64,000 nt of DNA from an uncultured Alphaproteobacteria bacterium. Lineage in GTDB: Bacteria > Pseudomonadota > Alphaproteobacteria > Rs-D84. This document shows positions 1-64,000 of the stretch, piece after piece (positions within the stretch are counted from its first letter, which is position 1; every line of letters starts with the position of its first letter). The stretch spans positions 573,880 through 637,879 of the forward strand of contig OZ007020.1 of assembly GCA_963931495.1 (NCBI GenBank). The letters run 5' to 3'. The position numbers were made by a program, and so were the translations under genes. The notes beneath the pieces were generated by a model that did not search any database, was not told the origin of the DNA, and saw only the letters and a program-made list of their open reading frames with translations.

Positions 1-741
1 CAATAAGTCTTTTCGTATATGCCGAAAATACATTGGGAACCATTCAAAATATTGTGGTGAAAATTCTGCGGATGTTATTGTCCCAGGATGGGTCCGGTGA
101 TACACAGATATATTTTGTGTTTCAACAACCAGATTTGCCCGGTAACATATATCCAACATGAATGTTAAATCGTCGCCAAATGTTTTGAATTCTGGGCGAA
201 ATCGCGTGTTGCCAATTAATTCGCGACGATAAATGCGGCGCCATATCCAACACCATTTACTGGCCAGTGGTGCCAACAAAAAACGCGATGGGTTGTTTGA
301 CGACCCAGATATATTTGGAATCCATGTATGATTTTTTGACGGGATAAATCTGAATTTATCGGCAACAATGTTTGTTGCCCCGCCCGCCATATCGGCCCCA
401 GTTGTTTCGGCCATATGTAATAACATTTCCAGCGCGTATTCTGTAAAACAATCGTCAGAATCCAGAAATGCAATGTAACGACCGCGCGCAATGTCCAGTC
501 CCCTGTTCCGTGCGGCGGATACACCGTCATGTGATGTTTGTTGAATCAGGATAAATCGTTTGTCTTGCTGGGTATATTTGCGAATAATTTGTATGCTGTT
601 ATCGGTACTGGCGTCGTCAATGATGATGCATTCAATATTTTTCAGTGATTGGCATTTGATGGATTCCAAAGCATCGCCAATATATTTGGCGTAATTATAG
701 TTTACGACGATTACAGATATATCTGGTACTGTTTTTGACAT
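1..741 (-). CDS. Family 2 glycosyltransferase (GT2); N-terminal ~247 codons, gene continues past window start
   Basis: Minus-strand frame is open from ATG (revcomp of 739-741) to position 1 with no stop; N-terminus MSKTVPDISVIVVNYNYAKYIGDALESIKCQSLKNIECIIIDDASTDNS matches GT2 signature (VVNYN ... DDxSTD); not in ORF track because no stop inside window. Confidence 0.75.
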   Translation of the reverse strand, partial: MSKTVPDISVIVVNYNYAKYIGDALESIKCQSLKNIECIIIDDASTDNSIQIIRKYTQQDKRFILIQQTSHDGVSAARNRGLDIARGRYIAFLDSDDCFTEYALEMLLHMAETTGADMAGGATNIVADKFRFIPSKNHTWIPNISGSSNNPSRFLLAPLASKWCWIWRRIYRRELIGNTRFRPEFKTFGDDLTFMLDICYRANLVVETQNISVYHRTHPGTITSAEFSPQYFEWFPMYFRHIRKDLL

Positions 742-749
742 TGTTTGTT

Positions 750-1415
750 TTAATACAGGCAACTGTCTATGTACACGAAACTGCCGGTGCCATCATTCAT
801 TGTTACATCTGGCCTGATATAGCAATCTGTTATTGTGTTCCAATATGCATTGGCCAGCGAACTGCAACTTATTTCAATAACTTGCATATATACGCCGTCC
901 AGCATTTGGCCACCTGGGGTTGTGTATGAACAGAAATACAATTCGCTGCGGCCACCTGCGTCGTATATACCCTGTGGAAAAATAACTTGTCTTGATTCGT
1001 AGCAGTCGCCACGTACACTGTACAGTGACGGGCAAGATGCACATTCATAGTCTGATGCGCAATCATAATAATTTTGTGGTGATGTAACTGTTGTGCCATT
1101 GGCATTTTTGCATTTTGATAAATAGTACCCAGGACTGCATACGCGAATATAGGATTCTTCGGTGGAATAATCAGACAATTCTTTTAGAAGGCGAATAAAT
1201 TTTCCACCACATGTTCCACCATGGCATAGCTTAGATGCACTGCAATACTGGAAAAAAGACGTGTCGTTTTCGGGCATGCCGGTTTGGTTGTAAACGCGTT
1301 CACTGCTTACAACGCCGGTATAGTTACACATCGCCGCGTTTACATCAGATTTGTATATTATGAATACAAATGAACTGATGATTCCCCAAATTATTTTGCC
1401 TATATCTAGTTTCAT
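750..1415 (-). CDS. Secreted cysteine-rich protein, CxxGYY/CxxCP repeat family (paralog of 21630-22446, 41045-41602, 48491-49819)
   Basis: ORF 750-1475; likely true start Met at 1415 (MKLDIGKIIWGIISSFVFIIYKS signal-like); motifs CSPGYYLSKC, CASCPSLYSVRGDCY; 9 nt upstream of GT2 gene on same strand. Confidence 0.6.
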   Translation of the reverse strand: MKLDIGKIIWGIISSFVFIIYKSDVNAAMCNYTGVVSSERVYNQTGMPENDTSFFQYCSASKLCHGGTCGGKFIRLLKELSDYSTEESYIRVCSPGYYLSKCKNANGTTVTSPQNYYDCASDYECASCPSLYSVRGDCYESRQVIFPQGIYDAGGRSELYFCSYTTPGGQMLDGVYMQVIEISCSSLANAYWNTITDCYIRPDVTMNDGTGSFVYIDSCLY

Positions 1416-1440
1416 TGTTTCAGGTGCCCCTCCGGAATCC

Positions 1441-1560
1441 GATGCCGAATCTAAACGGTGGTTTATTTTCAGCAAATTTTATATTGACTTTTTCTTGGTT
1501 TTCTTGATAAAATTCACACGGTTTGTAACCGAAAATAAACCACCGTTTAGATTTGGCATT
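1441..1560. repeat. Paired palindromic element copy A: 30-bp arms 1441-1470 and 1531-1560 (28/30 inverted identity) around 60-bp spacer; unit GCCGAATCTAAACGGTGGTTTA contains GANTC
   Basis: Left arm gatgccgaatctaaacggtggtttattttc; right arm is reverse complement of aatgccaaatctaaacggtggtttattttc; related copies at 21548-21658 and 50785-50901. Confidence 0.8.
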
Positions 1561-1712
1561 TTGGTTGGTCGTAATTTCTTGTTTTAACTGCTTTTTTGTC
1601 TTTTTTACTTACGCCGGGATATTTATCTTTCATTGTAAAAATTCTTGAATTTATTGGGCAATGTGTATAAAATACCACGAAGTATGTTTATTTTGAACCC
1701 CAGGTATAAGTT

Positions 1713-4112
1713 ATGGCAGATGATATAAAGCAAATTCATGAACGTGAAGAAAAATGGCAACGCCGTTGGGCGGATGCCGGTGTGTTTACCCCCAAAAATG
1801 ATGGCAGCAAGACGCCGTTTTATATGTTGGCGGAATTTCCGTTTCCATCGGGCAACGGACTGACCGGGGGACATATGTTGATTTATTCCGGTTCGGACGT
1901 TATGGCGCGGTTTCGCCGTATGCAGGGCTATGATGTTCTGTTCCCGATGGGGTTTGATTCATTGGGAATTTCGGCGGAAAACTATGCCACGAAAATTGGC
2001 AAGCATCCGTCTGTGGTTGTGCGTGAACTGATTGAAAAATTTACGCACAGTATGATAAGCATGGGTTGGTCTATTGATTTGAAATCGCAAATTGCAACGT
2101 CTGACCCTGAATATATCAAATGGACCCAGTGGATGTTTATCCAGTTCTTTAATGCGGGGTTGGCGTATAAGTCTATGTTGCCGATGAACTGGTGTCCGAA
2201 TTGTCGCACCACGTTGACCAACGAAGAACTGGAAGATGGCAAATGCAATCGTTGTCATGGGCCGGTTGAAATTCGTGAAAAAATGCAGTGGAATCTGGCG
2301 ATTACTAAATATGCCGAACGTTTGTTGGATGATTTGAAATTGGTTGATTATCCGGAACGTGTAAAGCGTGACCAGATAAACTGGATTGGTAAATCCACCG
2401 GTGCGGATGTTGATTTTATGGTCGGTGACGATGTAATGACCGTTTATACCACACGTGTTGATACTATATTTGGTGCGACATTCTGTGCGATTGCACCGGA
2501 ACACAAATTGGTTGCCAAATGGCTGGCGGATGGTCGCATTAAAAATGCGGACGCGGTGCGTGCGTATATAAAACAATCGGCCGAAAAATCTGAATTTGAC
2601 CGGACGGACGCAACAAAAGAAAAAACAGGTGTGCGTTTGGACGGCATAATGGCGCGCAATCCATTTACAGGCGATGAAATCCCCGTATTTGTGGCGGACT
2701 ATGTATTGGTGAATTATGCGCATGGTACGATTATGGCTGTGCCGGCGCACGATGAACGCGACTGGGATTTTGCGAAAAAATTCGGTTTGAAAATTATTCC
2801 TGTGATTGATGGTGGTGAACCCGACAAAGTCTGGACCGGGGATGGCATGCATATTAATTCAGGATTTTTAGATGGTATGAACAAGGCCGACGCAATCGCT
2901 GCCGCGATTAAGTATGGTGCGGAACATGGGTTTGCCCGGCCGAAAACGCGGTTCAAAATGACCGATTGGGGGTTTTCGCGCCAGATGTATTGGGGCGAAC
3001 CAATTCCATTGGTGTATTGTGAAAAATGCGGTTGGGTGCCGGTGCCTGAATCTGAATTACCGTTGATGCAGCCGTATATGGAAAATTATCGCCCGACCGA
3101 GGACGGTGAAAGTCCCCTGGCCCGCGCGACAGATTGGGTTAATACCACGTGTCCAAAATGTGGCGCGCCCGCGCGACGCGAAACGGATACTATGCCGCAA
3201 TGGGCGGGGTCATCGTGGTATTATATGCGGTATCTGGATCCGCGTAATGACAAAGAATTTTGTTCGCGGGAACAAATGGAACGCTGGATGCCGGTAAATC
3301 ATTATAATGGCGGCAATGAACACAATACGCGTCATTTGATTTATTCGCGCTTTTGGCACAAGGCGTTATATGATTTGGGATTTGTAAATACTGTTGAACC
3401 GTATAAAAAGCGGACCACAAATGGTTTGCTGATGGGGTCGGATGGTAAAAAAATGTCTAAATCCGCCGGTAATGGATTCCAGGTTGATGAAATGGTGGCG
3501 CGCGTTGGGGCCGATGCTGCGCGTACGACAGTGTTATCGTTGGGGCCGTGGGATACGAATGTGAACTGGTCAGACGGTGCGCTGGCCGGGGTACAAAGAT
3601 TCCTGAAGCGCGTGGAAAATATGGCGGATAATCTGACCGATGATGTGATGACGTCCGAACAGGAACGTTTGGTTAATCAATTAATCGCAGATATGACAGA
3701 ACGACTGGAAAATATGCGGTTTAATACGGCGATTTCCGCGATGATGGAATTTATTAACCAGTTCAGTGGCACTATGCCCCGCCCTGTGTACGAAGTATTG
3801 ATTCAAATGTTGAACCCATTCGCACCGCATTTGACCGAAGAAATTTGGGAACGTTTAGGGCACGCGGATATGTTGGTGTTTCAACCGTGGCCAACATACG
3901 ACGCCGCAAAATTGGCGAAAACAACAATGACAATTGTTGTTTCGGTTAATGGTAAACGTGCGTCTGATTTTGTGGTGCCTGTTTCTGCCACAGAAGAAGA
4001 AATTGTTGATGCCGCCAAACAGGCCGCATCCAAAAAACTGGTCGGTGCCAGTATTATCAAAACAATTGTTGTACCGAACAAGTTGGTGAATTTTGTGGTT
4101 CGCAACAACTGA
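1713..4112 (+). CDS. leuS: Leucine--tRNA ligase
   Basis: 799 aa; class I aaRS HIGH-like (PFPSGNGLTGGHM) and KMSKS (KMSKSAGNG) motifs, PMGFDSLGISAE region and Zn-knuckle CPNC...CNRC typical of LeuRS. Confidence 0.88.
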   Translation: MADDIKQIHEREEKWQRRWADAGVFTPKNDGSKTPFYMLAEFPFPSGNGLTGGHMLIYSGSDVMARFRRMQGYDVLFPMGFDSLGISAENYATKIGKHPSVVVRELIEKFTHSMISMGWSIDLKSQIATSDPEYIKWTQWMFIQFFNAGLAYKSMLPMNWCPNCRTTLTNEELEDGKCNRCHGPVEIREKMQWNLAITKYAERLLDDLKLVDYPERVKRDQINWIGKSTGADVDFMVGDDVMTVYTTRVDTIFGATFCAIAPEHKLVAKWLADGRIKNADAVRAYIKQSAEKSEFDRTDATKEKTGVRLDGIMARNPFTGDEIPVFVADYVLVNYAHGTIMAVPAHDERDWDFAKKFGLKIIPVIDGGEPDKVWTGDGMHINSGFLDGMNKADAIAAAIKYGAEHGFARPKTRFKMTDWGFSRQMYWGEPIPLVYCEKCGWVPVPESELPLMQPYMENYRPTEDGESPLARATDWVNTTCPKCGAPARRETDTMPQWAGSSWYYMRYLDPRNDKEFCSREQMERWMPVNHYNGGNEHNTRHLIYSRFWHKALYDLGFVNTVEPYKKRTTNGLLMGSDGKKMSKSAGNGFQVDEMVARVGADAARTTVLSLGPWDTNVNWSDGALAGVQRFLKRVENMADNLTDDVMTSEQERLVNQLIADMTERLENMRFNTAISAMMEFINQFSGTMPRPVYEVLIQMLNPFAPHLTEEIWERLGHADMLVFQPWPTYDAAKLAKTTMTIVVSVNGKRASDFVVPVSATEEEIVDAAKQAASKKLVGASIIKTIVVPNKLVNFVVRNN

Positions 4113-4116
4113 TAAA

Positions 4117-4136
4117 AAACGCCCGTGTGGGCGTTT
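4117..4136. terminator. Rho-independent bidirectional terminator between leuS and rpiB
   Basis: Hairpin aaacgcccgtgtgggcgttt flanked by A-run and T-run, between convergent genes. Confidence 0.7.
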
Positions 4137-4141
4137 CTTAT

Positions 4142-4588
4142 TTAAGAGATTTTTTTCAGTCGGCGCACACGGCGTTCGTTTTCATCAAATGGACTTTCCA
4201 AAAATGCACGTGCGGTTAAAAATGATACTTCTATATCAATATCATCCGCGGCCAACGCCAATACGTTGATGTCATCGTGAAAACGATCATCGCGTGCCTG
4301 GTCCGGGCGGTCACAGCGTGACGCACGGATATGGCGATAACGATTGGCGGCGATTTGCATCCCGGCGCCTGTGCCACAAATTAATATTCCGCGTGATTTT
4401 TCGTCGTCAACCATTGCATCTGCCAGCGCTTTGGCAATGTCTGGAAAATCAACCGGGGTATTGGGGTCATCCGTCCCCAGGTTCACAACACTGTATCCGA
4501 TTGCGTTTAACATTTCTGTCAGGTATAACTTTACACCAACACCACGATGGTCGGCGGCGATATATAACTTTGATATTGTTTTATTCAT
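4142..4588 (-). CDS. rpiB: Ribose-5-phosphate isomerase B
   Basis: 148 aa; LYIAADHRG ... ICGTGAGMQIAANR motifs of RpiB/LacAB family. Confidence 0.85.
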   Translation of the reverse strand: MNKTISKLYIAADHRGVGVKLYLTEMLNAIGYSVVNLGTDDPNTPVDFPDIAKALADAMVDDEKSRGILICGTGAGMQIAANRYRHIRASRCDRPDQARDDRFHDDINVLALAADDIDIEVSFLTARAFLESPFDENERRVRRLKKIS

Positions 4589-4934
4589 CTTTTTTGCCCT
4601 TTCTTTTCGCCAATTTGCATTCCAGTCCCGTATTGCCGGTTATATTTAGTGTGTAATATGATAATGTTCCGGTCATTTGGGCATTGCTGAAAACATTTGC
4701 GGTATTGACAATTGCCGGACCATCCAGGGTGCCGTGTAAAAACAAGTTTGTTGCCGTGATTTTTCCGGCCACACGCCCGCCCCGCCCGATTACAACAGTA
4801 TCGGCGGTTATGTTTCCGATAACGTTACCGTGAATTTGCACAGAATGGTCGGTTTTTATGTCGCCCGTCAGTTTGCACCCGGCGCCAATAATTGTTGGTG
4901 ATGTTTTTTCTTTTGCGTTTGTAAATGCCAGCAT
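4581..4934 (-). CDS. Bactofilin (polymer-forming cytoskeletal protein, DUF583)
   Basis: 117 aa; beta-helical repeat pattern GDIKTDHSVQIHGNVIGNITADTVVIGRGGRVAGKITATNLFLHGTLDG typical of bactofilins/CcmA; overlaps rpiB start by 8 nt. Confidence 0.8.
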   Translation of the reverse strand: MLAFTNAKEKTSPTIIGAGCKLTGDIKTDHSVQIHGNVIGNITADTVVIGRGGRVAGKITATNLFLHGTLDGPAIVNTANVFSNAQMTGTLSYYTLNITGNTGLECKLAKRKGKKDE

Positions 4935-4935
4935 T

Positions 4936-6222
4936 TTATTCTTCCTTTACAAATTTTGTTGGGTCAAAAGGTACACCCTTGTACCGAATTTCATAGTGCA
5001 AGTGTGGCCCCGTAGAACGACCAGTTGAACCCGCCAGTCCAACAACAGTGCCTGGGCGTACCCAATCGCCACGCGTAACCATTATTTGCGACAGGTGGGC
5101 GTATAATGTTGTAAATCCCAACCCGTGGTCAATTTCAACCGTTGTGCCGTATCCAACGCGGTCACCCGCAGATACAACGCGACCGGGGGCAACCGCAAAC
5201 AATTCTGTACCAATTTTGCCGGCAAAATCAATACCGCGATGTTTCTTTTGTTCACTGGTAAATGGGTCGGTGCGTGTGCCGTACCGTGACGTTACGCGGA
5301 CATTTTCAACCGGCGCGCCAAGCGGTAATACGCGATCCAGTTTAGACAGACCGTTCCACAGTTCTAAATCATCAGCCAATTTTTGATATTTTGGATCCAA
5401 GTCTTTATCAAATTCAATTGGGCTGAACGCGGCGCCAACCAATGGATTAGAAAATTTATTCGCATTACGTATCAAAACTTTTTGTGTCAGCCCCAGTGAT
5501 GCAATTGTTGTATTGATGTTATTCATACTGGCGCGTAATGCGTCAATGTTTTCGGTGGCCAGTTTTGATACAGTATCAAATATCTGTGCATCGGCCGCCG
5601 CAACACTTTGCATTTGTTCCACTAATTGGGTGTTGCGTTTTTTCAGTTCCGCGTTTTCGGCACGCGTCAGTTCCAAATCAACAGATAATTCAGACAATTT
5701 GGTATGTTCGGGGGCATAGTCAGAATTTGTGAACATTTCGTTCAATCGCGTGCGCAGAAAATCCAGTTCGCCCCATGTTTTTAACTGGTCATTCATCAGG
5801 TTTTGTTTTTCGGATTCTGATAATTCAGACGCGTTTAATATCTTGTCATCAATTATATTCAAATTGCGCGTCAGTTCGTTATATTTTTCCATATATGTTT
5901 GCAAATCTGTCATTTGACGCACGTGCAAAGATTTCATTTCTTCCAGTTGCTGGGTGCGATGCTGTAACATTGGCCGGTGATAAATAAATACGTATGTTGA
6001 CCATGTTGCCCATATAACCAACCCAATCTTGCCGCAGAATTTGGTGAAACGCCAAAAACTGCTTTGCTGGAATGTATAAACGTTGCCACGTGGAATATCC
6101 ATCACCGTGAATTCACGTGGTGGAAACACACGGCATATGGCGCGCCACAGCGCACGAAACGGCGATGTTATAAACGCCCATAATGATGTAAAATATTTCG
6201 TTATAAAGTTTATCATATCCAC
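4936..6222 (-). CDS. M23 family metallopeptidase with N-terminal TM segment and coiled coil (EnvC/DipM/Csd-like)
   Basis: 428 aa; C-terminal HRGIDFAG ... HLHYEI M23 (LytM) motifs; long coiled-coil; 2 nt after bactofilin start. Confidence 0.8.
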   Translation of the reverse strand: MDMINFITKYFTSLWAFITSPFRALWRAICRVFPPREFTVMDIPRGNVYTFQQSSFWRFTKFCGKIGLVIWATWSTYVFIYHRPMLQHRTQQLEEMKSLHVRQMTDLQTYMEKYNELTRNLNIIDDKILNASELSESEKQNLMNDQLKTWGELDFLRTRLNEMFTNSDYAPEHTKLSELSVDLELTRAENAELKKRNTQLVEQMQSVAAADAQIFDTVSKLATENIDALRASMNNINTTIASLGLTQKVLIRNANKFSNPLVGAAFSPIEFDKDLDPKYQKLADDLELWNGLSKLDRVLPLGAPVENVRVTSRYGTRTDPFTSEQKKHRGIDFAGKIGTELFAVAPGRVVSAGDRVGYGTTVEIDHGLGFTTLYAHLSQIMVTRGDWVRPGTVVGLAGSTGRSTGPHLHYEIRYKGVPFDPTKFVKEE

Positions 6223-6920
6223 CCCAGTCTAGCCAAAGTGGAATTAATAGTCAAGCCATCACGTAATACGGGTTCATAGTTCATTGGCAGTCCGTTATAC
6301 AGTTTGTCACCGCCACCTGTACCAATGCGACAGCGTATCAAGACGCGTTCGGCGTTCTGTTTGGCACCAAACAGCGGCACGATTGTTATGTCGCCGCAGT
6401 TGGCGCCGCGCATCGCAAAAACAGCATCAGACATTCGGGATGCATCAATTATGATGCAACAGTATCCACGTGGCCGAACGCGGGCAATGCATTTGCGCGT
6501 CCATTGAATAATGTCTGTGTTATGGTGGGCGTTATGATGTGCCGGTGTGCCGGTGAAATATGGCGGATTGGTTATGACCGCGTCAAATGTGCGTGGGGTG
6601 CGCCACGACATTATGTCGGCGTTTATCAGTTCAATATCGCAATTATTTAATTCGGCGTTTCGGGCGCATTCGGTCAACATTTTGTCTGATATATCAATTC
6701 CGGTAAGTTTAATGTTCGGGTTGTGGGCGTTCAGGCATAATCCAACCCCACCAGTACCAATACCAACGTCCAGTACGGTTCTTATTTTTTCTGGGACAAA
6801 TGCGGCCAGCCATGCGGCATCAGATGTGGCATTGTATTCACCGCGAAACATCCGAACGCGACCGCCCAGCATGGTAAAAATTGCTTGTTTTTGCGCCATA
6901 TGTATATAATAATTCAACAA
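6213..6920 (-). CDS. SAM-dependent N6-adenine methyltransferase (TrmN6/YfiC-like)
   Basis: 235 aa; VLDVGIGTGGVGL SAM motif and NPPYF catalytic motif; overlaps M23 gene start by 10 nt (operon). Confidence 0.65.
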   Translation of the reverse strand: MLNYYIHMAQKQAIFTMLGGRVRMFRGEYNATSDAAWLAAFVPEKIRTVLDVGIGTGGVGLCLNAHNPNIKLTGIDISDKMLTECARNAELNNCDIELINADIMSWRTPRTFDAVITNPPYFTGTPAHHNAHHNTDIIQWTRKCIARVRPRGYCCIIIDASRMSDAVFAMRGANCGDITIVPLFGAKQNAERVLIRCRIGTGGGDKLYNGLPMNYEPVLRDGLTINSTLARLGWI

Positions 6921-6937
6921 AATAAAAAGGCAAGTTT

Positions 6938-7945
6938 ATGTTTGATGATACCGTTATTGTGCAAAGTGCCATCAGTGCGTTTAATAACGTTGCGCTGGTT
7001 GCGCCGGGGTTCTTGTGGTCGGCGATTTTGTCAGTGCCGTTGTTCTTGATTGTGTATTATTGTGGCGACGCATTTATGCAGCGGTTTGGCTGGACCAGTG
7101 GGAATATAAATCGGCGGGTTTCAATCATAACAGTTTTGTTAATACTGGGGTGGTTATTGCTGTTTGGCGGAAATTATGCGGTTTTGCGTGATAATTTAAC
7201 GGTTTTGCCGTTTGCAATGGCTGGGATGTTGTTCTTGGCGGCGATGTTTATTGGGGCGTGGTATAAAGAATTAAAAATACCACAGTATCGCAATCTGTCG
7301 CGGTGGGGAAAGTTTTGTGTGGTCATTGCGTGGGTAATCTTGTTTGCTGTGGCCGGGTTGTCAGATATGCATGCGTGGTGGGGGCCAATAATGCAAATCA
7401 GTGCGCTGGGGGTTGGTATAGTGTTGGGGCGCATGATTGGTGACAAGGTCCGTGATGTGCCATTTGTGCTGGTTTTAATGTTTGGTGTTGCAGTATTGTT
7501 GTTAATGCAGCCAGAATTTTTCCGGTTTGGGCAATTGGGGGCACTGACGCCATTTCATTTGTTGGCACTGGTTTTAATGTCAATGGCGGTAATGGCAACG
7601 TTCGCTGTGCGCATGGTGCGGCCGCGTGGGCGTATTCGTCACAGTGTGTATGTTAAATTAAAGTGGTTGTTGCGATTGATTTCTGTGTTGTGTATGGCGC
7701 TGTTTGTGCTGACAGAATCTGTGCCGGTCTTTATCGGAATGTCTGGGCTGTTGTTTGTTGTGTTCGTAATTTCTGTGTGGCACGCATCAAGTATTAATGC
7801 ACATCTGGGCAATCGTATGTTTGCAATTGCGTTGATGCTGTTCGGGGTGTTGACAACAATGCCGGCGATTTCTGCGCTGGGGATTTTGCGTTGGGTCAGT
7901 TTGCCGACAGAAAACAGATGGCAGCAATTAAAATTCTTGTTATAA
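6938..7945 (+). CDS. Polytopic inner-membrane protein, unknown function
   Basis: 335 aa, ~9 hydrophobic helices, no recognisable motif. Confidence 0.5.
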   Translation: MFDDTVIVQSAISAFNNVALVAPGFLWSAILSVPLFLIVYYCGDAFMQRFGWTSGNINRRVSIITVLLILGWLLLFGGNYAVLRDNLTVLPFAMAGMLFLAAMFIGAWYKELKIPQYRNLSRWGKFCVVIAWVILFAVAGLSDMHAWWGPIMQISALGVGIVLGRMIGDKVRDVPFVLVLMFGVAVLLLMQPEFFRFGQLGALTPFHLLALVLMSMAVMATFAVRMVRPRGRIRHSVYVKLKWLLRLISVLCMALFVLTESVPVFIGMSGLLFVVFVISVWHASSINAHLGNRMFAIALMLFGVLTTMPAISALGILRWVSLPTENRWQQLKFLL

Positions 7946-8034
7946 TTTGTTATATTTATTGAATACACTTTTTTGCGCATATAATGTATCATTCGTTCCG
8001 ATAAATATGTAAAGATTAAACAGGCTGGGTTAAA

Positions 8035-8832
8035 ATGATACATCCAACAGCAATTGTTCATGATGGCGCCGTTATTGGCGCAGATTGTAAAATCGGACCT
8101 TTTTGTATCGTCGGACCAAATGTTGTGTTGGGCGATCGTGTTGAATTAGTGTCTAATGTTATAATTGATGGGAAAACGTTCATAGGTGACGATTCTATTG
8201 TTTATCCGTTCGCCGTACTGGGGGTAATGAGCCAAGATTTGAAATGGCAAGATGAAGCAGCAATGACAGGATTGCGTATCGGTAAACGCTGTAAAATCCG
8301 TGAATATGTAACAATACATTCGGGAACACCGGCGTCTGATGGAACGGTTATCGGGGATGATTGCCAGATAATGGTTAATGCCCACGTTGGACACGACTGT
8401 AAAATTGGCAACAGTGTTGTTATGTCAAATGTTGTTCAGGTGGCCGGACATGTTGAAATAGAAGATTTTGCAATATTGTCTGGGGGGGTTATGGTATTGC
8501 AATTCGCACGTATTGGGCGCAATGCATTTATCGGTGGTATGTCTGGGGTTGGTAATGATGTGTTGCCATATGCAATATATGATGGTGCGCCACGTGCGGT
8601 ATATCGCACGATTAATCGTGTTGGTTTGATGCGACACGGTTTTACAAACGAAGATATGCATGCCATACATACAGTGTATGCGGCGGTGTTTCACAGTAAT
8701 GATGGTACTGTTACAGAACGATTGGCCCGCATACGCAAAGAAGTTAAAAATAATAAATATGCCATGGACGCAATTGATTTCATAGAAAATCGGTCAAAAC
8801 GTGGTATTGGTACATCGCGTGATGCAGAATAG
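8035..8832 (+). CDS. lpxA: UDP-N-acetylglucosamine O-acyltransferase
   Basis: 265 aa hexapeptide-repeat protein MIHPTAIVHDGAVIGADCKIGPFCIVGPNVVLG; immediately upstream of lpxB. Confidence 0.85.
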   Translation: MIHPTAIVHDGAVIGADCKIGPFCIVGPNVVLGDRVELVSNVIIDGKTFIGDDSIVYPFAVLGVMSQDLKWQDEAAMTGLRIGKRCKIREYVTIHSGTPASDGTVIGDDCQIMVNAHVGHDCKIGNSVVMSNVVQVAGHVEIEDFAILSGGVMVLQFARIGRNAFIGGMSGVGNDVLPYAIYDGAPRAVYRTINRVGLMRHGFTNEDMHAIHTVYAAVFHSNDGTVTERLARIRKEVKNNKYAMDAIDFIENRSKRGIGTSRDAE

Positions 8833-9970
8833 AAAAAAAATCAAAGTCTTTATTATCGCAGGTGAAGTGTCTGGGGATATATTGGGCGCAAAGATAATGC
8901 GTGAATTGCCGGATGCTGATTTTATTGGTGTCGGTGGCGAAAATATGGTTGCCGCGGGGCTGAACAGTATGTTTCCTATGTCTGATTTGGCAGTGATGGG
9001 AATTATAGAGGTTGTTGCCCATGCAAGAACATTGACGCGACGCATTTCCCAGACTGTTCGTGCAATTATCGCTTCGCGGCCAGATGTTGTATTGACGATT
9101 GATTCGCCGGGATTTGCCAAAAGCGTTGTTGAAAAATTACGCAAGAATTCAGATGGAAAAAAACTGATTGCGGATGGATTGCGATTTCATCATGTTGTTG
9201 CACCCCAGGTTTGGGCATGGCGTTCAGGGCGTGCTAAAAAATACGCCCAGATATTTGATAAGTTATACGCGTTTTTTGATTTTGAAGTTCCGTATTTTAC
9301 TAAATATGGATTAGATACTGTGGCGGTTGGCCACCCTATTGCAGACGGTTTAATTGGATATCAATCAAAGCATAAAAAAATAAATAATGAAAAAATTATT
9401 GCAATCATCCCAGGCAGTCGTATGTCAGAAGTAAAAAGATTAATGCCATTGTTCCAGGATGTGGTTGGGCAACTGGTTGCAAATGGATATAACGATTATC
9501 GCTTTGTTATACCGACTGTTGAAACGACAGATGGGTTTATTCGTGAACATGTAAAGCGTTGGGGGGTGCAGCCGGAAATAATTCCGTCAAAATCACGGTA
9601 TGATTTATATGCGCAAACTTATATTGCAATTGCCGCCAGTGGAACAGTATCGGCGGAATTGGCGATGTTACATGTTCCGTCGGTGATTGTTTATAAAATG
9701 AATCCTGTGACGGTGTGGTTGGCACGACATTTGTTGCAAGTCAAATGGGTTTCGTTGGTAAATATATTATTAAATCGTTCTGTATACCCTGAATGTCTGG
9801 GGCCAAATGCAACGACAGAAAATATATTAGATAATGTTCGCCAGTTAAGCATACCAAGTGTTCGTGAAAATATGATTTCTGGATTAAAATCAGCAGATAA
9901 TTTATGGCGGCGTCCAAATGGTGCGCCGGCGGCGTTGATTGCCCAGTCGGTGCGAAATTCAGTGAAATAG
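8801..9970 (+). CDS. lpxB: Lipid-A-disaccharide synthase (alternative start at 8822)
   Basis: KIKVFIIAGEVSGDILGAKIMREL N-terminus typical of LpxB; ~380 aa. Confidence 0.85.
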   Translation: MVLVHRVMQNRKKIKVFIIAGEVSGDILGAKIMRELPDADFIGVGGENMVAAGLNSMFPMSDLAVMGIIEVVAHARTLTRRISQTVRAIIASRPDVVLTIDSPGFAKSVVEKLRKNSDGKKLIADGLRFHHVVAPQVWAWRSGRAKKYAQIFDKLYAFFDFEVPYFTKYGLDTVAVGHPIADGLIGYQSKHKKINNEKIIAIIPGSRMSEVKRLMPLFQDVVGQLVANGYNDYRFVIPTVETTDGFIREHVKRWGVQPEIIPSKSRYDLYAQTYIAIAASGTVSAELAMLHVPSVIVYKMNPVTVWLARHLLQVKWVSLVNILLNRSVYPECLGPNATTENILDNVRQLSIPSVRENMISGLKSADNLWRRPNGAPAALIAQSVRNSVK

Positions 9971-9992
9971 ATGATAAATCATTGTTCAAAAA

Positions 9993-10019
9993 ATAGTGTC
10001 AGTTAAACAATGACACTAT
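9993..10019. terminator. Bidirectional rho-independent terminator between lpxB and convergent secreted-protein gene
   Basis: Hairpin atagtgtca-gttaaacaa-tgacactat flanked by A/T runs. Confidence 0.65.
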
Positions 10020-10060
10020 TTTTATTTTGCGAACAATTATACGGATATGCGTTATTTCGT

Positions 10061-12646
10061 TTACATCACACCCAGTGGCAGATAGTCCAAAATCGCATCA
10101 TCTGGGGTGGCGCATTTACCATTGCTTTCATAACCATTTATTGGACATACCTGGTTTCCTGTTGTTGGTGCCTTGGTACACCAATTTTCCGATGGCTGGG
10201 ATGATGTTATGGCGTCCGGACTGGAATATGCCGAAGAACACATTGCATCATTCGCAGCACTGGTAACAGGTACAGCGGCAACGCATTTTGGTGATTTGCC
10301 CCATTTGCTGCGACGGCCACCGTTTTCCCAGCACAAACATGCGCCCCATGATTGGGTATCAACACTGGAATCATAGTCGCGCGGACACATGTATTCGCCG
10401 GTACCGACGGCATAGTATGCGGACAACGTTTTGTATTCCAGCGAGTCGGTAAATGTTGATTTGCAGAAATTGGTTTCATCGTACGCATCATATTTGATGA
10501 TCTGGTATTCAACAAAGCGGCCTTGCAAGTTATTACACTGGGTTGTTAACGAGTCAATGATTTGACTGTAAATTTCTGTGGCCACCCCGGTTGCGCGTGG
10601 TATCCGGTGATCTATTGGTGTGGAATTTGCGGTGGATGCGAATGTTCCGTATACTTGCTGGGCGCCATTTGATGCAACGACAAAATCACTTTCGCCACTG
10701 CGGTTGGCGTTGATTCTGTCAAATCCACCAAATGCCTTGGTTATAATTTCGTCTGTATTGCATGTTTCTATGCTGGTCAGTTGTTCTGCGCATTTTGATA
10801 ATATTACCTTGTTTCCATTTTTGTCATAATCGTATAAAGTGAACCAATCCAGTGCGGTTCCAGATTGGAACAATCCACTGTACGGGTAATAGAAGTTTTC
10901 ATAGTTTGTGCCACCAAAGTTGTCAAAGCATTGCTTTACAACGGCACGACATGCGGTTAATACATCTTCGTCTTTTCTGTTGTTTACATAATCAACGATA
11001 ATGTCATTGCCGGTTTCGTTTTTGAACATCAGGTTGCAAGAATTGACATAATCTGTACACATTTCTTGGGTCAGTGCGATTTTGTCCGGTTGCAAAACAG
11101 TTGTATATTCACCGACCAATTCTGCCATTGCGGCGGTTAATCCACTTTCACTGTTTGTGTAACATGCGGTTATGAAATCAAAGCATCCTTGTTTGATTTC
11201 GCGAACCTTGGATTGTTGGGCATAGTATATGTCTAACATTGCCTTGTCCAGATATTCGGACCAAACTGTATCGGCCTGTTCCGTGCATTTATCCAGTGCG
11301 GGTTCAGCAAATTTCTTTACACGTTTTTCAAAATTTTGTACGAATGGGCGATTTGTAATATTTTTTGCCAATTTTTGTTCGCTGGCTTCAACGCCATCGG
11401 CGAATTGTAACAATTCGCCCAATTCATAAAAGTTTTCAACACCGGCAATTGGGGAACCGGTTGATACATCAATAAATTCGCCATTGTCCAGACATTTATG
11501 ATATCCGGCGCCACAAACTTCTTCACTTAATATTGCAGATTCAACATTGGCGATACATGTTGCGATATCATCCGAGTTATGCTTTTGCCGGTTTTCAACG
11601 CGGGCTAAATCCAACAAAGCACTGCTTTCGCGGACGGCAGATTTCATTTCTTTCTTTTTTAATTCAATCGCAGATGACACCGCGTTACAATCTTGTTCAA
11701 TTGCCATCAGATATGCGGTAACGGCGCGTTGCAACTGGGCATCTGTACAATCGTCGCGGACGGCGTTTCGGCACTGGGGGTATACCGCATTATATAAATT
11801 CACGCCGTTATATGTGGCGATAACTTGGCCTGCATCGGTCATGCCAAATGCATTTGTGGTATCAAATGCCAATGTAATGCTGTTCAGGTCGGAATATCGC
11901 CCACCCACCGACGAATCTTCGCCACGAATAGAATTCATAATCGCCTGTAATAATTGTTTTGATGCAGATGTGTCAGATGTTAATGCATTTTCCCCTTCGG
12001 ATGCGGTTTTCATGGCCGTTGCCTGGGCCGCCGTCATTCCGACAACATCCAGGTTTTCGGTAAATACAGTTAATTGATCACTGGCATCTTGCATAACGTC
12101 ACGTATTTCCGTCAAATCATATACGCGATCGCTGCAAGAACAACGGCGGTAATCATCATTTTTCAGTTCACAAAATTGGTCCATACATGTGAAATACGCA
12201 GTTTTGCATCGTTCGTATTCGGCACCAGTGCGCGTTTGCGACATCGCCGATGTTGTGTCATTGGTATCAGCCGCGCGGGCGACAACGTTCGCGTTGCTGG
12301 TTGTTGCTGTGCGCGCGTTTACTGTTGTGCGTCCAGAATCACGCGCCGCACCACGTGAATTGGCCGGGCGACTTATAACATTGCCGTTTTGCGCACGTGT
12401 TGATTGGGTTGATTGGCGTGGGGTGGTAACGCCACGCGATATTACGGCCGAACGCGTGTTTGTGGCACCGGTGGATGTTGCGGAACGCGGTGTCGCGCCC
12501 GATGCGCGTGGTGTGGACACAGTGCGCGATTGTACCGTGTTTGTATTTTGCGATTGCCGATTTGTTGCGTTTTCATCACGCACGGCCGCATCAGCAATGC
12601 CGATGAACGCTGCAAAAATCCCGATAAAATAAAGAATCTTCCTCAT
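10061..12646 (-). CDS. Large secreted Cys-containing protein with Thr/Ser/Arg-rich low-complexity N-terminal region, unknown function
   Basis: 861 aa; signal peptide MRKILYFIGIFAAFIGIADA; ~150 aa of T/S/R/A-rich low complexity then Cys-rich globular part. Confidence 0.6.
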   Translation of the reverse strand: MRKILYFIGIFAAFIGIADAAVRDENATNRQSQNTNTVQSRTVSTPRASGATPRSATSTGATNTRSAVISRGVTTPRQSTQSTRAQNGNVISRPANSRGAARDSGRTTVNARTATTSNANVVARAADTNDTTSAMSQTRTGAEYERCKTAYFTCMDQFCELKNDDYRRCSCSDRVYDLTEIRDVMQDASDQLTVFTENLDVVGMTAAQATAMKTASEGENALTSDTSASKQLLQAIMNSIRGEDSSVGGRYSDLNSITLAFDTTNAFGMTDAGQVIATYNGVNLYNAVYPQCRNAVRDDCTDAQLQRAVTAYLMAIEQDCNAVSSAIELKKKEMKSAVRESSALLDLARVENRQKHNSDDIATCIANVESAILSEEVCGAGYHKCLDNGEFIDVSTGSPIAGVENFYELGELLQFADGVEASEQKLAKNITNRPFVQNFEKRVKKFAEPALDKCTEQADTVWSEYLDKAMLDIYYAQQSKVREIKQGCFDFITACYTNSESGLTAAMAELVGEYTTVLQPDKIALTQEMCTDYVNSCNLMFKNETGNDIIVDYVNNRKDEDVLTACRAVVKQCFDNFGGTNYENFYYPYSGLFQSGTALDWFTLYDYDKNGNKVILSKCAEQLTSIETCNTDEIITKAFGGFDRINANRSGESDFVVASNGAQQVYGTFASTANSTPIDHRIPRATGVATEIYSQIIDSLTTQCNNLQGRFVEYQIIKYDAYDETNFCKSTFTDSLEYKTLSAYYAVGTGEYMCPRDYDSSVDTQSWGACLCWENGGRRSKWGKSPKCVAAVPVTSAANDAMCSSAYSSPDAITSSQPSENWCTKAPTTGNQVCPINGYESNGKCATPDDAILDYLPLGVM

Positions 12647-12758
12647 TTCTATGGAAATGGTAGCAAAATTGCAAAATTCAGGGCAAGTAAAATATGTGAT
12701 TATTTACAAGAATTCTTTCCCGCAGACTTTTGCACATCAATATGATAGCGTTGCCAGC

Positions 12759-13358
12759 ATGAATAAATCAAGACTTGAAGCGTTTAGTGATGGATTGTTT
12801 TCGGTTGTGATTACAATTATGGTGTTGGAATTAAATCCGCCTGGGGATGTTACGTGGCAATCACTGAAACCGCTGATACCCATATTTCTTAGTTATGTGT
12901 TAAGTTTTGTATATGGGGCAATTTTTTGGATAAATCATCATCATTTATTGGCGGCAACGCGACGGATAAACAGCGCTGTATTATGGGCGAATTTGCTGTT
13001 CTTGTTTTGGTTGTCGTTGATACCATTTTTTACCGCGTGGGTTGATGAAAATCATGCGGCACCAATACCGGTGGCGGCATATGGGTTGGCATTATTTATG
13101 GTTGTTGCATCGTACAGAATACTGGAAATTGTTTTGTTTCGTATTCATGATACAGATGCGTTGCTGGTGCGAATATTACGCCCAGGACGACGGGAAAAGT
13201 TTTCAATGGTGGCGTTTTTGTTGGCGGTGCCATTGGCGCTGGTACATCCGTTCATATCAATGGGGATATATATAGCCGTTGCCGCAATTTGGTTCTTGCC
13301 GGAACGGGGGCTGGAACGCGCGCTGATGCGGCGCGATATATGTGCCACGCAACAGTAA
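12759..13358 (+). CDS. TMEM175/DUF1211-family putative K+ channel
   Basis: MNKSRLEAFSDGLFSVVITIMVLEL (RxxxFSDGxxAxxxT signature of TMEM175 family); ORF track start 12651 is probably too far upstream. Confidence 0.65.
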   Translation: MNKSRLEAFSDGLFSVVITIMVLELNPPGDVTWQSLKPLIPIFLSYVLSFVYGAIFWINHHHLLAATRRINSAVLWANLLFLFWLSLIPFFTAWVDENHAAPIPVAAYGLALFMVVASYRILEIVLFRIHDTDALLVRILRPGRREKFSMVAFLLAVPLALVHPFISMGIYIAVAAIWFLPERGLERALMRRDICATQQ

Positions 13359-13372
13359 GATAATTTTTATGT

Positions 13373-13401
13373 TGCAAAATATTCAAACATAATATAATAT
13401 A
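13373..13401 (+). promoter_or_regulatory. Sigma70-like promoter for tRNA cluster (-35 TTGCAA, 17-nt spacer, -10 TAATAT)
   Basis: Hexamers at 13373-13378 and 13396-13401, 11 nt upstream of tRNA-Leu 5' end. Confidence 0.45.
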
Positions 13402-13412
13402 CCATGGCGTCG

Positions 13413-13499
13413 CGGATATGGCGGAACTGGTAGACGCGCTAGTTTCAGGTACTAGTGGCAGCAATGCCTTGGAGGTTCAAGTCCTCTTATCCGCACCAA
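13413..13499 (+). tRNA. tRNA-Leu (anticodon CAG), type II with long variable arm, CCA encoded
   Basis: Acceptor GCGGATA/TATCCGC, anticodon stem CTAGT/ACTAG with loop TTCAGGT. Confidence 0.9.
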
Positions 13500-13507
13500 A
13501 GTTTTTG

Positions 13508-13583
13508 GGGTTGTAGCTCAGTTGATAGAGCGCTACGTTCGCATCGTAGAGGTCGTGGGTTTGAGTCCCATCAGCTCCACCAA
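13508..13583 (+). tRNA. tRNA-Ala (anticodon CGC), G3:U70 identity pair present, CCA encoded
   Basis: Acceptor GGGGTTG/CAGCTCC (G3-U70 wobble), anticodon loop TTCGCAT, T-loop TTTGAGT. Confidence 0.88.
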
Positions 13584-13594
13584 AATTTTATTGC

Positions 13595-13616
13595 CGCCGT
13601 TTGGCGGTTTTTTATT
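13595..13616 (+). terminator. Hairpin + T-run after tRNA-Ala
   Basis: ccgcc-gttt-ggcgg followed by ttttttt. Confidence 0.5.
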
Positions 13617-13668
13617 GACAAGTATGCCACGCACGCGGTAGTATATTACGCAGATTTTTTAAGTTCTG

Positions 13669-13755
13669 GGGATATGGCGGAATGGTAGACGCTGAGGACT
13701 TAAAATCCTTTGGTCATTGCGACCGTGTGGGTTCAAGTCCCACTATCCCCACCAC
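13669..13755 (+). tRNA. tRNA-Leu (anticodon UAA), type II, CCA encoded
   Basis: Acceptor GGGGATA/TATCCCC, anticodon stem GAGGA/TCCTT loop CTTAAAA. Confidence 0.88.
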
Positions 13756-13777
13756 ACAGGTTTTAACAGTGGTATTG

Positions 13778-13854
13778 GATGAGTAGCTCAGTTGGTTAGA
13801 GCATCACGTTCACATCGTGGGGGTCGTTGGTTCAAGTCCAATCTCATCCACCAA
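13778..13854 (+). tRNA. tRNA-Val (anticodon CAC), CCA encoded
   Basis: Acceptor GGATGAG/CTCATCC, anticodon loop TTCACAT. Confidence 0.88.
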
Positions 13855-13863
13855 TGATAAAAA

Positions 13864-13889
13864 TGCCCGCCGTTTGGCGGGCATTTTGT
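13864..13889 (+). terminator. Rho-independent terminator after tRNA cluster
   Basis: atgcccgcc-gttt-ggcgggcat followed by tttt. Confidence 0.7.
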
Positions 13890-13904
13890 TTGAATCTGGG
13901 GGGG

Positions 13905-14225
13905 TTATCTTAATCCCTTGGCGCGACAACACGCGGATGCCGCACTGCGCCAATCAGAATATTGTTTATGCGGATTGCGCAAATCTTGCCACGGTTGCCA
14001 ACCATTGCATGACATGTTTTCGCCACGCTGGGTACATTTCACATAACGACGCAATGTGCAGGTTTGATTTGATACCTTGCCCGTGTCAGTGGTGCACTTT
14101 ACAACAACAGTTTGATTTTTTGCATCGTTTTTGCCCATTTCTTTGGATGACAATAACTGGTATGCATCAGCCGAGCATACAGATACAAAAATCATACACA
14201 ATGCGATAAAGTATTTTTTTACCAT
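13905..14225 (-). CDS. Small secreted Cys-containing protein, last gene of cpaA-led operon
   Basis: 106 aa; signal peptide MVKKYFIALCMIFVSVCSADA; 59 nt downstream of 570-aa gene. Confidence 0.45.
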   Translation of the reverse strand: MVKKYFIALCMIFVSVCSADAYQLLSSKEMGKNDAKNQTVVVKCTTDTGKVSNQTCTLRRYVKCTQRGENMSCNGWQPWQDLRNPHKQYSDWRSAASACCRAKGLR

Positions 14226-14284
14226 GGCGCGCTTCCTTTGTATTCAGATTATACAATATGTAAATAAAAAAATACAATTGGTTT

Positions 14285-15997
14285 TTATTCGGGATGGGTT
14301 TCGTGTGTTGTCCATGGTTCGTCATTCATAACCAGGTAATACAATTCGGCAAATTCTGTACCAGGGTTACGTATCACGGGGCGGACAACAAAAATATCAA
14401 CATTGCATGCATGATTGCCCTGCTCTGATTGTATTGCCATTAAATTAAAATGAAACTTATCTGCGAAATCCATTGCTTGCAGATACGCGGCATCGTCGTC
14501 AGACGGACTGACCGAATCACCGGCCCACATCAACCACATTCCATGGTTTACAACATTTTCTTGGCCCTGTAAATCATCGGCCGACAGCAATGTCAGTGGT
14601 TTGAATTCAATGTCGTTTGTGAATTCACCAGTGCTGGTTTCGGTCCAATCATACATACCCCCAACAAATCGCAGGGCGCCGTATATAAATCCGCCAGTCC
14701 TTTCCATACGGGCCAATGCGCCAATATTAGACATTGTTGATTGAAATAACCAATCACGAATACGCCCAGAAAATGAACTGCTGCGTGCAATTTTTGTTGC
14801 GTTACGAATTTGGCGCCCACCAGTGTTGGCCGCCCGAACCGCACGCCATGCACGTGCGACAATGTTTCCGCGTTGTGCCGTGCGTAATCCGCGCAATGCC
14901 CGCCGGTATTGATTTAATGATGCGAATGTGTCTGATGCCTGGCGATAGCGACGCACGTCATCAGTATTTTCCAATGTGCGCATTGTTTGTGCGTAATTTT
15001 CAACTTCGGATAATTTGCGCGCGTACCCCGTTGCGTCGGCCACACGGTCAATTTGATTCAATTCGGACATTGCGCGCGCGTATTGTTGCGATGTGCGAAT
15101 ATAATTTGTTACAGATTCTGTTTGGCGCAATGTGCGCATTGTTTGGCTCAGTCCGTTTAACGTGCGGGATGCGCGTGCGGCCTTGGTCGTTCCCAGAATC
15201 GCAGTCCCAGTTCCCATTGTTGCAACGGTTATCGCAACGTCCAGTCCAATTTCCATATATGATATCCACCGTAAATCAGCGTCGCCGGCAACGTAATAAT
15301 CATTTGTGTCATCTGGGATATTCACGGTTTCGTGCATCGCCAGATTTATCATTTCGCGATTACCGGCAATTGCAGATTTGCTGGTGCATCGGTTACCATG
15401 CGGAAATATTTTATCAATGTTGTCATTTATGTACTGCATTGATATGGTGTTGTTTTTGCCGGGACCGATAAAGTCATCCAGACTGCCTGATTCAACAACC
15501 ATTATTGCATACCATGCAGGGTCGGTATTCGTCCAAATGGAATCGTCGCCAGGCCCGCCAATAACTGGATTTGGATTATTGTCAGATGCCAGTGTGCGTC
15601 GTTCGGCCAATTTTATACGCTGGTTCAATATCTTTGGTTGTGTTTCATAGTTTATTTTGATATTGCGGCCAGTTGGAAATGTGTATTGTATCGTTTGTAA
15701 TTTTATTGTTTCGTCATCAGATGCATTGGCAAATTCAGGGCATGCAATTACGTGGCGCAGTACATCAGCATTTTGAAATGTTTGATATATCCATTGTTGG
15801 ATTTTTGTTTCATCGTCTGATGCGTCAACGGTGTTTGCTGTTTTAGCCAGTGCATTTGCAAATACAGTGGTGGAACACGATGTGTCTGGTTGTGCTGTGT
15901 CGCGGTGTATGTCGGGTATTGGTGTATTATCTGCGCAAAGCGCCACATTTGTGGCGCCAACAAAAATAACAAAAAATGTCAAAATTTTTTGCAGCAT
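14285..15997 (-). CDS. Secreted protein with internal degenerate repeats (TMRTLRQTE.../AQTMRTLENTDD...), unknown function
   Basis: 570 aa; signal peptide MLQKILTFFVIFVGATNVALCA; 3-nt gap to upstream gene. Confidence 0.6.
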   Translation of the reverse strand: MLQKILTFFVIFVGATNVALCADNTPIPDIHRDTAQPDTSCSTTVFANALAKTANTVDASDDETKIQQWIYQTFQNADVLRHVIACPEFANASDDETIKLQTIQYTFPTGRNIKINYETQPKILNQRIKLAERRTLASDNNPNPVIGGPGDDSIWTNTDPAWYAIMVVESGSLDDFIGPGKNNTISMQYINDNIDKIFPHGNRCTSKSAIAGNREMINLAMHETVNIPDDTNDYYVAGDADLRWISYMEIGLDVAITVATMGTGTAILGTTKAARASRTLNGLSQTMRTLRQTESVTNYIRTSQQYARAMSELNQIDRVADATGYARKLSEVENYAQTMRTLENTDDVRRYRQASDTFASLNQYRRALRGLRTAQRGNIVARAWRAVRAANTGGRQIRNATKIARSSSFSGRIRDWLFQSTMSNIGALARMERTGGFIYGALRFVGGMYDWTETSTGEFTNDIEFKPLTLLSADDLQGQENVVNHGMWLMWAGDSVSPSDDDAAYLQAMDFADKFHFNLMAIQSEQGNHACNVDIFVVRPVIRNPGTEFAELYYLVMNDEPWTTHETHPE

Positions 15998-16000
15998 TAA

Positions 16001-17188
16001 TTACAGTCCTGATACACTGCCGATTGATTGACCACATGTATCAATGATGCGTTGGCGTTCGCTTGATATACGCCGTATCAATTCATCATATGGATCTTGT
16101 GTCGGATTATTCGGCTTTGTATATGGTGGAACCGGTACCGTTGTGCCCGATTGAACACATGTATTACCAGAACGTGTATAGCCATCAATACATGTCCATG
16201 TATAGCAAATATTTGTGGTGTCTGGAATATATTTTATATATGATTCAATTCCCACCGCAGGTTCTGTTTCGCCGGCACAGAAACGGGTTGTGCATTCGGG
16301 GGTCCAAAAATCGTTGCGGAACATGCTTTGCGGCCAAGATGCTTCGGTATCAGACCATGTGGTGTTATCTTTCATTTTCCCTTGCAAGCATTGGCGGACC
16401 ATTGGTTCAACAGGTGTCGGTGCAGCGGCATCGGCGGGTGCGCCACAAAACATATAATCACCAATGTTGGCCAGCCGTTCGCCCTTGTTGAATACGGTGT
16501 TGCAACATGTAAATTGTCTGGTTATCGGGTCGTATAGACAATCTGTTTCTGAAAATAATTGGGATCCAGCAACCAGTCCACCAACCAGTGCGCCGGCACC
16601 AACGGCGGCCCCATATCCAATTTGACCAAGCACAGGTATTGCATTGACCACAGCGGCCCCACCCGCAGCGGCGGTGGCGCCACTGACCACGCCCTGGACA
16701 ACGTCGCCCCACGAATGTTCATCGTTACCAGATGCGGCATTTATTACACCGGCGGTTCCCGCCACTGCGCCAACCGCACCCAGTGCCCCGGTTGCAAGAT
16801 TGCGTGCATTTATGCGGGGGCCGCCCTGGTTTTGTGGGGATGTGTTCCCCATGGGTGGAACAACGGGTGGAACATTGCCGGCGGATGTGGCCCCGGCGGC
16901 AACATTTGTGTTACCTGTGACAGATGCGCCCGATGTTCGTTGTTGGGCCGGGATTGATTCATCAATGGATACAATTTTTGACCCGGCGGTGGTCGGTGCG
17001 TTAAGGCGCATCCCAGTGTCGCGATTACGATAATTTAATGTTTGGCCATCGTCACCAACGGTTAATGTTGCCTGGCGGGTTGTTTGCTGCCATGCATCTG
17101 GATTAGAAATATTTGATATATCCAGTGCAAACGCCGATGATGTTGCGAATAATGCCACGACAGTGAAAGAAGCAATTTGATGTTTCAT
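16001..17188 (-). CDS. Secreted protein with glycine-zipper (GxxxG/AxxxG) region and C-terminal Cys-rich domain
   Basis: 395 aa; signal peptide MKHQIASFTVVALFATSSAFA; GALGAVGAVAGTAGV...GAAVGAGALVGGLVAG glycine zipper. Confidence 0.6.
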   Translation of the reverse strand: MKHQIASFTVVALFATSSAFALDISNISNPDAWQQTTRQATLTVGDDGQTLNYRNRDTGMRLNAPTTAGSKIVSIDESIPAQQRTSGASVTGNTNVAAGATSAGNVPPVVPPMGNTSPQNQGGPRINARNLATGALGAVGAVAGTAGVINAASGNDEHSWGDVVQGVVSGATAAAGGAAVVNAIPVLGQIGYGAAVGAGALVGGLVAGSQLFSETDCLYDPITRQFTCCNTVFNKGERLANIGDYMFCGAPADAAAPTPVEPMVRQCLQGKMKDNTTWSDTEASWPQSMFRNDFWTPECTTRFCAGETEPAVGIESYIKYIPDTTNICYTWTCIDGYTRSGNTCVQSGTTVPVPPYTKPNNPTQDPYDELIRRISSERQRIIDTCGQSIGSVSGL

Positions 17189-17191
17189 ATT

Positions 17192-18097
17192 TTAATACTT
17201 TCCATTTAATTGGGCCAGACAATCTGAAATTGGAATCCCAGAATCACGACATTTTTGCGCCGTTGCCAAATCTGCATCAATTATAGACAGGCGGGCGATT
17301 TCCTTGGTACAGAATGCGTTTACGCGGTTATTGTAATCTTCTTCGCTTTCAATGGTTATTGTGCGATATGCGGATGCGTCTTTGTACGGGGCGTATCCTG
17401 CCGCGTCATTTTGCATGCGTTCGGTAAATGATAAATCCGCCGCCGTTGTGGGAAATGCCGTTGCCACCAACACAGAATCACCGGTGCTGTTCGCAGATTG
17501 TAAATTTTTTAATTCTTGTTCGCGTTGTAATTTTTCCAGTGCCCATGGTTCGCCGTTCCATACCGGTAACTGTTGCTGGTACGGGTTTTGAAACTGAACC
17601 CCCTGTTGCGTTGCCGCGGTATTCGGACCGGTTGCCGTTGGGAATGCAACCGTCGTTCCAGTTGGTGCCGCAATCGCATTTTCAGATACGTATTTTTCAA
17701 ATTCAGTATCAATATATCCGCCACATGGTGTTACATAGTTATGATTTGGTAAACTGGCCAATTGGACGGTCAGTGTCGGGCGGGCGTCATCCACGTCCAC
17801 ACCAACACAATTATTGCGCGACGCACAGTATGATGCCACCAGTGCACCGACAATCGCCTGGCAATCAGCGGTTGATACGTCAGTACCCTGGGCATATACG
17901 GGAACTGGCATGCGTTGGTTATACGGACTGTCCGGGTTCCAGAATGGATTTGATGAATAATTCTGTACGTTCTGTATCTGGCCATACTGGGAAAATGGCG
18001 ACGGTGTCGTTGTTGTATTAATCGTTGTCGCAGTGGCCGAATTCATTATCCCGACAATAAATGCGCACACAGATGCAGATAAAATACGTATTTTCAT
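17192..18097 (-). CDS. Secreted protein, unknown function
   Basis: 301 aa; signal peptide MKIRILSASVCAFIVGIMNSATA. Confidence 0.6.
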   Translation of the reverse strand: MKIRILSASVCAFIVGIMNSATATTINTTTTPSPFSQYGQIQNVQNYSSNPFWNPDSPYNQRMPVPVYAQGTDVSTADCQAIVGALVASYCASRNNCVGVDVDDARPTLTVQLASLPNHNYVTPCGGYIDTEFEKYVSENAIAAPTGTTVAFPTATGPNTAATQQGVQFQNPYQQQLPVWNGEPWALEKLQREQELKNLQSANSTGDSVLVATAFPTTAADLSFTERMQNDAAGYAPYKDASAYRTITIESEEDYNNRVNAFCTKEIARLSIIDADLATAQKCRDSGIPISDCLAQLNGKY

Positions 18098-18130
18098 TCC
18101 CCCCGTCCATTTTTTCTTTGTTTCATAGTA

Positions 18131-18598
18131 TTATATCAAAAACCAGATTATAATTAAAGACAAAATTCCACCACCGATAAAGAAAGGTGCAAACGGGATG
18201 TATTTTTGTTTTCGGGTTCCGCCCCATAACAATCCGGCAATACATGCCAAGGCCAGCGCGATTGCCAGTCCTGTTATCCCCAACCATAATCCGCCCACAG
18301 ATATTAATTTTATATCCCCCATTCCGATCGGAATATCGGACTTGTTGTGGTGTTTGTTTCGCATGCTGAATATCAAACCAATTACGGTGGTTAATACGTA
18401 TCCAAAGATAGCGGCGATTACGGCGTCGGCAATATCAATCGGCCACGGAAAGAAATTTATGATTGTTAATCCAATCAGCATCATCGGAAACAGGTATGCG
18501 TCGGGGATAATTCTGCGCCGCCAATCAGCAACAGAAATGCGCCATGCGCACCATGCGGCTGTGACCAGTAATAAAACAAAAAAGATGGTATAAAACAT
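18131..18598 (-). CDS. cpaA: Tad/Flp-type prepilin peptidase (A24 aspartic peptidase, CpaA/TadV-like, no methyltransferase domain)
   Basis: 155 aa polytopic; catalytic Asp motifs RIIPD and GMGDIKLISVGGLWLG (cf. GGGDVKL of A24 family); first gene of a 5-gene minus-strand operon. Confidence 0.75.
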   Translation of the reverse strand: MFYTIFFVLLLVTAAWCAWRISVADWRRRIIPDAYLFPMMLIGLTIINFFPWPIDIADAVIAAIFGYVLTTVIGLIFSMRNKHHNKSDIPIGMGDIKLISVGGLWLGITGLAIALALACIAGLLWGGTRKQKYIPFAPFFIGGGILSLIIIWFLI

Positions 18599-18671
18599 AT
18601 TTTTCCCCCTTGCCTTTCGATTCGAATTTATGTTACAATTATGTCAGTATGTATAACAAGGATTTTTTGAA

Positions 18672-19199
18672 ATGAGTAAAGGCTGGGACAGCGCAACACT
18701 GAAAAAATTAAAAGCATTAACAGGCAAAGGGTTGTCAACATCTGAAATTGGCAGACGTTTGGGAATGTCTAAGAATGCGGTTGTTGGTAAATTGAACAGA
18801 TTGGGATGGAATTCCAAGGCGGGCGGTGTCAGTGCCACAACCAAGGCGCCGGTGTCCAAAAAGGCGGACAAGGTTACATCAAAAAAAGGTGCCAGTACAA
18901 AGAAAACATCGGTCGCCAAACAATCAACTAAATCTGGGGGCGCGGGCAAAAAAGCGTCTGGGGTGGCGTCGTCACGCGGGACGCGTTCTGTGAATAATAA
19001 TCTGGCAATGCACCAGCGTATCATCCAGCATTCATTAGAAATGGCGAACTTAAAGCCAAATCAATGTCGTTGGCCAATCGGTGATCCGGATTCCGAAGGG
19101 TTCCATTTTTGTGGTGCGCCTGTATTTGTTGGCAAGCCGTATTGTTACGAACATTGCAAACAGGCATATCAATTTACACCGCCAAAGAAAAAGCAATAA
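18672..19199 (+). CDS. gcrA: Cell-cycle transcriptional regulator GcrA
   Basis: 175 aa; N-terminal WDSATLKKLKALTGKGLSTSEIGRRLGMSKNAVVGKLNRLG and C-terminal CRWPIGDP...FHFCGA motifs characteristic of GcrA. Confidence 0.85.
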   Translation: MSKGWDSATLKKLKALTGKGLSTSEIGRRLGMSKNAVVGKLNRLGWNSKAGGVSATTKAPVSKKADKVTSKKGASTKKTSVAKQSTKSGGAGKKASGVASSRGTRSVNNNLAMHQRIIQHSLEMANLKPNQCRWPIGDPDSEGFHFCGAPVFVGKPYCYEHCKQAYQFTPPKKKQ

Positions 19200-21431
19200 G
19201 TGGGGTGTCATTATATGACAAGCGAGAGGGAAAATATGAATTCTGTTTTAACACCGCGGGAATATGACATTGCCGGCAATTCTTTTCGTGCGTACCGTGA
19301 TTCAGATGGCAAGTTGGTGTTCGTTATTGATAATACGTTAAATGAACGTAAAACGAATGTGATGCTGGTTATAAATCCTGTGGGTGACAGAAAATGGGAT
19401 GATATTTTGGCGAATGATTACGCCGTTGATTTAGAAACAGTTCGCCCAAAGAAAGATAATAAATATCAAAAACTGGATATTGAATACAGCGGATTGGCGG
19501 AATATGATGATTTAATTCGTGCATACGAAAACGGCGATGATTTAACCAGTGCGCTGGGGGCATTGGCGCGTTTTCGGGATGCGTCGGTGCGTCGGGCGGC
19601 GATGGAACGGTTGTCGGTGGCCGAAGCAAATGCCGCGCGTGCGCGCGATACAATATTAAAAACAAATGATTCAATTGCCGAATTGCGTGTGCGGTTGCGT
19701 CAGTTGCGTCGTACATTGGCAAATCAAAAAAATCAAATTGGGCGCGAGCCAACAAAACAATCTGCATCAAAAATATTACGAACAGATGCGCAAATTGATG
19801 CCATAAATGAAAAATTGCGTCGCGCGGAACGTCGCCTGGACAATGCCCAGCGGCGGTTGGTTGTCGCTGATGAAGATGCCGCAGTGGCACGGAATATTTT
19901 GGCATGTGACCCGGTCGCGGGGGATTCTGGGGTGGGCGTAACGTCGGTGATTGATGTTCTGCGTCCGCATGATGTGGATGTTCAAAACCAAAATTTGCCG
20001 GTAATTCAGCCGCGTAATGATTTGATTGCAACAACCCCGGTCCCAGATGCGGATGTATCGGATGTGGATGCACCGGATGGCGATGTTGTTGACCCAGGTG
20101 CGTCTGGTGATGCGGAATATAATGTTGACTATGACCAGGATTTTAATGTAAATATAACAGAACAACCAAAGGCGGATATGATGGCCGAAGAAGATGTAAA
20201 ACCACTGTTTGATAAAAATCCAGAAATTCTGGACGAAGAAATTGCGTTTAAGCCAATTCAGTTTGGTGTTTCCAGTCCGGTGTCGGATGAACAAAATCAA
20301 TCAGACGTGTCGTCTGGGGATAATAATGATGTTTTATCAGGGGCGCCATTATCATTTACGCCGCCGGCGGAAAGTAAGCCCAGTGTAACGAATGATGCGT
20401 CGCCATCAGATAATCAATACGCGCAACAACCGTCCCCTGTGCTGGACAGTTTGTCTGCGGTTGGTGCAACCCCGGCCCCAGAAACAAATGTAGAACAAAC
20501 AAACGATGTTGTACAACCGGCGGCGCCGTCGGCGGCCAACAGACCGGCACCTGTGATGCCAAATGTTGCGCCGGAAAATACGTTGGGCAACAACATTCCA
20601 AACAATAATTATGTTAATGAAAATTCACAGACTGTGCCTGCACCGGCTGGGGGTGCGCCAATTGCAAATGCGCCCCGCCCTGTGTCGCCAATAACTGGTA
20701 CACCGGCACCAACAAATCCGGCACCACGTCGTCCGACGGCAATATATTACATAATGTTAGTATTGTTGATTGCGTTATCGGTATTTACGTTGTGGCTGTA
20801 CCAGAAAAATACGAATGATGGTTCGCCTGACTTGACGGCAACGGTACCGCCAGCCGAAGAAAATGTTGCGGTGGATGTGGTTGTTGATGACGTGGACAGC
20901 CCGTTTGTGCCAACCATAACAACAACGGACACGGAACCAGATGTGGTCACCACGGTTGTCGCAGATGTGGCCCCGGATACTGGGGACATGGTGGAATCGG
21001 TTGTTGCACCGGAAACTGTCCAGGATGTTGACATTGAACCGGTCGCGGAATTAATTCCAGAACCAGAACCGGTTGTCGTCCCGGAACCTGTGCAAGATGT
21101 CCCGCCGGTCATAGAAACAACAACCGTGGCACCGGTTGTGACGCCGGCACCGATACTGGAACCAGAACCAGTTGTTATTGAAAGCGAAGAAGAAATATTG
21201 GCAAACAAGCCGGCATATAATGTTTCACAAAATGAAAACATGTTTGTTGCCGACCCAGAATATGAAACAGAAACACAGTATACTGTGACGCAAGATTTGC
21301 CAAAATGCCCAGACGGTTCGGCACCCGATATGAATGGGTGTTGCCCGGGCGAGATATATACGGATCTGGGGGCGGCTGGGTTTAATTGTTGTCCGGAAAC
21401 GGGCGGTGATTGTTTCCCGCCATTGTTATAA
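19200..21431 (+). CDS. Large single-pass membrane protein: N-terminal coiled coil, long Pro/Asn-rich disordered region, TM helix, acidic PEPEPV-type repeats, C-terminal CC-rich knot (alternative start at 19236)
   Basis: 743 aa; TM IYYIMLVLLIALSVFTLWLY; repeats VVPEPVQDV / EPEPVVI; C-term KCPDGSAPDMNGCCPGEIYTDLGAAGFNCCPETGGDCF; starts 1 nt after gcrA stop. Confidence 0.6.
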   Translation: MGCHYMTSERENMNSVLTPREYDIAGNSFRAYRDSDGKLVFVIDNTLNERKTNVMLVINPVGDRKWDDILANDYAVDLETVRPKKDNKYQKLDIEYSGLAEYDDLIRAYENGDDLTSALGALARFRDASVRRAAMERLSVAEANAARARDTILKTNDSIAELRVRLRQLRRTLANQKNQIGREPTKQSASKILRTDAQIDAINEKLRRAERRLDNAQRRLVVADEDAAVARNILACDPVAGDSGVGVTSVIDVLRPHDVDVQNQNLPVIQPRNDLIATTPVPDADVSDVDAPDGDVVDPGASGDAEYNVDYDQDFNVNITEQPKADMMAEEDVKPLFDKNPEILDEEIAFKPIQFGVSSPVSDEQNQSDVSSGDNNDVLSGAPLSFTPPAESKPSVTNDASPSDNQYAQQPSPVLDSLSAVGATPAPETNVEQTNDVVQPAAPSAANRPAPVMPNVAPENTLGNNIPNNNYVNENSQTVPAPAGGAPIANAPRPVSPITGTPAPTNPAPRRPTAIYYIMLVLLIALSVFTLWLYQKNTNDGSPDLTATVPPAEENVAVDVVVDDVDSPFVPTITTTDTEPDVVTTVVADVAPDTGDMVESVVAPETVQDVDIEPVAELIPEPEPVVVPEPVQDVPPVIETTTVAPVVTPAPILEPEPVVIESEEEILANKPAYNVSQNENMFVADPEYETETQYTVTQDLPKCPDGSAPDMNGCCPGEIYTDLGAAGFNCCPETGGDCFPPLL

Positions 21432-21434
21432 AAA

Positions 21435-21459
21435 ATCTGCGCGAATGCGCAGATTTTTT
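21435..21459 (+). terminator. Rho-independent terminator after 743-aa gene
   Basis: atctgcgcg-aa-tgcgcagat followed by ttttt. Confidence 0.7.
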
Positions 21460-21547
21460 ATCGGTATATCAAATATCGGATTGATTTTTGTTGATTTGTT
21501 TTTGGCAGATTTGGTATAATTCACCGCGTGAAAGTGATGATATTTAT

Positions 21548-21658
21548 GCCTAATCTAAACCACCGTTTATAATGGCGATTTTTATTTTTGTAAAAATCCC
21601 AGAATTCTGCATTTTTTGTCCCCCACTTTTTGCCGAATCTAAACGGTGGTTTAGATTC
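21548..21658. repeat. Paired palindromic element copy B (arms 21548-21577 and 21631-21658)
   Basis: Right arm tgccgaatctaaacggtggtttagattc (perfect 24-bp palindrome around GGTGG core, two GANTC); left arm gcctaatctaaaccaccgtttataatggcg. Confidence 0.75.
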
Positions 21659-22446
21659 AATTATATTATGTGTGATGGCGATGTTGCCGTTTTCCGGATA
21701 TGCGGCGGTATCTTACCCCGGGGACGAGGCGGGATCTTGGTGCAGTTCGGGTTTTACATGGTGTACCGATATGGCGGGAACATTTGGATGTTGTGCCCCC
21801 CAGACAGCGTCATGCGGGAACGGTGCGTATTGTAAGACCGGTGGTGGCGGTGGTGGTGCCGGTACCGGCGGCAGTGCCACGTGTACACAAAAATTTTCAT
21901 GCACCGGTTCGGCATCAGAGATAAATTCTGTCAGTAATTGCGCGGTTTCGTTAACCAGTTGTTATGGTGATGCTGCAAGCAATCCAGTTGTGACGTGTAC
22001 CAGATGTTTAACCGGGTATGACATGACCGCAATGTATATCAGTCTGGATGGTGATTGTCGGAATGTATCCATACAGTATTTATTATACGTGTACCAAGGA
22101 TGACGGTGGTGGTGGTGATGGCGGTGGTGATGGTGGTGGCGGTGACATCGGAACAATTTGTCAGAATTGTACCAATTCGGCGGGGGTGTGTACAATGACA
22201 TCGCCAAAGTGTTGCCCACCATGTGATGAAAGTGCCGTGGGTCCAGTGGAATGTCCGGCGGGACAGTATGGGTTTTCTGCATCAAACTGTCAACCATGTC
22301 CGGTGGGGCCAAACGGCGAATCAACCACCAGTATAAAGGGGCAGAACAGAAGTATCACCGGATGCTATATTGCGGCGGGCACGGAATTTTCAGATGACAC
22401 AGGCAGTGGTGTATATGTGGAAAAGTGTAGTTATTCTTTGATATAA
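21630..22446 (+). CDS. Secreted Cys-rich CxxCPxGY-repeat protein, apparently split by a frameshift into ORFs 21630-22103 and 22048-22446 (possible pseudogene or phase-variable gene)
   Basis: Both ORFs carry family motifs (CAPQTASCGNGAYC..., CQNCTNSAGVC, CPPCDESAVGPVECPAGQYG, CQPCPVGPNG); frames differ by +1 just upstream of a (GGT/GGC)n tract; annotated start at 21630 is TTG inside the repeat, a Met at 21675 is more plausible. Confidence 0.45.
22105..22146 (+). repeat. Simple-sequence tract (GGT/GGC/GAT)14 encoding poly-Gly/Asp
   Basis: ggtggtggtggtgatggcggtggtgatggtggtggcggtgac immediately after the frame break. Confidence 0.8.
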
Positions 22447-22450
22447 AAAA

Positions 22451-22473
22451 ATCCCGCATTATGCGGGATTTTT
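22451..22473. terminator. Bidirectional rho-independent terminator between Cys-rich gene and acpS
   Basis: atcccgcat-t-atgcgggat flanked by A-run and T-run. Confidence 0.7.
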
Positions 22474-22855
22474 ACAGTTGTTCAATAATGACCATTGCCA
22501 CAGAATAATTGTCTTGGTCGGTAATTGACAAGTGTATGTTGATATTATTGTTGCCGTTGGATTTTTCTTTTAATGCCGTTCGGGCACCACCGGCCAGCAA
22601 TAATTCAGGGCATCCAGTGTCATTATGTATGACCGAAACATCCGAAAACGCAATGTCGTCGCCAAATCCGGTTCCCAATGCTTTCAGGCATGCTTCGCGC
22701 GCAGCCCAAAAATTCGCCAGGTGTTTTTCAGCGTTCGCGTTATCGTTGTCGGCATATTCCAGTTCTTTTTTTGTAAATATACGCTGTTTTTTGAATGCCG
22801 ACCAGTCCAGAAAACGATCGCATTCAACCATGTCAATTCCAATACCCAGTATCAC
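22472..22855 (-). CDS. acpS: Holo-[acyl-carrier-protein] synthase, GTG start
   Basis: GTG at revcomp 22853-22855 gives MILGIGIDMVECDRF (canonical AcpS N-terminus) with GGAGG SD 7 nt upstream; the longer ORF (to 23059) runs antisense through tRNA-Pro and is not credible. Confidence 0.75.
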   Translation of the reverse strand: MILGIGIDMVECDRFLDWSAFKKQRIFTKKELEYADNDNANAEKHLANFWAAREACLKALGTGFGDDIAFSDVSVIHNDTGCPELLLAGGARTALKEKSNGNNNINIHLSITDQDNYSVAMVIIEQL

Positions 22856-22981
22856 GGATGTATCCTCCCCTGTGTTATTGATTTTACGGTTATGGCATAC
22901 TAGGCACTTTTTGCCGATTCGTGCAAGCATAAAATATATACTTGCATTTAATACGGTGGGATTGTATAAATATGTGCATGT

Positions 22982-23058
22982 CGGGGCGTAGCTCAGCCTG
23001 GTAGAGTACTTGCATGGGGTGCAAGGGGTCGCAGGTTCAATTCCTGTCGCCCCGACCA
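22982..23058 (+). tRNA. tRNA-Pro (anticodon GGG), CCA encoded
   Basis: Acceptor CGGGGCG/CGCCCCG, anticodon stem CTTGC/GCAAG loop ATGGGGT. Confidence 0.88.
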
Positions 23059-23076
23059 TTTTTGTTTATTAAACGA

Positions 23077-23313
23077 CTATTGTGTTGTTGAATCGTCGTA
23101 CACAGAATACGTTGTATTTCCAATACGGATTTTTACATTCCCTGTGACATTTGGTGACATGTCGCCATAGAATAATTTATCTGAATATTCCAGGACCAAT
23201 GACGGTGTTGTGCGGCGCGCACTGCGCATGTGTACAGTTTTGTCACCAATGTGCAGTGTTCGCCCACAATCATTAATATCATCCGCCCCGGTCCCGTATC
23301 CAATTGTTGTCAT
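23077..23313 (-). CDS. Hypothetical Gly/Thr-rich protein; open frame extends upstream to 23474 without an ATG
   Basis: 78 aa from first ATG; upstream in-frame 54 codons (RIGRKITTYIAYKNIRQINGGSYIDTPKSDVCINVGPEYWIGENYTNYGATGTRNACGGG) lack ATG/GTG/TTG. Confidence 0.3.
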   Translation of the reverse strand: MTTIGYGTGADDINDCGRTLHIGDKTVHMRSARRTTPSLVLEYSDKLFYGDMSPNVTGNVKIRIGNTTYSVYDDSTTQ

Positions 23314-23474
23314 GCCGCCACCGCATGCGTTGCGTGTGCCGGTTGCGCCATAGTTTGTATAATTTTCGCCAATCCAATATTCTGGGCCAACGTTTATACA
23401 GACATCTGATTTTGGGGTATCAATGTATGAACCGCCATTAATTTGACGGATATTTTTGTACGCAATATATGTTG

Positions 23475-24032
23475 TTATTTTTCGCCCAATGCGGTCAAAA
23501 TATTTTTGAAATTATCATCAACCGCGCCCGTCACATCAATATTTGAAAACTTTATATTTGGTACCGTTTCCATCCATTCAATTGCCGGCATGGTGGTCTT
23601 CCAAAATATGTCCAGCCGTTTACGTACCGCATTGGCGTCGGCATCATCTGTACGACCGCCGCCTTCGCGGATACGCTTTTGAATACGTTGAACCATGATT
23701 TCTTCGGGTACGTTCAAGTATAATACATGTATATCAAATTTGTCGGCATAGTTGGTGATTAACCATTCAGCCTGGTCCAATGTGCGGGGAAATCCGTCCA
23801 TCAGTATATCTTTGTCACCCGTGATGTTTTCCGCCACCAGTTTGACCAGCATGTCAAACGGTAACAATTCACCGCGCGCCATAATTTCGCCAATCGTTGG
23901 ATTCGTTGCCGCGGCATCGCGCAGCATTTTTCCGGTTTCAATATATGTGTATTCGTGGCGTTCGCGCAACATGCGTGCAAATGTGCCCTTGCCGACACCC
24001 TGGCCGCCCATTAAAATGATTATCTTTTTCAT
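23475..24032 (-). CDS. adk: Adenylate kinase (short, lid-less type)
   Basis: MKKIIILMGGQGVGKGTFARML P-loop and DGFPRT motif; start Met 12 codons into listed ORF. Confidence 0.8.
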   Translation of the reverse strand: MKKIIILMGGQGVGKGTFARMLRERHEYTYIETGKMLRDAAATNPTIGEIMARGELLPFDMLVKLVAENITGDKDILMDGFPRTLDQAEWLITNYADKFDIHVLYLNVPEEIMVQRIQKRIREGGGRTDDADANAVRKRLDIFWKTTMPAIEWMETVPNIKFSNIDVTGAVDDNFKNILTALGEK

Positions 24033-24111
24033 GCCTGGTATTATATCATAAAAAAATAAATCCGGCAAGTGCCGGATTTATTATTAATAACCATGGACCC
24101 AGTCCAATGGA

Positions 24112-25812
24112 TTATTTTTTGCTGTTTTCAATGGCCGCGCCCAGAATATCGCCCAACACAGAACCACTGTCGGCCTGGTTTGCATATTCTTTGACAGCCT
24201 GTTTTTCCAGCGTTACTTGTAACGCGCGCACGGACAGTTTTACCACGTTGTTATCAACGGATACAACCGACGCTTCCACGGTGTCGCCCACGTTGTATTT
24301 GCTGGTATCCTGTTCAGATTTTTCACGTGACAGGTCTGTGCGACGAATAACACCACGAATGTCGTTTGGCAATGCCAAAATCAATTCGTCTGGGGTTATT
24401 TCGGATACAGTGCCAGATACAACCGCGCCTTTCTTTAACGATGCAGCGTTGCTGTCGGCACCCGCGGTTAATTGTTTAATGCCCAATGTAATGCGTTCTT
24501 TGTCCGGATTGATGTCCAAGATTTTCGCAGTGACTTCTTGGCCACGGACGAATTTTTTCAATTCTTCTTCGTCCAGTTTGTTCCAAGACAAATCGGATAT
24601 ATGAACCATGCCGTCCAATTCTGGCGTTAATGCAATGAACAATCCGAATTCTGTGGTGTTTTTAATTGGGCCGGTTACAACGTCGCCAACATTGTGCGTT
24701 TCGGCAAACTGTTTCCACGGATTTGGTTGCAGTTGCTTGTAACCCAATGAAATACGGCGTTTTTCTTGGTCAATCCCCAACACGACAACGTCAACATCTT
24801 GGCCAACTTGTAAAACTTTACTTGGGTGGATGTTTTTGTTTGTCCATGACAGTTCAGACATGTGAACCAGTCCTTCTATGTTATTGCCCAAGTCAATGAA
24901 TGCACCGTAATCTGTTAATGAAGATACCTTGCCTGATACTGTGTCACCAACATTGAATGCGCGTGACGCGTTTTCCCATGGGTCTTCTTCCAGTTGTTTT
25001 GCACCCAATGAAATGCGGTGTGATTCTGGATCAAATTGAATAACTTTGACCTTTATCTTTTCACCAACGTGCACCAGTTCGCGTGGATGATTTACACGTT
25101 TCCATGACAAATCTGTGACGTGCAGCAATCCGTCAATACCGCCCAGGTCAACAAACACACCGTAATCAGTGATGTTTTTAACCGTGCCTTCAATAACAGC
25201 GCCCAATGAAATGTTTTTCATTGCTTCTTTTTGTGCGGCGGCGATTGAATCAGCCTGGATTGCGCGACGTGATACAATTGCGTTTGTACGTAATGCATCC
25301 ATCTTTAATACGCGGAATTTATCTTTCAATCCAATCAGTGATTTCGCATCGCGCACAGGTTTATGATCAACCTGGGATGATGGCATAAATGCAAATACGC
25401 CGTTGATGTCAACCGTGTATCCACCACGTACAACGTCAATAATCGTACCTTCGGGGTCAATGCCGGCGGCAACAGTCTTTTCCAGTTCTTTCCATGCTTT
25501 TTCTGCACGGGCCTTGGCATAAGATAATACGGCCGTACCTTCGCGGGATTCATAGCGTTCAACAAAAACGTCAATGATGTCACCAACACTGGGGACGGAT
25601 GCGCCAAATTCTTTTAATGGAATGCGCCCTTCGGATTTCAGGCCGACGTCAACAATCGCAAAATCACCACGAATATCTTTGATTGTGCCCTTGGTTGCGT
25701 AACCCTGTAATGTTTCTTGGGTGCCATAGTCGTTGTTAAACATCTGGACAAAATCTTCGCCAGATAATGGATTAAATAAATCTTTGGATAAATCTTTCAT
25801 AAAGAAATTCAC
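24112..25812 (-). CDS. rpsA: 30S ribosomal protein S1
   Basis: 566 aa with six S1 repeats (GxV.G.V..I...GAFV-type). Confidence 0.9.
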   Translation of the reverse strand: MNFFMKDLSKDLFNPLSGEDFVQMFNNDYGTQETLQGYATKGTIKDIRGDFAIVDVGLKSEGRIPLKEFGASVPSVGDIIDVFVERYESREGTAVLSYAKARAEKAWKELEKTVAAGIDPEGTIIDVVRGGYTVDINGVFAFMPSSQVDHKPVRDAKSLIGLKDKFRVLKMDALRTNAIVSRRAIQADSIAAAQKEAMKNISLGAVIEGTVKNITDYGVFVDLGGIDGLLHVTDLSWKRVNHPRELVHVGEKIKVKVIQFDPESHRISLGAKQLEEDPWENASRAFNVGDTVSGKVSSLTDYGAFIDLGNNIEGLVHMSELSWTNKNIHPSKVLQVGQDVDVVVLGIDQEKRRISLGYKQLQPNPWKQFAETHNVGDVVTGPIKNTTEFGLFIALTPELDGMVHISDLSWNKLDEEELKKFVRGQEVTAKILDINPDKERITLGIKQLTAGADSNAASLKKGAVVSGTVSEITPDELILALPNDIRGVIRRTDLSREKSEQDTSKYNVGDTVEASVVSVDNNVVKLSVRALQVTLEKQAVKEYANQADSGSVLGDILGAAIENSKK

Positions 25813-25972
25813 ACAAAGTTTGCCGTCGCGATATATTTATAACTGCGCGAGGACTTGTGGGGTTAATCGGATTCGTCCCGCGCCCACCCGCGAAACTGTG
25901 CCGATTATATACGAAAATTTTTGAAAAAGCAAGTATTTATAACAAACAAGGGCGCGTCGGCGCCATTATTTG

Positions 25973-26428
25973 TTATTTCGCAATTATACGTGCGCGTTCG
26001 CCATAGTCGGCATCCAGAACATATACAGATTGCCCCACAGAAAATACAGTATCGTCACCCTGGGTTAATGTGACAGATTTGCCAGAATCCAGTTTAACAA
26101 TGTATTCCAGGCCACTTTGCGCGGACAGACCGGCCTGGGCTTTACCACCCAGGTAACCGCCCAACACCGCGCCACCAACCGCGCCAATTGTCTGGGTTAA
26201 CCCGTTGTCGCCCAGCATACTGCCGGCAACACCGCCAACAATCCCACCGGCCGTTTGACCGATTTCTGTATCGTCGTCGGCAATGGTCACAGGACGTGCG
26301 CTTATTATCGTGCCACTGGATACCGTGTTTACCGCCCCTGTGCCACTGGTGGCATAGTGATTTATGTCTAAATCAGCCCCGCATGCCGCCAGTCCCAGTG
26401 TTGTTATTAATAATAAAACTTTTTTCAT
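25973..26428 (-). CDS. Glycine-zipper outer-membrane lipoprotein (SlyB/Pcp / 17-kDa-antigen-like)
   Basis: 151 aa; lipobox LGLAAC; GGIVGGVAGSMLG...GAVGGAVLGGYLGG glycine zipper. Confidence 0.6.
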   Translation of the reverse strand: MKKVLLLITTLGLAACGADLDINHYATSGTGAVNTVSSGTIISARPVTIADDDTEIGQTAGGIVGGVAGSMLGDNGLTQTIGAVGGAVLGGYLGGKAQAGLSAQSGLEYIVKLDSGKSVTLTQGDDTVFSVGQSVYVLDADYGERARIIAK

Positions 26429-26456
26429 TGCGCCCCCCGTGTTAGTTGTGCATTTC

Positions 26457-26927
26457 TTAGCGTGAAAATTGCACGCGTGTGTTGTTGTGCAATACGTTCT
26501 TTAACGCCATTACTGGAATACCCGACATTGCCGAGTTGTGGTAAATACGTAATACCTTGGAATACATCAAGTTATTTGGGTTGATGATATTGCCGCGCGA
26601 ATCAATTATGTTACGCAATTCGTCCGTTTTCAGGGCATGGGCCAAATCCATAACCAATCCGGGATTCAGACCAGTTGATTCAAACGGATTTGCGTGTGTG
26701 GTATACGGCAAGTTATATTTTGCGTGCACCTTGGTATATCCCGGCAGATTTTTGAACGATGACCATGACACAGGATTTATTTCATATATATCCCCAGATA
26801 AAACATAATCCTGGGCCGCCAAAGATGTGCGACGAATCAAATCGGCATTGCGCGCATAGTATTGTGGACTTAATGTTTTCAGGCACATCGCGCGCAGTTC
26901 AAATATAGGCATTAATTTTGTTTCCAT
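26457..26927 (-). CDS. Hypothetical protein
   Basis: ORF to 27008; probable start METKLMPIFELRAM at 26927; no motif recognised. Confidence 0.4.
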   Translation of the reverse strand: METKLMPIFELRAMCLKTLSPQYYARNADLIRRTSLAAQDYVLSGDIYEINPVSWSSFKNLPGYTKVHAKYNLPYTTHANPFESTGLNPGLVMDLAHALKTDELRNIIDSRGNIINPNNLMYSKVLRIYHNSAMSGIPVMALKNVLHNNTRVQFSR

Positions 26928-27046
26928 GATACAACACCCCCATTGGTCTGTTAATTGCCATGTTGTGTTATAGCACCCATAACGCCATTGGTCAATATTA
27001 AAAAACACCCCCGAATTCGGGGGTGTAATTCATGCATAAAAGATAC

Positions 27047-27742
27047 CTAGAATGTATATCTTAACCCCAGGTATACTTGGTGTGAACCATCAACGGCGAT
27101 ATCCATAGAATGTTCCTTGTTATCAAATATCGTGTCCAGCATTGGGTCACCAGAATCGGCAAACGGATTTTCAAAATTTATGGTGCCATTGTTTAAGTAT
27201 CTGTACCCTAAATCAATCGCAAATGCATCGGTTACATTATATGCGATACCGGCGCCAACCTGCCACGCCACGCCTGTGCCACCGGTCAGGTCCATATCGC
27301 CATCGGAAACGCTTGTCCAACCATAACCAATACCGGCGGTTACATATGGTGTGATTGGTGTGCCTGTTTTGATGTCACCAGCCAGGTTGAACAGTGCGGT
27401 ATGATTAAATATTTCCAGCGGTTCTGCATCGTCTGTTTGCAAGCCGTTGTATATGTATTCTAATTCCGCGCGGGCATTAAAATAATCGCTGGTAAAGAAT
27501 GTTGCACCAACGGCGCCGCCAACCATAAAACCACTTGTTTCCCATTCCAGGTCGTCGCGAAGGAAAGCTTTAAGTTGGTCGCCCTTCAGTTCCATAGATT
27601 CCCTTGTGAAAGAATCTACACTCATATTCGTTTGGATGTCGTATCCACCGCGTACCGTAACATATGGATCAAATCCCACCGCGGCGTTTGCAGATGACAC
27701 GGCGAAAACTGCTAATAAAGAGGTTAATAAATATTTTTTCAT
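27047..27742 (-). CDS. Outer-membrane beta-barrel protein (Omp25/OmpA-like small porin family)
   Basis: 231 aa; signal peptide MKKYLLTSLLAVFAVSSANA; alternating amphipathic strands; C-terminal GLRYTF (terminal Phe). Confidence 0.65.
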   Translation of the reverse strand: MKKYLLTSLLAVFAVSSANAAVGFDPYVTVRGGYDIQTNMSVDSFTRESMELKGDQLKAFLRDDLEWETSGFMVGGAVGATFFTSDYFNARAELEYIYNGLQTDDAEPLEIFNHTALFNLAGDIKTGTPITPYVTAGIGYGWTSVSDGDMDLTGGTGVAWQVGAGIAYNVTDAFAIDLGYRYLNNGTINFENPFADSGDPMLDTIFDNKEHSMDIAVDGSHQVYLGLRYTF

Positions 27743-27825
27743 ATTTTCTCCTTTTTATAAATCGTGCACTGATTTTAACCAGTACGATATTATTATGGAG
27801 TAAAAATTCCTGGTTGGCAAGAAAA

Positions 27826-27843
27826 AACGCCCATGCGGGCGTT
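27826..27843. terminator. Bidirectional terminator hairpin between OMP gene and thyA
   Basis: aacgccc-atg-cgggcgtt with flanking A/T runs. Confidence 0.6.
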
Positions 27844-27851
27844 TCCAGAGC

Positions 27852-28805
27852 CTAGCGCGCGACATCGCCGCGTAATTTTTCATGACAGATATAATTTTTT
27901 AACTTAAATCCGCCGTTGGCCGACCAATCCAGCATGCCACGCCAATTATCATCCGGAATTTCAACCGTGGGCAATTTGTATGGCGTGCGCTTTAACTGTT
28001 CCCGAACCTGGGGGATATGATTGGTATAGATATGTGCGTCGTGCAATTCGCCCTTTAATACGCCGGGTTTCAGATTGGCTTCTTTGGCGTATAACAGTAA
28101 CAATAACGCATAACTGGCAATGTTATATGGCACGCCCAAGAACATATCGCATGAACGCTGGGTCCAAATCAATGATACGGTGCCATCCCGTACGACCAGT
28201 TGGTGCATGACATGACATGGTGGCAATGCCATTTGCGGAATTGCCGCCGGATTCCATGCGCTGACCAATATGCGACGGTCGTTTGGATTGTTTTTTAATT
28301 TGTCTATGGCATTTTTTATCTGGTCAATGCCGGGTTTGCGGTGGTTGTAATTATCGGTTGGATCCTTGGCAATACGGATTTCGTCCCATTTATATTCACC
28401 ACCGAAATGACGCCACTGGAACCCATAAATTGGCCCCAGGTCCATTTCTTCGTCCATAATGTCGTTGCGCAGTTTTGTTTGCTGGGCCGGTGTCAGATTA
28501 TAATTGCGTGATACCAGATTGTATTTTTCTTCAACCTTTATCGGATTGGCCCATTCGTCCCAAATGTGACAGTTTCTGTCTTGTAACCACTTTTTATCCG
28601 TGATGCCACGAATAAAGAATTCTAATTCAGTTGCGATGTTTTTTAATCCCATTTTTTTTGTGGTCATTAATGGAAATCCATCTGCCATATTGTGTTCAAA
28701 CACCGCCCCAGATGATAACCCGATATCAGGAATGCCAGTGCGGTTATGGCGGATGTCTTTGCCATTGGTTAATATGTTGTCCAATATGTCCAAGTATGCT
28801 TGCAT
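27852..28805 (-). CDS. thyA: Thymidylate synthase ThyA, long (~317 aa, Lactobacillus casei-type insert) form
   Basis: MQAYLDILDNIL..., RR(I)LVSAWNP, catalytic PPCH, DMFLGVPYNIASYALL motifs; ~50-aa insertion relative to 264-aa E. coli type. Confidence 0.85.
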   Translation of the reverse strand: MQAYLDILDNILTNGKDIRHNRTGIPDIGLSSGAVFEHNMADGFPLMTTKKMGLKNIATELEFFIRGITDKKWLQDRNCHIWDEWANPIKVEEKYNLVSRNYNLTPAQQTKLRNDIMDEEMDLGPIYGFQWRHFGGEYKWDEIRIAKDPTDNYNHRKPGIDQIKNAIDKLKNNPNDRRILVSAWNPAAIPQMALPPCHVMHQLVVRDGTVSLIWTQRSCDMFLGVPYNIASYALLLLLYAKEANLKPGVLKGELHDAHIYTNHIPQVREQLKRTPYKLPTVEIPDDNWRGMLDWSANGGFKLKNYICHEKLRGDVAR

Positions 28806-28861
28806 ATTAATTCACCTTTTTTATGACACACGCGCCATGTGGCGCGTGTGTCAGTTGTTTT

Positions 28862-30184
28862 TTAACGAACGTCAGCCTGTTGGAATAATTCGTTTGGTTT
28901 TACCGCTTTTTCCTTGGTCTTGACGTGGGTTAACATTGCATCCAGTGCTTTGCGTTCAAAAATCATGCCGCGCAACATTGCCAATGCGTTTTGATTTTTG
29001 TTGTAAAAATCAAATACTTGTTGCGGGTTTGGATATCTGGATGCTTCGGCCCAGATGGCGTGTTGTAAATCGTCGCGGGTGACTTCTATCTTGTTCTGGG
29101 TTCCCCATTCGGCCAGTATCAGCCCCAGTTTTACGCGGCGTTCTGCGTCGCGACGTTCTTTTTTGTCATCCCATTTGTGGTCGTGACCGCAATCGCCATC
29201 GCAATTTGCATGTTCGCGGTCGTGTTCTTGTTTGGCCATATTTAATTCTTGTTCAACCAAGTTTTCTGGCAAATCCAGTTTTATTTTATCGGCCAAGATA
29301 TCTAATAATTCATTGCGCATATCACGTTTAGATGCTTCGTCATATTGTTCGTTCAAAATATTGCGAACATGTTCACGTAACTTTTCCACGGATTCATGCC
29401 CAACAGATTTGGCCAAATCGTCATTCAGTTCCGGTAATTTGTGTTTGCGAACTTCGTGAACTTTGACCGCAAAACGTGCATCTTTGCCGGCCAGATTTTC
29501 TGCGTGATAATCAGATGGGAATTTCACGTTTACGTCAAATTCATCGCCAGATTTATGACCAATGATTTGATCTTCAAACCCGGGGATAAATGATCCAGAA
29601 CCTAAAACCAAATGGTGTTTTTCAGCGGCCCCGCCGTCAAATGCATTGTCGCCGATAAAGCCCGTAAAATCAATAACAGCCGTATCCCCATTTTGCGCGG
29701 CGTATTCTGGGGCCTGTTTTTCCGCAATGCTGCGTGATTTGCGGATGTTTTCCAATGACTTTTCAACTTCGGATTCGTCCAATTTTGTCGTCTTTTTCGT
29801 AACGGTGAATTTTTCTAAATCAATTGCCGGTAATGTTGGCAAAATGTCAAATTCCAATGAATATTCCGCATCTTGGCCCACCGCCCATTTTGACAGATCG
29901 GCCTTTGGCGAACCCGCCAGACGAATTTTTTTGTCTGTTATGTATTGATTCAAATCTTGGTTCATTAATTTATCAATTGCTTCGGATAACGCCGATGCGT
30001 TATATTTCTGGCGCAGAATTGACAATGGTATATGCCCCGGGCGAAATCCCGGCATTTTTGCCTTTTTGCCGTATTCAGTTAAAATTTCGTCCGCCATGTT
30101 TTGCAAGTCTGCGGCCGGAATGACGCCAGTTACAGAATAGTGTAAATCTTTGATTTTTTCTTTTTTGAACATTGTTTTCCCCAT
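28862..30184 (-). CDS. tig: Trigger factor
   Basis: 440 aa; N-terminal ribosome-binding region and GFRPGHIP signature. Confidence 0.85.
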   Translation of the reverse strand: MGKTMFKKEKIKDLHYSVTGVIPAADLQNMADEILTEYGKKAKMPGFRPGHIPLSILRQKYNASALSEAIDKLMNQDLNQYITDKKIRLAGSPKADLSKWAVGQDAEYSLEFDILPTLPAIDLEKFTVTKKTTKLDESEVEKSLENIRKSRSIAEKQAPEYAAQNGDTAVIDFTGFIGDNAFDGGAAEKHHLVLGSGSFIPGFEDQIIGHKSGDEFDVNVKFPSDYHAENLAGKDARFAVKVHEVRKHKLPELNDDLAKSVGHESVEKLREHVRNILNEQYDEASKRDMRNELLDILADKIKLDLPENLVEQELNMAKQEHDREHANCDGDCGHDHKWDDKKERRDAERRVKLGLILAEWGTQNKIEVTRDDLQHAIWAEASRYPNPQQVFDFYNKNQNALAMLRGMIFERKALDAMLTHVKTKEKAVKPNELFQQADVR

Positions 30185-30259
30185 TAAAATTATGAATTGC
30201 CGAATGATTATACACAGTTTTTTTATAAACGCAATACACTTTTTTCGTAAAACAAAAAA

Positions 30260-30277
30260 ATCCGCCGGGTGGCGGAT
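30260..30277. terminator. Terminator of rplM-rpsI operon (bidirectional hairpin)
   Basis: atccgcc-gggt-ggcggat flanked by aaaaaaa / tttttt. Confidence 0.7.
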
Positions 30278-30295
30278 TTTTTGTTCGTAACAAAA

Positions 30296-30787
30296 TTAAC
30301 GCTTGCTGAATTGGGTTGAACGACGGGCCTTGTGATGACCAAAATGCTTACGTTCAACAACACGGCTGTCGCGTGTCAAGAATCCGGCCGCTTTTAATGT
30401 CGCGCGCAGTTCCGGTTCTGCTTTTTCCAGTGCCTTGGAAATACCGTGCTTTACGGCACCTGCCTGGCCCGACAGACCGCCGCCAGCAACAATTGCGTGG
30501 ACATCGTATGCGGTGTCGCGCTTTGTAATTCCAAACGGCTGTGCGATAATCATTTGTAATACCGGGCGACGGAAATATTCTGCCATTGGGATTCCGTTAA
30601 CAATAATCTGGCCCTTGCCCGCGATTAAGTACACGCGCGCAACAGAATCTTTACGTTTGCCCGTGGCATATGTTGCGTTTGACAACTTTACATCAGCCAC
30701 CACTTTTTTTGCTGTTGTTTTTACTGGGGCCGCCTTTTTTGTTGTTTTTGCTGCTGGTTTCTTTGCAGTCTTTTTAGTTTCTGTCAT
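30296..30787 (-). CDS. rpsI: 30S ribosomal protein S9 with Lys/Ala/Thr-rich N-terminal extension
   Basis: 163 aa; C-terminal [19 protein letters not shown]...[18 protein letters not shown]. Confidence 0.9.
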
Positions 30788-31260
30788 TATTCGCCCCTTT
30801 TGTTTTTACGGTTCAGTCCCGCGAAATCAATAACAATTGGATTTTGTGCGGCATGTTTGTGTTCTGGACCCGCATATACGTGCAGTTTGGTCAAACGTTT
30901 GTTCGCCAATGCAACCGCCGTGCGGCGTCCCATCATACGCTTTACCGCGTTGTACACCAGTTTTTCTGGTTTTTCACTGCGCATCTGGCCCAGGGTGCGT
31001 TCCTTGGTGCTGCCGGTCCACAGAGAATGCCAAAAGAATTTGGTTTTGTCCGCCTTTTTCCCAGACAGTGCAACCTTGTCCGCATTGATGATAATAACAT
31101 GGTCGCCGCAATCCATGTTCGGTGTCCATGTCGGCTTGTTCTTGCCGCGCAGAATGTTTGCGGTATATGCCGCCAAACGCCCCAGCGTGCAATCGGTGGC
31201 GTCAATCAGATACCATTTGGCATCTAATTCGCACTTTTTTAACGATTTTGTCGCTGTCAT
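30787..31260 (-). CDS. rplM: 50S ribosomal protein L13
   Basis: 157 aa; [53 protein letters not shown]. Confidence 0.9.
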
Positions 31261-31371
31261 AGTTTTTTACCTTTTTATTAAATTTTGCGGGGCTATTATG
31301 CCCCAGCCCCGCAGAAAAGTCAAGAAAAATCATTATGGTATTATTATACCGCACTGTTATGTCGGCGAAAA

Positions 31372-33087
31372 TCACATTTCGTCTGGGATTTTTAATCCCA
31401 TTAAATCAATTGTGGCGGCCAATGTGTCGCGCGCAATACGGGCGATTTGTAAACGGTGGGTACGTGTGGCGTCATCCACGTCATCGCGCAAAATTGGGCA
31501 ATTGTGATAAAATGTGTTGACTGATTGACATAAATCATATGCGTAATTTGCGACTAGATCTGTTGCACGATTGTCAAATGCACTTTGTACAGTGCGTTCA
31601 AAATCCAATGTTGCAACCAGCAGATTGCGTTCTTCATCGGTTAAATTTTCAGACCGAAATTCCGTGTTTGCGGTGTCCCCTGCCCGTTTTAATATGCTGT
31701 TCAGGCGAACGGCAGTGTATAAAATGTACGGACCGGTGCGACCTTCAAAACTGGTGACAGAATCTGGGTCAAATATATAGTCAGAACGTAAATCATGCAT
31801 CAAATCGTTAAACTTTAATGCCGCCAGTGCAATTGTATCAATTGTTTCAACGGGTAAATCTTTGCCTGAATCCGCAACGCGTTTCTGGACGGCAGTATTT
31901 ATCATTTCAATTATATCGTTTAATCCAGCGGCGTTTCCGTCACGTGTCTTGAATGGACGGCCATCAGGGCCGTTTATTGTGCCGTATCCGATGTGTTCCA
32001 TGTTTTCTGGGGGAAACAACCCGGTTAATTCAGCCACACGGAATAATTGTTCAAAATGCAGTTTTTGGCGAATATCGGTCAGGTATATAATTTTATCTGG
32101 ATTGTCGGTAATTTTACGATAATACAGTGCCATTATGTCGGTTGCGTCATATGGCACCGCACCACGCGAATTATAAAACATAACCGGTGGCATCGGTGCG
32201 GTGTCGGTATCTTTTTTTACAACAATAACCTGGGCGCCATCACTTTCAACCAATAAATTTTTTTCGCGCAATAATTTTTCAACTGGTTCAATATACTTTG
32301 CCGCGTTACGTTCGCCCAAATTGCGGTCAAATGGCATGATATTTAACCGTTCCACGGTTTTCATCATTGATTCCATAGATACAGGCAAAAATACGTTATA
32401 CAGTGCGTTATATCCCGGGTGTCCACGCTGTAATTCCGCGGTGATTATGCGCGCATCATCCATGAATTGTTCATCTGATTTTGCCAATGCCGCGGCGGCG
32501 GGATAATATGTATCTAATTCGTCGGCCGACATTGCATATTTGCTGTAATCAGCATCAGGATTAAAATCGGGTTGAAAAAATGGCCAATCTGGATGATTCC
32601 GCTTTATCCATGCGATAACCAGCCCCATGGAACGCCCCCAGTCCCCCATGTGATTGTATGATATTGTTTTGTGGCCGATATATTTCGCAATGCGGTTTAA
32701 TGTATCGCCAACAATTGACGTACGCAGATGGCCAATGTGTAAAGATTTTGCCACATTATATGAACCATAGTCCATGTCTATTACCAGCGGGGAATCTGTT
32801 TTGATATTGTGCGGTTCGTTGGCACTGTGACAGATAAAATCGTCCCGTAATTTTATGTTGATAAATCCAGGCCCAGCAACCGATACATCAGAAATAAAGT
32901 CCAGTTCGCGTAATTTTGGTAATATCTCTTCGGCCAATGCGCGTGGGTTTTTGCCCACAGATTTTGCCATTACCATGGCGGCGTTTGTTGAAAAGTCGCC
33001 ATGTTCACGATTACGTGGAACTTCCAAATTTGCCGAAAAACCCAATTTATCGTTTATTGATTCAGAAACGTATTTATATAAATTCAT
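31372..33087 (-). CDS. argS: Arginine--tRNA ligase
   Basis: 571 aa; HIGHLRTSIVGDTL (HIGH), DALR anticodon-binding C-terminus ending ...DEM. Confidence 0.88.
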   Translation of the reverse strand: MNLYKYVSESINDKLGFSANLEVPRNREHGDFSTNAAMVMAKSVGKNPRALAEEILPKLRELDFISDVSVAGPGFINIKLRDDFICHSANEPHNIKTDSPLVIDMDYGSYNVAKSLHIGHLRTSIVGDTLNRIAKYIGHKTISYNHMGDWGRSMGLVIAWIKRNHPDWPFFQPDFNPDADYSKYAMSADELDTYYPAAAALAKSDEQFMDDARIITAELQRGHPGYNALYNVFLPVSMESMMKTVERLNIMPFDRNLGERNAAKYIEPVEKLLREKNLLVESDGAQVIVVKKDTDTAPMPPVMFYNSRGAVPYDATDIMALYYRKITDNPDKIIYLTDIRQKLHFEQLFRVAELTGLFPPENMEHIGYGTINGPDGRPFKTRDGNAAGLNDIIEMINTAVQKRVADSGKDLPVETIDTIALAALKFNDLMHDLRSDYIFDPDSVTSFEGRTGPYILYTAVRLNSILKRAGDTANTEFRSENLTDEERNLLVATLDFERTVQSAFDNRATDLVANYAYDLCQSVNTFYHNCPILRDDVDDATRTHRLQIARIARDTLAATIDLMGLKIPDEM

Positions 33088-33108
33088 TTTTGTGTCCGTA
33101 ATTGATTG

Positions 33109-34431
33109 CTATATTGGTAAAACAATTCGTACTTTTAATCCACCCAGGTCACTGTTTTCCAAAAATAACTGGCCACCATGATTTTCAATGGCGGTTTGGG
33201 CAATAGACAGCCCCAGGCCAGTACCGCCGGTTTTGTCACTGCGTGCGTCGTCCAATCGTACAAATGGGCGCAGTGCATCGCGCTTTTTATCGTTTGGAAT
33301 TCCAGGGCCGTCATCTTCAATTATAATTTCTATTTGATCAGTGGTGTCTTTTTCCGTGATGCGTATTGTTTTATTGGCATATCGTGCGGCATTTTCAATG
33401 ATGTTGCCAAACGCACGTGCCAGCGCCATCGGACGCGCATAAAATTGTGCCGGTTCGTCTGGGAAATCTGTTTCAATGTTTTTATCTGGGGCCGCGTCAC
33501 GCGCCAGACGTATTAACATCGCGGGCAATTCTGTTGCTTGTTCAATTTCAGGCATTTCGCCACGCGCAAAAGACAGGTATCCGTTCACCATTTCTGTCAT
33601 TCTGTCAATGTCGCGCAGCAAATCTTGTTTTGTTGCCCCATCTGTCTCAACCGCCAACCGCATGCGGGTCAGTGGCGCTTTCAGGTCATGACTGACCGCG
33701 TTCAGCATATCACTGCGTGTGCGATTATAACGATTCAAGCGTTCTTTCATTGTAATCATTGCGGCGGCCGCTTCGCGGATTTCTTTGGAACCGCTGGGTT
33801 CAAATCCGGGTGCGTCCAGCCCACGACCAAAGCGACTGGCGGCCTTGGCAATTCGGCGTATGCTGCGCGTGTGCATGATAATGAACGGCGTAATTAGTAT
33901 TGATACAATCAAGATAGAGCCAATCAACCATATAATAAATACTTCTGTACTGGTGGAATAAATGCGGTACAGCGATGTGCCAAATGTCGCAATCTGATTA
34001 TCTTTGGTTGGTACGTCAACGAATACCAAGCGTTTGGCTTTATCAATATATATCTGGGCCGGACGCTTTAACCGACCGGACAGTTCGGTCGCCAATAACC
34101 CAGCTTCACGGGAAGAATTGTTGTTTTTGCTGGGGCGATTAAGTTTCGGGTTTACAGATATGTTTATGCCCATGTCGCGTGCCATTGTTTGCGCGGTTTG
34201 GATATCGCCATTGTCCATAAAATTCATCATTGTGGTGATTTCAACCGCCAAACTGCGCGCCAGTGTCGCATGAACGCGCTTCCAATGGTTACCAAAAAAC
34301 GCATTGGCAATTATAACCTCTGCCACTATCAGGGGTATCAGTATCATTAAAATTGTACGCCATAAAAAACTGCGTGGTGTCAATCTCATATTAATCCTGT
34401 TTTGTTGCGTTTGCGGGTGTGGATGTGTCAA
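33109..34431 (-). CDS. Sensor histidine kinase (ChvG/EnvZ-like), two TM segments
   Basis: 440 aa; H-box AVSHDLKAPLTRMRL; N, G1 (IIEDDGPGIP), G2 (GGTGLGLSIA) boxes. Confidence 0.8.
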   Translation of the reverse strand: MTHPHPQTQQNRINMRLTPRSFLWRTILMILIPLIVAEVIIANAFFGNHWKRVHATLARSLAVEITTMMNFMDNGDIQTAQTMARDMGINISVNPKLNRPSKNNNSSREAGLLATELSGRLKRPAQIYIDKAKRLVFVDVPTKDNQIATFGTSLYRIYSTSTEVFIIWLIGSILIVSILITPFIIMHTRSIRRIAKAASRFGRGLDAPGFEPSGSKEIREAAAAMITMKERLNRYNRTRSDMLNAVSHDLKAPLTRMRLAVETDGATKQDLLRDIDRMTEMVNGYLSFARGEMPEIEQATELPAMLIRLARDAAPDKNIETDFPDEPAQFYARPMALARAFGNIIENAARYANKTIRITEKDTTDQIEIIIEDDGPGIPNDKKRDALRPFVRLDDARSDKTGGTGLGLSIAQTAIENHGGQLFLENSDLGGLKVRIVLPI

Positions 34432-35056
34432 TTAATTTGTATCCATGTCCACGAACGGTAATAATATCTATGTTTGATAATACAATATTTAATTTGTTAC
34501 GCAAGCGTTTTGCAACCATCGGTGCCGCCGGCGCAATATTGCCAACCGGATGGGTTAATTTTTTCAGTAATTTTTTTTCTTCCCCAGACAAGGCCAATAA
34601 TTTTGGTTGCTGGTTTGCAGCATGTGTATCAACAATAAAAAATTCGTTATCTGTATAAATCATGCCGCCAGGCATGCGAACGTTTGAAGTTTTGGTCGTT
34701 TTAATGATGTTGTTCAGCCGCAGAACCAGTTCGCGTAACTGGAATGGTTTCGCCAAATAATCATTTGCACCACCCGCCAGTCCGTCAATCGTGTTTTCTG
34801 GACCCGTCATCGCCGTCAGCATAATAACCGGCGTCGTGTCACCATGTGTGCGCATCTGTTTCAAAAATGTTAAGCCATCCATTCCACCCATCATGCGGTC
34901 CAGCACAATGGCATCAATACTGGTGCGGGATAATGTCGCGGTTCCTGATTCTGCGTCGTTGGCCGTGATTACATTAAATCCTTCGTTACGTAATCCGCGC
35001 GCCAGTGTGTTGCGCAAAACATCGTCATCGTCAATGATTAAAACAGTTCTGTTCAT
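34391..35056 (-). CDS. OmpR-family response regulator (ChvI-like)
   Basis: 221 aa; receiver LIIDDDDVLRNTL...VIMLTAM; winged-helix C-terminus; overlaps kinase gene start by 41 nt. Confidence 0.85.
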   Translation of the reverse strand: MNRTVLIIDDDDVLRNTLARGLRNEGFNVITANDAESGTATLSRTSIDAIVLDRMMGGMDGLTFLKQMRTHGDTTPVIMLTAMTGPENTIDGLAGGANDYLAKPFQLRELVLRLNNIIKTTKTSNVRMPGGMIYTDNEFFIVDTHAANQQPKLLALSGEEKKLLKKLTHPVGNIAPAAPMVAKRLRNKLNIVLSNIDIITVRGHGYKLIDTSTPANATKQD

Positions 35057-35102
35057 TATGAAATTTTGTTGTTCTGGTTCGGAATTATATAGTGTTCCAG
35101 AA

Positions 35103-36029
35103 TTATTTTTTCAATGGTTCAACCGCATATTCGCCCGGCTGGATTGTCATCATGGCGTTGTTTGCGCCCATGACATCATCTTCGCCAGTAACCGCCGCAC
35201 GAAATTGCATGCCACCGGTTGTGAATTCTGTTTTGAATAATGCGTATCCGGTGCCGCCACCTGTTGTTGGACCCTGCATCCCCAGGGAATAATAGCCCCC
35301 GATAATGCCATAGTCCAAATCAATATAATCAACACTGACCATTAATGAAACATTGCTTAATCCATCGCTGGTCATGTTGCACGTGAATTCACGATTGGAC
35401 AAAGTGGCCTGGGAATTAACAGGTACAACAATGTCCATGATTGTTGGTTCGCACTGACGATCAATGCCATTTACCAAAAATTCATATGTCATACCAACAG
35501 TGGCCTTGGACAATCCGGTTGATAAATTAACCTGGGATATTGTTGCCTTGGGTATTTTAACCAGGGCATTTGCAATACCACTGCGTACCGGGAAAGATAT
35601 TCCAGATTGCAAACAGTCACGTGAAAACGGGTCGGCTTCACATATATACAACCGTGAATGTGCGTTAACCATGAACATATTTGCCAAACTGTTAAATAAA
35701 AATGTCCGGGTTATACGGTCGTTTAACCGTGTGCATCCGAAATTACGGCATATAATCATGGGGCGATTTGCGAACATTACCCCCGGATGCATTTCGGATT
35801 CCATCTGGCGTGCCATTTCAATGTTGTTGTCGTAATCCAGACTGTCTGCACGATTCATGAATTCTGTTTCCGGAATAAAATTCGGATCATCAGGATATGC
35901 ATAATAAGATTGTACCGGTGTTTCCGTGTATATCGTTTGGAAATTGTCATATACAATTTCGTCTGTTGCCGCATTCGCGTTAAGCGCAACCAAACATGCA
36001 AAAACAGCCGTTAAAATAAATCTTGCCAT
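35103..36029 (-). CDS. Secreted protein, unknown function
   Basis: 308 aa; signal peptide MARFILTAVFACLVALNANA; immediately upstream (same strand) of the two-component pair. Confidence 0.55.
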   Translation of the reverse strand: MARFILTAVFACLVALNANAATDEIVYDNFQTIYTETPVQSYYAYPDDPNFIPETEFMNRADSLDYDNNIEMARQMESEMHPGVMFANRPMIICRNFGCTRLNDRITRTFLFNSLANMFMVNAHSRLYICEADPFSRDCLQSGISFPVRSGIANALVKIPKATISQVNLSTGLSKATVGMTYEFLVNGIDRQCEPTIMDIVVPVNSQATLSNREFTCNMTSDGLSNVSLMVSVDYIDLDYGIIGGYYSLGMQGPTTGGGTGYALFKTEFTTGGMQFRAAVTGEDDVMGANNAMMTIQPGEYAVEPLKK

Positions 36030-36181
36030 AATATATGCCCTTTTCTCTCTGATAAATCTTAAAACATTTGCGCCCGCCGTGTCAAAGCAAAAATTTATGT
36101 TGAAAAACAGATATAGTTTAGAGTATAAATACTTAACAGAATCTGATAAATATTGGTAATTTTTTTTAAGGCGGTGAAAGA

Positions 36182-36841
36182 ATGGTTGATATTATGATTG
36201 CCGGTGAAGCCGGAAAATTACATGCGGTGTATCATAAATCTGATACGCCCGCCGCGCCGTTGGCGGTTATTTTGTCGGGAAATCCACGTCAAAAGTATCA
36301 TATGAACGATCGTGTGTCATATGCGATGTTTCGGGCGTTTATGGATATTGGTTTTTCTGTGGTGCGATTTAATTATCGCGGCGTGAATTATTCCGAAGGT
36401 GCAATTGGAACCACGTCTGAAAATCTGTTGGATATTGCAACGGTTATTGACTGGATTCAAAATAAGAACGAAGACAGTGACAGAATATGGTTGGCGGGGA
36501 ATCAACTGGGGGCGTGGTATGTGTTACAGGCCATGATGCGTCGTCCCGAAGTGTCGGGATTTGCGTTGGTGTCGCCAGACCCGGCGGTCGCAGATTTCGC
36601 GTTTTTGTCACCACGTCCAAATCGTGGGCTGTTGCTGCAAGGTGCGGCGGAATCTGATGATGCCAAGGCGTTCGCAACACACTTGACCCAAATTTTGAAA
36701 AAACAGGCACAAATTGATTTGGAAACAATTCGTATCAAAAATGCGGATGAATATTATTCACAACCGGCTGATTTGCGCCAGATGTATAATGATTTAAAGG
36801 CATATGTCGGACGCGAAAATGCGGATGACAAACTGTTGTAA
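36182..36841 (+). CDS. Alpha/beta-fold hydrolase (esterase-like)
   Basis: 219 aa; nucleophile elbow [11 protein letters not shown] (GxSxG-like with Gln), compact alpha/beta topology. Confidence 0.55.
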
Positions 36842-36852
36842 TTACAATTCAA

Positions 36853-37842
36853 ATGCAAAATACAGACAGATTTTTAGACCCAAACGTACCAGATGAAATG
36901 GCGGCGAATATCCGGCCACATTTGTTGGCAGATTTTATCGGTCATGATGCGCTGAAACAGAATTTGTCTGTATTTATTTCAGGCGCAAAATCACGTGGCG
37001 AAGCCATGGATCATGTGTTGCTGTATGGGCCACCGGGACTGGGCAAAACGACACTGGCGCACATCGTTGCAAATGAACTGGGGACAAATTTTCGTGCGAC
37101 GTCGGCCCCGATGCTGACCAAGCAAGGCGATTTGGCGGCAATATTGACCGCGTTGGAACCAATGGACGTTTTGTTTATTGATGAAATACATCGTCTGCCA
37201 ACGGCCATAGAAGAAGTTTTGTATTCGGCAATGGAAGACTTTAAGCTGGATATCATGTTGGGCGAAGGGCCGTCGGCGAAAAGTGTGCGAATTGACCTGC
37301 CGCCGTTTACATTGGTGGGGGCGACAACGCGGACGGGGTTGTTATCTAATCCGTTGCGTGACAGGTTTGGAATTGATTTGCGATTGTCTTTTTATCCGTC
37401 AGATGATTTGGCGCGCATAGTTATGCGCAGTGCAAAAATACTGGGTACGCCGATTGATTCTGGGGGGGCGAATATGTTGGCACGCAGTGCACGTGGAACA
37501 CCACGTATCGCAAATCGTTTGTTGAAACGTGCGCGTGACTTTGCGGCGGCGTTGGGCCAGAATGAGATTTCGGCCAATACAATAAAAACGACATTGGCAC
37601 AGTTGCGTATTGATGAATCTGGCCTGGACGAGATTGATCGTGAATACATGAATGCAATTGTGCGGCATTATGCAGGTGGCCCGGTCGGAATTGAAAATCT
37701 GGCGGCGGCATTGTCTGAACCGGCCGATACCATAGAAGATGTAATTGAACCATATTTGATGCAGTTGGGATTTATTCAACGGACCCCGCGTGGACGTATT
37801 GTGACAGATGCTGGTTATGCGCATTTGGGATTAGAGAAATAA
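36853..37842 (+). CDS. ruvB: Holliday junction ATP-dependent DNA helicase RuvB
   Basis: 329 aa; Walker [15 protein letters not shown], Walker [10 protein letters not shown], RuvB winged-helix C-term. Confidence 0.9.
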
Positions 37843-37848
37843 TTAATC

Positions 37849-38460
37849 ATGGAAAATTTAGTTGATTTTTTTGCAATCGCGGAAAAATTAGAATGCGAAT
37901 ACAGATTGACGCGGATGTCTGATGGCGCACAACAGTCTGTTGCATCGCATTCGTGGAATATGACAGTAATGGCAATTGTTTTACGGCCATATCTGACGCA
38001 TCCGGTAAATATGGAACGCGTTATGAAAATGTGTGCACTGCATGATTTGCCAGAGGCGATTACGCATGATGTCCCATTACATGAACAAACGTCAGATGTG
38101 CGTGCAAAAAAACATGCCCAGGAATCTGTGGCGGTTTCACAGATTACAAATTTGTTACACAATGATGATATTTGTAATGTTTTGGACGAATACGAAGAAC
38201 GCAAATCACGCGAAGCGCGATTGGTCAAAGCCATAGATGTTTTGGATACTGCTGTTCAACATTTGTGTGCAGCGGATTTGAAATATGTTTCTGAATACGA
38301 TAATAATTTTTATTGGAAGTTGTTTTTTTCAGATAAAATGGCAACTGGGTTTGACTTTGAACCTGTGTTGCGTGGCGTATTTGATGAAATTCGCCGGCGG
38401 GTGTCCATGCGGATGAAAAATGAACTGGGGATTGATTCAAGCATATTTATGGGGAAATAA
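37849..38460 (+). CDS. HD-domain phosphohydrolase (YfbR-like 5'-deoxynucleotidase family)
   Basis: 203 aa; H...HD...D metal motif (VASHSWNM ... CALHDLPEAITHDVP). Confidence 0.65.
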   Translation: MENLVDFFAIAEKLECEYRLTRMSDGAQQSVASHSWNMTVMAIVLRPYLTHPVNMERVMKMCALHDLPEAITHDVPLHEQTSDVRAKKHAQESVAVSQITNLLHNDDICNVLDEYEERKSREARLVKAIDVLDTAVQHLCAADLKYVSEYDNNFYWKLFFSDKMATGFDFEPVLRGVFDEIRRRVSMRMKNELGIDSSIFMGK

Positions 38461-38462
38461 AA

Positions 38463-38840
38463 ATGAAGACATATACTTTTCCGTTCGCAATTGCGTATGC
38501 GGACACAGATGCCGGTGGAATTGCGTATCATGGGGCGTATATTGAAATCGCTGAACGGGCGCGCATGAATATATTGCGTGGAATAAAATTCCCAGATGGC
38601 GACATTGGGTTTGTTGTACGTGATTTGAATATTCGCTATGTTCGGCCGTTGTTTCTGGGTGATGAATTTGTTGTTGAAACAACAGTGACAAAATTTGGGG
38701 CGGCATCAATGTCTGTGGAACAAAAGTTCGTGAAAAATGGTGAAATTTGTGCTATACTGTCGGGGACAGCGGCGTACATTGGTGCAAATATGATGCCACG
38801 GCGCATACCAAATGATGTGGCGGCACCATTCATGGAATAG
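38463..38840 (+). CDS. ybgC: Tol-Pal-associated acyl-CoA thioesterase YbgC (hotdog fold)
   Basis: 125 aa; AYADTDAGGIAYHGAYIEIAERAR 4HBT motif; directly upstream of tolQ. Confidence 0.8.
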   Translation: MKTYTFPFAIAYADTDAGGIAYHGAYIEIAERARMNILRGIKFPDGDIGFVVRDLNIRYVRPLFLGDEFVVETTVTKFGAASMSVEQKFVKNGEICAILSGTAAYIGANMMPRRIPNDVAAPFME

Positions 38841-38868
38841 TTAAATATAATATAAAGGAAGGAATAAT

Positions 38869-39375
38869 ATGGGTAACAGTTTTTCTTTGGTTAATTTGTT
38901 TACTGGCGATTGGATGACATTGTTTATATCGCTGGTTCTGGTTTTGGCCAGTATTATATCATGGGCGGTCATAATTGAAAAAATCCGTTTGTGGCATATG
39001 AACAAGAAAAATCCAGTAAAAATTAAAAATGGCGATAATTTAACATTGATTGCAGATAAATTAATTCGGCCGTTTGATAAAAATTTGTGGTTTCTGTCAA
39101 TGGTATCGTATGTTGCACCATTTATCGGGCTGTTTGGTACGATTTGGGGCGTAATGGATTCGTTTGCGTCAATTGGTGTGAATCAGTCTGTGTCAATTGG
39201 TGTTATTGCGCCCGGGTTGTCAACTGCACTGGGAACAACCGCGCTTGGGTTGATTGCGGCGGTGCCAGCGGCGATTGCGTACCAGTATTTCAGTAAAAAG
39301 TCAGATGATTTATATGACGTCTTGACCGAACGTGTCAAAGAAATGAAATCAGAAAAACAGCACAAGGATAAATAA
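38869..39375 (+). CDS. tolQ: Tol-Pal system protein TolQ (MotA/TolQ/ExbB family)
   Basis: 168 aa; three TM; GLFGTIWGVMDSFASIG motif. Confidence 0.85.
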   Translation: MGNSFSLVNLFTGDWMTLFISLVLVLASIISWAVIIEKIRLWHMNKKNPVKIKNGDNLTLIADKLIRPFDKNLWFLSMVSYVAPFIGLFGTIWGVMDSFASIGVNQSVSIGVIAPGLSTALGTTALGLIAAVPAAIAYQYFSKKSDDLYDVLTERVKEMKSEKQHKDK

Positions 39376-39378
39376 ATT

Positions 39379-39786
39379 ATGACACGCAGAAGATACAGAA
39401 ATACTGATGTCAATATATCACTGACGCCGATGATTGATATTATGACGGTGTTGTTGGCGGTGTTTATGGTGACAACACCGATGCTGACCACGGGGATTGA
39501 TTTGGATTTGCCAAATGCGGGAAATTCTGTGTTGTCTGGCAATGATCATGCAATTCAAATCAGTGTTGATTCCCAGGGGCGTTATTTTGTTGGTGAAACA
39601 GAACTGTCGCGTGATGATGCGGTGAAACGTGTTGTGGCGATGCGCGGCGAAAATCCTGATTTAACAATAATCATAAACGGTGATACGTCGGCGGATTATG
39701 GTGCGGTTATGTCAGTTATGGGACAATTAAAAGACGCCGGGTTCCAGCGTGTTGGATTGCGCAGTCGTGTCGGGCAAAAACAGTAA
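39379..39786 (+). CDS. tolR: Tol-Pal system protein TolR (ExbD/TolR family)
   Basis: 135 aa; ISLTPMIDIMTVLLAVFMVTTP anchor. Confidence 0.85.
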   Translation: MTRRRYRNTDVNISLTPMIDIMTVLLAVFMVTTPMLTTGIDLDLPNAGNSVLSGNDHAIQISVDSQGRYFVGETELSRDDAVKRVVAMRGENPDLTIIINGDTSADYGAVMSVMGQLKDAGFQRVGLRSRVGQKQ

Positions 39787-39787
39787 C

Positions 39788-40564
39788 ATGAAAATTGTGG
39801 ACAGATTTTCATCAGAAAACTTATTAATATCAATATGCGGGCATTTGGTATTGTTGGCGTTAATGGTTACGTCATTTGTTGTTGTGGTTGATCGTGCACA
39901 ATTGGTTGCCCCAGACAGGATAGAGATACTGGAAATAGATTTGGATTCGGTTAATGTTGGTGGTGATGAAACGGTGCTGTACAACGTTGGCGACGATACA
40001 GAACCGATCCCAGAACCAGAATTAAATCAAGATGTGGCGAATGAACCATCAACGCCAGAAATTCCAGAACCAGAAACAATTGAACCAGAACAAATTGTTG
40101 CCCCCAGTTTGGCTGATGTGACACCGGTTGCCCCAGAAATTCCGGAACCGGTATTGAATGCGGTGGATGATGCAGGTGAAAAAATACCGACGCCAAAGAA
40201 AAAGAAATCCGTTGTGCGTGTTAATCGCGAAGTTGTGTCGCTGGACCGTACATTAACAGTGTCGGTTATTGACGCGTTGCGTGTTGCGATGACGCGCTGT
40301 TGGGTTATTGATACCCAGCGTACCGATTTGGGTGATATTCGTGCGGTTGCGCACTTGACGATGCGGCGAAACGGAACCGTCCGTGACGTTTGGTTTGAAT
40401 CCGCCGCGCGCGCAGAAACAGATATGGCCTTTGCGTATGTGTTGGATACAATTCGTGCGGCAATAAATACGTGCCAACCGTTCAGGATGTTGCCGCCGGA
40501 TGAGTTTGAAAAATGGGAAAAAATCCAATTAACATTCTATCCGACCCAGGGCAAGGTTATGTAG
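39788..40564 (+). CDS. tolA: TolA-like protein (TM anchor, Pro/Glu-rich linker, C-terminal domain)
   Basis: ATG at 39788 gives MKIVDRFSSENLLISICGHLVLLALMV anchor; PEPE-rich middle; position after tolQ-tolR. Confidence 0.6.
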   Translation: MKIVDRFSSENLLISICGHLVLLALMVTSFVVVVDRAQLVAPDRIEILEIDLDSVNVGGDETVLYNVGDDTEPIPEPELNQDVANEPSTPEIPEPETIEPEQIVAPSLADVTPVAPEIPEPVLNAVDDAGEKIPTPKKKKSVVRVNREVVSLDRTLTVSVIDALRVAMTRCWVIDTQRTDLGDIRAVAHLTMRRNGTVRDVWFESAARAETDMAFAYVLDTIRAAINTCQPFRMLPPDEFEKWEKIQLTFYPTQGKVM

Positions 40565-40575
40565 CAAACAAAAAC

Positions 40576-40597
40576 CCGCGATTATATAATCGCGGAT
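40576..40597. terminator. Bidirectional terminator between tolA and rnpB
   Basis: ccgcgatta-tata-taatcgcgg flanked by aaaaa / tttttt. Confidence 0.65.
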
Positions 40598-40604
40598 TTT
40601 TTAT

Positions 40605-40937
40605 GTACAGACGCCCGATAAGCCGGATTCTGTTCTGCCCTGGCCTTGTTGTTGCCAACCAAAACCGGGGTAGCGAGCATAATTAGTCTGCATAATGTGT
40701 TACCACAATATGTCAAGCCTTCTACCCGTCCCCTTGTTTGGGACACACATTGGGGACCTATTTGAAGTTGCTGCGCGCAGAGATTGCCCGTTTCACCCGA
40801 TATGTTTCAATCGATTCGTCACTGTTGCTCTGATCGTCGGGTTGCCCCGCCCGGTCATTAGCCGGTACGCCGTCCCATGCAGTCCGGACTTTCCTCCAAT
40901 TTTCCAAAGAAAATCAGCTATGCTCTGTTCGTCTGCA
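40605..40937 (-). ncRNA. rnpB: RNase P RNA, bacterial type A
   Basis: Minus strand reads GGAGGAAAGTCCGGACTGCATGGGAC (P4 5' strand) and ACAGAATCCGGCTTATCGGGCGTCTG (P4 3' strand/3' end); 5' GCAGACG pairs with 3' CGTCTG (P1); ~333 nt; no protein ORF. Confidence 0.8.
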
Positions 40938-41044
40938 CTGTGGTGCATTTTATCATTGATTTTGCAATTATCAATATAAATTGAATTTTTTACTTGCACA
41001 ACATATGCCGTTTTTCATAAAATGGGCGTGTAAAGAGAAAAAAA

Positions 41045-41602
41045 GTGAGAAGAATGTCAAAAATTTTACGCATTTTTGCGTGTTTGTTTGCGTTGTTTTT
41101 TGTTGTTGATGCGTCTGGTGCGGGGTATACATGCTCTGCGTCGTCCAAGAAATATACATCATGCAAATCCGGATATTATATGTATGGTGGTACAGGTGCC
41201 GGAAATTCATGTAAAAAATGTCCGACGGGATATCCGAATTCGGCGGGTGGGAACATTGGTCAAAGCATGTGCTATAAGACATGTGAAGACATAGATATTA
41301 CCGGTGGGACGAATGTACCGACCAGTGGCACAGCGTATTATGGCAACAGTTGCACATATACGACGATTTGTGACGACGGGTATAATCTGACGGGGACAAA
41401 CACGTGCAGCCAGTTATGTACACTGGGTGTGACCAGTCTGCGTACGGGCAATGGTGTGACGATACCGTTGTACAGTTCGGCATTATCCACGCCATCGTTA
41501 AACATTGGTACTGGTGGTGGCGTATGCTATGGCATATTGGAAAGTGGTGCGGGAACACTGAACATCCAATATGACGGCAAAACGTATCATGTAATTGATT
41601 AA
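41045..41602 (+). CDS. Secreted Cys-rich CxxGYY/CxxCPxGY-repeat protein (paralog family)
   Basis: 185 aa; signal peptide; CKSGYYMYGGTGAGNSCKKCPTGYPNSAGGN, CDDGYNLTGTNTC. Confidence 0.6.
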   Translation: MRRMSKILRIFACLFALFFVVDASGAGYTCSASSKKYTSCKSGYYMYGGTGAGNSCKKCPTGYPNSAGGNIGQSMCYKTCEDIDITGGTNVPTSGTAYYGNSCTYTTICDDGYNLTGTNTCSQLCTLGVTSLRTGNGVTIPLYSSALSTPSLNIGTGGGVCYGILESGAGTLNIQYDGKTYHVID

Positions 41603-41619
41603 GAATATCAGTGATAAAA

Positions 41620-41645
41620 ATATCCGGTCATTTATGGCCGGATAT
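41620..41645 (+). terminator. Rho-independent terminator after Cys-rich gene
   Basis: atatccgg-tcatttatgg-ccggatat then ttttat. Confidence 0.55.
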
Positions 41646-41659
41646 TTTATATATGTGTT

Positions 41660-41878
41660 TTATTTTCGGTGTTCCCCCTGGTGTCGGGCGGCAACCAATG
41701 CGGTGCGTAAAGATTGTTCGGCAATTTGACGGATCTTTTGTGCAAACGTTCGCATATTCATTGCGTCGGCAACCCCATCGGCAAAAATTTGTGATATATA
41801 TTCAATTTGACTGGGGGCGATAACAAAATGTTCGCTGGTTATATCAGATGGCTTTAATTTATATACAGATTCACGCAT
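41660..41878 (-). CDS. Small hypothetical protein divergent from secA
   Basis: 72 aa ORF, no motif; could be non-coding. Confidence 0.2.
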   Translation of the reverse strand: MRESVYKLKPSDITSEHFVIAPSQIEYISQIFADGVADAMNMRTFAQKIRQIAEQSLRTALVAARHQGEHRK

Positions 41879-42000
41879 TTTATCCCCCTCATTTTTATAT
41901 TACAAGACTTGTTTGTTTTCTTATTTGCATTATATCATAAAGTATCTTGACCGCAAGGTGCAAAGTTGCTATAAATTATGGACAAAACAAGGATTGGGTA

Positions 42001-44610
42001 ATGTTAAAGAATTTTATTGGTAGATTACTTGGCTCGGCCAATGACAGAATTGTAAAGTCTTATGATAAAACAGTTTCGTTGATTAATGATTTAGAACCAA
42101 AATATCATGCAATGTCAGATGAAGAATTACGCGCACAGACGGATGTATTGCGTAATCGTCTGGCAAATGGCGAAAAAGAAAAAGATATTTTGGCGGACGC
42201 GTTTGCCGTCGTTCGCGAGGCGTCGTTGCGGTCAATCGGTCTGCGGCATTTTAATGTGCAATTAATTGGTGGAATGGTTTTGAATAATGGCCAAATTGCA
42301 GAAATGAAAACAGGTGAAGGTAAAACGCTGGTCGCGACGTTGGCGTTGTATCTGAAGGCTCTGCACGGGCGTGGTGCACATCTGATTACGGTTAATGATT
42401 ATTTGGCGTCGCGTGACGCAAACTGGATGGGGCAAGTATACAAATTTTTAGGCTTGACCGTTGGTATTATCCAACATGATATGACCGATGATGAACGCCG
42501 TGCAGCATATGCATGCGATATTACGTATGTCACAAATTCTGAATTAGGATTTGATTATTTGCGCGATAATATGAAATTTACCAAGGCACAGCAAGTGTTG
42601 CGTCCATTATTCTTTGCCATCGTTGACGAAGTAGACAGCATTTTGATTGATGAAGCGCGTACACCACTGATTATTTCTGGGCCTGCCGAAGATACCAGTG
42701 AATTATATGAAAAAGTTGATGCGGTGGTGGCACAACTGGGACCAGACGATTACAAGAAAGATGAAAAAGATCGTCATGTAACATTGACAGAATCAGGGGT
42801 TGATACTGTAACAAAATTGTTGCAGGACGCAGGATTGCTAATCGGGGATAATTTGTATGCGTCTGAGAATGCCGCCGTGGTTATGCATATTCAGCAATCA
42901 TTGTTGGCGCATCATTTGTACCAGAAAAATGTTAACTATGTCGTGCGCAATGGTGAAATTTTAATCGTAGATGAATTTACCGGGCGTGTTATGACCGGAC
43001 GCCGGTTTGGTAAAGGTTTGCACCAGGCGATTGAGGCCAAAGAACATGTCAAGGTTCAGCCAGAAAATCAAACAGTGTCCAGTATATCTTACCAGAACTT
43101 GTTCCGGTTGTATCCAACATTGGCCGGAATGACCGGAACCGCCATGACCGAAGCCGCAGAATTTGAAGAAATTTATAAACTGCGCGTTGTGTCTATACCA
43201 ACAAATCGGCCGGTCGCACGTGTTGACCATCATGATGAAATATATCGCAATAAAGAAGAAAAATATGACGCGATTATTAAACAAATTTCAGAATGTATGT
43301 CACGAAATCAGCCGGTATTGGTCGGAACCGTGTCAATTGAAAAGTCTGAAGAACTGGCCGCGATTGTACGTAAAAAATTAAATATTAACCCAGCCGTGCT
43401 GAATGCAAAACATCATGAATCCGAAGCAAAAATTGTCGCCCAGGCCGGTGCCCCAGGCGCGGTCACAATCGCAACCAATATGGCGGGCCGCGGAACGGAT
43501 ATTAAACTGGGCGGAAATGCCGAAGAATTAATTGCAGAACTGGATCCGGATGATGTGGATTTTGATGCAAAAAAACAAGAAATCTATGACAGAATAGAAA
43601 AAAATAAAAAACAGGTCTTGGATGCCGGTGGCTTGTATGTAATTGGTACAGAACGTCATGAATCGCGTCGTATTGATAATCAATTGCGTGGACGCAGTGG
43701 ACGTCAAGGTGATCCCGGTGATTCAAAGTTCTTTTTGGCGTTGGATGACGATTTAATGCGTATCTTTGGGGCCGCACGGTTACAGGGAATGTTGACCACA
43801 TTGGGATTAAAGCCAGGTGAAGCAATTACCCATCCGTGGATAACCAAGGCATTGGAAAAGGCACAAAAGCGTGTTGAAGCACGGTATTTTGAATCCCGCA
43901 AAGAATTGCTGAAATATGATGACGTTATGAATGAACAGCGTGGCGTTGTTTACAAACAGCGCGATGATTTAATGGTGTCTGATGATTTGGCACCGCTGGC
44001 ACGCGAAATGATTGGCGATGTCGTAGAACTGATTTGTGAAAACAATATCCCAGAAAAAGCACATCCGGCAGATTGGAATTTGCGCGGAATTCATGATGCA
44101 ATGATGCGTGCATTTGCATTGGATATCACGGATATTGATAAATGGAAAACAGACGAAACAATATCAGAACATCGGGCGTATGAAATCTTGAATAATTTGG
44201 CAATGCGCAGATATCAAAGCCAGGCCGAAAAGTATGGCCCAGAATTAATGCAAATGGCGTCACGACAAATGATGCTTGGGGCGTTGGATACGGTATGGAA
44301 ACGCCATTTACAGCAAATGGACTATTTGCAGACGGCAATTGGACTGCGTGGGTATGCCCAACGAAACCCGTTGTATGAATATAAGCGGGAAGCATTAGGG
44401 TTGTTCAAAAATACGATTAATAATTTCAAAATTATGTCTGTGTCGTATATTTGTCGGATGGAATTAACACGCGAAGATGTTGCTGCCACAGAAAAAGAAC
44501 ATGCGCGGCATGACGCGGCATTAAACCAGGCGGGCGAAGCACGTCGGAATGCCCCATGCCCATGTGGTTCGGGCTTAAAATATAAGCATTGTTGTGGTAA
44601 ATTAAAATAA
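42001..44610 (+). CDS. secA: Preprotein translocase ATPase SecA (with C-terminal Zn finger)
   Basis: True start MLKNFIGRLLGSANDR at 42001; DEAD-motor motifs; C-terminal CPCGSGLKYKHCCG. Confidence 0.9.
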   Translation: MLKNFIGRLLGSANDRIVKSYDKTVSLINDLEPKYHAMSDEELRAQTDVLRNRLANGEKEKDILADAFAVVREASLRSIGLRHFNVQLIGGMVLNNGQIAEMKTGEGKTLVATLALYLKALHGRGAHLITVNDYLASRDANWMGQVYKFLGLTVGIIQHDMTDDERRAAYACDITYVTNSELGFDYLRDNMKFTKAQQVLRPLFFAIVDEVDSILIDEARTPLIISGPAEDTSELYEKVDAVVAQLGPDDYKKDEKDRHVTLTESGVDTVTKLLQDAGLLIGDNLYASENAAVVMHIQQSLLAHHLYQKNVNYVVRNGEILIVDEFTGRVMTGRRFGKGLHQAIEAKEHVKVQPENQTVSSISYQNLFRLYPTLAGMTGTAMTEAAEFEEIYKLRVVSIPTNRPVARVDHHDEIYRNKEEKYDAIIKQISECMSRNQPVLVGTVSIEKSEELAAIVRKKLNINPAVLNAKHHESEAKIVAQAGAPGAVTIATNMAGRGTDIKLGGNAEELIAELDPDDVDFDAKKQEIYDRIEKNKKQVLDAGGLYVIGTERHESRRIDNQLRGRSGRQGDPGDSKFFLALDDDLMRIFGAARLQGMLTTLGLKPGEAITHPWITKALEKAQKRVEARYFESRKELLKYDDVMNEQRGVVYKQRDDLMVSDDLAPLAREMIGDVVELICENNIPEKAHPADWNLRGIHDAMMRAFALDITDIDKWKTDETISEHRAYEILNNLAMRRYQSQAEKYGPELMQMASRQMMLGALDTVWKRHLQQMDYLQTAIGLRGYAQRNPLYEYKREALGLFKNTINNFKIMSVSYICRMELTREDVAATEKEHARHDAALNQAGEARRNAPCPCGSGLKYKHCCGKLK

Positions 44611-44611
44611 A

Positions 44612-44633
44612 ACATCCGCCAATTGGCGGATGT
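44612..44633. terminator. Bidirectional terminator between secA and tadA
   Basis: acatccgcc-aatt-ggcggatgt + ttttt. Confidence 0.7.
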
Positions 44634-44650
44634 TTTTGTGTCAGATGAAT

Positions 44651-45085
44651 TTATTTACGACGTGCCACAAAAAAATCACGTAACATTTTTGCCGATTCTT
44701 TGGCATATGTTGTATCGTGGATAACGTTCGGACGCCACAGATGACGGTCGTTGTCATATATACGTGCGTTGTGCGCGATTCCCCCGCCCTTTTCGTCTGT
44801 GGCGGCATAGTATATATTACGAATTCGGGCCAATGATATCGCCGTTGCGCACATCGCACATGGTTCCAATGTTACGTATATGTCACAATTATCAAGAAAT
44901 TTCACCCCCAGTTTGCGGCATGCGCGATTTATTGCGACAATTTCGGCATGTAGTGTTGGGTTCTGTTTCTGTTGCACTTGGTTTTCACCGCGCGCAATAA
45001 TTTTATTGTCGCGCACAATGACGGCACCAATTGGCACATCGTCGTGTGATTGGGCCCGAATTGCTGAATTAATGGCTTGCTTCAT
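44651..45085 (-). CDS. tadA: tRNA-specific adenosine deaminase
   Basis: HAEIVAI, LEPCAMC zinc-binding CDA motifs; start MKQAINSAIRA at 45085. Confidence 0.85.
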   Translation of the reverse strand: MKQAINSAIRAQSHDDVPIGAVIVRDNKIIARGENQVQQKQNPTLHAEIVAINRACRKLGVKFLDNCDIYVTLEPCAMCATAISLARIRNIYYAATDEKGGGIAHNARIYDNDRHLWRPNVIHDTTYAKESAKMLRDFFVARRK

Positions 45086-45111
45086 AAATATCATGATGTA
45101 CACTGTAATGC

Positions 45112-45675
45112 ATGAATTCAAAATTGCAAATTATTTCAGGAAAGTTTCGCGGACGTAAATTATATCTGCCACCGAATGCGCGCCCAACCCAGCAGCGTGC
45201 GCGTGCAGCCTTGTTTAATATGTTGGCATCTGGGGTTGTTGGCACGGACGGTTGTATAAACGTGTGGGATGCGTTTGCCGGCAGTGGCGCGTTCGGTATA
45301 GAATTTATATCGCGTTATCCAAATGCCAAGGTTGTTTTTACAGATGTTGCAAAAGAATCACTTGATACAATTCGGCGTAATCTGGCGATGTTGGGGGTTG
45401 GGAATTCTGGGACCGTTGTGGCCGGGGATGCGGTGGCGCTGGTGACACGGTTTGGCATGAATTCCGATGTTGTTTTTGTTGATGCACCATATTCAGATGC
45501 AGACGTGGCACGGATATTTGTTGCAAATTTGACGCGTGTTGCCCGTCCTGGTACGATTTTAATCTGGGAACAAGAAAATGAAAAATCAATAAATGACCCA
45601 GATGGCTGGGGGGTGTTGCGTGATAAAAAATATGGGCGGGCGCGATTTTTGATTTTACAGCGAACGACAGAATAA
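45112..45675 (+). CDS. rsmD: 16S rRNA (guanine966-N2)-methyltransferase RsmD
   Basis: 187 aa; ISGKFRGRKL N-terminus, DAFAGSGAFGIEFIS SAM site, VDAPY motif. Confidence 0.8.
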   Translation: MNSKLQIISGKFRGRKLYLPPNARPTQQRARAALFNMLASGVVGTDGCINVWDAFAGSGAFGIEFISRYPNAKVVFTDVAKESLDTIRRNLAMLGVGNSGTVVAGDAVALVTRFGMNSDVVFVDAPYSDADVARIFVANLTRVARPGTILIWEQENEKSINDPDGWGVLRDKKYGRARFLILQRTTE

Positions 45676-45775
45676 AAACCTTGATTTTTCAATATTTTTG
45701 ATAAATAATATGCCCCGCACGGCACCCTTGGAGGTCGTGCAGCAATAAAATACCATATAAAAAAGGAAATATAAA

Positions 45776-46414
45776 ATGGCAATACAAATAAAAGCAAGTG
45801 TTCGCAACGCTGGTGGCAAGGGGGCCGCGCGTAGCATACGTAAAAACAAGAATGTACCTGGGGTAATCTATGGTGAGAAAAAGGCGCCAGTTGCGATTGA
45901 ATTAAATGGGCGCGATTTTGAAACGTTGTTACAGACACCAAGTTTACGCACAAAGTTATTTGAAATTGATACAGAAAATGGCAAAGAAGATGCCATGCTG
46001 ATGGATATTCAATATCATCCTGTTTCGGATAATGTTGTTCATGTTGACTTTAAGCGTATTGATGTTAAAAAGCCTGTTAACGTCAGTGTGCCAGTTGAAG
46101 TTATTAATGCTGATGTGTCCAAGGGATTAAAGTTGGGCGGCGTTTTGAACTTTGCGGTACGTAAGGTTGCATTACGTGGTTTGGTTCATGATATCCCAGA
46201 AAAAATAACAATTGATTTAACAAATTTGAATGTCGGTGAATCTGTACACGGTTCTGATTTAGTGCTGCCAGATGGCGTAGAATTGGGACTGCACCAGGCG
46301 GAATTGGCGTTCGCGATAATTGGCGGGAAAATGCCTGATGAAGCAGATTCAGCCAGACCAGCATCTGCCCCAGCGGCAGCAGCACCGGCGGTATCAGATG
46401 AAGCCAAAAAATAA
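45776..46414 (+). CDS. rplY: 50S ribosomal protein L25 / general stress protein Ctc
   Basis: 212 aa; RNAGGKGAARSIRKNKNVPGVIYG N-terminus. Confidence 0.85.
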   Translation: MAIQIKASVRNAGGKGAARSIRKNKNVPGVIYGEKKAPVAIELNGRDFETLLQTPSLRTKLFEIDTENGKEDAMLMDIQYHPVSDNVVHVDFKRIDVKKPVNVSVPVEVINADVSKGLKLGGVLNFAVRKVALRGLVHDIPEKITIDLTNLNVGESVHGSDLVLPDGVELGLHQAELAFAIIGGKMPDEADSARPASAPAAAAPAVSDEAKK

Positions 46415-46435
46415 AACAGGTGTTGTTTATGTCAC

Positions 46436-46460
46436 AACCGTCCGATTTGGACGGTTTTTT
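46436..46460 (+). terminator. Rho-independent terminator after rplY
   Basis: aaccgtccg-attt-ggacggtt + tttttt. Confidence 0.7.
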
Positions 46461-46555
46461 GTTATTATTTTTTTCCTGTGGCCTTGAAATGATGTTTACG
46501 GTTAACTATATGCATACTAAGCAAAAACACAAAACAATTTGCAAGGAGTGAAAAA

Positions 46556-48448
46556 ATGGCAAAAGTATTGGGTATTGATTTGGGAACAACAAATTCTGCC
46601 ATGGCTTTTATGGATGGCAGTGACCCAAAAATTATTGAAAATTCCGAAGGACAGCGCACAACCCCGTCTGTTGTTGCAATAACGTCGGGCGGTGAACAGT
46701 TGGTTGGTATTACCGCAAAAAACCAGGCTGTGACAAATCCAGAAAATACAATATATGAAATTAAGCGTTTAATGGGATTGCGTTATGACAGTCCAGCAGT
46801 TAAAGAAATTGCGGCGCGTGTGCCGTATAAAATTGTCGCAGGCGATAATGGCGATGCATGGGTTGAAATTGACGGTAAAAAATATGCCCCGTCCCAGATT
46901 TCGGCAATGATTTTGGCAAAATTAAAGAAAGATGCAGAAGCGTATCTGGGTGAAACAATTTCAGATGCAGTTATCACTGTGCCGGCATATTTTAATGATT
47001 CTCAACGCCAGGCAACAAAAGACGCCGGACGTATCGCTGGGTTGAATGTTTTGCGTATTGTTAATGAACCAACCGCGGCGGCATTGGCGTATGGTATGGA
47101 CAAGAATAAAAACGGAACCATTGCGGTGTATGACTTGGGTGGTGGTACGTTTGATATTTCTATACTGGAAATTGTTGATGGTGTGTTTGAAGTTAAATCA
47201 ACAAATGGTGATACCGCGTTGGGTGGTTCGGATTTTGACGCGCGTGTATTGAAATACTTGATTGATGAATTCAAATCCCAGACTGGTATTGATTTGTCTG
47301 GTGACAAATTGGCGTTGCAGCGGTTAAAAGAAGCTGCCGAAAAAGCCAAAATTGAATTGTCATCCAAGACGACGACGGATATCAATTTACCGTTCTTGAC
47401 GGCGGATGCATCGGGTCCAAAGCACTTTAATACAACGCTGACACGTGCAAAATTGGAATCTTTGGTGGATGATTTAATTCAAAAAACAATTGAACCGTGT
47501 CGCAAGGCATTGAAAGATGCAGGGCTGGACAAAGGCCAGATTAATGAAGTTATTCTGGTTGGTGGCCAGACACGTATGCCAAAGGTTCAAGAAACAGTCA
47601 AAGAATTCTTTGGGCGCGAACCACACAAAGGTGTTAACCCAGATGAAGTTGTTGCACTGGGGGCCGCAATTCAAGGTGGCGTGTTAAAGGGTGATGTCAA
47701 AGATGTATTGTTGTTGGATGTTACACCGTTGTCTTTGGGAATTGAAACGTTGGGCGGTGTGTTCACACGTCTGATTGATCGTAACACAACGATTCCAACC
47801 AAAAAATCACAAGTGTTCAGTACGGCCGAAGATAATCAATCGGCGGTCACTATTCGTGTGTTCCAGGGTGAACGCGATATGGCGGCGGACAATAAATTAT
47901 TGGGGCAATTTAATTTAGAAGGTATTGCACCTGCCCCGCGTGGTATGCCACAGATAGAAGTATCATTTGATATTGATGCAAATGGTATTGTTCATGTGTC
48001 TGCCAAAGATAAAGGCACCGGTAAAGAACAGGCGATTTCAATCAAATCAGACGGTGGATTGTCCGAAGATGAAATTAAACGTATGGTTGATGAAGCCGCC
48101 GCAAACGCCGATGCAGATAAAAAGAAACGTGAATTGGCCGAAGCGAAAAATAATGCAGAAACAGCCATATTTACGGTTGACAAGGCGTTAAAAGAACATG
48201 GCGACAAAATCAGTGCAGATGAAAAAACAGCCATAGAAAATGCCAAGAAAGAATTGGCAGACGAATTGGCGAAATCTGATGTAACCGCAGAAGTTCTGAA
48301 AGAAAAAACAGATGCGTTGACCGAAAAGTCTATGAAACTGGGCGAAGCGGTATACAAGGCATCACAAGAAGCGGCGGCATCTGAAAACACTGACAGCAAG
48401 TCAAATGATGACGGTACGCGTGACGCAGATTTTTCTGAAAAGAAATAA
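46556..48448 (+). CDS. dnaK: Hsp70 chaperone DnaK (stand-alone; no grpE/dnaJ adjacent in window)
   Basis: 630 aa; [16 protein letters not shown], substrate-binding domain and EEVD-less Lys/Glu-rich tail. Confidence 0.85.
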
Positions 48449-48469
48449 TCGCATCGCCGTTAACAAAAA

Positions 48470-48492
48470 ATCCCGCAGTTGCGGGATTTTTT
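48470..48492. terminator. Bidirectional terminator between dnaK and Cys-rich gene
   Basis: atcccgca-gt-tgcgggat flanked by aaaaaa / tttttt. Confidence 0.7.
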
Positions 48493-49819
48493 ACATTGAA
48501 TAAATTTTAATGTCACCCAGGTTAAAACAACCGTATTGGTCGCAAAAATTTGTGCCGCCATCAATGTAACATTCTTGTTCTGTTTTTGCACCAGCAGCAG
48601 ATGTTGAACCCGCCGGACACGGGGTTTCTATGCCATTGGGGCAATAATATCCGGCCTTGCAATCGCGGTAATGCGGAACCAATACGCGTTGCAGTTCATC
48701 CGTGAACATAAATGTATCGTCGGGATAGTATTTGCTGGTTGCGCATGATGTTTTTTTTGTGTCCACAATAAAGCAGTCGTAATGTGTAAAAACTTTACCA
48801 TGTTTATACCAAGTTTTTGGTAATGCTTTGACGGTACGTTCGGGCGCGTCGGAGTTATGTTTAACATTGAATGATACGTCGGCTTTGGTTGAAATATCGC
48901 CGCCGTTGTATTCTTGAAGATACCATATTTGGATATCATGTATTTCGTATTGTGCGTACAGATTTTTTTCGTCGTATGAACGCAAACTCATTTGATCAAA
49001 TTCGCCAGATGTACTTATTACAAGATTCACATCAGATGCATCGTCTGAGCTGGAATAATAGCCCAAGAATTTATAATATTCTGTGGATGGCTGGTTATAT
49101 TTAGACGGCATATTGGATTGGCCATCTATGCCATTATCCCAAACCAATGTTATTGTTTGGTCAGAATATGTTTTTGGTAAATTTTCCGTATATGGATTAT
49201 TATGTTTTAATGTAATTTTGTATTCATTCGGTATGCAGCGATCGTCATGACCGTTGTTTGTACTGTTGGGCGCGGTTGAACCAGAACCAAAGAATTCCAA
49301 ATCTTTATCATTTCCGTGATATCCGTCGCGACATTTGTAACAGCCTTTTTCCGTGTTGTCCCAATAATATCCAGATTGGCACACCAGTCGCCATGGGCAA
49401 TTGTCCTGTGTGTTACCATATGCGTTCAGCAAATCGTCATCAAATGAATATTTTGTTGAATTATTTGGTGATTTTGGCGTACTGCAAGTATGGCTGCACA
49501 TTGTTAAATCATGCAGCCCCGCTGATCCGGTACCTGCGGGTGGCAAGTATGTCCCAGGTTCGCACTGTAAGCACGAAAAGTTTTTTTGATCATATGAACA
49601 TCCGGGGGCGCATTTGAATCCCACACTGCATGTGACAGACGGGTCATGCAATTCATTGCCACAATACAAATAACAAACTTCTGTGTTGGGGGGCCATGTG
49701 TCTGGCAGTAATGTTTCTGGATCATCAGCACCCGCCGCAGCAAGCGCAGATTGCATTGCTGGTAATGTTGTGCATATCAGACAGAATGTATACGATATTA
49801 TATTTTTTTTGATGTTCAT
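48491..49819 (-). CDS. Large secreted Cys-rich CxxGYY/CxxC-repeat protein (paralog family)
   Basis: 442 aa; signal peptide MNIKKNIISYTFCLICTTLPAMQSALA; CLQCEPGTYLPPAG, CQSGYYWDNTEKGCYKCRDGYHG, CKAGYYCPNGIETPCPAGS. Confidence 0.6.
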   Translation of the reverse strand: MNIKKNIISYTFCLICTTLPAMQSALAAAGADDPETLLPDTWPPNTEVCYLYCGNELHDPSVTCSVGFKCAPGCSYDQKNFSCLQCEPGTYLPPAGTGSAGLHDLTMCSHTCSTPKSPNNSTKYSFDDDLLNAYGNTQDNCPWRLVCQSGYYWDNTEKGCYKCRDGYHGNDKDLEFFGSGSTAPNSTNNGHDDRCIPNEYKITLKHNNPYTENLPKTYSDQTITLVWDNGIDGQSNMPSKYNQPSTEYYKFLGYYSSSDDASDVNLVISTSGEFDQMSLRSYDEKNLYAQYEIHDIQIWYLQEYNGGDISTKADVSFNVKHNSDAPERTVKALPKTWYKHGKVFTHYDCFIVDTKKTSCATSKYYPDDTFMFTDELQRVLVPHYRDCKAGYYCPNGIETPCPAGSTSAAGAKTEQECYIDGGTNFCDQYGCFNLGDIKIYSM

Positions 49820-49830
49820 GAGAATCTAAA

Positions 49831-50286
49831 TCAATGTTGTTTTTCTTGGTTGATTGTCCATCCATTTTGGATAAACCATAAACTGTCAGCAGGTATTTTA
49901 GATGCTTCGCCGGGGCGAAAATCAAAATTGCCGTGTCCGCGAATTTTGGGTGACATGTTTATTATTGGTTCCAACTGTAAATGGCGCAGGCTGGTGATGT
50001 TGTTGTACATCATACGACGCCATGAACCTGTGGCGTGCAGGTAAATTGTTTCTGTGCCAGGGTGTGACATATAATAGTCTAATATATCACTGGGGCGAAT
50101 TGTGCCGTCACTGTTCATATCATATACAGTTTGTGTGTTGTTAATATCAAACTGTATGGTGATTTCAGATGGTGCCGGTGCCCATGTTATTTCAGGGTCA
50201 CAAGATGTTACCAGCCCTGCCCCGGCAATACCCAGTGCGGGTAATAATGTTTTTATTTTGTATGGTATAATTTGTTGAAACTTCAT
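49831..50286 (-). CDS. Lipoprotein, tandem paralog 1
   Basis: Start MKFQQIIPYKIK at 50286; lipobox LVTSC; ~45% identical to upstream neighbour (shared ...NFDFRPGEASKIPADSLWFIQNGWTIN...). Confidence 0.55.
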   Translation of the reverse strand: MKFQQIIPYKIKTLLPALGIAGAGLVTSCDPEITWAPAPSEITIQFDINNTQTVYDMNSDGTIRPSDILDYYMSHPGTETIYLHATGSWRRMMYNNITSLRHLQLEPIINMSPKIRGHGNFDFRPGEASKIPADSLWFIQNGWTINQEKQH

Positions 50287-50291
50287 GTCTG

Positions 50292-50735
50292 TTACCGTTG
50301 TTTTTGGTTGTTTATTGCCCACCCATTTTGCACAATCCATGCACTGTCGGATGGTACTTTTGACGCTTCGCCGGGGCGAAAGTTAAAATTGCCATTCCCA
50401 TAAATTTTTGGTGAATAATTTTTTGCTGGTTCAAGAACGTTTGTACGTAAATTATGTATATCGTCGCTGAATAACGTGTTATAGTTTCCAGATGCAACAA
50501 TATAAACTGTGTCTGTATAATCATAATCGGCGTATGAATATACCATATCCATAAATTCTTGATTGCCGTCGTTATATATGGAATTCGTTCCACCCGGCAG
50601 TATCAGTTGGATGCTGCGTTGCGGAACGGTTAACGGTTCATTTTTTTCACACGACGTGGTTAATCCACATCCGATTAACCCGAATATTGGGATGATATGT
50701 TTCAATTTATATGGCGTAATTTGTTTGAATGACAT
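50292..50735 (-). CDS. Lipoprotein, tandem paralog 2
   Basis: Start MSFKQITPYKLK at 50735; lipobox LTTSC; NFNFRPGEASKVPSDSAWIVQNGWAIN. Confidence 0.55.
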   Translation of the reverse strand: MSFKQITPYKLKHIIPIFGLIGCGLTTSCEKNEPLTVPQRSIQLILPGGTNSIYNDGNQEFMDMVYSYADYDYTDTVYIVASGNYNTLFSDDIHNLRTNVLEPAKNYSPKIYGNGNFNFRPGEASKVPSDSAWIVQNGWAINNQKQR

Positions 50736-50784
50736 ATGACCTGTTCCCCTTTGTCTTGTTTTATTTTTCAAGGATATAAAAAAC

Positions 50785-50901
50785 TGCCGAATCTAAACGG
50801 AGGTTTATATTCGGCACAAATGGATAAATAAAAATGGCGGAATATCGGGTGTTTTTTTTTCAGTTAATGTAAATAAAAAAAACCTCCGTTTAGATTCGGC
50901 A
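50785..50901. repeat. Paired palindromic element copy C (units 50785-50816 and 50880-50901), GGAGG/CCTCC variant, flanked by T/A runs on both sides
   Basis: tgccgaatctaaacggaggtttatattcggca (self-palindromic) and aaacctccgtttagattcggca = exact reverse complement of first 22 nt; lies between pfk stop and lipoprotein-gene start. Confidence 0.8.
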
Positions 50902-50966
50902 GGCTTTTTTGTTGTCTATGCACTGATTATATTGGCTTTTTAATCCATTGGCAAGAATTTTTTCGT

Positions 50967-52052
50967 TCATTTTTCTGTGCCGATATAAATACCAAGATTT
51001 CGGGCAATTTGTAACAGTGAATCATCCGGCGCAACAAATGCGTCAGATGTCATCACGTCTGGGATATTCGGATCCGCAGATACATAACCGGCATCAAAAA
51101 AATCGGACAGACTGACCGTCTTGCATTCACAGTCATTTATTGCCGTCATGACGTACGTTTCGTTGTTTTCAATTGCGTTTAATGCGCAATCCGCCATGCG
51201 GGTTGCCAATATTCGGTCGTTCGCTGTTGTGTCGCCAACACGTTGGGTGTGTTCCGGATATGCTGTGCGATTTATAATGCCAGACGCAGTTAATTTACGC
51301 GATATCATATCAGCCGGTCGGCCAGAATGTCCACGCAGCGATATTCCTTCGGATACCAAGATAATGCCATAATCTTGGTGCGATTTGTTTATGTGTGATA
51401 CCAGTTCATTGACATCAAATTTTATTTCTGGAATCAATATCGCCGTTGCACCAATCGCAACCCCGGCATGTAACGCCAATTGACCGCAGTCGCGCCCCAT
51501 TGTTTGTACAACAAACCAACGATGATGACTGCGTGCAGTCAGCATTAATTGGTCGCAAAATGTTGTTAATTGTTGGACCGCAGTGTCAAATCCGATTGTG
51601 CGACAGGTCAGTGGGATGTCCATGTCAATTGTTTTAGGAATGCAGATTAATTGAACGTCTTGATATATATCGCGATTACACCATGCCAAAGATATACTGC
51701 CGTTGCCACCGATTAAAACCAATGCGTCCAATCCTAAATCGCGTAATGATTTTTTCAGGCGACGATTAAAATGTGCCAGTCGTCCAGATGTTGCCGCAGT
51801 TTCAAAATTCAGGGCCCCTGGATGACCGTTGTGCAAAAAACTGCCCGCCATGCGTGCACATTCTGTGGGCAGTGTATCCCAGTCAAACTTTATAATTCGG
51901 GGGGGCGTTGTGCATAATCCGTCGGTACCATCTTGGATTCCGATTACCCGCCATCCGCGTATCATGGCACCACGAACCAGGCGATGTATCGCAGTGTTCA
52001 ATCCAGAACAATCACCGCCTGTCGTCATAATTCCAATCGTTTTTGATTTCAT
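50967..52052 (-). CDS. pfkA: 6-phosphofructokinase
   Basis: Start MKSKTIGIMTTGGDCSGLNTAI at 52052; PFK family GGDGS-like and MGRDCG motifs; ATP vs PPi dependence not decidable. Confidence 0.8.
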   Translation of the reverse strand: MKSKTIGIMTTGGDCSGLNTAIHRLVRGAMIRGWRVIGIQDGTDGLCTTPPRIIKFDWDTLPTECARMAGSFLHNGHPGALNFETAATSGRLAHFNRRLKKSLRDLGLDALVLIGGNGSISLAWCNRDIYQDVQLICIPKTIDMDIPLTCRTIGFDTAVQQLTTFCDQLMLTARSHHRWFVVQTMGRDCGQLALHAGVAIGATAILIPEIKFDVNELVSHINKSHQDYGIILVSEGISLRGHSGRPADMISRKLTASGIINRTAYPEHTQRVGDTTANDRILATRMADCALNAIENNETYVMTAINDCECKTVSLSDFFDAGYVSADPNIPDVMTSDAFVAPDDSLLQIARNLGIYIGTEK

Positions 52053-52172
52053 ATTATTGTTCCTGTATTTTACCACGTTGATTATATCATAAATTAAATT
52101 GACAAAGAATATATTTTTGCAATAATTTGTCCAAACCAAGATGTTAATTTTTACCACCAAGGATAATCCATT

Positions 52173-53357
52173 ATGTTCAAAAATAATAAATCAAATATTG
52201 GAAAAACAAAGCGTTCAACGGATGATTTGATTGACAGTGCCGTGGCACAACAAAATGCGTGGTTGGAAAATCGCCGTACGTTTGCACGACGCTTTTTGAA
52301 GACATTGAATATTTTTGCACGCCCATCGCCAAAGAAAGATTCTGATACAGTCGTTTCAACAGTTGTATCAGACAGCAAAAATAAAAAGCGTGGCGGTGTG
52401 TTGCGGGCATATTGGTTCCCATTACTGTGTGCACTGTTTGCTGTTTGTGTTTTAATATGGGGGCTGTTTATTCGTGATAATTCAGGGGTGACAGTTATCA
52501 TGACGCCGTCTGTGCCAGAACCAATTGTACAGCCGGTGAATGATACTGTGCCAGATGCGGTTGTTGAACAACCGACTGTGCCCATGTTTGATATCGTGCG
52601 TATTGAACCACGTGGAACAATTGTCGTTGCAGGTCGCTGGATGGCGGACAAGAATATTTCTGTGGTTATAAATGGTGAAATCGCATCCACTGGACGTACG
52701 GATGCAAATGGCGAATTTGTATATGCACCACGTAATCCATTGGATCCAGGTAACTATACAATTTCGTTAATCGGTATTGACCCAGAAACAAAATCAGAAG
52801 ACAGTGTGTTTGTCTATATTTCTGATTTCGGATATAAAAATTCTGTTTCGTTGTTGATGACCCCAGATGGCAGCACATTATTACAGACACCAACAATGTT
52901 GGTTGATGGTGATTTGTCTGTTTCCAAAATAGATTATTTGGATACCGGACGCATCGTTGTAACCGGGGACGCATTGCCGCGTATGCGCGTATCTGTATCG
53001 TTGGATGGGAAATACGTCGGATTCGCCCGTGTGTCTGATTATCGGCACTTTGGTTTGGGGGCAGATGTCGGCGAATTAACCCCAGGCACCGAATATGAAT
53101 TGACTGTTCGTTTGCATGATGGTGATGGACGTACAATATCACAAATTACACGCCAATTTATTATGCCAGAAATGACCGGTGATGACGATACATATTACAC
53201 GGTTCGTCGTGGTGATTGTTTGTGGGTTATCGCGCGTAACTTTCTGCGTCGTGGTGTTTTGTTCAGCATAATTGCAGAACGCAATAATATTGAAAATCCA
53301 GATTTGATTTTTCCAGAACAAAATTTGAAAATTCCAACGGGTGGGGAAAATAAGTAA
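52173..53357 (+). CDS. Membrane-anchored protein with Ig-like/beta-sandwich repeats and C-terminal LysM peptidoglycan-binding domain
   Basis: 394 aa; TM YWFPLLCALFAVCVLIWGLFI; C-terminal YYTVRRGDCLWVIARNF...IENPDLIFPEQNLKIP LysM. Confidence 0.6.
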   Translation: MFKNNKSNIGKTKRSTDDLIDSAVAQQNAWLENRRTFARRFLKTLNIFARPSPKKDSDTVVSTVVSDSKNKKRGGVLRAYWFPLLCALFAVCVLIWGLFIRDNSGVTVIMTPSVPEPIVQPVNDTVPDAVVEQPTVPMFDIVRIEPRGTIVVAGRWMADKNISVVINGEIASTGRTDANGEFVYAPRNPLDPGNYTISLIGIDPETKSEDSVFVYISDFGYKNSVSLLMTPDGSTLLQTPTMLVDGDLSVSKIDYLDTGRIVVTGDALPRMRVSVSLDGKYVGFARVSDYRHFGLGADVGELTPGTEYELTVRLHDGDGRTISQITRQFIMPEMTGDDDTYYTVRRGDCLWVIARNFLRRGVLFSIIAERNNIENPDLIFPEQNLKIPTGGENK

Positions 53358-53614
53358 TGAATGAAAAACGCCAAGAAAAGCAACAATTTTTTAAGCCAAC
53401 TGTTAATTCGCAACAGATTGAGTTTGCAGAAATTGTTGCATTGGCGGAATCATTGATTCGGCGTGCTGATGCAATTGGCGCATTCGCAATAATGCGTCAG
53501 TTGGAACAGTTGCGTAAAAGTCTGATGGTGACAAACGTCAATAAAAAAATGATGCGTGTTGCAGGTGCAAAGTTGGAGAAACTGGAACATGAATTGAATC
53601 AGAAAATCAGATAA
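53357..53614 (+). CDS. Small hypothetical coiled-coil protein
   Basis: 85 aa, start overlaps previous stop; no motif. Confidence 0.3.
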   Translation: MNEKRQEKQQFFKPTVNSQQIEFAEIVALAESLIRRADAIGAFAIMRQLEQLRKSLMVTNVNKKMMRVAGAKLEKLEHELNQKIR

Positions 53615-53624
53615 GGATACGATA

Positions 53625-54116
53625 ATGAAAAACATATTTGGATATTTTGTTGGTATTTTACTGTTTTTGGTGTTTTTTCCAGTGCTGATGTACATTGTGG
53701 CCGTTAATTTTGTTTTGCCCATAAATTCATTGATTGCCAGTGTGATTGGTATAATTTTGGGATTGATTGGTGTATTCTTTATGATTTGGTCAAATATAGA
53801 TATGGTAAGAATTGGGCGCGGTTGCCCAACAGATGGATTTAATATCGCATTGGGCGAACGTACCAAGAAATTGATTGTCCAGGGACCGTATAAATACACG
53901 CGTAATCCGATGCTGTTTGGTACATTCGTTTTTTACGTCGGATTGGCGTTGCTGTTTAATTCTTATTCTGCGTTGATTGTGCCAATTGTATTTATTTCAT
54001 ATATGGTGTGGCATGTAAAAAAATTTGAAGAACCCAGATTGTATAATGATTTTCAAGAAGAATATGCCGAATATAAAAAAAGAACACCGTTGTTATTTCC
54101 AAAATTAAAAAAATAA
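53625..54116 (+). CDS. Isoprenylcysteine carboxyl methyltransferase (ICMT)-family membrane methyltransferase
   Basis: 163 aa; 4 TM; YKYTRNPMLFG ... FEEPRL...EYAEYKKRTP C-terminal ICMT signature. Confidence 0.65.
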   Translation: MKNIFGYFVGILLFLVFFPVLMYIVAVNFVLPINSLIASVIGIILGLIGVFFMIWSNIDMVRIGRGCPTDGFNIALGERTKKLIVQGPYKYTRNPMLFGTFVFYVGLALLFNSYSALIVPIVFISYMVWHVKKFEEPRLYNDFQEEYAEYKKRTPLLFPKLKK

Positions 54117-54143
54117 AACCGACGCTGGGGTCGGCTTGATTTT

Positions 54144-54217
54144 TGGTGCGGGCGAAGGGAATCGAACCCTCGTCTTCAGCTTGGGAAGCTGACGTGCTGC
54201 CATTATACCACGCCCGC
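54144..54217 (-). tRNA. tRNA-Gly (anticodon CCC), CCA encoded
   Basis: Revcomp GCGGGCGTGGTATAATGGCAGCACGTCAGCTTCCCAAGCTGAAGACGAGGGTTCGATTCCCTTCGCCCGCACCA. Confidence 0.9.
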
Positions 54218-54332
54218 GATGTGCCTGATTCTATAATATGTATAAAAAAATGTCCAGTTTTTATTTGTTGTTGATTTTTTTGTGGCATGGGCCTAGGATT
54301 TATAACTGCTATACCAATAAAGGGAGTTTATT

Positions 54333-55586
54333 ATGGCAAATGAAAATATGAATCCGTTAATTGGTGCCCAGCAACGTGTTAAAGTCGCATGTGAAAAATT
54401 GGGCATGCCGGCGGATGTTTATGAAATTCTGAAATATCCACAACGTATCATAGAGGTTTCAATCCCTGTTAAAATGGACGATGGTTCTGTTCGTACGTTC
54501 ACAGGGTTCCGGGCCCAGCATAATACCGCCATTGGCCCGTCCAAAGGTGGTGTGCGTTTCCATCCAAATGTGACGCGTGACGAAGTTGCAGCACTGTCAA
54601 TATGGATGACGTTCAAATGTTCTGTGACCGGTATTCCATATGGTGGCGGCAAAGGTGGAATAATTGTTGACCCAAAAGAATTATCTGATGGTGAACTGGA
54701 ACGTTTGTGTCGCGGATATGTTGATGCGATTTATCCGATTCTGGGTGAAAAGCGCGATGTGCCGGCGCCAGATGTTAATACCAATGGTCAAATTATGGCA
54801 TGGATGATTGACGAATATATCAAATTATCTGGCGAATCATCATTTGGTACATTTACTGGCAAACCGGTTGAATTGGCGGGTTCCAAGGGACGCAATGCCG
54901 CAACTGGTTTGGGAATTTCCATCATCATCGCCAAAGCGTTGGAAAAACAAGGTAAAGAAATGCGCGGTGCACGCATTGCCATCCAGGGATTTGGCAATGT
55001 CGGCAGTTTTACCGCAAAATGCAGCCATGATATGGGCGCGAAAATCGTTGCAATTGCAGAATGGAATACAATACTGTACAACGAAGACGGGCTGGATATT
55101 GATGCGCTGATGAAATTCAAGGCAGATAACAAAGGCAGCATCAAGGGATTTCCGGGGGCATCTGAAATCAGTACGGATGAATTCTGGGGTTTAGATGTTG
55201 ATGTGTTGTCGCCGTGTGCGATGGAAAATACAATCAACAAAGATACCGCACCACTGATTAAAACAAAGTTGGTCGTTGAAGGTGCAAATGGCCCAACAAC
55301 ACTGGATGGCGAAGAAATATTGTTGAAAAACGGTGTTACTGTTATCCCAGATATCCTGGCAAATGCCGGCGGTGTGACGGTTTCTTACTTTGAATGGGTT
55401 CAAAATCGCTATGGTTATTACTGGGGCGAAAAAGAAGTAGAAGAAAAAGAAGAAATCGCCATGAAAGATGCATTTGATGCAATTTATAAGATCAAAGAAG
55501 AATATAATGTGTCAATGCGCGAAGCCGCGTACATGCATTCTATTAAGCGTGTGGCGGGCGCAATGAAACTGCGTGGATGGTATTAA
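54333..55586 (+). CDS. Glutamate dehydrogenase (Glu/Leu/Phe/Val dehydrogenase family, ~420-aa bacterial type)
   Basis: 417 aa; GPSKGGVRFHP catalytic Lys motif; GFGNVGS Rossmann motif. Confidence 0.85.
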   Translation: MANENMNPLIGAQQRVKVACEKLGMPADVYEILKYPQRIIEVSIPVKMDDGSVRTFTGFRAQHNTAIGPSKGGVRFHPNVTRDEVAALSIWMTFKCSVTGIPYGGGKGGIIVDPKELSDGELERLCRGYVDAIYPILGEKRDVPAPDVNTNGQIMAWMIDEYIKLSGESSFGTFTGKPVELAGSKGRNAATGLGISIIIAKALEKQGKEMRGARIAIQGFGNVGSFTAKCSHDMGAKIVAIAEWNTILYNEDGLDIDALMKFKADNKGSIKGFPGASEISTDEFWGLDVDVLSPCAMENTINKDTAPLIKTKLVVEGANGPTTLDGEEILLKNGVTVIPDILANAGGVTVSYFEWVQNRYGYYWGEKEVEEKEEIAMKDAFDAIYKIKEEYNVSMREAAYMHSIKRVAGAMKLRGWY

Positions 55587-55609
55587 GACGTATGTTTGGT
55601 GTAAATAAA

Positions 55610-55632
55610 AATCCCCGTTTGGGGATTTTTAT
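55610..55632. terminator. Bidirectional terminator between gdh and lipoprotein gene
   Basis: aatcccc-gttt-ggggatt + ttttatttttg. Confidence 0.7.
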
Positions 55633-55652
55633 TTTTGTTTGTTTTGCCAGAA

Positions 55653-56066
55653 TTATTCGGAACAAACTTCAACCGCATAGAATTGATTATTGTTCATGTC
55701 ATCCGCGGTGCCACAGAACAGACGGAATCCGCATTTGTTTTCTGGTGTTCCCATCATTTGCATTGTGTTGTCTGGGATTATGTTCAACAGACATTTGCCT
55801 TCGGTAACATATTGTGCCGGATTGTCAATTGACATAAATGCAACAGTTTGTTTTTTATTTGCAATTTCACGCAGAACTTCTGTTTCTGGCAATGCGATGA
55901 CATAGTCGCCACTGGTCCCCAATGCAACAATTTGTGTCACGCCGTTTGTGGCCGCATCCTGTTGGATTTCTGTTTGGATGGCATTAAAGTCTTCGGGTGT
56001 TGGTGCGGGGGCATCGCATGCCGCCAATGTCACAGCAGCCAAGGCAAATAAAGATAATTTTTTCAT
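55653..56066 (-). CDS. Lipoprotein, unknown function
   Basis: 137 aa; MKKLSLFALAAVTLAAC lipobox. Confidence 0.5.
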   Translation of the reverse strand: MKKLSLFALAAVTLAACDAPAPTPEDFNAIQTEIQQDAATNGVTQIVALGTSGDYVIALPETEVLREIANKKQTVAFMSIDNPAQYVTEGKCLLNIIPDNTMQMMGTPENKCGFRLFCGTADDMNNNQFYAVEVCSE

Positions 56067-56124
56067 TTTGTGCTCTCCTTTTTACGGTTTACGTCCGAAT
56101 TATATCATAAAAATTTATTAAATG

Positions 56125-56153
56125 TTGACTTTTTTATTTTTTACTGCATAATA
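56125..56153 (+). promoter_or_regulatory. Sigma70-like promoter of rpsP operon (-35 TTGACT, 17-nt spacer, -10 ATAATA/CATAAT) with ~140-nt leader
   Basis: Hexamers at 56125-56130 and 56148-56153. Confidence 0.4.
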
Positions 56154-56294
56154 TCCCGTGCAAATCCCATAAAAGATTGCCATTGTTGTAAATCCAGTGC
56201 GCGGTGCGCATGGTGCATCATCCGACGAGTATTCGTCCTTGATGGCGGTTTTCTTTGTGGGCAAACAGTTATATGAAGTTTAAGGAGCAAAATT

Positions 56295-56765
56295 ATGGCA
56301 ACTGTTATCAGATTGGCGCGTTTCGGTGCAAAAAAGCGTCCGTATTATCATGTCGTGGTTACAGATTCACGCAATGCGCGTAATTCTGGAAATATTTTGG
56401 CAACTGTGGGAAAATATAACCCGATGTTACCACGCGATAATGAAAATCGTGTTGTGTTGAATGTTGATGAGGTCAAGTCTTGGTTGGCCAAGGGTGCAAA
56501 ACCATCAGATCGTGTATATCGCTTTTTGGCGAATGCCGGATTGGTTGCAGCGCGCGTTGTCCCGAACCAAACGAAAAAGAATCAACAGTCTGAAAAGACA
56601 TTGATGAAAATCAAAGATAAACAAGAAAAATTGGCAAAAATAGCCGAAGAAAAAGCAGCCGCCGAAGCAGCCGCCAAGGCCGCTGCCGAAGCGCCAGCCG
56701 AAGAATCGGCACCGGCCGCCGCAGAAGATGCGCCAGCCGAAGAATCTGCGCCAGTTGCGGAATAA
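56295..56765 (+). CDS. rpsP: 30S ribosomal protein S16 with ~70-aa Lys/Ala/Glu-rich C-terminal extension
   Basis: MATVIRLARFGAKKRPYYHVVVTDSRNARN; tail AEEKAAAEAAAKAAAEAPAEESAPAAAE. Confidence 0.85.
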   Translation: MATVIRLARFGAKKRPYYHVVVTDSRNARNSGNILATVGKYNPMLPRDNENRVVLNVDEVKSWLAKGAKPSDRVYRFLANAGLVAARVVPNQTKKNQQSEKTLMKIKDKQEKLAKIAEEKAAAEAAAKAAAEAPAEESAPAAAEDAPAEESAPVAE

Positions 56766-56772
56766 TTTTGCG

Positions 56773-56795
56773 TATGCCCGGGGGTAACCCGGGCA
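56773..56795 (+). terminator. GC-rich hairpin + U-stretch immediately after rpsP (intra-operon attenuator/partial terminator)
   Basis: atgcccggg-ggtaa-cccgggcat then ggttttctg. Confidence 0.5.
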
Positions 56796-56827
56796 TGGTT
56801 TTCTGTTGAATAAAGGATTGTGTCAAT

Positions 56828-57016
56828 ATGCCAAAATGTCCGGTGAATCCTGATATAGAATGTGAATATTCTTTTCGTGCGTGGGAATGTCGTCGTCAAA
56901 TTGATTTTGCCGCCGCGCGTAATTATGAATACTATATTTATGAAAATGACGGTTGCCCTGCTATGCCGGAATATTGCAGTCGTTTGTACAAATTAAAGAA
57001 ACAGCAGCAGAGGTAG
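56828..57016 (+). CDS. Small Cys-containing protein (6 Cys in 62 aa), inserted in rpsP operon
   Basis: MPKCPVNPDIECEYSFRAWECRR...DGCPAMPEYC; 3 nt before next ORF. Confidence 0.35.
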   Translation: MPKCPVNPDIECEYSFRAWECRRQIDFAAARNYEYYIYENDGCPAMPEYCSRLYKLKKQQQR

Positions 57017-57019
57017 ACG

Positions 57020-57262
57020 ATGCCAAAGAATAACAATCTTTGTCCATATGATATACTCGGTTCGTTGGCGTGTGATATGATATATCGTGACCAAGAACTG
57101 TATCGGCAAATGGATGTGCAATTGAAGTCAGGGGCAAAAATAAATATGTTTTTCAGTGCGGATTTATGCGCATGCGCGTGCAATTCGGAATTGTGTTCGC
57201 GGTATACAGAACATTTGATACGTAATTTGCGAAACTGTAAGAATCATTCAAATGGCCGATAA
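57020..57262 (+). CDS. Small Cys-containing protein (80 aa), inserted in rpsP operon
   Basis: MPKNNNLCPYDILGSLACDM...CACACNSELC; 3' end overlaps rimM start by 11 nt. Confidence 0.35.
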   Translation: MPKNNNLCPYDILGSLACDMIYRDQELYRQMDVQLKSGAKINMFFSADLCACACNSELCSRYTEHLIRNLRNCKNHSNGR

Positions 57263-57716
57263 TAAAAAAATCTTGGTTGGTAAAATTGTCGCACCCCAGG
57301 GAATCCGTGGCGAGTTGCGCGTGAATACATATACAGCAAATCCAACAGATATGCGCGATTTGCGTGTCATGTCGTCGCATTTTGCCGATGGTGCATTCCA
57401 TTTTGTGCGCGTGGTTCCATCGTCGTCGGTTATCATTGCGCACGTTGATGGTGTAAATGATCGGAATGCGGCTGAATCATTGCGTGGTACAGAATTGTTT
57501 ATAAATCGTGATGATTTGCCACAACTTGGTCCGGGGGAATATTACCAGGCGGATTTGGTTGGTATGCGGGTCATGCGAAATGGCGCGCAAATTGGTGTGG
57601 TGGATAATGTACAAAACTATGGTGGCGGTGATATCCTGGAACTGGATAGTGGTGATTTGATTGCGTTTAACAGTGTTGATGTAGATACAGAAAATAAAAC
57701 AATTTATATTCGGTGA
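57252..57716 (+). CDS. rimM: Ribosome maturation factor RimM
   Basis: ILVGKIVAPQGIRGELRV N-terminus, PRC-barrel C-terminus. Confidence 0.85.
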   Translation: MADNKKILVGKIVAPQGIRGELRVNTYTANPTDMRDLRVMSSHFADGAFHFVRVVPSSSVIIAHVDGVNDRNAAESLRGTELFINRDDLPQLGPGEYYQADLVGMRVMRNGAQIGVVDNVQNYGGGDILELDSGDLIAFNSVDVDTENKTIYIR

Positions 57717-58099
57717 TGAATATGAAACAGAAAATGCAAGGTTTGCCAAGAACTTTTATATCGGAATCCGAGAATTTTATTTATGCGTATATTCCGAAAT
57801 TGCCGGTTGTTTGCAAGGATGGCAGACGATATGCGTCGTGCGTATTTGTGTGCCCACAGTTTATGAATTATGATGTGGATAAATATGGACGGCGGATTAT
57901 TCCGAATTATGCGGTTTGTCCGTATGCCACCGAATTGACGGGACGTCCGGGCCAATGCGATGGCAAACGTGTTTGTTTGAATGGCGAAATTATAAGTGCG
58001 CTGTACAGATATAATCCTGTGAAACAAATAGGTGTTCCGGTACATGAATGGCAAATGATTAAGGCGGATTTAGCAAAAAGGAATCAAAATGGCAGATAA
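57713..58099 (+). CDS. Small Cys-rich protein (128 aa; 8 Cys incl. CxxxxxxC/CxxxxC pairs), inserted between rimM and trmD
   Basis: CKDGRRYASCVFVCPQF...AVCPYATELTGRPGQCDGKRVC; start overlaps rimM stop (ATGA). Confidence 0.4.
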   Translation: MMNMKQKMQGLPRTFISESENFIYAYIPKLPVVCKDGRRYASCVFVCPQFMNYDVDKYGRRIIPNYAVCPYATELTGRPGQCDGKRVCLNGEIISALYRYNPVKQIGVPVHEWQMIKADLAKRNQNGR

Positions 58100-58355
58100 A
58101 AAATCAGGTATTCAAGTGTTTTTCAAATTTGGTGATTATGGTTATAATGATTTGGTCGCAACGTGCGGCGATGATGCAGCGTGCCCGATATTTGGTTTAT
58201 TGGATGCGTGTAAAACACACTATACAACATATCGGCACATTCCAGGTAAATTGCGCGCTGTCAGTGTCGCGGCGCTGAAAGATAAAGACGCAACAAACAG
58301 CATGATAAATTTATCTGAATACTTATGCACAAAATGCAAAAATCGGATTCGTTAA
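58089..58355 (+). CDS. Small Cys-containing protein (88 aa), inserted between rimM and trmD
   Basis: ATCGDDAACPIFGLLDACKTHY...YLCTKCKNRIR; stop 1 nt before trmD start. Confidence 0.4.
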   Translation: MADKKSGIQVFFKFGDYGYNDLVATCGDDAACPIFGLLDACKTHYTTYRHIPGKLRAVSVAALKDKDATNSMINLSEYLCTKCKNRIR

Positions 58356-58356
58356 A

Positions 58357-59043
58357 ATGCACTTTAATATACTGACCATTTTTCCAGAAATGTTTCCGGG
58401 CACGTTGGGCGGCGGGGTTGTTGGTCGCGCTTTGTCTAATGGAACATGGTCATATGATGCAATAAATATTCGTGACTTTGCGCATGATAATTACGGCAGT
58501 GTTGATGATGAACAATTTGGCGGTGGTGTTGGCCAGGTTATGCGCCCAGACGTACTGGGTGATGCAATTGATTCAATTAAAAATCGTGGCAAAATTATAT
58601 ATTTTTCACCGCGTGGACCGCAACTGACGCAAAAAAAAGTACGCGAATTTGCCGCCGATAAAAATGCAAATTATACATTACTGTGTGGACGGTACGAAGG
58701 AATTGATCAACGAATCATTGATGAATATGATATAATGGAATTATCTGTTGGCGATTACATACTGTCGGGCGGCGAAATCGCCGCGCAAGTTTTTATTGAC
58801 AGTGTCGTTCGCGTGATGGATAATGTGCTGGGCGGTGGCGCAGATGCCACGCGTAATGAAAGTTTTGAAATCGGGGGGTTAGAATGGCCGTTGTATACCC
58901 GCCCGTCGGCATGGCGTGGACGTAATGTCCCAGAAGTCCTGCTGTCCGGTCACCACGGCAATATTGAACGGTGGCGGAAACAACAATCGGACGAAATAAC
59001 AAAACAACGTCGTCCGGATTTAATAAAGGAAAATGAAAAATGA
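58357..59043 (+). CDS. trmD: tRNA (guanine37-N1)-methyltransferase
   Basis: [15 protein letters not shown]...[10 protein letters not shown]...[17 protein letters not shown]/TrmD motifs. Confidence 0.9.
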
Positions 59044-59435
59044 GCATTATTAAAAAAATTGAACAGGCGCAAGTTGAAAAATTGCGTGGCGATAAGAAAA
59101 TCCCTGCTTTCAAGTCTGGGGATACTGTCAAGGTGCATGTCCGCATCAAAGATGGTGATAAATTCCGTATCCAGGTTTTTGAAGGTGTCGTAATCGCACG
59201 CGATGGTGGCAATGGTAATAATGCGTCGTTCACAGTACGTCGTGAATCATATGGCGTCGGTGTAGAACGCAAGTTCCCACTGTACAGCCCGGCGATTGCC
59301 AAAATTGAAAAAGTGCGCACCGGTAAGGTACGTCGTGCAAAATTGTTCTTCTTGCGCGGATTGTCCGGCAAAAAGGCGCGCATCGTAGAAGATTTGTCTG
59401 CGGTGGCGGCGGATAAAGCAGCAGAAGCAAAATAA
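59040..59435 (+). CDS. rplS: 50S ribosomal protein L19
   Basis: 131 aa; [16 protein letters not shown]...[11 protein letters not shown]...FPLYSP. Confidence 0.9.
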
Positions 59436-59458
59436 TGTAAAATCAGGGGGCGGAAAAA

Positions 59459-59812
59459 ATGCGATTCTTTGGAATTTTATTTTTGATGCCCCTGGTTTCT
59501 TTGTTGCCGGTTCATGCAAATGCGTATGTTAATCGTAATAATGCGGTTGTTCGCGTTATGGACAAGGCGGCGGGAAAAGTTCAAACAGTTAATATCCCCG
59601 TCGGGCAAAGTGCACAAATAGACAAGTTGGGGATAACAATTCGTGCATGTAAACAGTCTGATCCGTTTGATGCCCAAGATTTTTTCGCATTCATAGAAAT
59701 TTCAAAATTGGATGAAGGATTGATATTCAGTAATTGGATGACCGCAAATGAGCCAGGCGATAATCCATTACAAAATGCTGACTATGATGTTTGGTTGGTC
59801 AAATGTGAATAA
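59459..59812 (+). CDS. Exported protein of unknown function (possibly DUF2155-like)
   Basis: 117 aa; signal peptide MRFFGILFLMPLVSLLPVHANA. Confidence 0.45.
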   Translation: MRFFGILFLMPLVSLLPVHANAYVNRNNAVVRVMDKAAGKVQTVNIPVGQSAQIDKLGITIRACKQSDPFDAQDFFAFIEISKLDEGLIFSNWMTANEPGDNPLQNADYDVWLVKCE

Positions 59813-59838
59813 TTGTGTAATACAGGGGGATTCGCACA

Positions 59839-60144
59839 ATGAAAGTTATAAAAAAATACTTAAAGTTCATCATTGGAATTGCCGTGTTATTGGTGGTAAT
59901 TGTGGTGTTTATGTTGGTAATGCAAACCAGTGATTTAGAAAATGGGAATTTGAAAAAATGGCGCGCCGCAGATTTAGATGCACGTATGGCGGCGGCGCAA
60001 ATTCTGTCCGCATCAGACGAAAATCTTGAACTGTTGGTACAATGTGTTGATAAAATGGCCAGTTTGCCAGATTCTGGGGAAATGGCGGTGCGTGATGCAA
60101 TGTCTTTGTGCTATACCGGAATTCAATTAAAGGCCAATAATTAA
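59839..60144 (+). CDS. Small membrane-anchored hypothetical protein
   Basis: 101 aa; single N-terminal TM IIGIAVLLVVIVVFMLVM. Confidence 0.35.
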   Translation: MKVIKKYLKFIIGIAVLLVVIVVFMLVMQTSDLENGNLKKWRAADLDARMAAAQILSASDENLELLVQCVDKMASLPDSGEMAVRDAMSLCYTGIQLKANN

Positions 60145-60149
60145 AACAT

Positions 60150-60839
60150 ATGAAACGTTTGGCGATTATTCTTGTTTTATTGTCGGGATGCGCCGGTAAT
60201 AACGCCGAATATATCGGTCAAGAATACGTCGGTGCGAAATACCAGGCGGATGCACTGGGCGAAGCCGTGGCCCCAGATACAGATCCCTTGATACGTACAG
60301 ATGTGTTTGATTGTGTGACGTTCGTGGAAACTGTGTTGGCCAACGGAAATCGGGAAAAATTAAATAAAATCAGATACAAAAACGGAAATATTGATTTTCT
60401 GAATCGTAATCATTTTATTGAAACAGATTGGTTGAAAAATAACAGCGATTTAGTGGAAAATGTCAGTTCTGAATACGCCCCGACAAAAAATCGTCATGTT
60501 GTAATTGATAAACAAAATTGGTTGCGTGTTGTACATAATCTTGAATCAGATTTTGCCCCGCAATTTGCAGATTTAGAATATATTCCGTATGAATATGTGT
60601 CTGGGGTACACGTATCGGAACCAATGATTGTATTATTTATTTCTGGTAAATCAGAAAAAAGTGATAAAATAGGTACTGATTTAGCGGTTGGGCATATGGG
60701 GTTCTTGTTGCCAGATGGCGTATTACGTCATGCGTCGTCACAGTATGGATGTGTAATGGACACCGATTTTTACGAATATGCATCAAAGCGTATGGAAAAC
60801 AAAAATAATATCGGAATAATGTTGGTGAAAATAAAATGA
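60150..60839 (+). CDS. Lipoprotein, unknown function
   Basis: 229 aa; MKRLAIILVLLSGC lipobox. Confidence 0.5.
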   Translation: MKRLAIILVLLSGCAGNNAEYIGQEYVGAKYQADALGEAVAPDTDPLIRTDVFDCVTFVETVLANGNREKLNKIRYKNGNIDFLNRNHFIETDWLKNNSDLVENVSSEYAPTKNRHVVIDKQNWLRVVHNLESDFAPQFADLEYIPYEYVSGVHVSEPMIVLFISGKSEKSDKIGTDLAVGHMGFLLPDGVLRHASSQYGCVMDTDFYEYASKRMENKNNIGIMLVKIK

Positions 60840-61960
60840 ATGATGAAAATATAATTCGTATGGATATGGGACAATCAATTGGGGCCGAACATGATTCTGG
60901 GCGACCGATTGTTTGTATGGGGATTGAATCGTCGTGTGATGAAACCAGTGCAGCAATTGTTGATTCGCATAAAAATATTTTATCGCATATTATATATTCA
61001 CAAATCCCAGAACACCAGAAATATGGCGGGGTTGTGCCAGAATTGGCGGCGCGTGCGCATATATTGGCAATTGATGACGTTATTCGCAGAACACTGGATG
61101 CGGCAAATATGAAAATATCAGATGTGGACGTTATCGCGGCAACCGCTGGTCCGGGGTTAATTGGCGGTGTGTTGGTTGGTTGGATGGCGGCGGTTGGTAT
61201 TGCACAATCAATGGGTAAACCGTTGATTGCGGTTAATCATCTGGAAGGTCATGCCTTGGTTCCACGTTTGCGTGCATCGGCGGCCAGTGGCGCCGATGTT
61301 GCCGTTGATGTTCAATTTCCATACTTGCTGATGTTGGCATCGGGTGGCCATTGCCAGATTCTGTTGGTGCGCGGTGTTGGTGAATACGAAATGATTGGGC
61401 AAACACTGGATGACAGTGCGGGCGAAGCGTTTGACAAAGTTGCCAAGATGTTGGGCTTGGGATATCCTGGCGGACCAGTCGTTGATAAACGGGCCGCAAT
61501 GGGTAATCCGCATGCATTTAATTTTCCACGACCATTGTGTGATAAACCAGGATGCGATTTTTCGTTCAGTGGAATCAAAACGGCCGCGCGGACGTTCCTG
61601 GGGCGGGCGGCGGTGCCCTGTTCTGACGAGTTTATAAATGATTTTTGTGCGTCGTTCCAGGCTGCGGTCGTAGATTGTATTATTAATCGTTTGGGGAATG
61701 CGTTGCGTGACGAACGCGTTGTGGCGGCGGCGCCACGTACGTTGGTCGTCGCCGGTGGTGTGGCGAAAAATTCGGCTGTTCGTTCCGGAATGGAAGAACT
61801 GGCCACCCGGCATAACATGATTTTTGCGGCCCCGCCGATGAATTTGTGTACTGATAATGGCGCAATGATTGCCTGGGCTGGGTTGGAAAATTATAAAATT
61901 GGCAATGTCGTAACGGAACCTGTGGCGCCCCGCCCGCGTTGGCCATTGACAGAATTGTAA
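60836..61960 (+). CDS. tsaD: tRNA N6-adenosine threonylcarbamoyltransferase TsaD (Kae1/Gcp family); alternative start Met at 60917
   Basis: MGIESSCDETSAAIVD..., HLEGHAL metal-binding motifs, ...GGVA... Confidence 0.85.
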   Translation: MNDENIIRMDMGQSIGAEHDSGRPIVCMGIESSCDETSAAIVDSHKNILSHIIYSQIPEHQKYGGVVPELAARAHILAIDDVIRRTLDAANMKISDVDVIAATAGPGLIGGVLVGWMAAVGIAQSMGKPLIAVNHLEGHALVPRLRASAASGADVAVDVQFPYLLMLASGGHCQILLVRGVGEYEMIGQTLDDSAGEAFDKVAKMLGLGYPGGPVVDKRAAMGNPHAFNFPRPLCDKPGCDFSFSGIKTAARTFLGRAAVPCSDEFINDFCASFQAAVVDCIINRLGNALRDERVVAAAPRTLVVAGGVAKNSAVRSGMEELATRHNMIFAAPPMNLCTDNGAMIAWAGLENYKIGNVVTEPVAPRPRWPLTEL

Positions 61961-61972
61961 ATATAAAAACTG

Positions 61973-62557
61973 GTGAAGCAAATGTCACGTACAATGCAAG
62001 ACAAAATAAATGCGTATGATGCCGCCACGCGTGTATTAGAACACCAGGTTGATTTTATGCGTACGCCGCCAGAATTCAAACCGCTGTACAATATGTCGGA
62101 TATCGTTCGTAAATTTCGTTCGGCGTTTTTAATCCCGGATTTGCGTAATGCGGTGCTGGCGAAAAAATATGAACGCGAACGTATTAATGCGGGGCGATTT
62201 TCTGCGGGATTTTGCGGCATTGCCAGTTATACGTGGGCGCATTTGTTTCGGATGCCAAATGGTGATGCGTTGTGGCGGATAAAGCACTATAAAAATAATC
62301 GTACACGGTATGGATTGTCGGATCATGTTTGGATGGAAAGTAAATTTGATGGGTCGGTGCTGGATTTGGCGTTTGACCAGTCGGTTGACGAATCTGGCAC
62401 ATTTGTTGAAATACCGTACGATTTGGGCGTTGATGCGGACGAATATTTTGAATTCGGTCGGGCATATAAATTTGCAGAATATTTGGGTATGAAAATAAAT
62501 TTTCCAGATATTGTGCGTGAAAATATGGCATGGCACATGCGTGCGGGACGTGATTAA
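61973..62557 (+). CDS. Hypothetical protein, tandem paralog A
   Basis: 194 aa; shares GFC(G/A).., A(L/I)W, (L/I)AFD..D....(I/V)PY(D/E)LG blocks with downstream ORF. Confidence 0.45.
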   Translation: MKQMSRTMQDKINAYDAATRVLEHQVDFMRTPPEFKPLYNMSDIVRKFRSAFLIPDLRNAVLAKKYERERINAGRFSAGFCGIASYTWAHLFRMPNGDALWRIKHYKNNRTRYGLSDHVWMESKFDGSVLDLAFDQSVDESGTFVEIPYDLGVDADEYFEFGRAYKFAEYLGMKINFPDIVRENMAWHMRAGRD

Positions 62558-62595
62558 AATTGATATTTTTATAAATTTATGCTACAATTTCCCGC

Positions 62596-63087
62596 ATGGA
62601 TGAATATATTAAAAATTATAATGTGGCAACAAGAAAAGTTCTTGATTTGGCGCGCGAGATAGATGGCTTTGCACTGCAACAATTTGATGCAGAATATTCT
62701 TTGTATGATATTACATCTGTCTTGCGGCAAAAATACGCGGATGTGTCGTTTCGTAAAAAATATGTTGGTAATTTGCCGTTTCGCGGGTTTGTTCCGTATA
62801 CCAAGGGATTCTGTGCATTGACGACGATTTGTATATATGAATTGTATGGTGGTGATGCAATATGGACGCCGTCGGCGATTAAAATGGGGGCGTGGGAACA
62901 TGCGCCGGTTGTGTTCTTGCGCGATAATATATATGAAATTGCATTTGACCCAACCGGGGACCAGTTTTCACCACTGCGTGTGCCGTACGAACTGGGGACA
63001 CCGATTAATAAAAGAATGCGCGATATGAAAACGCCGAACAAGGCGCAATTTATCGCGGAAATAAAAAAAGAACTAGACAGACGTTAA
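62596..63087 (+). CDS. Hypothetical protein, tandem paralog B
   Basis: 163 aa; see paralog A. Confidence 0.45.
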   Translation: MDEYIKNYNVATRKVLDLAREIDGFALQQFDAEYSLYDITSVLRQKYADVSFRKKYVGNLPFRGFVPYTKGFCALTTICIYELYGGDAIWTPSAIKMGAWEHAPVVFLRDNIYEIAFDPTGDQFSPLRVPYELGTPINKRMRDMKTPNKAQFIAEIKKELDRR

Positions 63088-63094
63088 GATAGTT

Positions 63095-64000
63095 ATGATG
63101 GAAAAACCACAACCGTTTGTTCAACCAGATATGGTATTCAGTGTTTCTGATGCGTCGGCACTGTTAAAAAAAGTTGTTGAAACTGCGTTCCCAACAATCC
63201 GGGTGCGTGGCGAATTGTCGCAAATTACGCGCGCAACGTCGGGGCATATGTATATGACAATCAAGGATGCAAATGCGGCAATATCTGTCATTATTTGGCG
63301 TGGAACGCCGGTTCCGTTCAAAATAGAAGATGGGATGGAGGTTATAATTACCGGACGCTTTACAACATATCCGGCACGCAGTAATTATCAAATTATTGCC
63401 AGCGAAATTGAAATGGCGGGCGTTGGGGCCATTTTGAAAATGCTGGAAGAACGCAAGCGGAAATTGGCGGCCGAAGGGTTGTTTGATAATGCACGTAAAA
63501 AGCCACTGCCCCGCTTTCCACAGCGTATCGGAATTGTGACCAGTCCAACTGGGGCCGCATTCCAAGATATTCAAAACAGGTTGCGTGAACGTTTTCCAGT
63601 GACGATTGTTTTGTATCCTGCCACTGTTCAGGGTACAACCGCCGCCGCCGAAGTTGCCGCCGGTATAGAATACTTTAATCGTGTTAAAAATGTAGATGTT
63701 ATTATTGTGGCGCGTGGTGGCGGCGCATTGGAAGATTTGTTGCCGTTTTCCGAAGAAATTGTTGTGCGCGCGGCGGCGGCCAGCGAAATACCGCTGGTGT
63801 CGGGCGTCGGGCATGAACCAGATTGGATGTTGATTGACTATGCGGCGGACGTACGCGCCCCAACACCAACCGGTGCCGCGGAAATTGTTGTGCCAACAAA
63901 ATTATCATTGATCCAGGAACTGGATAATTTATGGCATCGGTTGTCTGGGAATTTTGCAACACGTCTGGTAAATGCAAAATCACGCATGGAATCAATCGTC
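63095..64000 (+). CDS. xseA: Exodeoxyribonuclease VII large subunit (N-terminal ~300 codons; continues past window end)
   Basis: MMEKPQPFVQPDMVFSVSDASALLKKVVETAFPTIRVRGELSQITRATSGHMYMTIKD (OB fold) then ...IVARGGGALEDLLPFSEEIVVRAAAASEIPLVSGVGHEPDWMLIDYAADVRAPTPTGAAE; not in ORF track because no stop in window. Confidence 0.8.
   Translation, partial: MMEKPQPFVQPDMVFSVSDASALLKKVVETAFPTIRVRGELSQITRATSGHMYMTIKDANAAISVIIWRGTPVPFKIEDGMEVIITGRFTTYPARSNYQIIASEIEMAGVGAILKMLEERKRKLAAEGLFDNARKKPLPRFPQRIGIVTSPTGAAFQDIQNRLRERFPVTIVLYPATVQGTTAAAEVAAGIEYFNRVKNVDVIIVARGGGALEDLLPFSEEIVVRAAAASEIPLVSGVGHEPDWMLIDYAADVRAPTPTGAAEIVVPTKLSLIQELDNLWHRLSGNFATRLVNAKSRMESIV

Follow-up and report, generated by a model that had tools for sequence, protein, structure and literature searches.

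Miniature invertible DNA elements as probable phase-variation switches of cysteine-rich secreted-protein genes in an uncultured gut alphaproteobacterium

Serine invertases such as Hin and Gin act at hix/gix sites, which are 26 bp long and consist of two inverted half-sites of ~12 bp ending in ...AAACC around a 2-bp core; these systems employ an enhancer and invert much longer segments than those described here. The 314-bp fimS switch and typical Bacteroides invertons are likewise longer than E1, one of the elements of this work, which has a 60- to 63-bp interior and 89 bp between cores. PhaseFinder and PhaVa have been used to catalogue invertons of gut bacteria (PMC10028968; Jiang et al. 2019 as cited there). 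Bacteria of the Rs-D84/Enterousia type are common in human and animal guts, uncultured, and endowed with genomes of ~1 Mb, and a partner-dependent lifestyle has been proposed for this reduced-genome lineage (PMC12306168). Here, we analyzed a 64-kb stretch of DNA from one such bacterium (hereafter, the window). We estimate a probability of about 0.75 that its genes A and B and its L2-L1-D operon are phase-variable surface/secreted-protein loci, each lying behind a miniature invertible DNA element. The invertible switch family that links these loci is a new result, which the initial annotation of the window had missed.

The three elements (E1, E2, and E3) have in common a 30-bp near-palindromic site, GCCGAATCTAAAC-GG[T/A]G-GTTTAGATTCGGC, made up of two inverted half-sites around an asymmetric core. 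This motif occurs six times in the window, arranged as three pairs, against 0.23 occurrences expected. Apart from weaker palindromes, the pairs of E3, E1, and E2 (I1, I2, and I6) rank highest in the list of inverted repeats of the window, with arms of 18 to 34 nt that are 88 to 100% complementary and overall element sizes of ~115 to 130 bp. E1 is located directly 5′ of gene A, E2 directly 5′ of gene B, and E3 directly 5′ of the L2-L1-D operon, i.e., each immediately precedes one of the only three window ORFs detected by a family HMM, or the operon of that ORF. The GGTGG core is changed to GGAGG in E3, and the change is matched in both arms. Paired sites were also found in Candidatus Enterousia and other gut alphaproteobacterial MAGs, where most of them adjoin Cys-rich or signal-peptide ORFs. 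Their spacing falls into two classes: 78 to 80 bp in 11 of the 12 pairs arranged as "-,+" (the remaining one at 92 bp) and 89 to 90 bp in all seven pairs arranged as "+,-". Such distances between cores (79 to 90 bp) seem very short for known invertases. A metagenome scan added one further element (L149) and one chance match.

Four cysteine-rich loci had initially been described as a single paralogous family. ORFs are indeed present at all four places, and the motifs quoted for them (CSPGYYLSKC, CKSGYYMYGG, CKKCPTGYPNSAGG, CQPCPVGPNG, CLQCEPGTYLPPAG, CQSGYYWDNTEKGCYKCRDGYHG, and CKAGYYCPNGIETPCPAGS) all occur in the translations, which contain 5.4 to 9.1% Cys. Gene A (750-1415, minus strand) encodes a predicted secreted protein of 221 aa with 14 Cys and the family C-terminal module; gene C (41045-41602, plus strand), a predicted secreted protein of 185 aa with 12 Cys, CxxGYY repeats, and a different C-terminal domain; and gene D (48491-49819, minus strand), the last of the L2-L1-D operon, a protein of 442 aa with 24 Cys. 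The family member gene B (21630-22446, plus strand), formerly taken for one ORF, is split in this strain into two frames (21630-22103 and 22048-22446) by a 4-nt insertion near 22080 (CAGTAT[TTAT]TATACG), and is intact in other strains, with 252 to 257 aa. Pairwise BLASTP similarities among A, B, C, and D were weak. An HMM built from 41 relatives from outside the window matched exactly three of the 862 window ORFs, B (6.4e-21), A (2.4e-8), and D (2.5e-5), which thus constitute one family with a shared C-terminal module of ~65 aa, whereas gene C has just the repeat motifs in common with them. Neither gene C nor the 743-aa and 395-aa proteins matched this HMM. Gene C shares its C-terminal domain with a 980-aa protein in contig L041, lacks an inverton, and has the RNase P RNA upstream. 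The "CC-rich knot" of the 743-aa protein, once considered related to the family, showed no detectable relation to it by BLASTP or the family HMM. The GT2 glycosyltransferase gene (1-741, minus strand, cut by the window edge; PF00535, 4e-38) does adjoin A on the same strand, starting at 741, 8 nt after the A stop codon; in contig L117, its product has 315 aa and a GT8 gene comes next. This neighbor, in which a hint at glycosylation of A had been seen, more plausibly represents a co-regulated gene of a phase-variable A-GT2-GT8 operon headed by A.

A profile search of a 1.84-billion-protein library retrieved 78 family clusters at 50% identity, nearly all of them small proteins that end in the module; word-index-limited homologue searches with A, the C-terminal alignment, and the 65-member alignment returned near-identical sequences only. 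The module consensus, C..GYY..C..CP..G.TS..G..IT.CYIP.GT.FSD.TG...YT..CYYS, resembles the Ephrin_rec_like, TNFR_ELAPOR1_6th, and Giardia VSP repeats in the spacing C-x2-G-Y-Y...C-x2-C-P-x-G...[ST]-x-C but differs from them in a conserved tail of its own, CY[IL]P.GT.FSD.TG...YT..CYYS, for which Pfam, NCBIfam, and PDB gave no match. The analogy to ephrin-receptor-like/TNFR repeats drawn in the initial annotation therefore holds at the family level only: A, B1, B2, C, and D matched none of Ephrin_rec_like, TNFR_ELAPOR1_6th, TNFR_c6, or Furin-like in Pfam at E<=1, whereas 11 of the 65 relatives matched Ephrin_rec_like (PF07699, formerly GCC2_GCC3) at E<=0.01 (best, 4.4e-9). TNFR_ELAPOR1_6th (PF23091) was matched by four of the 65 relatives at E<=0.01, and Giardia VSP and Furin-like_2 by one each; in sister strains, a relative of 656 aa scores 34.7 bits, above the TNFR_ELAPOR1_6th cutoff of 33.2. 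No significant Cys-repeat match came from Pfam for any of the four window proteins, the 743-aa protein, or seven relatives, nor did NCBIfam give one, and a profile search of PDB sequences was equally negative. AlphaFold2 modeled the C-terminal module confidently (pLDDT 94), with no significant structural match in PDB; the full-length model of A was poor (pLDDT 58.7), and Foldseek results on it are meaningless. Among weak structural matches, those with top TM-score and identity were the cysteine-rich domains of TNFRSF9/4-1BB (E about 7 to 8), a lead and not evidence.

As judged from sequence, the controlled proteins appear to be small, Sec-exported, and disulfide-rich, with ephrin-receptor-like/TNFR-like CxxGYY...CxxCP repeats and a conserved end module, and they probably reside on the surface of this partner-dependent gut bacterium or serve in adhesion. 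The former proposal of a lineage-expanded surface or adhesin family thus stands as to secretion, Cys richness, and expansion (78 clusters at 50% identity), whereas acquisition from, or mimicry of, a eukaryote is not supported, as nothing in our analysis points to it. Also unlikely is a constitutively expressed adhesin family, expanded in the lineage and either taken over from a eukaryotic host or mimicking one, with incidental upstream repeats. The Ephrin_rec_like, TNFR_ELAPOR1, VSP, and Furin-like matches in some members and the partner-dependent lifestyle proposed for this reduced-genome lineage (PMC12306168) would suit that explanation, but the window proteins reach no Pfam model, the same site pairs with fixed spacing precede family genes in many MAGs, and the enclosed DNA is found both ways round.

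E1 (1442-1559) consists of 29-nt arms (1442-1470 and 1531-1559; 97% complementary) and an interior (1471-1530) in which consensus matching identified a sigma70-like promoter (1484-1513, plus strand; TTGACT-N18-TAAAAT, 10/12, with a TG extension). In the window, this promoter faces leuS, which is the OFF configuration for gene A. Among 12 contigs carrying an identical LeuRS or protein A, the 60- to 63-bp interior is in the ON orientation (facing A) in five and OFF in seven. The interior is reverse-complemented in L120 and L153 to L156 with respect to the window, L117 to L119, L121, L122, and L157, while the flanks are collinear. Between contigs L153 to L156 and contig L157, the flanks and arms are identical, and the interiors are exact reverse complements. 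An A/G asymmetry at the outer arm end stays in place as the interior flips, which locates the E1 breakpoints inside the arms. Promoters of the E1-like elements L034, L070, and L007 score 10 to 11/12. We propose that elements of this kind (type P) carry in their interior a sigma70-type promoter that in one orientation would transcribe A-GT2-GT8 and in the window orientation would leave these genes OFF.

E2 (21547-21660) has 18-nt arms (21552-21569 and 21640-21657) that are 100% complementary, each being itself a near-palindrome, and holds a leader cassette (21550-21624, minus strand) with a Shine-Dalgarno (SD) sequence, GGGGGA (21619-21624), an ATG (21612), and the mini-ORF MQNSGIFTKIKIAIINGGLD, closed by a stop codon. 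A promoter-like site lies outside the switch, upstream of E2 (21491-21520, plus strand; TTGATT-N18-TATAAT, a 10/12 consensus match). The leader faces away from gene B in the window, i.e., the locus is OFF, and B is frameshifted as well. No flipped form of E2 was found among about 13 contigs, which have the same orientation throughout; the left arm is where contigs L133 and L137 break off. An SD sequence, an ATG, and a conserved 13-codon leader (MQxSGIFxKIK) in frame with the arm are present in the E2 of the window and in L003, L005, L020, L074, L094, L106, and L116; L149 carries a similar leader, and the type Q interiors of Ca. Enterousia avistercoris have no leader ATG. The crossover site, translated as PNLNGG, is inside the coding sequence. 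Because the 13-codon leader and the arm-encoded PNLNGG share one reading frame, a flip of such elements (type Q) would provide the gene body with a start of translation and with the charged N-terminal region of a signal peptide. Loci in the ON state read straight into family proteins (in L106, one of 193 aa that ends in ...ITSCYLPAGSAFKDNSGNWIYTANCYYK, and likewise in L074), whereas at loci in the OFF state a C-rich stretch lacking an SD sequence lies before the arm. Exact look-up of the eight predicted ON-state B proteins in the protein collection returned none. A translation-initiation inverton of this design would flip nothing more than a ribosome-binding site (RBS), a start codon, and the N-terminal codons of a signal peptide, with the recombination site itself translated (PNLNGG). 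We also considered the conserved type Q motif as a sigma54 element but discarded this by eye, the GG-GC spacing being one base short.

E3 (50778-50908) has the longest arms (50778-50811 and 50875-50908; 34 nt, 88% complementary, core GGAGG/CCTCC) around an interior at 50812-50874, and a promoter-like site outside the switch, upstream of E3 (50926-50954, minus strand; TTGCCA-N17-TATAAT, an 11/12 consensus match). The downstream operon (48491-50735, minus strand) comprises the lipoprotein gene L2 (50292-50735), its paralogue L1 (49831-50340; 42% identity, 1.7e-41), and D (48491-49819). The E3 interior is reverse-complemented in three of about 13 contigs (L127, L161, and L166), which derive from independent samples, and the nonidentical inner halves of the arms are swapped in the flipped form. 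No orientation-specific signal was identified inside E3. The cassette is missing in L125, L126, and L130; site-specific excision was considered and rejected, as this is a plain deletion that left the D 3′ end. At each of the E1 and E3 loci, samples thus differ in the orientation of the segment between the cores, and both orientations are represented.

The same repeats might instead act as RNA or DNA hairpins (5′-UTR attenuators, terminators, or RNase III sites) or as paired repressor operators, the inversions being rare fixed rearrangements. With promoter-like sites upstream of E2 and E3, these elements could be transcribed as long stem-loops; each arm is palindromic, like the site of a dimeric regulator, and a hairpin would likewise require the compensatory core change. 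We regard this as quite improbable, because inversion is recurrent: E1 is flipped in 5 of 12 contigs, with both states on one allele without any other change, and E3 in three independent samples. Hairpins would also leave unexplained the oriented signals of the interiors (a promoter or an in-frame SD-ATG-leader) and the agreement of type Q ON and OFF states with open and closed reading frames. Insertion of MITEs upstream of the genes in either orientation is very improbable, even if a size of ~125 bp, terminal inverted repeats, multiple copies per genome, and intergenic location are all MITE-like. From copy to copy, conserved arms enclose different interiors (promoter or leader), the flanks show no target-site duplication, the reading frames of downstream genes include the arm, and the fixed outer A/G asymmetry in L153 to L156 versus L157 indicates that the whole element did not excise and reinsert. 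Assembly artifacts are a highly improbable explanation for the orientation differences since, although inverted repeats can mislead assemblers and some contigs break at E2, the 18- to 34-bp arms are far shorter than reads and the k-mers in contig labels (k87), single reads span the ~125-bp element, and both orientations occur in independent assemblies made with different assemblers. DNA inversion is the reading that we retain: as the switches occur in both orientations across other metagenomes, inversion is probably how this uncultured gut alphaproteobacterium, with its small genome, switches these surface genes between ON and OFF, the orientation differences being those between contigs of different samples.

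Flipping of the 60- to 70-bp interior would be catalyzed by a site-specific recombinase encoded elsewhere in the ~0.96-Mb genome. Pfam searches of the 64-kb window, including 27 window ORFs, revealed no recombinase, and tblastn and phmmer with Hin, XerD, and FimB queries found none in the flanks of related elements, nor any Hin-like ORF near an element; the sole recombinase-like match was an XerD-like C-terminal fragment at the edge of L081. The gix sequence, TAAACC-GA-GGTTT, resembles TAAACG-GA-GGTTT in E3. The site described here fits the 12-6-12 layout of tyrosine recombinases as well as it fits that of the Hin/Gin sites. The enzyme might be a recruited Xer-like recombinase, as in Mycoplasma. 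Tentatively, and at somewhat less than even odds, we suggest that ultra-short invertons of two helical-phase classes (79 to 80 or 89 to 90 bp between cores), together with a translation-initiation subtype and a single trans-acting recombinase, form an undescribed class across Rs-D84/Enterousia-like gut genomes.

Location of the switches before a large family of secreted disulfide-rich proteins and before glycosyltransferases points to molecules that face the host, a partner cell, or phages. With the site motif, all switches across the genomes of this lineage can be located and then scored in metagenomic reads, and the missing recombinase becomes a clearly defined search problem. A genome-wide phase-variable surface of ephrin-receptor-like Cys-rich proteins could be the outcome in a partner-dependent bacterium. 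The very short segment, the strict helical phasing, and the crossover site in a signal-peptide coding region may extend the known roles of invertons.

As in E. coli fimS and the promoters of Bacteroides polysaccharides and surface proteins, the inverted repeats of E1 flank a promoter whose orientation would govern transcription of a downstream surface-structure operon, and, as in these and other gut invertons, one site family is found at many loci per genome in a gut organism. Unlike them, the elements described here reside in an uncultured alphaproteobacterial host with a reduced genome and show two discrete spacing classes that differ by one helical turn. E2 and E3 would resemble the Clostridioides difficile cwpV (PMC2784873) and flgB switches in being placed between a fixed promoter and the gene and in acting after transcription initiation; the C. 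difficile elements rely on orientation-dependent termination, whereas type Q would supply or remove an RBS, a start codon, and leader codons. Partial intergenic, intragenic, and other gene-altering inversions (PMC10028968, PMC9881135) also place a repeat inside the coding sequence and change the protein, but they are longer and mostly swap C-terminal or specificity domains (shufflons and hsdS) or recode gene interiors; within the literature on these inversions (PMC10028968, PMC9881135), we did not meet a minimal cassette with only an SD sequence, an ATG, and 13 codons. The switches of M. pulmonis vsa, M. agalactiae vpma (with Xer1; PMC2268961), and M. bovis vsp likewise belong to small-genome, host-dependent bacteria, join by inversion an expression site (promoter, 5′ end, and signal-peptide region) to a surface-gene body, and have the recombination site in or next to the 5′ coding region. 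The Mycoplasma surface lipoproteins are unrelated to the proteins described here, and, whereas Mycoplasma shuffles one expression site among several silent genes over kilobases, each gene in our loci would possess a private ON/OFF cassette of ~66 bp.

The regions upstream of two Cys-rich secreted-protein genes, A and B, share a sequence, AATCTAAACGG[T/A]GGTTT, which occurs in six copies in the window (0.23 expected) arranged as three inverted pairs. In the list of inverted repeats in the window they rank as the top three (I1, I2, and I6), weaker palindromes aside. They bound three short, putatively invertible elements: E1 (1442-1559), 27 nt upstream of the A start codon; E2 (21547-21660), overlapping the 5′ end of B; and E3 (50778-50908), 43 nt before the lipoprotein gene L2, the first of the operon L2-L1-D. 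Every arm, i.e., each of the two inverted repeats of an element, consists of two inverted half-sites flanking an asymmetric core, with the full form GCCGAATCTAAAC-GGTG-GTTTAGATTCGGC; the E3 core reads GGAG, with the matching substitution in the partner arm. This architecture is that of a site-specific recombinase target. The site may resemble gix/hix; a 12-6-12 tyrosine-recombinase site is an equally good fit. Searches of the window and of the surroundings of related elements yielded no recombinase.

Comparison of assembled contigs from different samples revealed both orientations of E1 and E3. Among six contigs with identical LeuRS, L120 carries the E1 interior (60 bp between the arms) reverse-complemented within collinear flanks. 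Five more contigs share one protein A allele (P0001); four have the interior in one orientation, and L157, otherwise identical, has it as the exact reverse complement. At the outer ends of the E1 arms, an A/G asymmetry keeps its place across orientations, which puts the breakpoints inside the arms. Contigs L127, L161, and L166, from three samples, carry the E3 interior inverted, and in about ten others it is window-like; dissimilar inner arm halves are swapped in the flipped contigs, so that crossover maps within the shared 23 bp. No flipped copy of E2 was found among ∼13 contigs, all in one orientation. Two contigs break off at the left arm of E2, the outcome predicted for a branch point in the assembly graph.

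Two types of interior were distinguished. In E1 (type P), the interior holds a promoter match (TTGACT-N18-TAAAAT; 10/12, with TG) that points toward A in 5 contigs and away in 7. Homologous "+,-" elements bear matches of 10 to 11/12, directed away from the adjoining Cys-rich gene in L034 and L070 and toward the adjoining gene in L007. The GT2 glycosyltransferase gene that the initial annotation placed after A is indeed there, starting 8 nt beyond it (PF00535, 4e-38), and a GT8 gene comes next. Given this short gap and the overlap of GT8 with GT2, A-GT2-GT8 looks like one operon; it is predicted to be OFF in the window, because the E1 promoter faces leuS.

On one strand, E2-type interiors (type Q) carry a Shine-Dalgarno (SD) sequence followed 5 to 8 nt later by an ATG that opens a conserved leader of exactly 13 codons (MQNSGIFTKIK, MQISGIFSKIK, and MQKSAIFINKK, among others). 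In all 8 loci, the leader shares its reading frame with the arm, translated as (P)NLNGG; L149 is alike. Where the leader points toward the gene (L106 and L074), the ORF stays open through a hydrophobic stretch and encodes a Cys-rich protein, which in L106 ends with the family module described below. Where it points away (window E2, L003, L005, L094, L093, and L149), a stop codon within a few codons of the arm closes the mini-ORF, and a C-rich stretch lacking an SD sequence precedes the gene body. Flipping E2 in silico generates MQNSGIFTKIKIAIINGGLDSIILCVMAMLPFSGYAAVS..., a complete predicted signal peptide. E2, E3, and several relatives have promoter-like sites beyond the distal arm, at a distance of 46 to 65 nt. 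From these sites and the pattern of leader orientation and reading frame, we propose that type Q elements would act on the start of translation, with transcription coming from a fixed promoter upstream. Members of the subtype vary: "Candidatus Enterousia avistercoris" has an ATG at the arm edge instead of the leader ATG. A search of the E3 interior for an orientation-specific signal found none. A motif like that of type Q interiors, AAAAAT-CC-CAGAWTTCTG-C, recurs immediately beyond the distal arm in L005, L094, L074, L106, and the window (21500-21515); it may serve as an accessory-protein site or belong to the outside promoter.

A one-genome-per-species scan recovered at least ∼35 loci from gut alphaproteobacterial metagenome-assembled genomes (MAGs) among the 116 matches listed, with several loci per MAG. 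Among these matches, "-,+" pairs have centers 78 to 80 bp apart in 11 of 12 cases (92 bp in the other) and "+,-" pairs 89 to 90 bp apart in 7/7, and the adjoining genes mostly encode Cys-rich or otherwise secreted proteins. The spacing classes thus differ by one helical turn, which suggests a phase requirement for synapsis over a very short loop.

Cys-rich ORFs at all four annotated loci, and every motif quoted for them, were found in the translations (Cys, 5.4 to 9.1%). Intact ORFs correspond to A (750-1415, minus), C (41045-41602, plus), and D (48491-49819, minus), each with a plausible Sec signal peptide, as judged from sequence, at its start. The region upstream of C that had seemed empty holds RNase P RNA (RF00010, 192.6 bits; 40603-40936, minus). 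The single gene proposed at 21630-22446 (B) is in this strain two ORFs, 21630-22103 and 22048-22446, frameshifted by a 4-nt insertion near 22080 (CAGTAT[TTAT]TATACG). B is intact in eight other contigs (252 to 257 aa). Within 22053-22150, the (GGT GGT GAT)n tract beside the insertion varies in length between strains and truncates B in L147, within the GGD repeat; frameshifted products have been recorded for several contigs (P0087 and P0080). L1 and L2 (49831-50735, minus) are tandem paralogous putative lipoprotein genes (42% identity, 1.7e-41) without Pfam or NCBIfam matches, whose ORFs overlap by 49 nt and whose cotranscription with D is predicted. L125, L126, and L130 (at 6890-7095) lack the ∼2.3-kb D-L1-L2-E3 cassette (48450-50970) from its place between dnaK and pfk; the last ∼140 nt of D stay behind, which identifies the loss as a plain deletion. 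Strain-level decay thus occurs too, in the B frameshift here and the cassette deletion in those three contigs.

Pairwise BLASTP between the window Cys-rich proteins was weak but indicated a common C-terminal stretch, an ending shared by ORFs beside related switches in other MAGs. Its profile retrieved 78 clusters (E ≤ 1e-3) from 1.84 billion representative proteins, nearly all of 80 to 290 aa, beginning with a signal peptide and carrying the module (C..GYY.....C..CP...G.TS..G.T.IT.CYIPSGT.FSD.TG...YT..CYYS) at the extreme C terminus. To avoid circularity, an HMM built from 41 nonwindow members was run on 862 window ORFs; it matched exactly three, B (6.4e-21), A (2.4e-8), and D (2.5e-5), and did not detect C, a 743-aa protein, or a 395-aa protein. 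The proposed four-locus paralogous family therefore holds for A, B, and D but is not demonstrable for C, which has CxxGYY repeats and another C-terminal domain. That domain recurs in a 980-aa, 9.9%-Cys protein of L041 (2428-5367, minus; MAG SIG50) with many CxAGYYxxGxxCxxCxxGYYCPG repeats. The ORF 5′ of its signal peptide reads across both arm translations (LPNLNGG and LNHRL), so this gene also appears to have a switch 5′ of it. The 743-aa protein (19200-21431, plus; directly 3′ of gcrA), whose CC-rich end had been considered related, shows no detectable relationship to the family; besides its coiled-coil N terminus and CC-rich C terminus, it has a long low-complexity region rich in Pro and acidic residues and a single hydrophobic segment. 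Genes at 14285-18598 (minus), downstream of a prepilin peptidase gene (PF01478), encode secreted proteins of 570, 395, and 301 aa that lack Pfam matches, the 395-aa one having a Cys-rich C terminus, CIDGYTRSGNTCV. Adjacent ORFs of 194 and 163 aa at 61973-63087 (plus), also without Pfam matches, are distant paralogues (23% identity over 149 aa, 3e-6).

The suggested resemblance to ephrin-receptor, TNFR, and furin-like repeats is supported at the family level but not for the window proteins themselves, which have no Pfam match at E ≤ 1 and none in NCBIfam. Ephrin_rec_like matches 11 of 65 family members (best, 4.4e-9), followed by TNFR_ELAPOR1_6th (4), NCD3G (2), Giardia VSP (1), and Furin-like_2 (1). 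A 656-aa Cys-rich secreted protein encoded between adk and acpS in sister strains clears the TNFR_ELAPOR1_6th cutoff. This gene (656 to 658 aa; L141 7662-9632, also L142, L146, L147, and L148) follows a structured-looking ∼150-nt region and is absent from the window strain, where the counterpart locus (∼22860-23470) lies beside tRNA-Pro (22982-23058). An AlphaFold2 model of the module (pLDDT 94.1) gave nothing significant in Foldseek searches of the PDB; among the weak matches, 4-1BB/TNFRSF9 cysteine-rich domains had the top TM-score/identity (E, about 7 to 8). The analogy with eukaryote-type repeats is thus reasonable for the family.

The housekeeping genes of the window (G+C, ∼44%) are ordinary ones, encoding LeuRS, SecA, DnaK, RuvB, LpxA/B, S1, ribosomal proteins, and the alphaproteobacterial marker GcrA (PF07750). 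Exact look-up of its proteins found identical copies on contig s287.ctg000449c of gut metagenome assembly ERZ21564551 and in many other human-gut assemblies, and the switch motif is common to the window and MAGs labeled either "Candidatus Enterousia" or "uncultured Alphaproteobacteria." The lineage to which the window presumably belongs, Enterousia and the order Rs-D84, comprises gut bacteria that have genomes below ∼1 Mb and probably depend on a partner (PMC12306168); switches of this kind do not figure in that description. Invertons are already classed as intergenic, partial intergenic, or intragenic (PMC10028968, PMC9881135), and expression-site inversions carrying a 5′ coding end in Mycoplasma (PMC2268961) and 5′-UTR switches in Clostridioides difficile (PMC2784873) are already known. 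New in the present elements are the lineage, the minimal size with fixed phasing, and the shared 30-bp site and, in the predicted type Q arrangement, a cassette pared down to an SD sequence, an ATG, and the leader in which the crossover site would itself be translated.

Follow-up and report, generated by a model that had tools for sequence, protein, structure and literature searches.

A prepilin-type peptidase gene heads a predicted operon of clade-specific exported proteins, divergent from gcrA, in the gut alphaproteobacterial order Rs-D84

A prepilin peptidase is taken as a reliable sign of a type IV filament machine, and the only substrates known for such enzymes are proteins with class III signals. 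What purpose, then, does such an enzyme serve where it is kept intact in genomes of about 1 Mb, in which every gene is under pressure, and where neither a pilin nor any component of the machine is found in 81 kb? This question is raised by a 958,617-bp metagenomic contig from the uncultured order Rs-D84 (Candidatus Enterousia and relatives), a group of gut Alphaproteobacteria, the source genome being of about 1 Mb (0.96 Mb). A stretch of 64,000 nucleotides, here called the window, was analysed. An earlier note made from the window had described five packed minus-strand genes at 13905-18598, diverging from gcrA, and all the ORFs were found at these positions. The features, with the evidence for each, are as follows:

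18131 to 18598, minus strand: A24 (GxGD) aspartyl prepilin-type peptidase, 155 aa (Pfam PF01478, E = 2.3e-15)
17192 to 18097, minus strand: P301, predicted Sec-exported protein of 301 aa (orthologue N-termini, domain fusions)
16001 to 17188, minus strand: P395, predicted Sec-exported protein of 395 aa in the variable third slot of the operon (hydropathy, relatives)
14285 to 15997, minus strand: P570, Sec-signal protein of 570 aa (family models, AF2)
13905 to 14225, minus strand: P106, small, Cys-rich, predicted Sec-exported protein of 106 aa (consensus of 80 orthologues)
18599 to 18671, no strand assigned: putative divergent promoter region common to gcrA and the peptidase gene, 73 nt (motif conservation in relatives)
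18672 to 19199, plus strand: gcrA, cell-cycle sigma-70 cofactor family (Pfam PF07750, 3.6e-30; NCBIfam NF050816, 4.7e-20, which is below the cut-off of that model)
19200 to 21431, plus strand: P743, predicted single-pass membrane protein, after gcrA (ORF calls, hydropathy)

From the peptidase gene onwards, the intergenic gaps of the operon are 33, 3, 3 and 59 nt. On the operon strand no terminator-like site was detected between the five genes and one was located inside the peptidase ORF; it must be noted that the promoter and terminator scans of the window gave counts no higher than chance. From the ORF spacing and the conserved gene order, the five genes are predicted to be one co-transcribed operon.

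The assignment of the first gene to the A24 peptidases, which had been made from its two Asp motifs, is confirmed by its match to PF01478 (57.3 bits, cut-off 26.5, profile positions 4-103 of 104), and both motifs are present, RRIIPD with D33 and GMGDIKL with D95. The protein consists of a single domain with about five hydrophobic segments according to hydropathy. D33, D95 and the sequence IPFAPFF were invariant in an alignment of 20 diverse orthologues (55-68% identity), across which the second Asp motif reads G[MLF]GD[IV]K, and RRIIPD was found in nearly all of 76 related loci, a few of them having HRLIPD, QIIPD or RHIIPD instead. Given the PF01478 match and these invariant residues, the peptidase looks catalytically intact and active. 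The search for homologues gave 621, and the 120 listed were 56-98% identical; among these, the ones named by source were prepilin or A24 peptidases of Alphaproteobacteria or Ca. Enterousia, together with one of Muribaculaceae. The label 'Tad-type' given in the earlier note is tentative: in BLASTP, only 17 residues around GxGD were aligned with CpaA2 of pSymA (E = 0.001), a protein to which the HMM of the Rs-D84 peptidases gave 11 bits. No match was obtained by tblastn against 72,556 plasmids, nor any real match against PDB sequences, and a literature search on orphan prepilin peptidases returned nothing relevant.

The N-termini of the four downstream proteins do not resemble those of substrates for this enzyme. 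Each of them shows, in about 80 orthologues, a Sec signal of n-h-c layout that varies in sequence and closes with AxA; conservation sets in at position +1 of the predicted signal peptidase I site, as in P106, where ANA is followed by YQVLSSKELG. Because of the variable h-regions, the AxA and the subsequent onset of conservation, the four proteins are considered Sec substrates. These N-termini exclude them as prepilins, type IV pilins or pseudopilins, in which a class III signal is cut after Gly, and rule out the atypical class III leaders that had been envisaged for them. The earlier note had named two observations that together would speak against a surface structure made of these proteins by the peptidase, namely a complete tad locus elsewhere in the genome and ordinary Sec signals on all four; the second is what was found.

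A short, overlooked pilin ORF, the alternative proposed earlier, was looked for in the window, across 81 kb of source contig and at about 160 related loci, and none was found. Six-frame scans with a strict Flp pattern (G....EY) and with looser class III patterns gave nothing in the window or in 83 related loci, the Flp search pattern being one that recovers the genuine Flp pilin of pSymA. When these scans were extended to the 81 kb of source contig, with all alternative starts, the only matches were segments inside P743, P395 and unrelated membrane proteins. In addition, the claim that no pilin, secretin or ATPase lies near the operon was upheld by the Pfam domains of the window and 10 kb on each side: the called genes at 810,552-891,926 of the 958,617-bp contig carried no Tad, type IV pilus or type II secretion domain, and no Pfam domain of CpaF/TadA, TadB/C or CpaC/RcpA was found in these 81 kb.

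The explanation that we prefer, tentatively and as possible rather than probable, is that a canonical, active peptidase is co-expressed with a clade-specific envelope module, both serving one surface or trans-envelope structure. In agreement with canonical A24 biology (PMC4471445; PMC10934763), the enzyme would cut the class III leaders of type IV filament subunits of the Tad, type IV pilus or type II secretion type, and these subunits would be encoded outside the 81 kb examined. The peptidase and the module would be co-expressed because they serve the same cell-surface or trans-envelope structure, which the exported proteins would build or pass through, and expression would start from the promoter region common to gcrA. 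Against this explanation, no class III substrate or type IV filament component was found in the 81 kb, and the one genomic survey of Rs-D84 (PMC12306168) assigns type IV pili to another lineage only.

An improbable proposal is that Rs-D84 lacks type IV filament machinery altogether and that a divergent GxGD protease was recruited to mature a neighbour, whether a P570-family protein, P395 or P743, for a lineage-specific envelope apparatus with peptidoglycan hydrolases. The cut would then be made, as by presenilin or signal peptide peptidase, at an internal junction of a basic stretch with a hydrophobic helix, the candidate sites being the helix of the P570 family (~245-268), the P395 glycine zipper after PRINARNLA and the P743 helix after APRRPTA; the internal segments detected in the scan are the only basic-then-hydrophobic junctions in the 81 kb. 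This proposal would also account for a peptidase whose catalytic residues are invariant in genomes of about 1 Mb, which is always linked to this module and whose similarity to genuine CpaA is as remote as the 17 aligned residues and the lack of plasmid matches indicate. Moreover, that survey reports no pili for these genomes. However, A24 enzymes are known to cut only N-terminal class III leaders after Gly (PMC4471445), and the Gly-1/Glu+5 pattern is found in none of the candidate sites. Furthermore, the P570 helix is only weakly hydrophobic and of uncertain topology, and the absence of pilins was established for 81 kb of the contig.

Returning to the preferred explanation, the link between the peptidase and its neighbours depends on how the locus is conserved, a point that the earlier note had asked to be checked in relatives. 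The order is kept across the clade: wherever the flanks of a related locus were long enough (80 GTDB species genomes and 40 metagenome loci), gcrA was followed, in the opposite orientation, by the peptidase gene, P301, a variable gene, P570, in some a lysozyme gene, and P106. The peptidase gene was adjacent to and divergent from gcrA in all of them, and P106 always closed the operon. Of 116 loci, 114 retained the junction of the peptidase gene with P301 (median gap, 23 nt). The locus is thus a fixed core feature, found at one chromosomal position in all of about 120 loci, with flanking genes that vary among relatives (tmem175, a hydrolase, CorA, an ABC transporter and tRNAs). No outgroup was found that has the peptidase or the module in another context; a JGI metagenome search for one returned only the same clade, at identities of at least 51%, since the search patterns were clade-specific. 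The operon appears to be restricted to, and seemingly universal in, this gut order of reduced genomes.

It must be considered, nevertheless, that the region from P743/gcrA through P861/lpxB is broadly syntenic in the whole clade, and therefore the conserved adjacency says less about a functional link than the same adjacency among unrelated genomes would. The genes might simply be neighbours without a shared job, that is, a housekeeping peptidase for pilins or pseudopilins encoded elsewhere beside an unrelated clade-specific envelope set, with the ancestral gene order and the shared promoter preserved by a compact, slowly rearranging genome. This synteny, the dense packing of genes throughout the window and the lack of a class III signal in all four proteins agree with such a situation, which we nonetheless regard as rather unlikely, given that the flanks and the interior of the operon have been repeatedly rearranged (slot-3 replacement, fusions, lysozyme insertion, turnover of tmem175 and tRNAs) and yet the peptidase-P301 junction persists in nearly all loci with its gap of about 23 nt.

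With regard to the exported proteins, none of the four matched Pfam, NCBIfam or PHROGs, their HMM profiles found nothing among PDB sequences, and BLASTP revealed no paralogy among the window's own proteins. In P301, the constant gene after the peptidase in relatives, the N-domain (residues 33-260) is conserved, contains four invariant Cys and ends in a motif of about 50 aa, FPxTxxDxSF..Y.PY...AY (residues 210-258). Its AF2 model (pLDDT 69.7) is confident only in a small helical core at 70-140, the most conserved stretch (33-70) is predicted to be disordered, and Foldseek gave no match to the PDB. P395 consists of an N-domain, three Gly/Ala-rich hydrophobic segments (131-212) that agree with the glycine zipper previously noticed in it, and a Cys-rich C-domain (211-390). 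In P570, residues 40-240 form a globular N-domain and residues 460-570 an alpha/beta C-domain; between the two are a helix of weak hydrophobicity (250-268) and a helical hairpin region that is rich in Arg (272-434), and the Cys at C41, C86, C204 and C531 are conserved. The internal repeats attributed to P570 proved to be two copies (284-320 and 336-378, with QTMRTL at 285 and 337) within the Arg-rich region, in which 30 K+R against 12 D+E were counted in 168 residues. The AF2 model of P570 (pLDDT 70.1, pTM 0.59) had no fold match in the PDB or BFVD and the protein no sequence match in the PDB; its family forms only 126 clusters (50% identity) in a set of 1.84 billion representatives. P106 contains 8 Cys and is the best conserved of the four (63-87% identity). 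P301, P395, P570 and P106 represent new protein families, restricted to Rs-D84 and seemingly universal there. The role suggested for them is read from architecture alone, the P301 and P570 folds matching nothing.

In relatives, the P301 N-domain was found fused to a paralogue of the P570 core, to the C-domain of P395, to a lysozyme with GH108 plus PG_binding_3, to a CPL1-like domain or to other C-terminal regions without a family match. The third slot is occupied in other genomes by a P570 paralogue of about 500 aa, by a fusion to P301 or by no gene matching the domain models. On account of these fusions and of the replacement by paralogues in slot 3, the four exported proteins are seen to form one domain-shuffling module. 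About a third of the relatives have a GH108 lysozyme gene within the operon, and this lysozyme begins with the motif that ends the P301 N-domain; the window's own operon has no lysozyme gene. The motif was present at the mature N-terminus of 31 proteins, and six of the seven tested matched peptidoglycan-hydrolase Pfam families (five GH108 and one M23), the remaining one, of 382 aa, having no Pfam match.

The combination of a constant N-domain with swappable C-terminal domains, including GH108 plus PG_binding_3, is also that of polymorphic toxins or pesticin-type bacteriocins. Accordingly, the P301 N-domain might deliver or target exchangeable effectors (lysozyme, a glycine-zipper pore former, the P570 core) in an attack or feeding kit used on partner bacteria by a partner-dependent organism, with P106 as a possible inhibitor or immunity factor. 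The predicted disorder of the most conserved P301 stretch would fit such a kit, as would the partner-dependent lifestyle proposed in the survey (PMC12306168). We consider it very unlikely, since this is a fixed core locus with 50-87% orthologous conservation across the order and not a strain-variable toxin island, P106 is present with or without lysozyme and no immunity gene was found at the locus, no export route beyond Sec was seen, and the window's own copy has no recognisable toxin domain.

The spacer between gcrA and the peptidase gene, from which the preferred explanation would have the module expressed, was examined for regulatory signals. It is 73 nt in length and contains GATTC at 18619-18623, in the centre of the 11-bp palindrome TTCGATTCGAA (18616-18626). 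A single GANTC in 73 nt is unremarkable, and what counts is its conservation across relatives: among 73 loci, 70 have CGA[A/T]TCGAA, which lies some 25 nt upstream of the ATG of the peptidase gene and has A as the central base in 40 and T in 30. In its fixed promoter position, its conservation and its free central base, the site resembles the GANTC element of a methylation-sensitive promoter of the GcrA/CcrM type. It lies inside the spacer of a promoter-like sequence for gcrA (TTGCCT-18-TACAAT, 18610-18639, plus strand), overlapped by a −10-like element that reads CATAAT here and TGnTATAAT in 18 relatives, and the Shine-Dalgarno sequence of the peptidase gene (AAGGGGG) is in the same spacer. 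Over the window, GANTC is not enriched (157 sites, 161 ± 13.5 expected), and no CcrM methyltransferase gene was found in 81 kb of the source contig. The regulatory link to gcrA, previously proposed from this region together with cell-cycle-linked expression, is strengthened by the conserved palindrome, which suggests control by methylation or the cell cycle. On the other side, P743 (743 aa here, 731 aa in the public record) is always next after gcrA and may be part of the same divergent gene pair. Its one transmembrane helix, at 515-533, follows a long N-terminal part and the sequence APRRPTA, and a Cys-rich CCxGE motif is present at the C-terminal end.

The consequences differ with the answer. 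Either these possibly partner-dependent gut bacteria have an unnoticed pilus or secretion system of which the module provides accessories or cargo, or the A24 enzyme family has a wider substrate range than believed. Should the substrates be other than pilins, this would be the first bacterial prepilin-peptidase homologue of that kind, and the apparatus, which would recruit peptidoglycan hydrolases, may serve to contact partner cells or to feed on them. The P301, P395, P570 and P106 families could also serve as markers and open a way into the biology of the cell surface in Candidatus Enterousia.

In comparison with known systems, the catalytic GxGD and the polytopic membrane architecture are shared with the GxGD intramembrane proteases (FlaK/PibD, presenilin, signal peptide peptidase). 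Of these, archaeal PibD also acts on proteins outside filaments, namely the sugar-binding proteins of the bindosome (PMC4471445), but these bear N-terminal class III signals, which the four proteins described here lack. Tad/Flp systems (TadV/CpaA/CtpB of Aggregatibacter, Caulobacter and Sinorhizobium flp-1/flp-2) likewise have a short single-domain A24 peptidase, of 176 aa in CpaA2 of pSymA against 155 aa here, both matching PF01478 at similar strength and both with the two Asp motifs, encoded by the first or second gene of an envelope-protein operon. Unlike in those loci, no CpaB/C/D/E/F, TadB/C, TadE/F or Flp pilin, the latter being defined by the GXXXXEY motif (PMC10934763), was found in the 81 kb, and none with that motif lay beside the peptidase in the window or in 83 related loci, whereas in the pSymA control region Flp and CpaA2 are about 3.4 kb apart; the genes downstream of the peptidase here encode Sec-signal proteins of unknown families.

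The cargo of type II secretion enters the periplasm by Sec, often has disulfides and needs the prepilin peptidase only indirectly, by way of the pseudopilus. An arrangement of this kind (GspO/PulO) would explain a peptidase gene co-transcribed with genes for Cys-rich Sec-signal proteins, but GspD, E, F and G-K were not seen in the 81 kb, and the extra N-terminal domain that GspO-type enzymes usually have is absent from the peptidase. Finally, GH108 muramidases, of which Brucella SagA is one, assist envelope-spanning machines in Alphaproteobacteria, and in relatives GH108 plus PG_binding_3 proteins are similarly encoded inside the operon. The Rs-D84 operon differs from those systems in that no secretion machine was identified at it and in that the lysozyme of the relatives bears the P301-type N-terminal motif or the full P301 N-domain.

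The five minus-strand genes at 13905-18598 match the earlier note in coordinates, sizes and gaps, and its finding as a whole proved real and well described. They encode an A24 peptidase followed by four exported proteins, designated P301, P395, P570 and P106 after their length in amino acids, and are organized as follows:

18672-19199, divergent from the operon: gcrA (PF07750, 3.6e-30)
18131-18598, minus: ORF of the A24 peptidase, 155 aa (Pfam Peptidase_A24, E 2.3e-15)
17192-18097, minus: ORF of P301, 301 aa, 33-nt gap after the peptidase
16001-17188, minus: ORF of P395, 395 aa, 3-nt gap after P301
14285-15997, minus: ORF of P570, 570 aa, 3-nt gap after P395
13905-14225, minus: ORF of P106, 106 aa, 59-nt gap after P570
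13412-13853, plus: four convergent tRNA genes (Leu-CAG, Ala-CGC, Leu-TAA, Val-CAC) bounding the end of the operon

Conservation was surveyed by tblastn and domain HMMs in 80 GTDB loci, 3 further loci and 40 metagenome loci with sufficient flank, the GTDB relatives being Alphaproteobacteria from the gut, uncultured and in several cases named Candidatus Enterousia. The check in relatives for which the earlier note had called gave a single gene order throughout: the gene of P743 and gcrA on one side and, divergently, the peptidase, a gene with the P301 N-domain, a variable slot (held by P395 in the window), P570, an optional gene and P106. Of 116 loci, 114 retained the peptidase-P301 junction (median gap 23 nt), and identity to the window proteins among relatives was 46-68% for the peptidase, 51-75% for P570 and 63-87% for P106. 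The surroundings of the operon, namely tmem175, a hydrolase, CorA, an ABC transporter and the tRNAs (stretch 13412-13853), vary among relatives. The TMEM175-family potassium-channel homologue (12651-13358, plus; PF06736, 4.7e-27) was found in some related genomes only, at differing positions and orientations. The operon is a conserved unit, predicted to be co-transcribed, and its arrangement is unusual and order-specific. It must be noted that the wider region is broadly syntenic, so that proximity by itself argues only moderately for a functional link; that these genes are neighbours without a common function is a doubtful reading which keeps some weight.

P743 (19200-21431, plus) is a single-pass membrane protein always encoded after gcrA. 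Its ORF starts with GTG and encodes 743 aa, compared with 731 aa in the public gene call. A stretch 'RPVSPITG...(K/R)KP' is conserved ahead of the transmembrane helix, and the C-terminal 'CxDGxxPDxxGCCxGE...CCxxxxxxCFPP', common to most orthologues, is nearly invariant.

In 20 orthologues of the peptidase, D33 (RRIIPD), D95 (GxGD[IV]K) and IPFAPFF were invariant. The protein has about five hydrophobic segments and no additional domain. Given the invariant catalytic motifs and single-domain architecture, it is very likely active. The 'Tad-type' label has its basis in size and architecture only. As a positive control we used pSymA, where a genuine CpaA2 is located together with its Flp pilin; BLASTP of the peptidase against this CpaA2 aligned only 17 residues around GxGD, and tblastn against all plasmids gave no match. 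In many genomes no stop interrupts the frame antisense to gcrA (18599-19024, minus, in the window) for 100-170 codons ahead of the peptidase start, because of which longest-ORF calls reach 260-340 aa. Most likely this extension is not real but an artefact of composition.

In class III signal peptides a hydrophilic leader with a terminal Gly precedes about 21 hydrophobic residues, with Glu at +5, and cleavage takes place at the cytoplasmic face (PMC4471445); the motif of Flp pilins is GXXXXEY (PMC10934763). The earlier note had proposed that the four downstream proteins might be peptidase substrates through atypical leaders of this class. This was refuted, since in about 80 orthologues each their N-termini are classical Sec signals, freely variable and ending in AxA, with conservation beginning at the next residue (ANA followed by YQVLSSKELG in P106, AMA followed by TTFP..FSQYGQIQNVQNY in P301). 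As prepilins they are accordingly ruled out. The other proposal, a hidden short pilin ORF, found no local support: scans of all six frames for ORFs of Flp-like or generic class III type, with a pattern that recovers the pSymA Flp, were empty in the window, in related loci and in 81 kb of the source contig. This contig (ENA ERZ21564551 s287.ctg000449c, 958,617 bp, from a metagenome) carries the exact P570 sequence, and the window occupies roughly 815-879 kb of it. In the same 81 kb no Pfam domain of Tad, type IV pilus or type II secretion systems was annotated, in agreement with the description of the surroundings as lacking pilus machinery. A peptidase acting on non-pilin substrates among its neighbours, with no filament system existing, seems unlikely.

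Regarding the four proteins, Pfam, NCBIfam and PHROGs gave no match for any of them. P395 presents hydrophobic segments rich in Gly/Ala at residues 131-212. The internal repeats attributed to P570 correspond to two copies of one repeat (QTMRTL at 285 and 337) within an Arg-rich helical stretch. In its structure model (pLDDT 70, pTM 0.59), long helical hairpins lie between globular N- and C-domains. In that of P301 the confident part is a small helical core only; neither model matched PDB or viral structures, nor did the two families match PDB sequences. An exhaustive HMMER search of 1.84 billion representatives yielded only 126 P570-related clusters (50% identity). The distant members are paralogues of the same clade that sit in slot 3 replacing P395, and many of them carry a complete P301 N-domain as a fusion. 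This domain is also joined to the Cys-rich C-domain of P395, to GH108 and PG_binding_3 lysozyme domains, or to other C-terminal regions. In addition, the motif of about 50 aa that ends it (residues 210-258) stands at the N-terminus of 31 mature proteins whose genes lie between P570 and P106 in relatives; the seven tested comprised five GH108 proteins, one M23 peptidase and one protein of 382 aa with no Pfam match. In one related locus, L091, an M23 endopeptidase (2037-3080, plus) and a GH108 lysozyme (13824-14969, plus) both start with this motif directly after the signal peptide.

The four Sec-exported, non-pilin proteins form a domain-shuffling module. The fusions and slot replacements argue for P301, P395 and P570 being one functional module, probably linked to peptidoglycan hydrolysis, and the recurrent motif hints at a peptide shared by cell-wall hydrolases for docking or targeting. 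A role of the module in attack or feeding, as a kit whose effector domains can be exchanged, appears quite improbable.

Two further genes of the window may be mentioned. An 861-aa protein (10061-12646, minus) with a Sec signal, 30 cysteines and no family match adjoins lpxB across the clade (identity 53-66%), and its CxxGYxxxGxC-type motifs resemble that of the P395 C-domain. At about 4580-6222 (minus), the gene of a 426-aa M23 peptidase immediately precedes that of a bactofilin; lpxA/lpxB are close by, which makes this a cell-shape and envelope gene neighbourhood of the genome of about 1 Mb.

The 73-nt spacer between gcrA and the peptidase shows striking conservation. CGA[A/T]TCGAA followed by AAGGCAAGGGGGAAAAAT is present in 70 of 73 loci, about 25 nt before the start of the peptidase. 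In 40 of these loci the middle base is A and in the other 30 it is T, as is expected of a GANTC site. The window palindrome, TTCGATTCGAA at 18616-18626, is unique. It falls within the spacer of a promoter-like TTGCCT-18-TACAAT of gcrA, and on the peptidase strand it closely follows an overlapping -10-like element (TGnTATAAT in 18 relatives). This conserved palindrome in a promoter region makes control by methylation or by the cell cycle plausible, the latter being what the earlier note had suggested; it may serve gcrA, the operon or both. GANTC is not enriched across the window. Its 157 sites are GAATC or GATTC in 154 cases, GAGTC in 3 and GACTC in none, a skew that may be mere base composition.

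The leading reading, still tentative, is that the peptidase would act canonically on filament subunits encoded elsewhere and would be co-expressed with an envelope module of the same surface structure. In order of likelihood it is followed by neighbours without shared function, non-pilin substrates and the attack or feeding kit. Enterousia is placed in the order Rs-D84, whose members have genomes below about 1 Mb, lack flagella, respiration and standard transporters, and are suspected of depending on partner organisms; type IV pili were reported solely for a different lineage (PMC12306168). The interest of the operon would rise sharply if Rs-D84 genomes prove to be without any type IV filament system.

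Follow-up and report, generated by a model that had tools for sequence, protein, structure and literature searches.

Operon layout and cistron junctions

The window (the whole 64-kb stretch of DNA that was analysed) harbours rpsP, rimM, trmD and rplS on a single strand (+) with the operon order kept (Pfam, E from 3e-21 to 3e-43, with rimM at 2e-15; Table 1). In Proteobacteria these four genes are as a rule contiguous and form a textbook conserved essential cluster. That contiguity is absent in the window, where two ORFs occupy each of the internal gaps, rpsP-rimM and rimM-trmD. Between rpsP and rimM the layout was confirmed as an earlier note on this DNA had given it, with two Cys-rich ORFs of 62 and 80 aa that both begin with MPK. 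Between rimM and trmD the positions and the 88 aa of ORF4 stood, but ORF3 measures 128 aa only with one of its candidate starts, which are GTG 57713, ATG 57716 (127 aa) and ATG 57722 (preceded by GGTGAT). Gene callers chose ATG 57716 in conspecific contigs, and an exact database look-up of the GTG-start version returned no record.

Table 1. Features of the rpsP-rplS region; positions are those of the window.
Feature	Position	Strand	Remarks
Candidate sigma-70-type promoter upstream of rpsP, TTGACT-16-CATAAT	56125..56152	+	consensus match 10/12; weak
rpsP (ribosomal protein bS16; Ala/Glu-rich C-terminal tail)	56295..56765	+	PF00886, E 3e-21
GC-rich hairpin with U-rich tail after rpsP, terminator-like or stabiliser element	56773..56807	+	terminator scan
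ORF1 (62 aa; family A, subfamily A1)	56828..57016	+	MPK start, 5 Cys, ends ...QQQR
ORF2 (80 aa; family A, subfamily A2)	57020..57262	+	MPK start, 7 Cys
rimM (30S maturation factor)	57252..57716	+	PF01782, E 2e-15, plus PRC barrel
ORF3 (125-128 aa; family B)	57713..58099	+	invariant C43, C47, C69, C82
ORF4 (88 aa; family C)	58089..58355	+	invariant C26, C32, C41, C80, C83; ends CKNRIR
trmD (tRNA m1G37 methyltransferase)	58357..59043	+	PF01746, E 1e-42
rplS (ribosomal protein bL19)	59040..59435	+	PF01245, E 3e-43

From ORF1 to rplS the junction distances (next start minus the end of the previous stop, minus 1) are, in order, +3, -11, -4, -11, +1 and -4 nt, with the 3′ end of ORF2 overlapping the start of rimM by 11 nt; the overlapping or very short junctions described earlier were thus borne out by measurement. 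An AAGGA Shine-Dalgarno (SD) sequence lies upstream of ORF1. These start/stop junctions support the integration of the ORFs into the operon. Such tightness may also be a mere requirement on any insertion upstream of the essential trmD. The candidate promoter upstream of rpsP is considered weak, because the promoter-like matches in the region (21) do not clearly exceed the number expected from shuffles (13.6 ± 4.2).

A clade-wide hairpin follows rpsP

The stem-loop after rpsP (56773-56797) comprises 10 bp, seven of them G-C pairs, and a 5-nt loop, and is followed by GTTTTCTGTT, so that the window shows the GC-rich stem-loop directly followed by a U-tract that is typical of an intrinsic terminator. 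Its minimum folding free energy is -24 kcal/mol (z = -3.2 versus shuffles), and its sequence is invariant in seven conspecific sequences. Relatives with and without inserts carry a hairpin at the same place with differing stem sequences, followed by GUUGAAUUAU in L001, AAAAAUUAU in L004 and UAUACAGUUA in L018. In none of these three relatives was a U-tract conserved alongside the hairpin; therefore the hairpin, and not a canonical intrinsic terminator, is the conserved feature. Since insert-free relatives have it too and several relatives lack the U-tract, it is best described as a general rpsP 3′ element rather than an insert-linked attenuator. It occurs across the clade whether or not inserts are present, and the candidate explanation of an insert-specific hairpin was rejected on that ground. 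Of the attenuator proposed in the earlier note, the strong GC hairpin and the U-stretch in the window remain, but the tie to the inserts does not.

The four ORFs are protein-coding genes

Compared with the related metagenome-assembled genome (MAG) L001, ORF3 has a dN/dS of 0.18 and ORF4 one of 0.19, alongside 0.18 for rimM and 0.09 for rpsP (88% aa identity). Conservation in relatives and dN/dS had both been proposed earlier as checks, and both came out positive: relatives retain the frames (35-71% aa identity), and the dN/dS of ORF3 and ORF4, about 0.18, equals that of rimM. Within the species (seven strains), piN/piS is 0.06 for ORF4, 0.16 for ORF2 and 0.29 for ORF3, with rimM at 0.28; it is about 1 for ORF1, which evolves fast (39% aa identity where TrmD shows 94%).

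For each of the four ORFs the annotated frame has the highest codon-usage score of the six frames; ORF2 (-0.04) and ORF3 (0.05) score at the lower end of the range of real genes, close to the 95th percentile for non-coding frames. Given a stop probability per codon of 0.068, derived from local base composition, the probability of an open frame by chance is 0.012 for 62 codons, 0.0035 for 80, 0.00012 for 128 and 0.0020 for 88. In addition, all four ORFs fill their gaps exactly and lie on the operon strand, and the low probabilities together with this exact filling exclude chance frames. ORF1-ORF4 are genuine, conserved protein-coding genes under purifying selection, with ORF1 showing a piN/piS of about 1.

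Three small-protein families

Sequence comparison groups the four ORFs into three families: ORF1 and ORF2, which are old paralogs, form family A, ORF3 represents family B and ORF4 family C. In family A, the conserved cysteines of ORF1 are C4, C12, C43 and C50, and those of ORF2 (C8, C18, C52 and C59) are invariant within the family. Homologs of ORF1 were found in L001 (a68, E 1e-11) and as an uncalled ORF in L004, and ORF1 itself is gene-called in many conspecific contigs (P0041-P0052). ORF2 has orthologs in L002 (a80, E 1e-22) and L007 (a84, E 1e-11), and variant alleles among strains, with a nonsense allele in L029 and C59R in L032. In family B, for which 30 homologs at E<1e-3 were retrieved among 1.84 billion representatives, ORF3 is 71% identical to its L001 homolog, and conservation extends beyond the cysteines to P28, F50, G59 and a WGRRIIP motif. 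ORF4 is 67% identical to d88 of L001 and 35% to d87 of L004, and for ORF4 the gene calls P0031-P0037 come from 60+ contigs. Down to 30-45% identity, ORF2, ORF3 and ORF4 keep their Cys and motif residues without change. Fusions also occur: ORF1 and ORF2 are joined in L031, P0023 consists of two B units plus a CxxC tail, and P0027 and P0029 each combine an N-terminal domain with B.

ORF1-ORF4 had no credible matches in Pfam, NCBIfam, PHROGs or PADLOC and no match in PDB, the best PHROGs matches having E values of at least 0.075. Scans of IMG/VR and the JGI metagenomes found no relatives of family B, tblastn of the ORFs against INPHARED and PLSDB (phage and plasmid collections) gave no match, and no paralogs of ORF1-ORF4 occur elsewhere in the window. 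Nothing relevant was found in the literature on the accessions or on small Cys-rich proteins at rimM/trmD. The suggestion that the ORFs are novel and lineage-specific is consistent with the lack of a match to any known family, and the searches support families A, B and C as previously undescribed and restricted to a single uncultured, gut-associated clade of Alphaproteobacteria.

A single superfamily uniting all small Cys ORFs with families A, B and C was not supported, as the family HMMs retrieved their own members only and hhalign probabilities were at most 33%. Judged from their shared design, a common ancestry of the small Cys ORFs is plausible.

Distribution, turnover and loss

Wherever its flanks were readable, family B lies between rimM and trmD (11 of 11 distinct contexts examined, plus the window), all within this operon, which is its exclusive location. 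The number of embedded small ORFs among relatives ranges from zero to five, with changing order and content. The rimM-trmD array reads rimM-B-C in the window, rimM-x-B-C in L001, rimM-B-x-C in L004, rimM-x-x-x-B in L007 and rimM-x-B in L014. In L020, L022 and L028 unrelated small Cys4 ORFs occupy the same junction, and in L018, L023 and L025 the operon is contiguous and free of inserts. The insert-free L018 nonetheless branches within the clade, the enclosing group having 100% bootstrap support.

Because L018 has lost all inserts and L029 carries the nonsense allele of ORF2, the inserts are dispensable; the small-ORF genes are accessory, not core. Inspection of the junctions by eye noticed no flanking repeats or mobility genes. 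The turnover of the arrays is explained by accessory or passenger genes no less well than by dedicated biogenesis factors. Dispensability and rapid turnover also speak against a dedicated role in ribosome biogenesis.

Cysteines and predicted structure

Four cysteines are conserved across homologs in each of families A, B and C. Those of ORF3 are C43-x3-C47, C69, C82 and C88, and those of ORF4 are C26-x5-C32, C41 and C80-x2-C83. The pairs described earlier in ORF3 and ORF4 as CxxxxC-type do not hold as such, since their spacings vary (x3, x5, x2); over all ORFs the spacings are C-x3-C, C-x5-C, C-x6-C and C-x9-C, with the C80-x2-C83 pair of ORF4 as the only canonical CxxC. The four to five invariant cysteines kept in each family are consistent with a metal site, most likely Zn(Cys)4, though they may instead hold an Fe-S cluster or form disulfides. 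The mostly non-canonical Cys spacings count against a metal site.

Neither two CxxC-type knuckles nor a zinc-ribbon profile or fold was found in searches of Pfam, NCBIfam and PDB profiles or with Foldseek. The AF2 model of ORF3 (pLDDT 80.6, pTM 0.72) is beta-rich with a C-terminal helix and had no Foldseek neighbour in PDB or BFVD, while the single-sequence AF2 model of ORF4 was unusable (pLDDT 38); structure prediction, which had been proposed as a check for zinc-ribbon folds, thus yielded no such fold.

Arginine codons before the stop

The embedded ORFs tend to have basic tails: a terminal Arg is found in 28 of 38 of them versus 9 of 108 ordinary genes. Among these 28, the last codon is AGA in 14, and AGA, CGA or AGG stands directly before the stop in 21, AGA accounting for 3.9% of the Arg codons in the window. 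The pattern is partly explained by overlaps (ATGGCAGATAA), SD-like AGGTAA and AT-rich genomes. In E. coli, termination is known to stall at rare Arg codons that precede a stop (Hayes, Bose and Sauer 2002, PNAS 99:3440, listed in PMC3985003).

Proposed role and alternatives

The best account, which we regard as probable though far from secure, is that ORF1-ORF4 encode genuine small cytoplasmic Cys proteins, accessory and coupled to the operon, that act as translation-associated modulators. Each would be built around a site of four to five invariant Cys that binds a metal, with a basic tail, and the three families would have colonised both internal junctions of rpsP-rimM-trmD-rplS. The proteins would be made from operon mRNA reading through the conserved hairpin after rpsP. 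Since each cistron starts -11 to +3 nt from the previous stop, ribosomes would pass from cistron to cistron by termination-reinitiation, giving levels like those of RimM and TrmD. Most likely the proteins would act as a modulator that binds RNA, ribosomal particles or the products of adjacent genes, and the natural fusions suggest that array members act together. We infer metal binding, translational coupling and an RNA- or ribosome-associated role; RNA binding is suggested by the basic tails and the genomic location. The invariable neighbours, RimM and TrmD, make 30S maturation and m1G37 methylation candidate processes for such a role.

The strongest competitor, to which we assign a real but minor chance, holds that these are passenger or conflict genes (selfish, anti-phage, anti-toxin or niche) that are unrelated to ribosome biogenesis and lodged in the operon, where expression is constitutive and where insertions that stay coupled to the essential trmD are tolerated and, once there, not easily lost. 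The arrays of zero to five ORFs in changing order and content among close relatives, the presence of unrelated small Cys4 ORFs at this junction in L020, L022 and L028, the clean loss in L018 and the fast evolution of ORF1 (39% aa identity versus 94% for TrmD; piN/piS of about 1) all speak for it. However, ORF3 and ORF4 evolve at the rate of rimM and not at arms-race rates, family B is confined to this operon position (11 of 11 contexts), and repeats or mobility genes were not noticed by eye at the junctions. Nor was a defence, toxin-antitoxin or phage origin indicated by PADLOC, IMG/VR, INPHARED, PLSDB or a BFVD Foldseek search, all without matches, or by PHROGs (E of at least 0.075 only).

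A bolder version of the modulator account, which we hold doubtful, is that the 'micro' metal-binding proteins come from an evolving tandem array, whose members arise, duplicate, change places, fuse and disappear, and constitute a new translation-apparatus complex with an Arg-stop coupling pause. The members would be, for example, partners or regulators of RimM, TrmD or the nascent 30S, and their near-universal Arg-stop ending, often the rare AGA-TAA, would be a programmed pause at termination from which ribosomes move on to the following cistron. If true, this would add accessory factors of a new class for ribosomes or tRNA modification, with a new fold, and a cis-signal for translational coupling that is likewise new.

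A zinc reservoir or buffer, in which small Cys4 proteins, produced together with ribosomal proteins in step with growth, would serve to store zinc or pass it on, is improbable. A zinc-storage role has been proposed for Cys-containing ribosomal protein paralogs, and zinc is limiting in the gut; in line with this, all three families have invariant sets of four to five Cys, co-expression with ribosomal protein genes would follow from the layout, and the organisms come from gut-type samples. Yet the idea is drawn purely by analogy, and many residues of family B other than Cys are conserved as well (P28, F50, G59 and the WGRRIIP motif), which implies a specific surface rather than mere chelation.

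Still less probable are translational spacer cistrons, whose translation itself would relay or tune ribosome flow to rimM and trmD while the proteins are irrelevant, a rare Arg codon before the stop causing a pause in favour of re-initiation. The short junctions (-11 to +3 nt), the terminal Arg in 28 of 38 ORFs (AGA in 14 of 28, against 3.9% of window Arg codons), the piN/piS of about 1 for ORF1 and the known E. coli stalling at rare Arg codons preceding a stop (Hayes, Bose and Sauer 2002, listed in PMC3985003) would agree with this. However, dN/dS of 0.18-0.19 and the invariance, down to 30-45% identity, of Cys and motif positions in ORF2, ORF3 and ORF4 show that selection acts on the proteins; moreover, L018, L023 and L025 lack any spacer cistron, and at several AT-rich loci AGA may be no rare codon.

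That the ORFs are open by chance in enlarged intergenic spacers is hardly conceivable: the codon-usage scores of ORF2 and ORF3, close to the 95th percentile for non-coding frames, and the lack of a database family match would suit this view, but the open-frame probabilities (1e-2 to 1e-4 each) and the 30 homologs of family B argue otherwise, and it is refuted by the dN/dS of about 0.18 and by conservation across relatives (35-71% aa identity).

If the present results hold, junctions of a core translation operon serve in this clade as a landing pad for fast-turnover small Cys proteins, and core translation operons can gain lineage-specific cistrons provided that translational coupling is kept. 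Three unannotated small-protein families are added, one with a confident predicted fold that lacks a known neighbour, and the Arg-stop hallmark could reveal a rule for how coupled cistrons end.

Comparison with known systems

Like the small prokaryotic Cys4 zinc-ribbon and zinc-finger proteins, including bL31, bL32, bL33, bL36, bS14 and bS18, the ORFs are 60-130 aa long, have four invariant Cys as two pairs and a basic composition, and are encoded among translation genes. They differ in matching no profile of any zinc-ribbon or ribosomal-protein family, in having a single CxxC knuckle (the C-terminal pair of ORF4) and in an ORF3 model without a Foldseek neighbour.

In B. subtilis the operon ylxM-ffh-rpsP-ylqC-ylqD-rimM-trmD-rplS contains the lineage-specific ylqC (khpA) and ylqD and an internal terminator after ylqC (PMC10100781). 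Both loci thus have lineage-specific small genes between rpsP and rimM, and the terminator likewise separates the rpsP part from the rimM part. The sequences are unrelated, the ORFs having no KH or other Pfam match; as for models of KhpA/YlqC (KH domain) and YlqD, no Pfam or NCBIfam family matched at E<=1 beyond noise level. YlqD is likewise not known to have a function. Unlike ylqC and ylqD, the ORFs are Cys-rich, also occur at the rimM-trmD junction, vary in number among close relatives and are confined to one alphaproteobacterial clade.

The hairpin shares its position and GC-richness with the leaky intra-operon terminators or mRNA-stabilising hairpins by which ribosomal-protein operons achieve differential expression (for example, T1 after ylqC in B. 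subtilis), as it lies directly after the highly expressed rpsP and before the low-abundance rimM and trmD, with a U-rich tail in the window. It differs from leaky terminators in that the U-tract is missing in L001, L004 and L018, and a terminator role is predicted only. Finally, the Arg-stop ending resembles the stalling at a rare Arg codon plus stop (Hayes, Bose and Sauer 2002) in having AGA, CGA or AGG directly before the stop; in E. coli such stalling is a known cause of tmRNA tagging and not a coupling device, whereas here it is a statistical pattern of the embedded cistrons.

Results

Layout and coding status of the embedded ORFs

ORF1–ORF4 are interspersed with rpsP, rimM, trmD and rplS, which were identified by Pfam at E values from 3e-21 to 3e-43, and the distances from stop to next start, from the ORF1 stop through the rplS start, are +3, −11, −4, −11, +1 and −4 nt. 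The earlier note had described this layout and its junctions accurately, and its claim that signal peptides are lacking agrees with the absence of a hydrophobic N-terminus from each of the four, yet the start of ORF3 is ambiguous and the Cys spacings had been misdescribed. About 17 nt (AAATGGCnGATAAnAAAAA) are common to the ORF2/rimM and ORF3/ORF4 junctions, and thus ORF4 begins MADKK and RimM begins MADNKK (NGR-stop/MAD(N)KK at each); this likeness may be the trace of a junction duplication or of a convergent start context. At the head of the operon, bS16 (156–160 aa across the window and L029–L034 strains) carries a long Ala/Glu-rich C-terminal extension that differs in length from strain to strain.

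Features of the operon and of other parts of the window
Feature	Position	Strand	Details
tRNA cluster	13412-13853		Leu-CAG, Ala-CGC, Leu-TAA, Val-CAC
RNase P RNA	40603-40936	−	class A, 192.6 bits
glutamate dehydrogenase gene	54333-55586		convergent
AT-rich hairpin	55603-55634		near-perfect, 14 bp
lipoprotein-like gene	55653-56066	−	small
rpsP	56295-56765	+	Pfam
hairpin after rpsP	56773-56797		element to 56807
ORF1	56828-57016	+	62 aa; stop-proximal codons 57011-57016
ORF2	57020-57262	+	80 aa; stop-proximal codons 57257-57262
ORF2/rimM junction	57236-57270		compared with ORF3/ORF4 junction
rimM	57252-57716	+	Pfam
ORF3	57713-58099	+	128 aa from GTG; alternative ATG starts 57716, 57722; stop-proximal codons 58094-58099
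ORF3/ORF4 junction	58073-58107		compared with ORF2/rimM junction
ORF4	58089-58355	+	88 aa; stop-proximal codons 58350-58355
trmD	58357-59043	+	Pfam
rplS	59040-59435	+	Pfam

Judged from the sequences, ORF1–ORF4 are real genes, with conservation being decisive. An open frame of their lengths has a chance probability of 1e-2 to 1e-4 each. A log-likelihood of codon usage, for which 23 long window genes served as the training set, places the annotated frame ahead of the other five for all four, with scores of 0.22, −0.04, 0.05 and 0.20, respectively (gene mean 0.31 ± 0.14; non-coding mean −0.51); for ORF2 and ORF3 the scores fall on the lower margin of values for genes. Scanning genomes with ORF3 revealed L001, a MAG recorded as ‘uncultured Alphaproteobacteria bacterium’ with operon and synteny as in the window, in which the counterparts of ORF3 and ORF4 are 71 and 67% identical. 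ORF3 and ORF4 have dN/dS values (Nei–Gojobori) of 0.18 and 0.19 against L001, beside 0.18, 0.08 and 0.07 for rimM, trmD and rplS. Within the species (six conspecific contigs, L029–L034, ~99% identical), piN/piS is 0.06 for ORF4, 0.16 for ORF2, 0.29 for ORF3 and 0.28 for rimM, and ~1 over few sites for ORF1. Purifying selection acts on ORF2–ORF4. That the ORFs are chance frames, which should lack coding signal and conservation in relatives, is therefore practically negligible as an explanation, given the open-frame odds and the retention of ORF3 and ORF4 in L001.

Arg immediately precedes the stop in 28 of 38 distinct embedded ORFs of the window and L001–L028 versus 9 of 108 ordinary genes at the same loci (Fisher p = 3e-14), a count over phylogenetically non-independent sequences that involves >10 unrelated families. 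Of the 28, 14 end in AGA, 4 in CGA and 3 in AGG, which account for 3.9, 5.9 and 1.1%, respectively, of the window's Arg codons. These ends are partly accounted for by the −11 overlap ATGGCAGATAA (five cases) and by AGGTAA doubling as Shine–Dalgarno (three). Selection for a basic C-terminus is possible, as is pausing at a rare codon ahead of the stop, which would favour re-initiation; Hayes, Bose and Sauer (2002, as cited in PMC3985003) reportedly found that termination in E. coli stalls where a rare Arg codon precedes the stop. Several of the loci are AT-rich, so AGA need not be a rare codon there.

Three clade-restricted protein families

The products belong to three families (A, B and C) with no match in Pfam, NCBIfam, PHROGs, PADLOC or PDB sequences, which upholds their description as novel. 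Family A consists of the diverged paralogs ORF1 and ORF2, with subfamilies A1 (ORF1, L001 a68 and an uncalled ORF of L004) and A2 (ORF2, L002 a80 and L007 a84) and invariant C8, C18, R23, E26, R29, Q30, C52 and C59. For family B (ORF3), HMMER applied exhaustively to 1.84 billion representatives gave 30 homologs at E<1e-3, and the family motif, PKTF..E...YVP...C.CV..C.QF..YPVD.WGRRIIP..A.CPY...C.G..C.NG, has four invariant Cys. Family C (ORF4, L001 d88, L004 d87 and protein records P0031–P0037) has five, and a conserved end YLCxxCKNR[IV]R. The AlphaFold2 model of ORF3 (23 homologs) is confident (pLDDT 80.6, pTM 0.72), with mostly beta structure and a C-terminal helix. Foldseek against PDB and BFVD gave no neighbour for it; the zinc-ribbon fold proposed for checking did not emerge, and the modelled fold is possibly novel. 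Many unclassified small ORFs follow one design: two Cys towards the N-terminus (often C...CP), CxxC towards the C-terminus and a basic tail. Their homology to families A–C is not demonstrable, as HMMs recover their own members only and hhalign gives ≤33%.

Turnover, loss and fusion of the arrays

Among homologs whose contig could be read, family B occupies 11 distinct contexts, all within the operon (L001, L002, L004, L007, L008, L009, L011, L012, L013/14, L015 and L016), and its gene lies between rimM and trmD wherever flanks are readable. Searches of IMG/VR, JGI metagenomes and records of phages and plasmids yielded no relative of family B. The arrays themselves turn over fast.

Arrays in the window and its relatives (x, unclassified small ORF)
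Locus	Before rimM	After rimM
window	A1, A2	B, C
L001	A1	x, B, C
L002	A2	B
L004	A1	B, x, C
L007	A2	x, x, x, B
L014	-	x, B
L016	-	B

A RimM-based metagenome scan revealed other small Cys4 ORFs at the rimM–trmD junction (L020/21, L022/24 and L028) and a contiguous operon in three lineages (L018, L023 and L025). In other gut/rumen-type alphaproteobacterial lineages (L020/L021, L022/L024, L028 and L019), the small ORFs at the same junctions are unrelated: Cys4 ORFs of 56–112 aa between rimM and trmD, and a non-Cys ORF of 78–93 aa with motif DNHIDEI.Y between rpsP and rimM. Directly downstream of rplS, L001 (7777-9270) and L002 (7513-8983) carry metallophosphoesterase and AbiEii-family genes; the window has neither at that position, DUF2155 being next to rplS.

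In L018 (ORMR01000054, human gut metagenome per record title; 3001-4150), rpsP-rimM-trmD-rplS is contiguous with a rimM–trmD gap of 1 nt. By NJ of RimM plus TrmD, L018 branches within the clade that has family B: bootstrap support is 100% for the group of the window, L001, L004, L018 and L002, and the six B-bearing genomes never formed a monophyletic group without L018. Being nested in an insert-bearing clade, L018 thus represents a clean secondary loss of all small ORFs. Within the species, ORF2 is interrupted by a nonsense mutation in L029 (1932-2105) and has Cys59Arg in L032; a 6-nt indel lies in its CACAC (TGCGCA) repeat, among the alleles seen in the ORF2 region of L032 and L030/L033. The clean loss, together with the nonsense and Cys59Arg alleles, indicates that the genes are accessory. 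Fluid arrays and loss in L018 would also suit passenger or conflict genes that exploit an essential operon; however, phage and plasmid records yielded no family B relative and PADLOC gave no match, and this reading is rather unlikely. Zinc buffering by small Cys proteins is improbable, and a function as spacer cistrons for translation only is more improbable still.

Array members are also found fused. Mutation of the ORF1 stop (TAG to TAC) in L031 (1746-2174) yields a 142-aa ORF1–ORF2 fusion, P0023 has two B domains plus a CxxC...CxxC tail, and in P0027 and P0029 B is combined with a domain that L008 encodes as an upstream ORF of its own. By ‘Rosetta-stone’ logic, such fusions suggest that the array proteins act together.

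The hairpin after rpsP

The hairpin between rpsP and ORF1 has a 10-bp stem with seven G-C pairs and the tail GTTTTCTGTT, folds at −24 kcal/mol (z = −3.2) and is invariant in seven conspecific sequences. The earlier note had rightly recognized a GC hairpin with a U-stretch here, but an attenuator role that would bind the hairpin to the inserts was rejected, since almost every relative with a spacer has a GC-rich hairpin behind rpsP (often GCCCGGG-N4-6-CCCGGGC), including the insert-free L011, L014, L016, L018 and L027. Its position is conserved across the clade, with variable stem sequences and a U-rich tail in some relatives only. The hairpin thus belongs to the 3′ end of rpsP throughout the clade and is likely a leaky terminator or 3′ stabiliser that splits abundant bS16 from low-abundance downstream products. 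Upstream of rpsP, the AT-rich hairpin flanked by the glutamate dehydrogenase and lipoprotein-like genes is a candidate bidirectional terminator.

Discussion

Transcription would start upstream of rpsP and partly read through the hairpin, with serial termination–reinitiation then passing through ORF1, ORF2, rimM, ORF3, ORF4, trmD and rplS. The products would be compact Cys4 proteins that bind a metal, probably zinc, and have basic tails; they may cooperate as non-essential modulators, with RNA, ribosomal particles or RimM/TrmD as their binding targets. That the ORFs encode real accessory Cys4 proteins is highly probable; a ribosome- or tRNA-associated role is tentative, and the explanation as a whole is moderately probable. 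The small-protein families are new, and they are of a known kind: small, probably metal-binding proteins that particular lineages encode inside a ribosomal operon.

In size and Cys count the products of ORF1–ORF4 are like small Cys4 zinc proteins, yet they fail canonical-knuckle and profile tests and are therefore not classed as zinc ribbons. The nearest precedent is the Firmicute operon, which harbours ylqC/khpA and ylqD between rpsP and rimM, although these bear no sequence relationship to ORF1–ORF4 and the Firmicute rimM–trmD junction is empty. In B. subtilis, a terminator, T1, follows rpsP-ylqC (PMC10100781), and the hairpin after rpsP parallels it.
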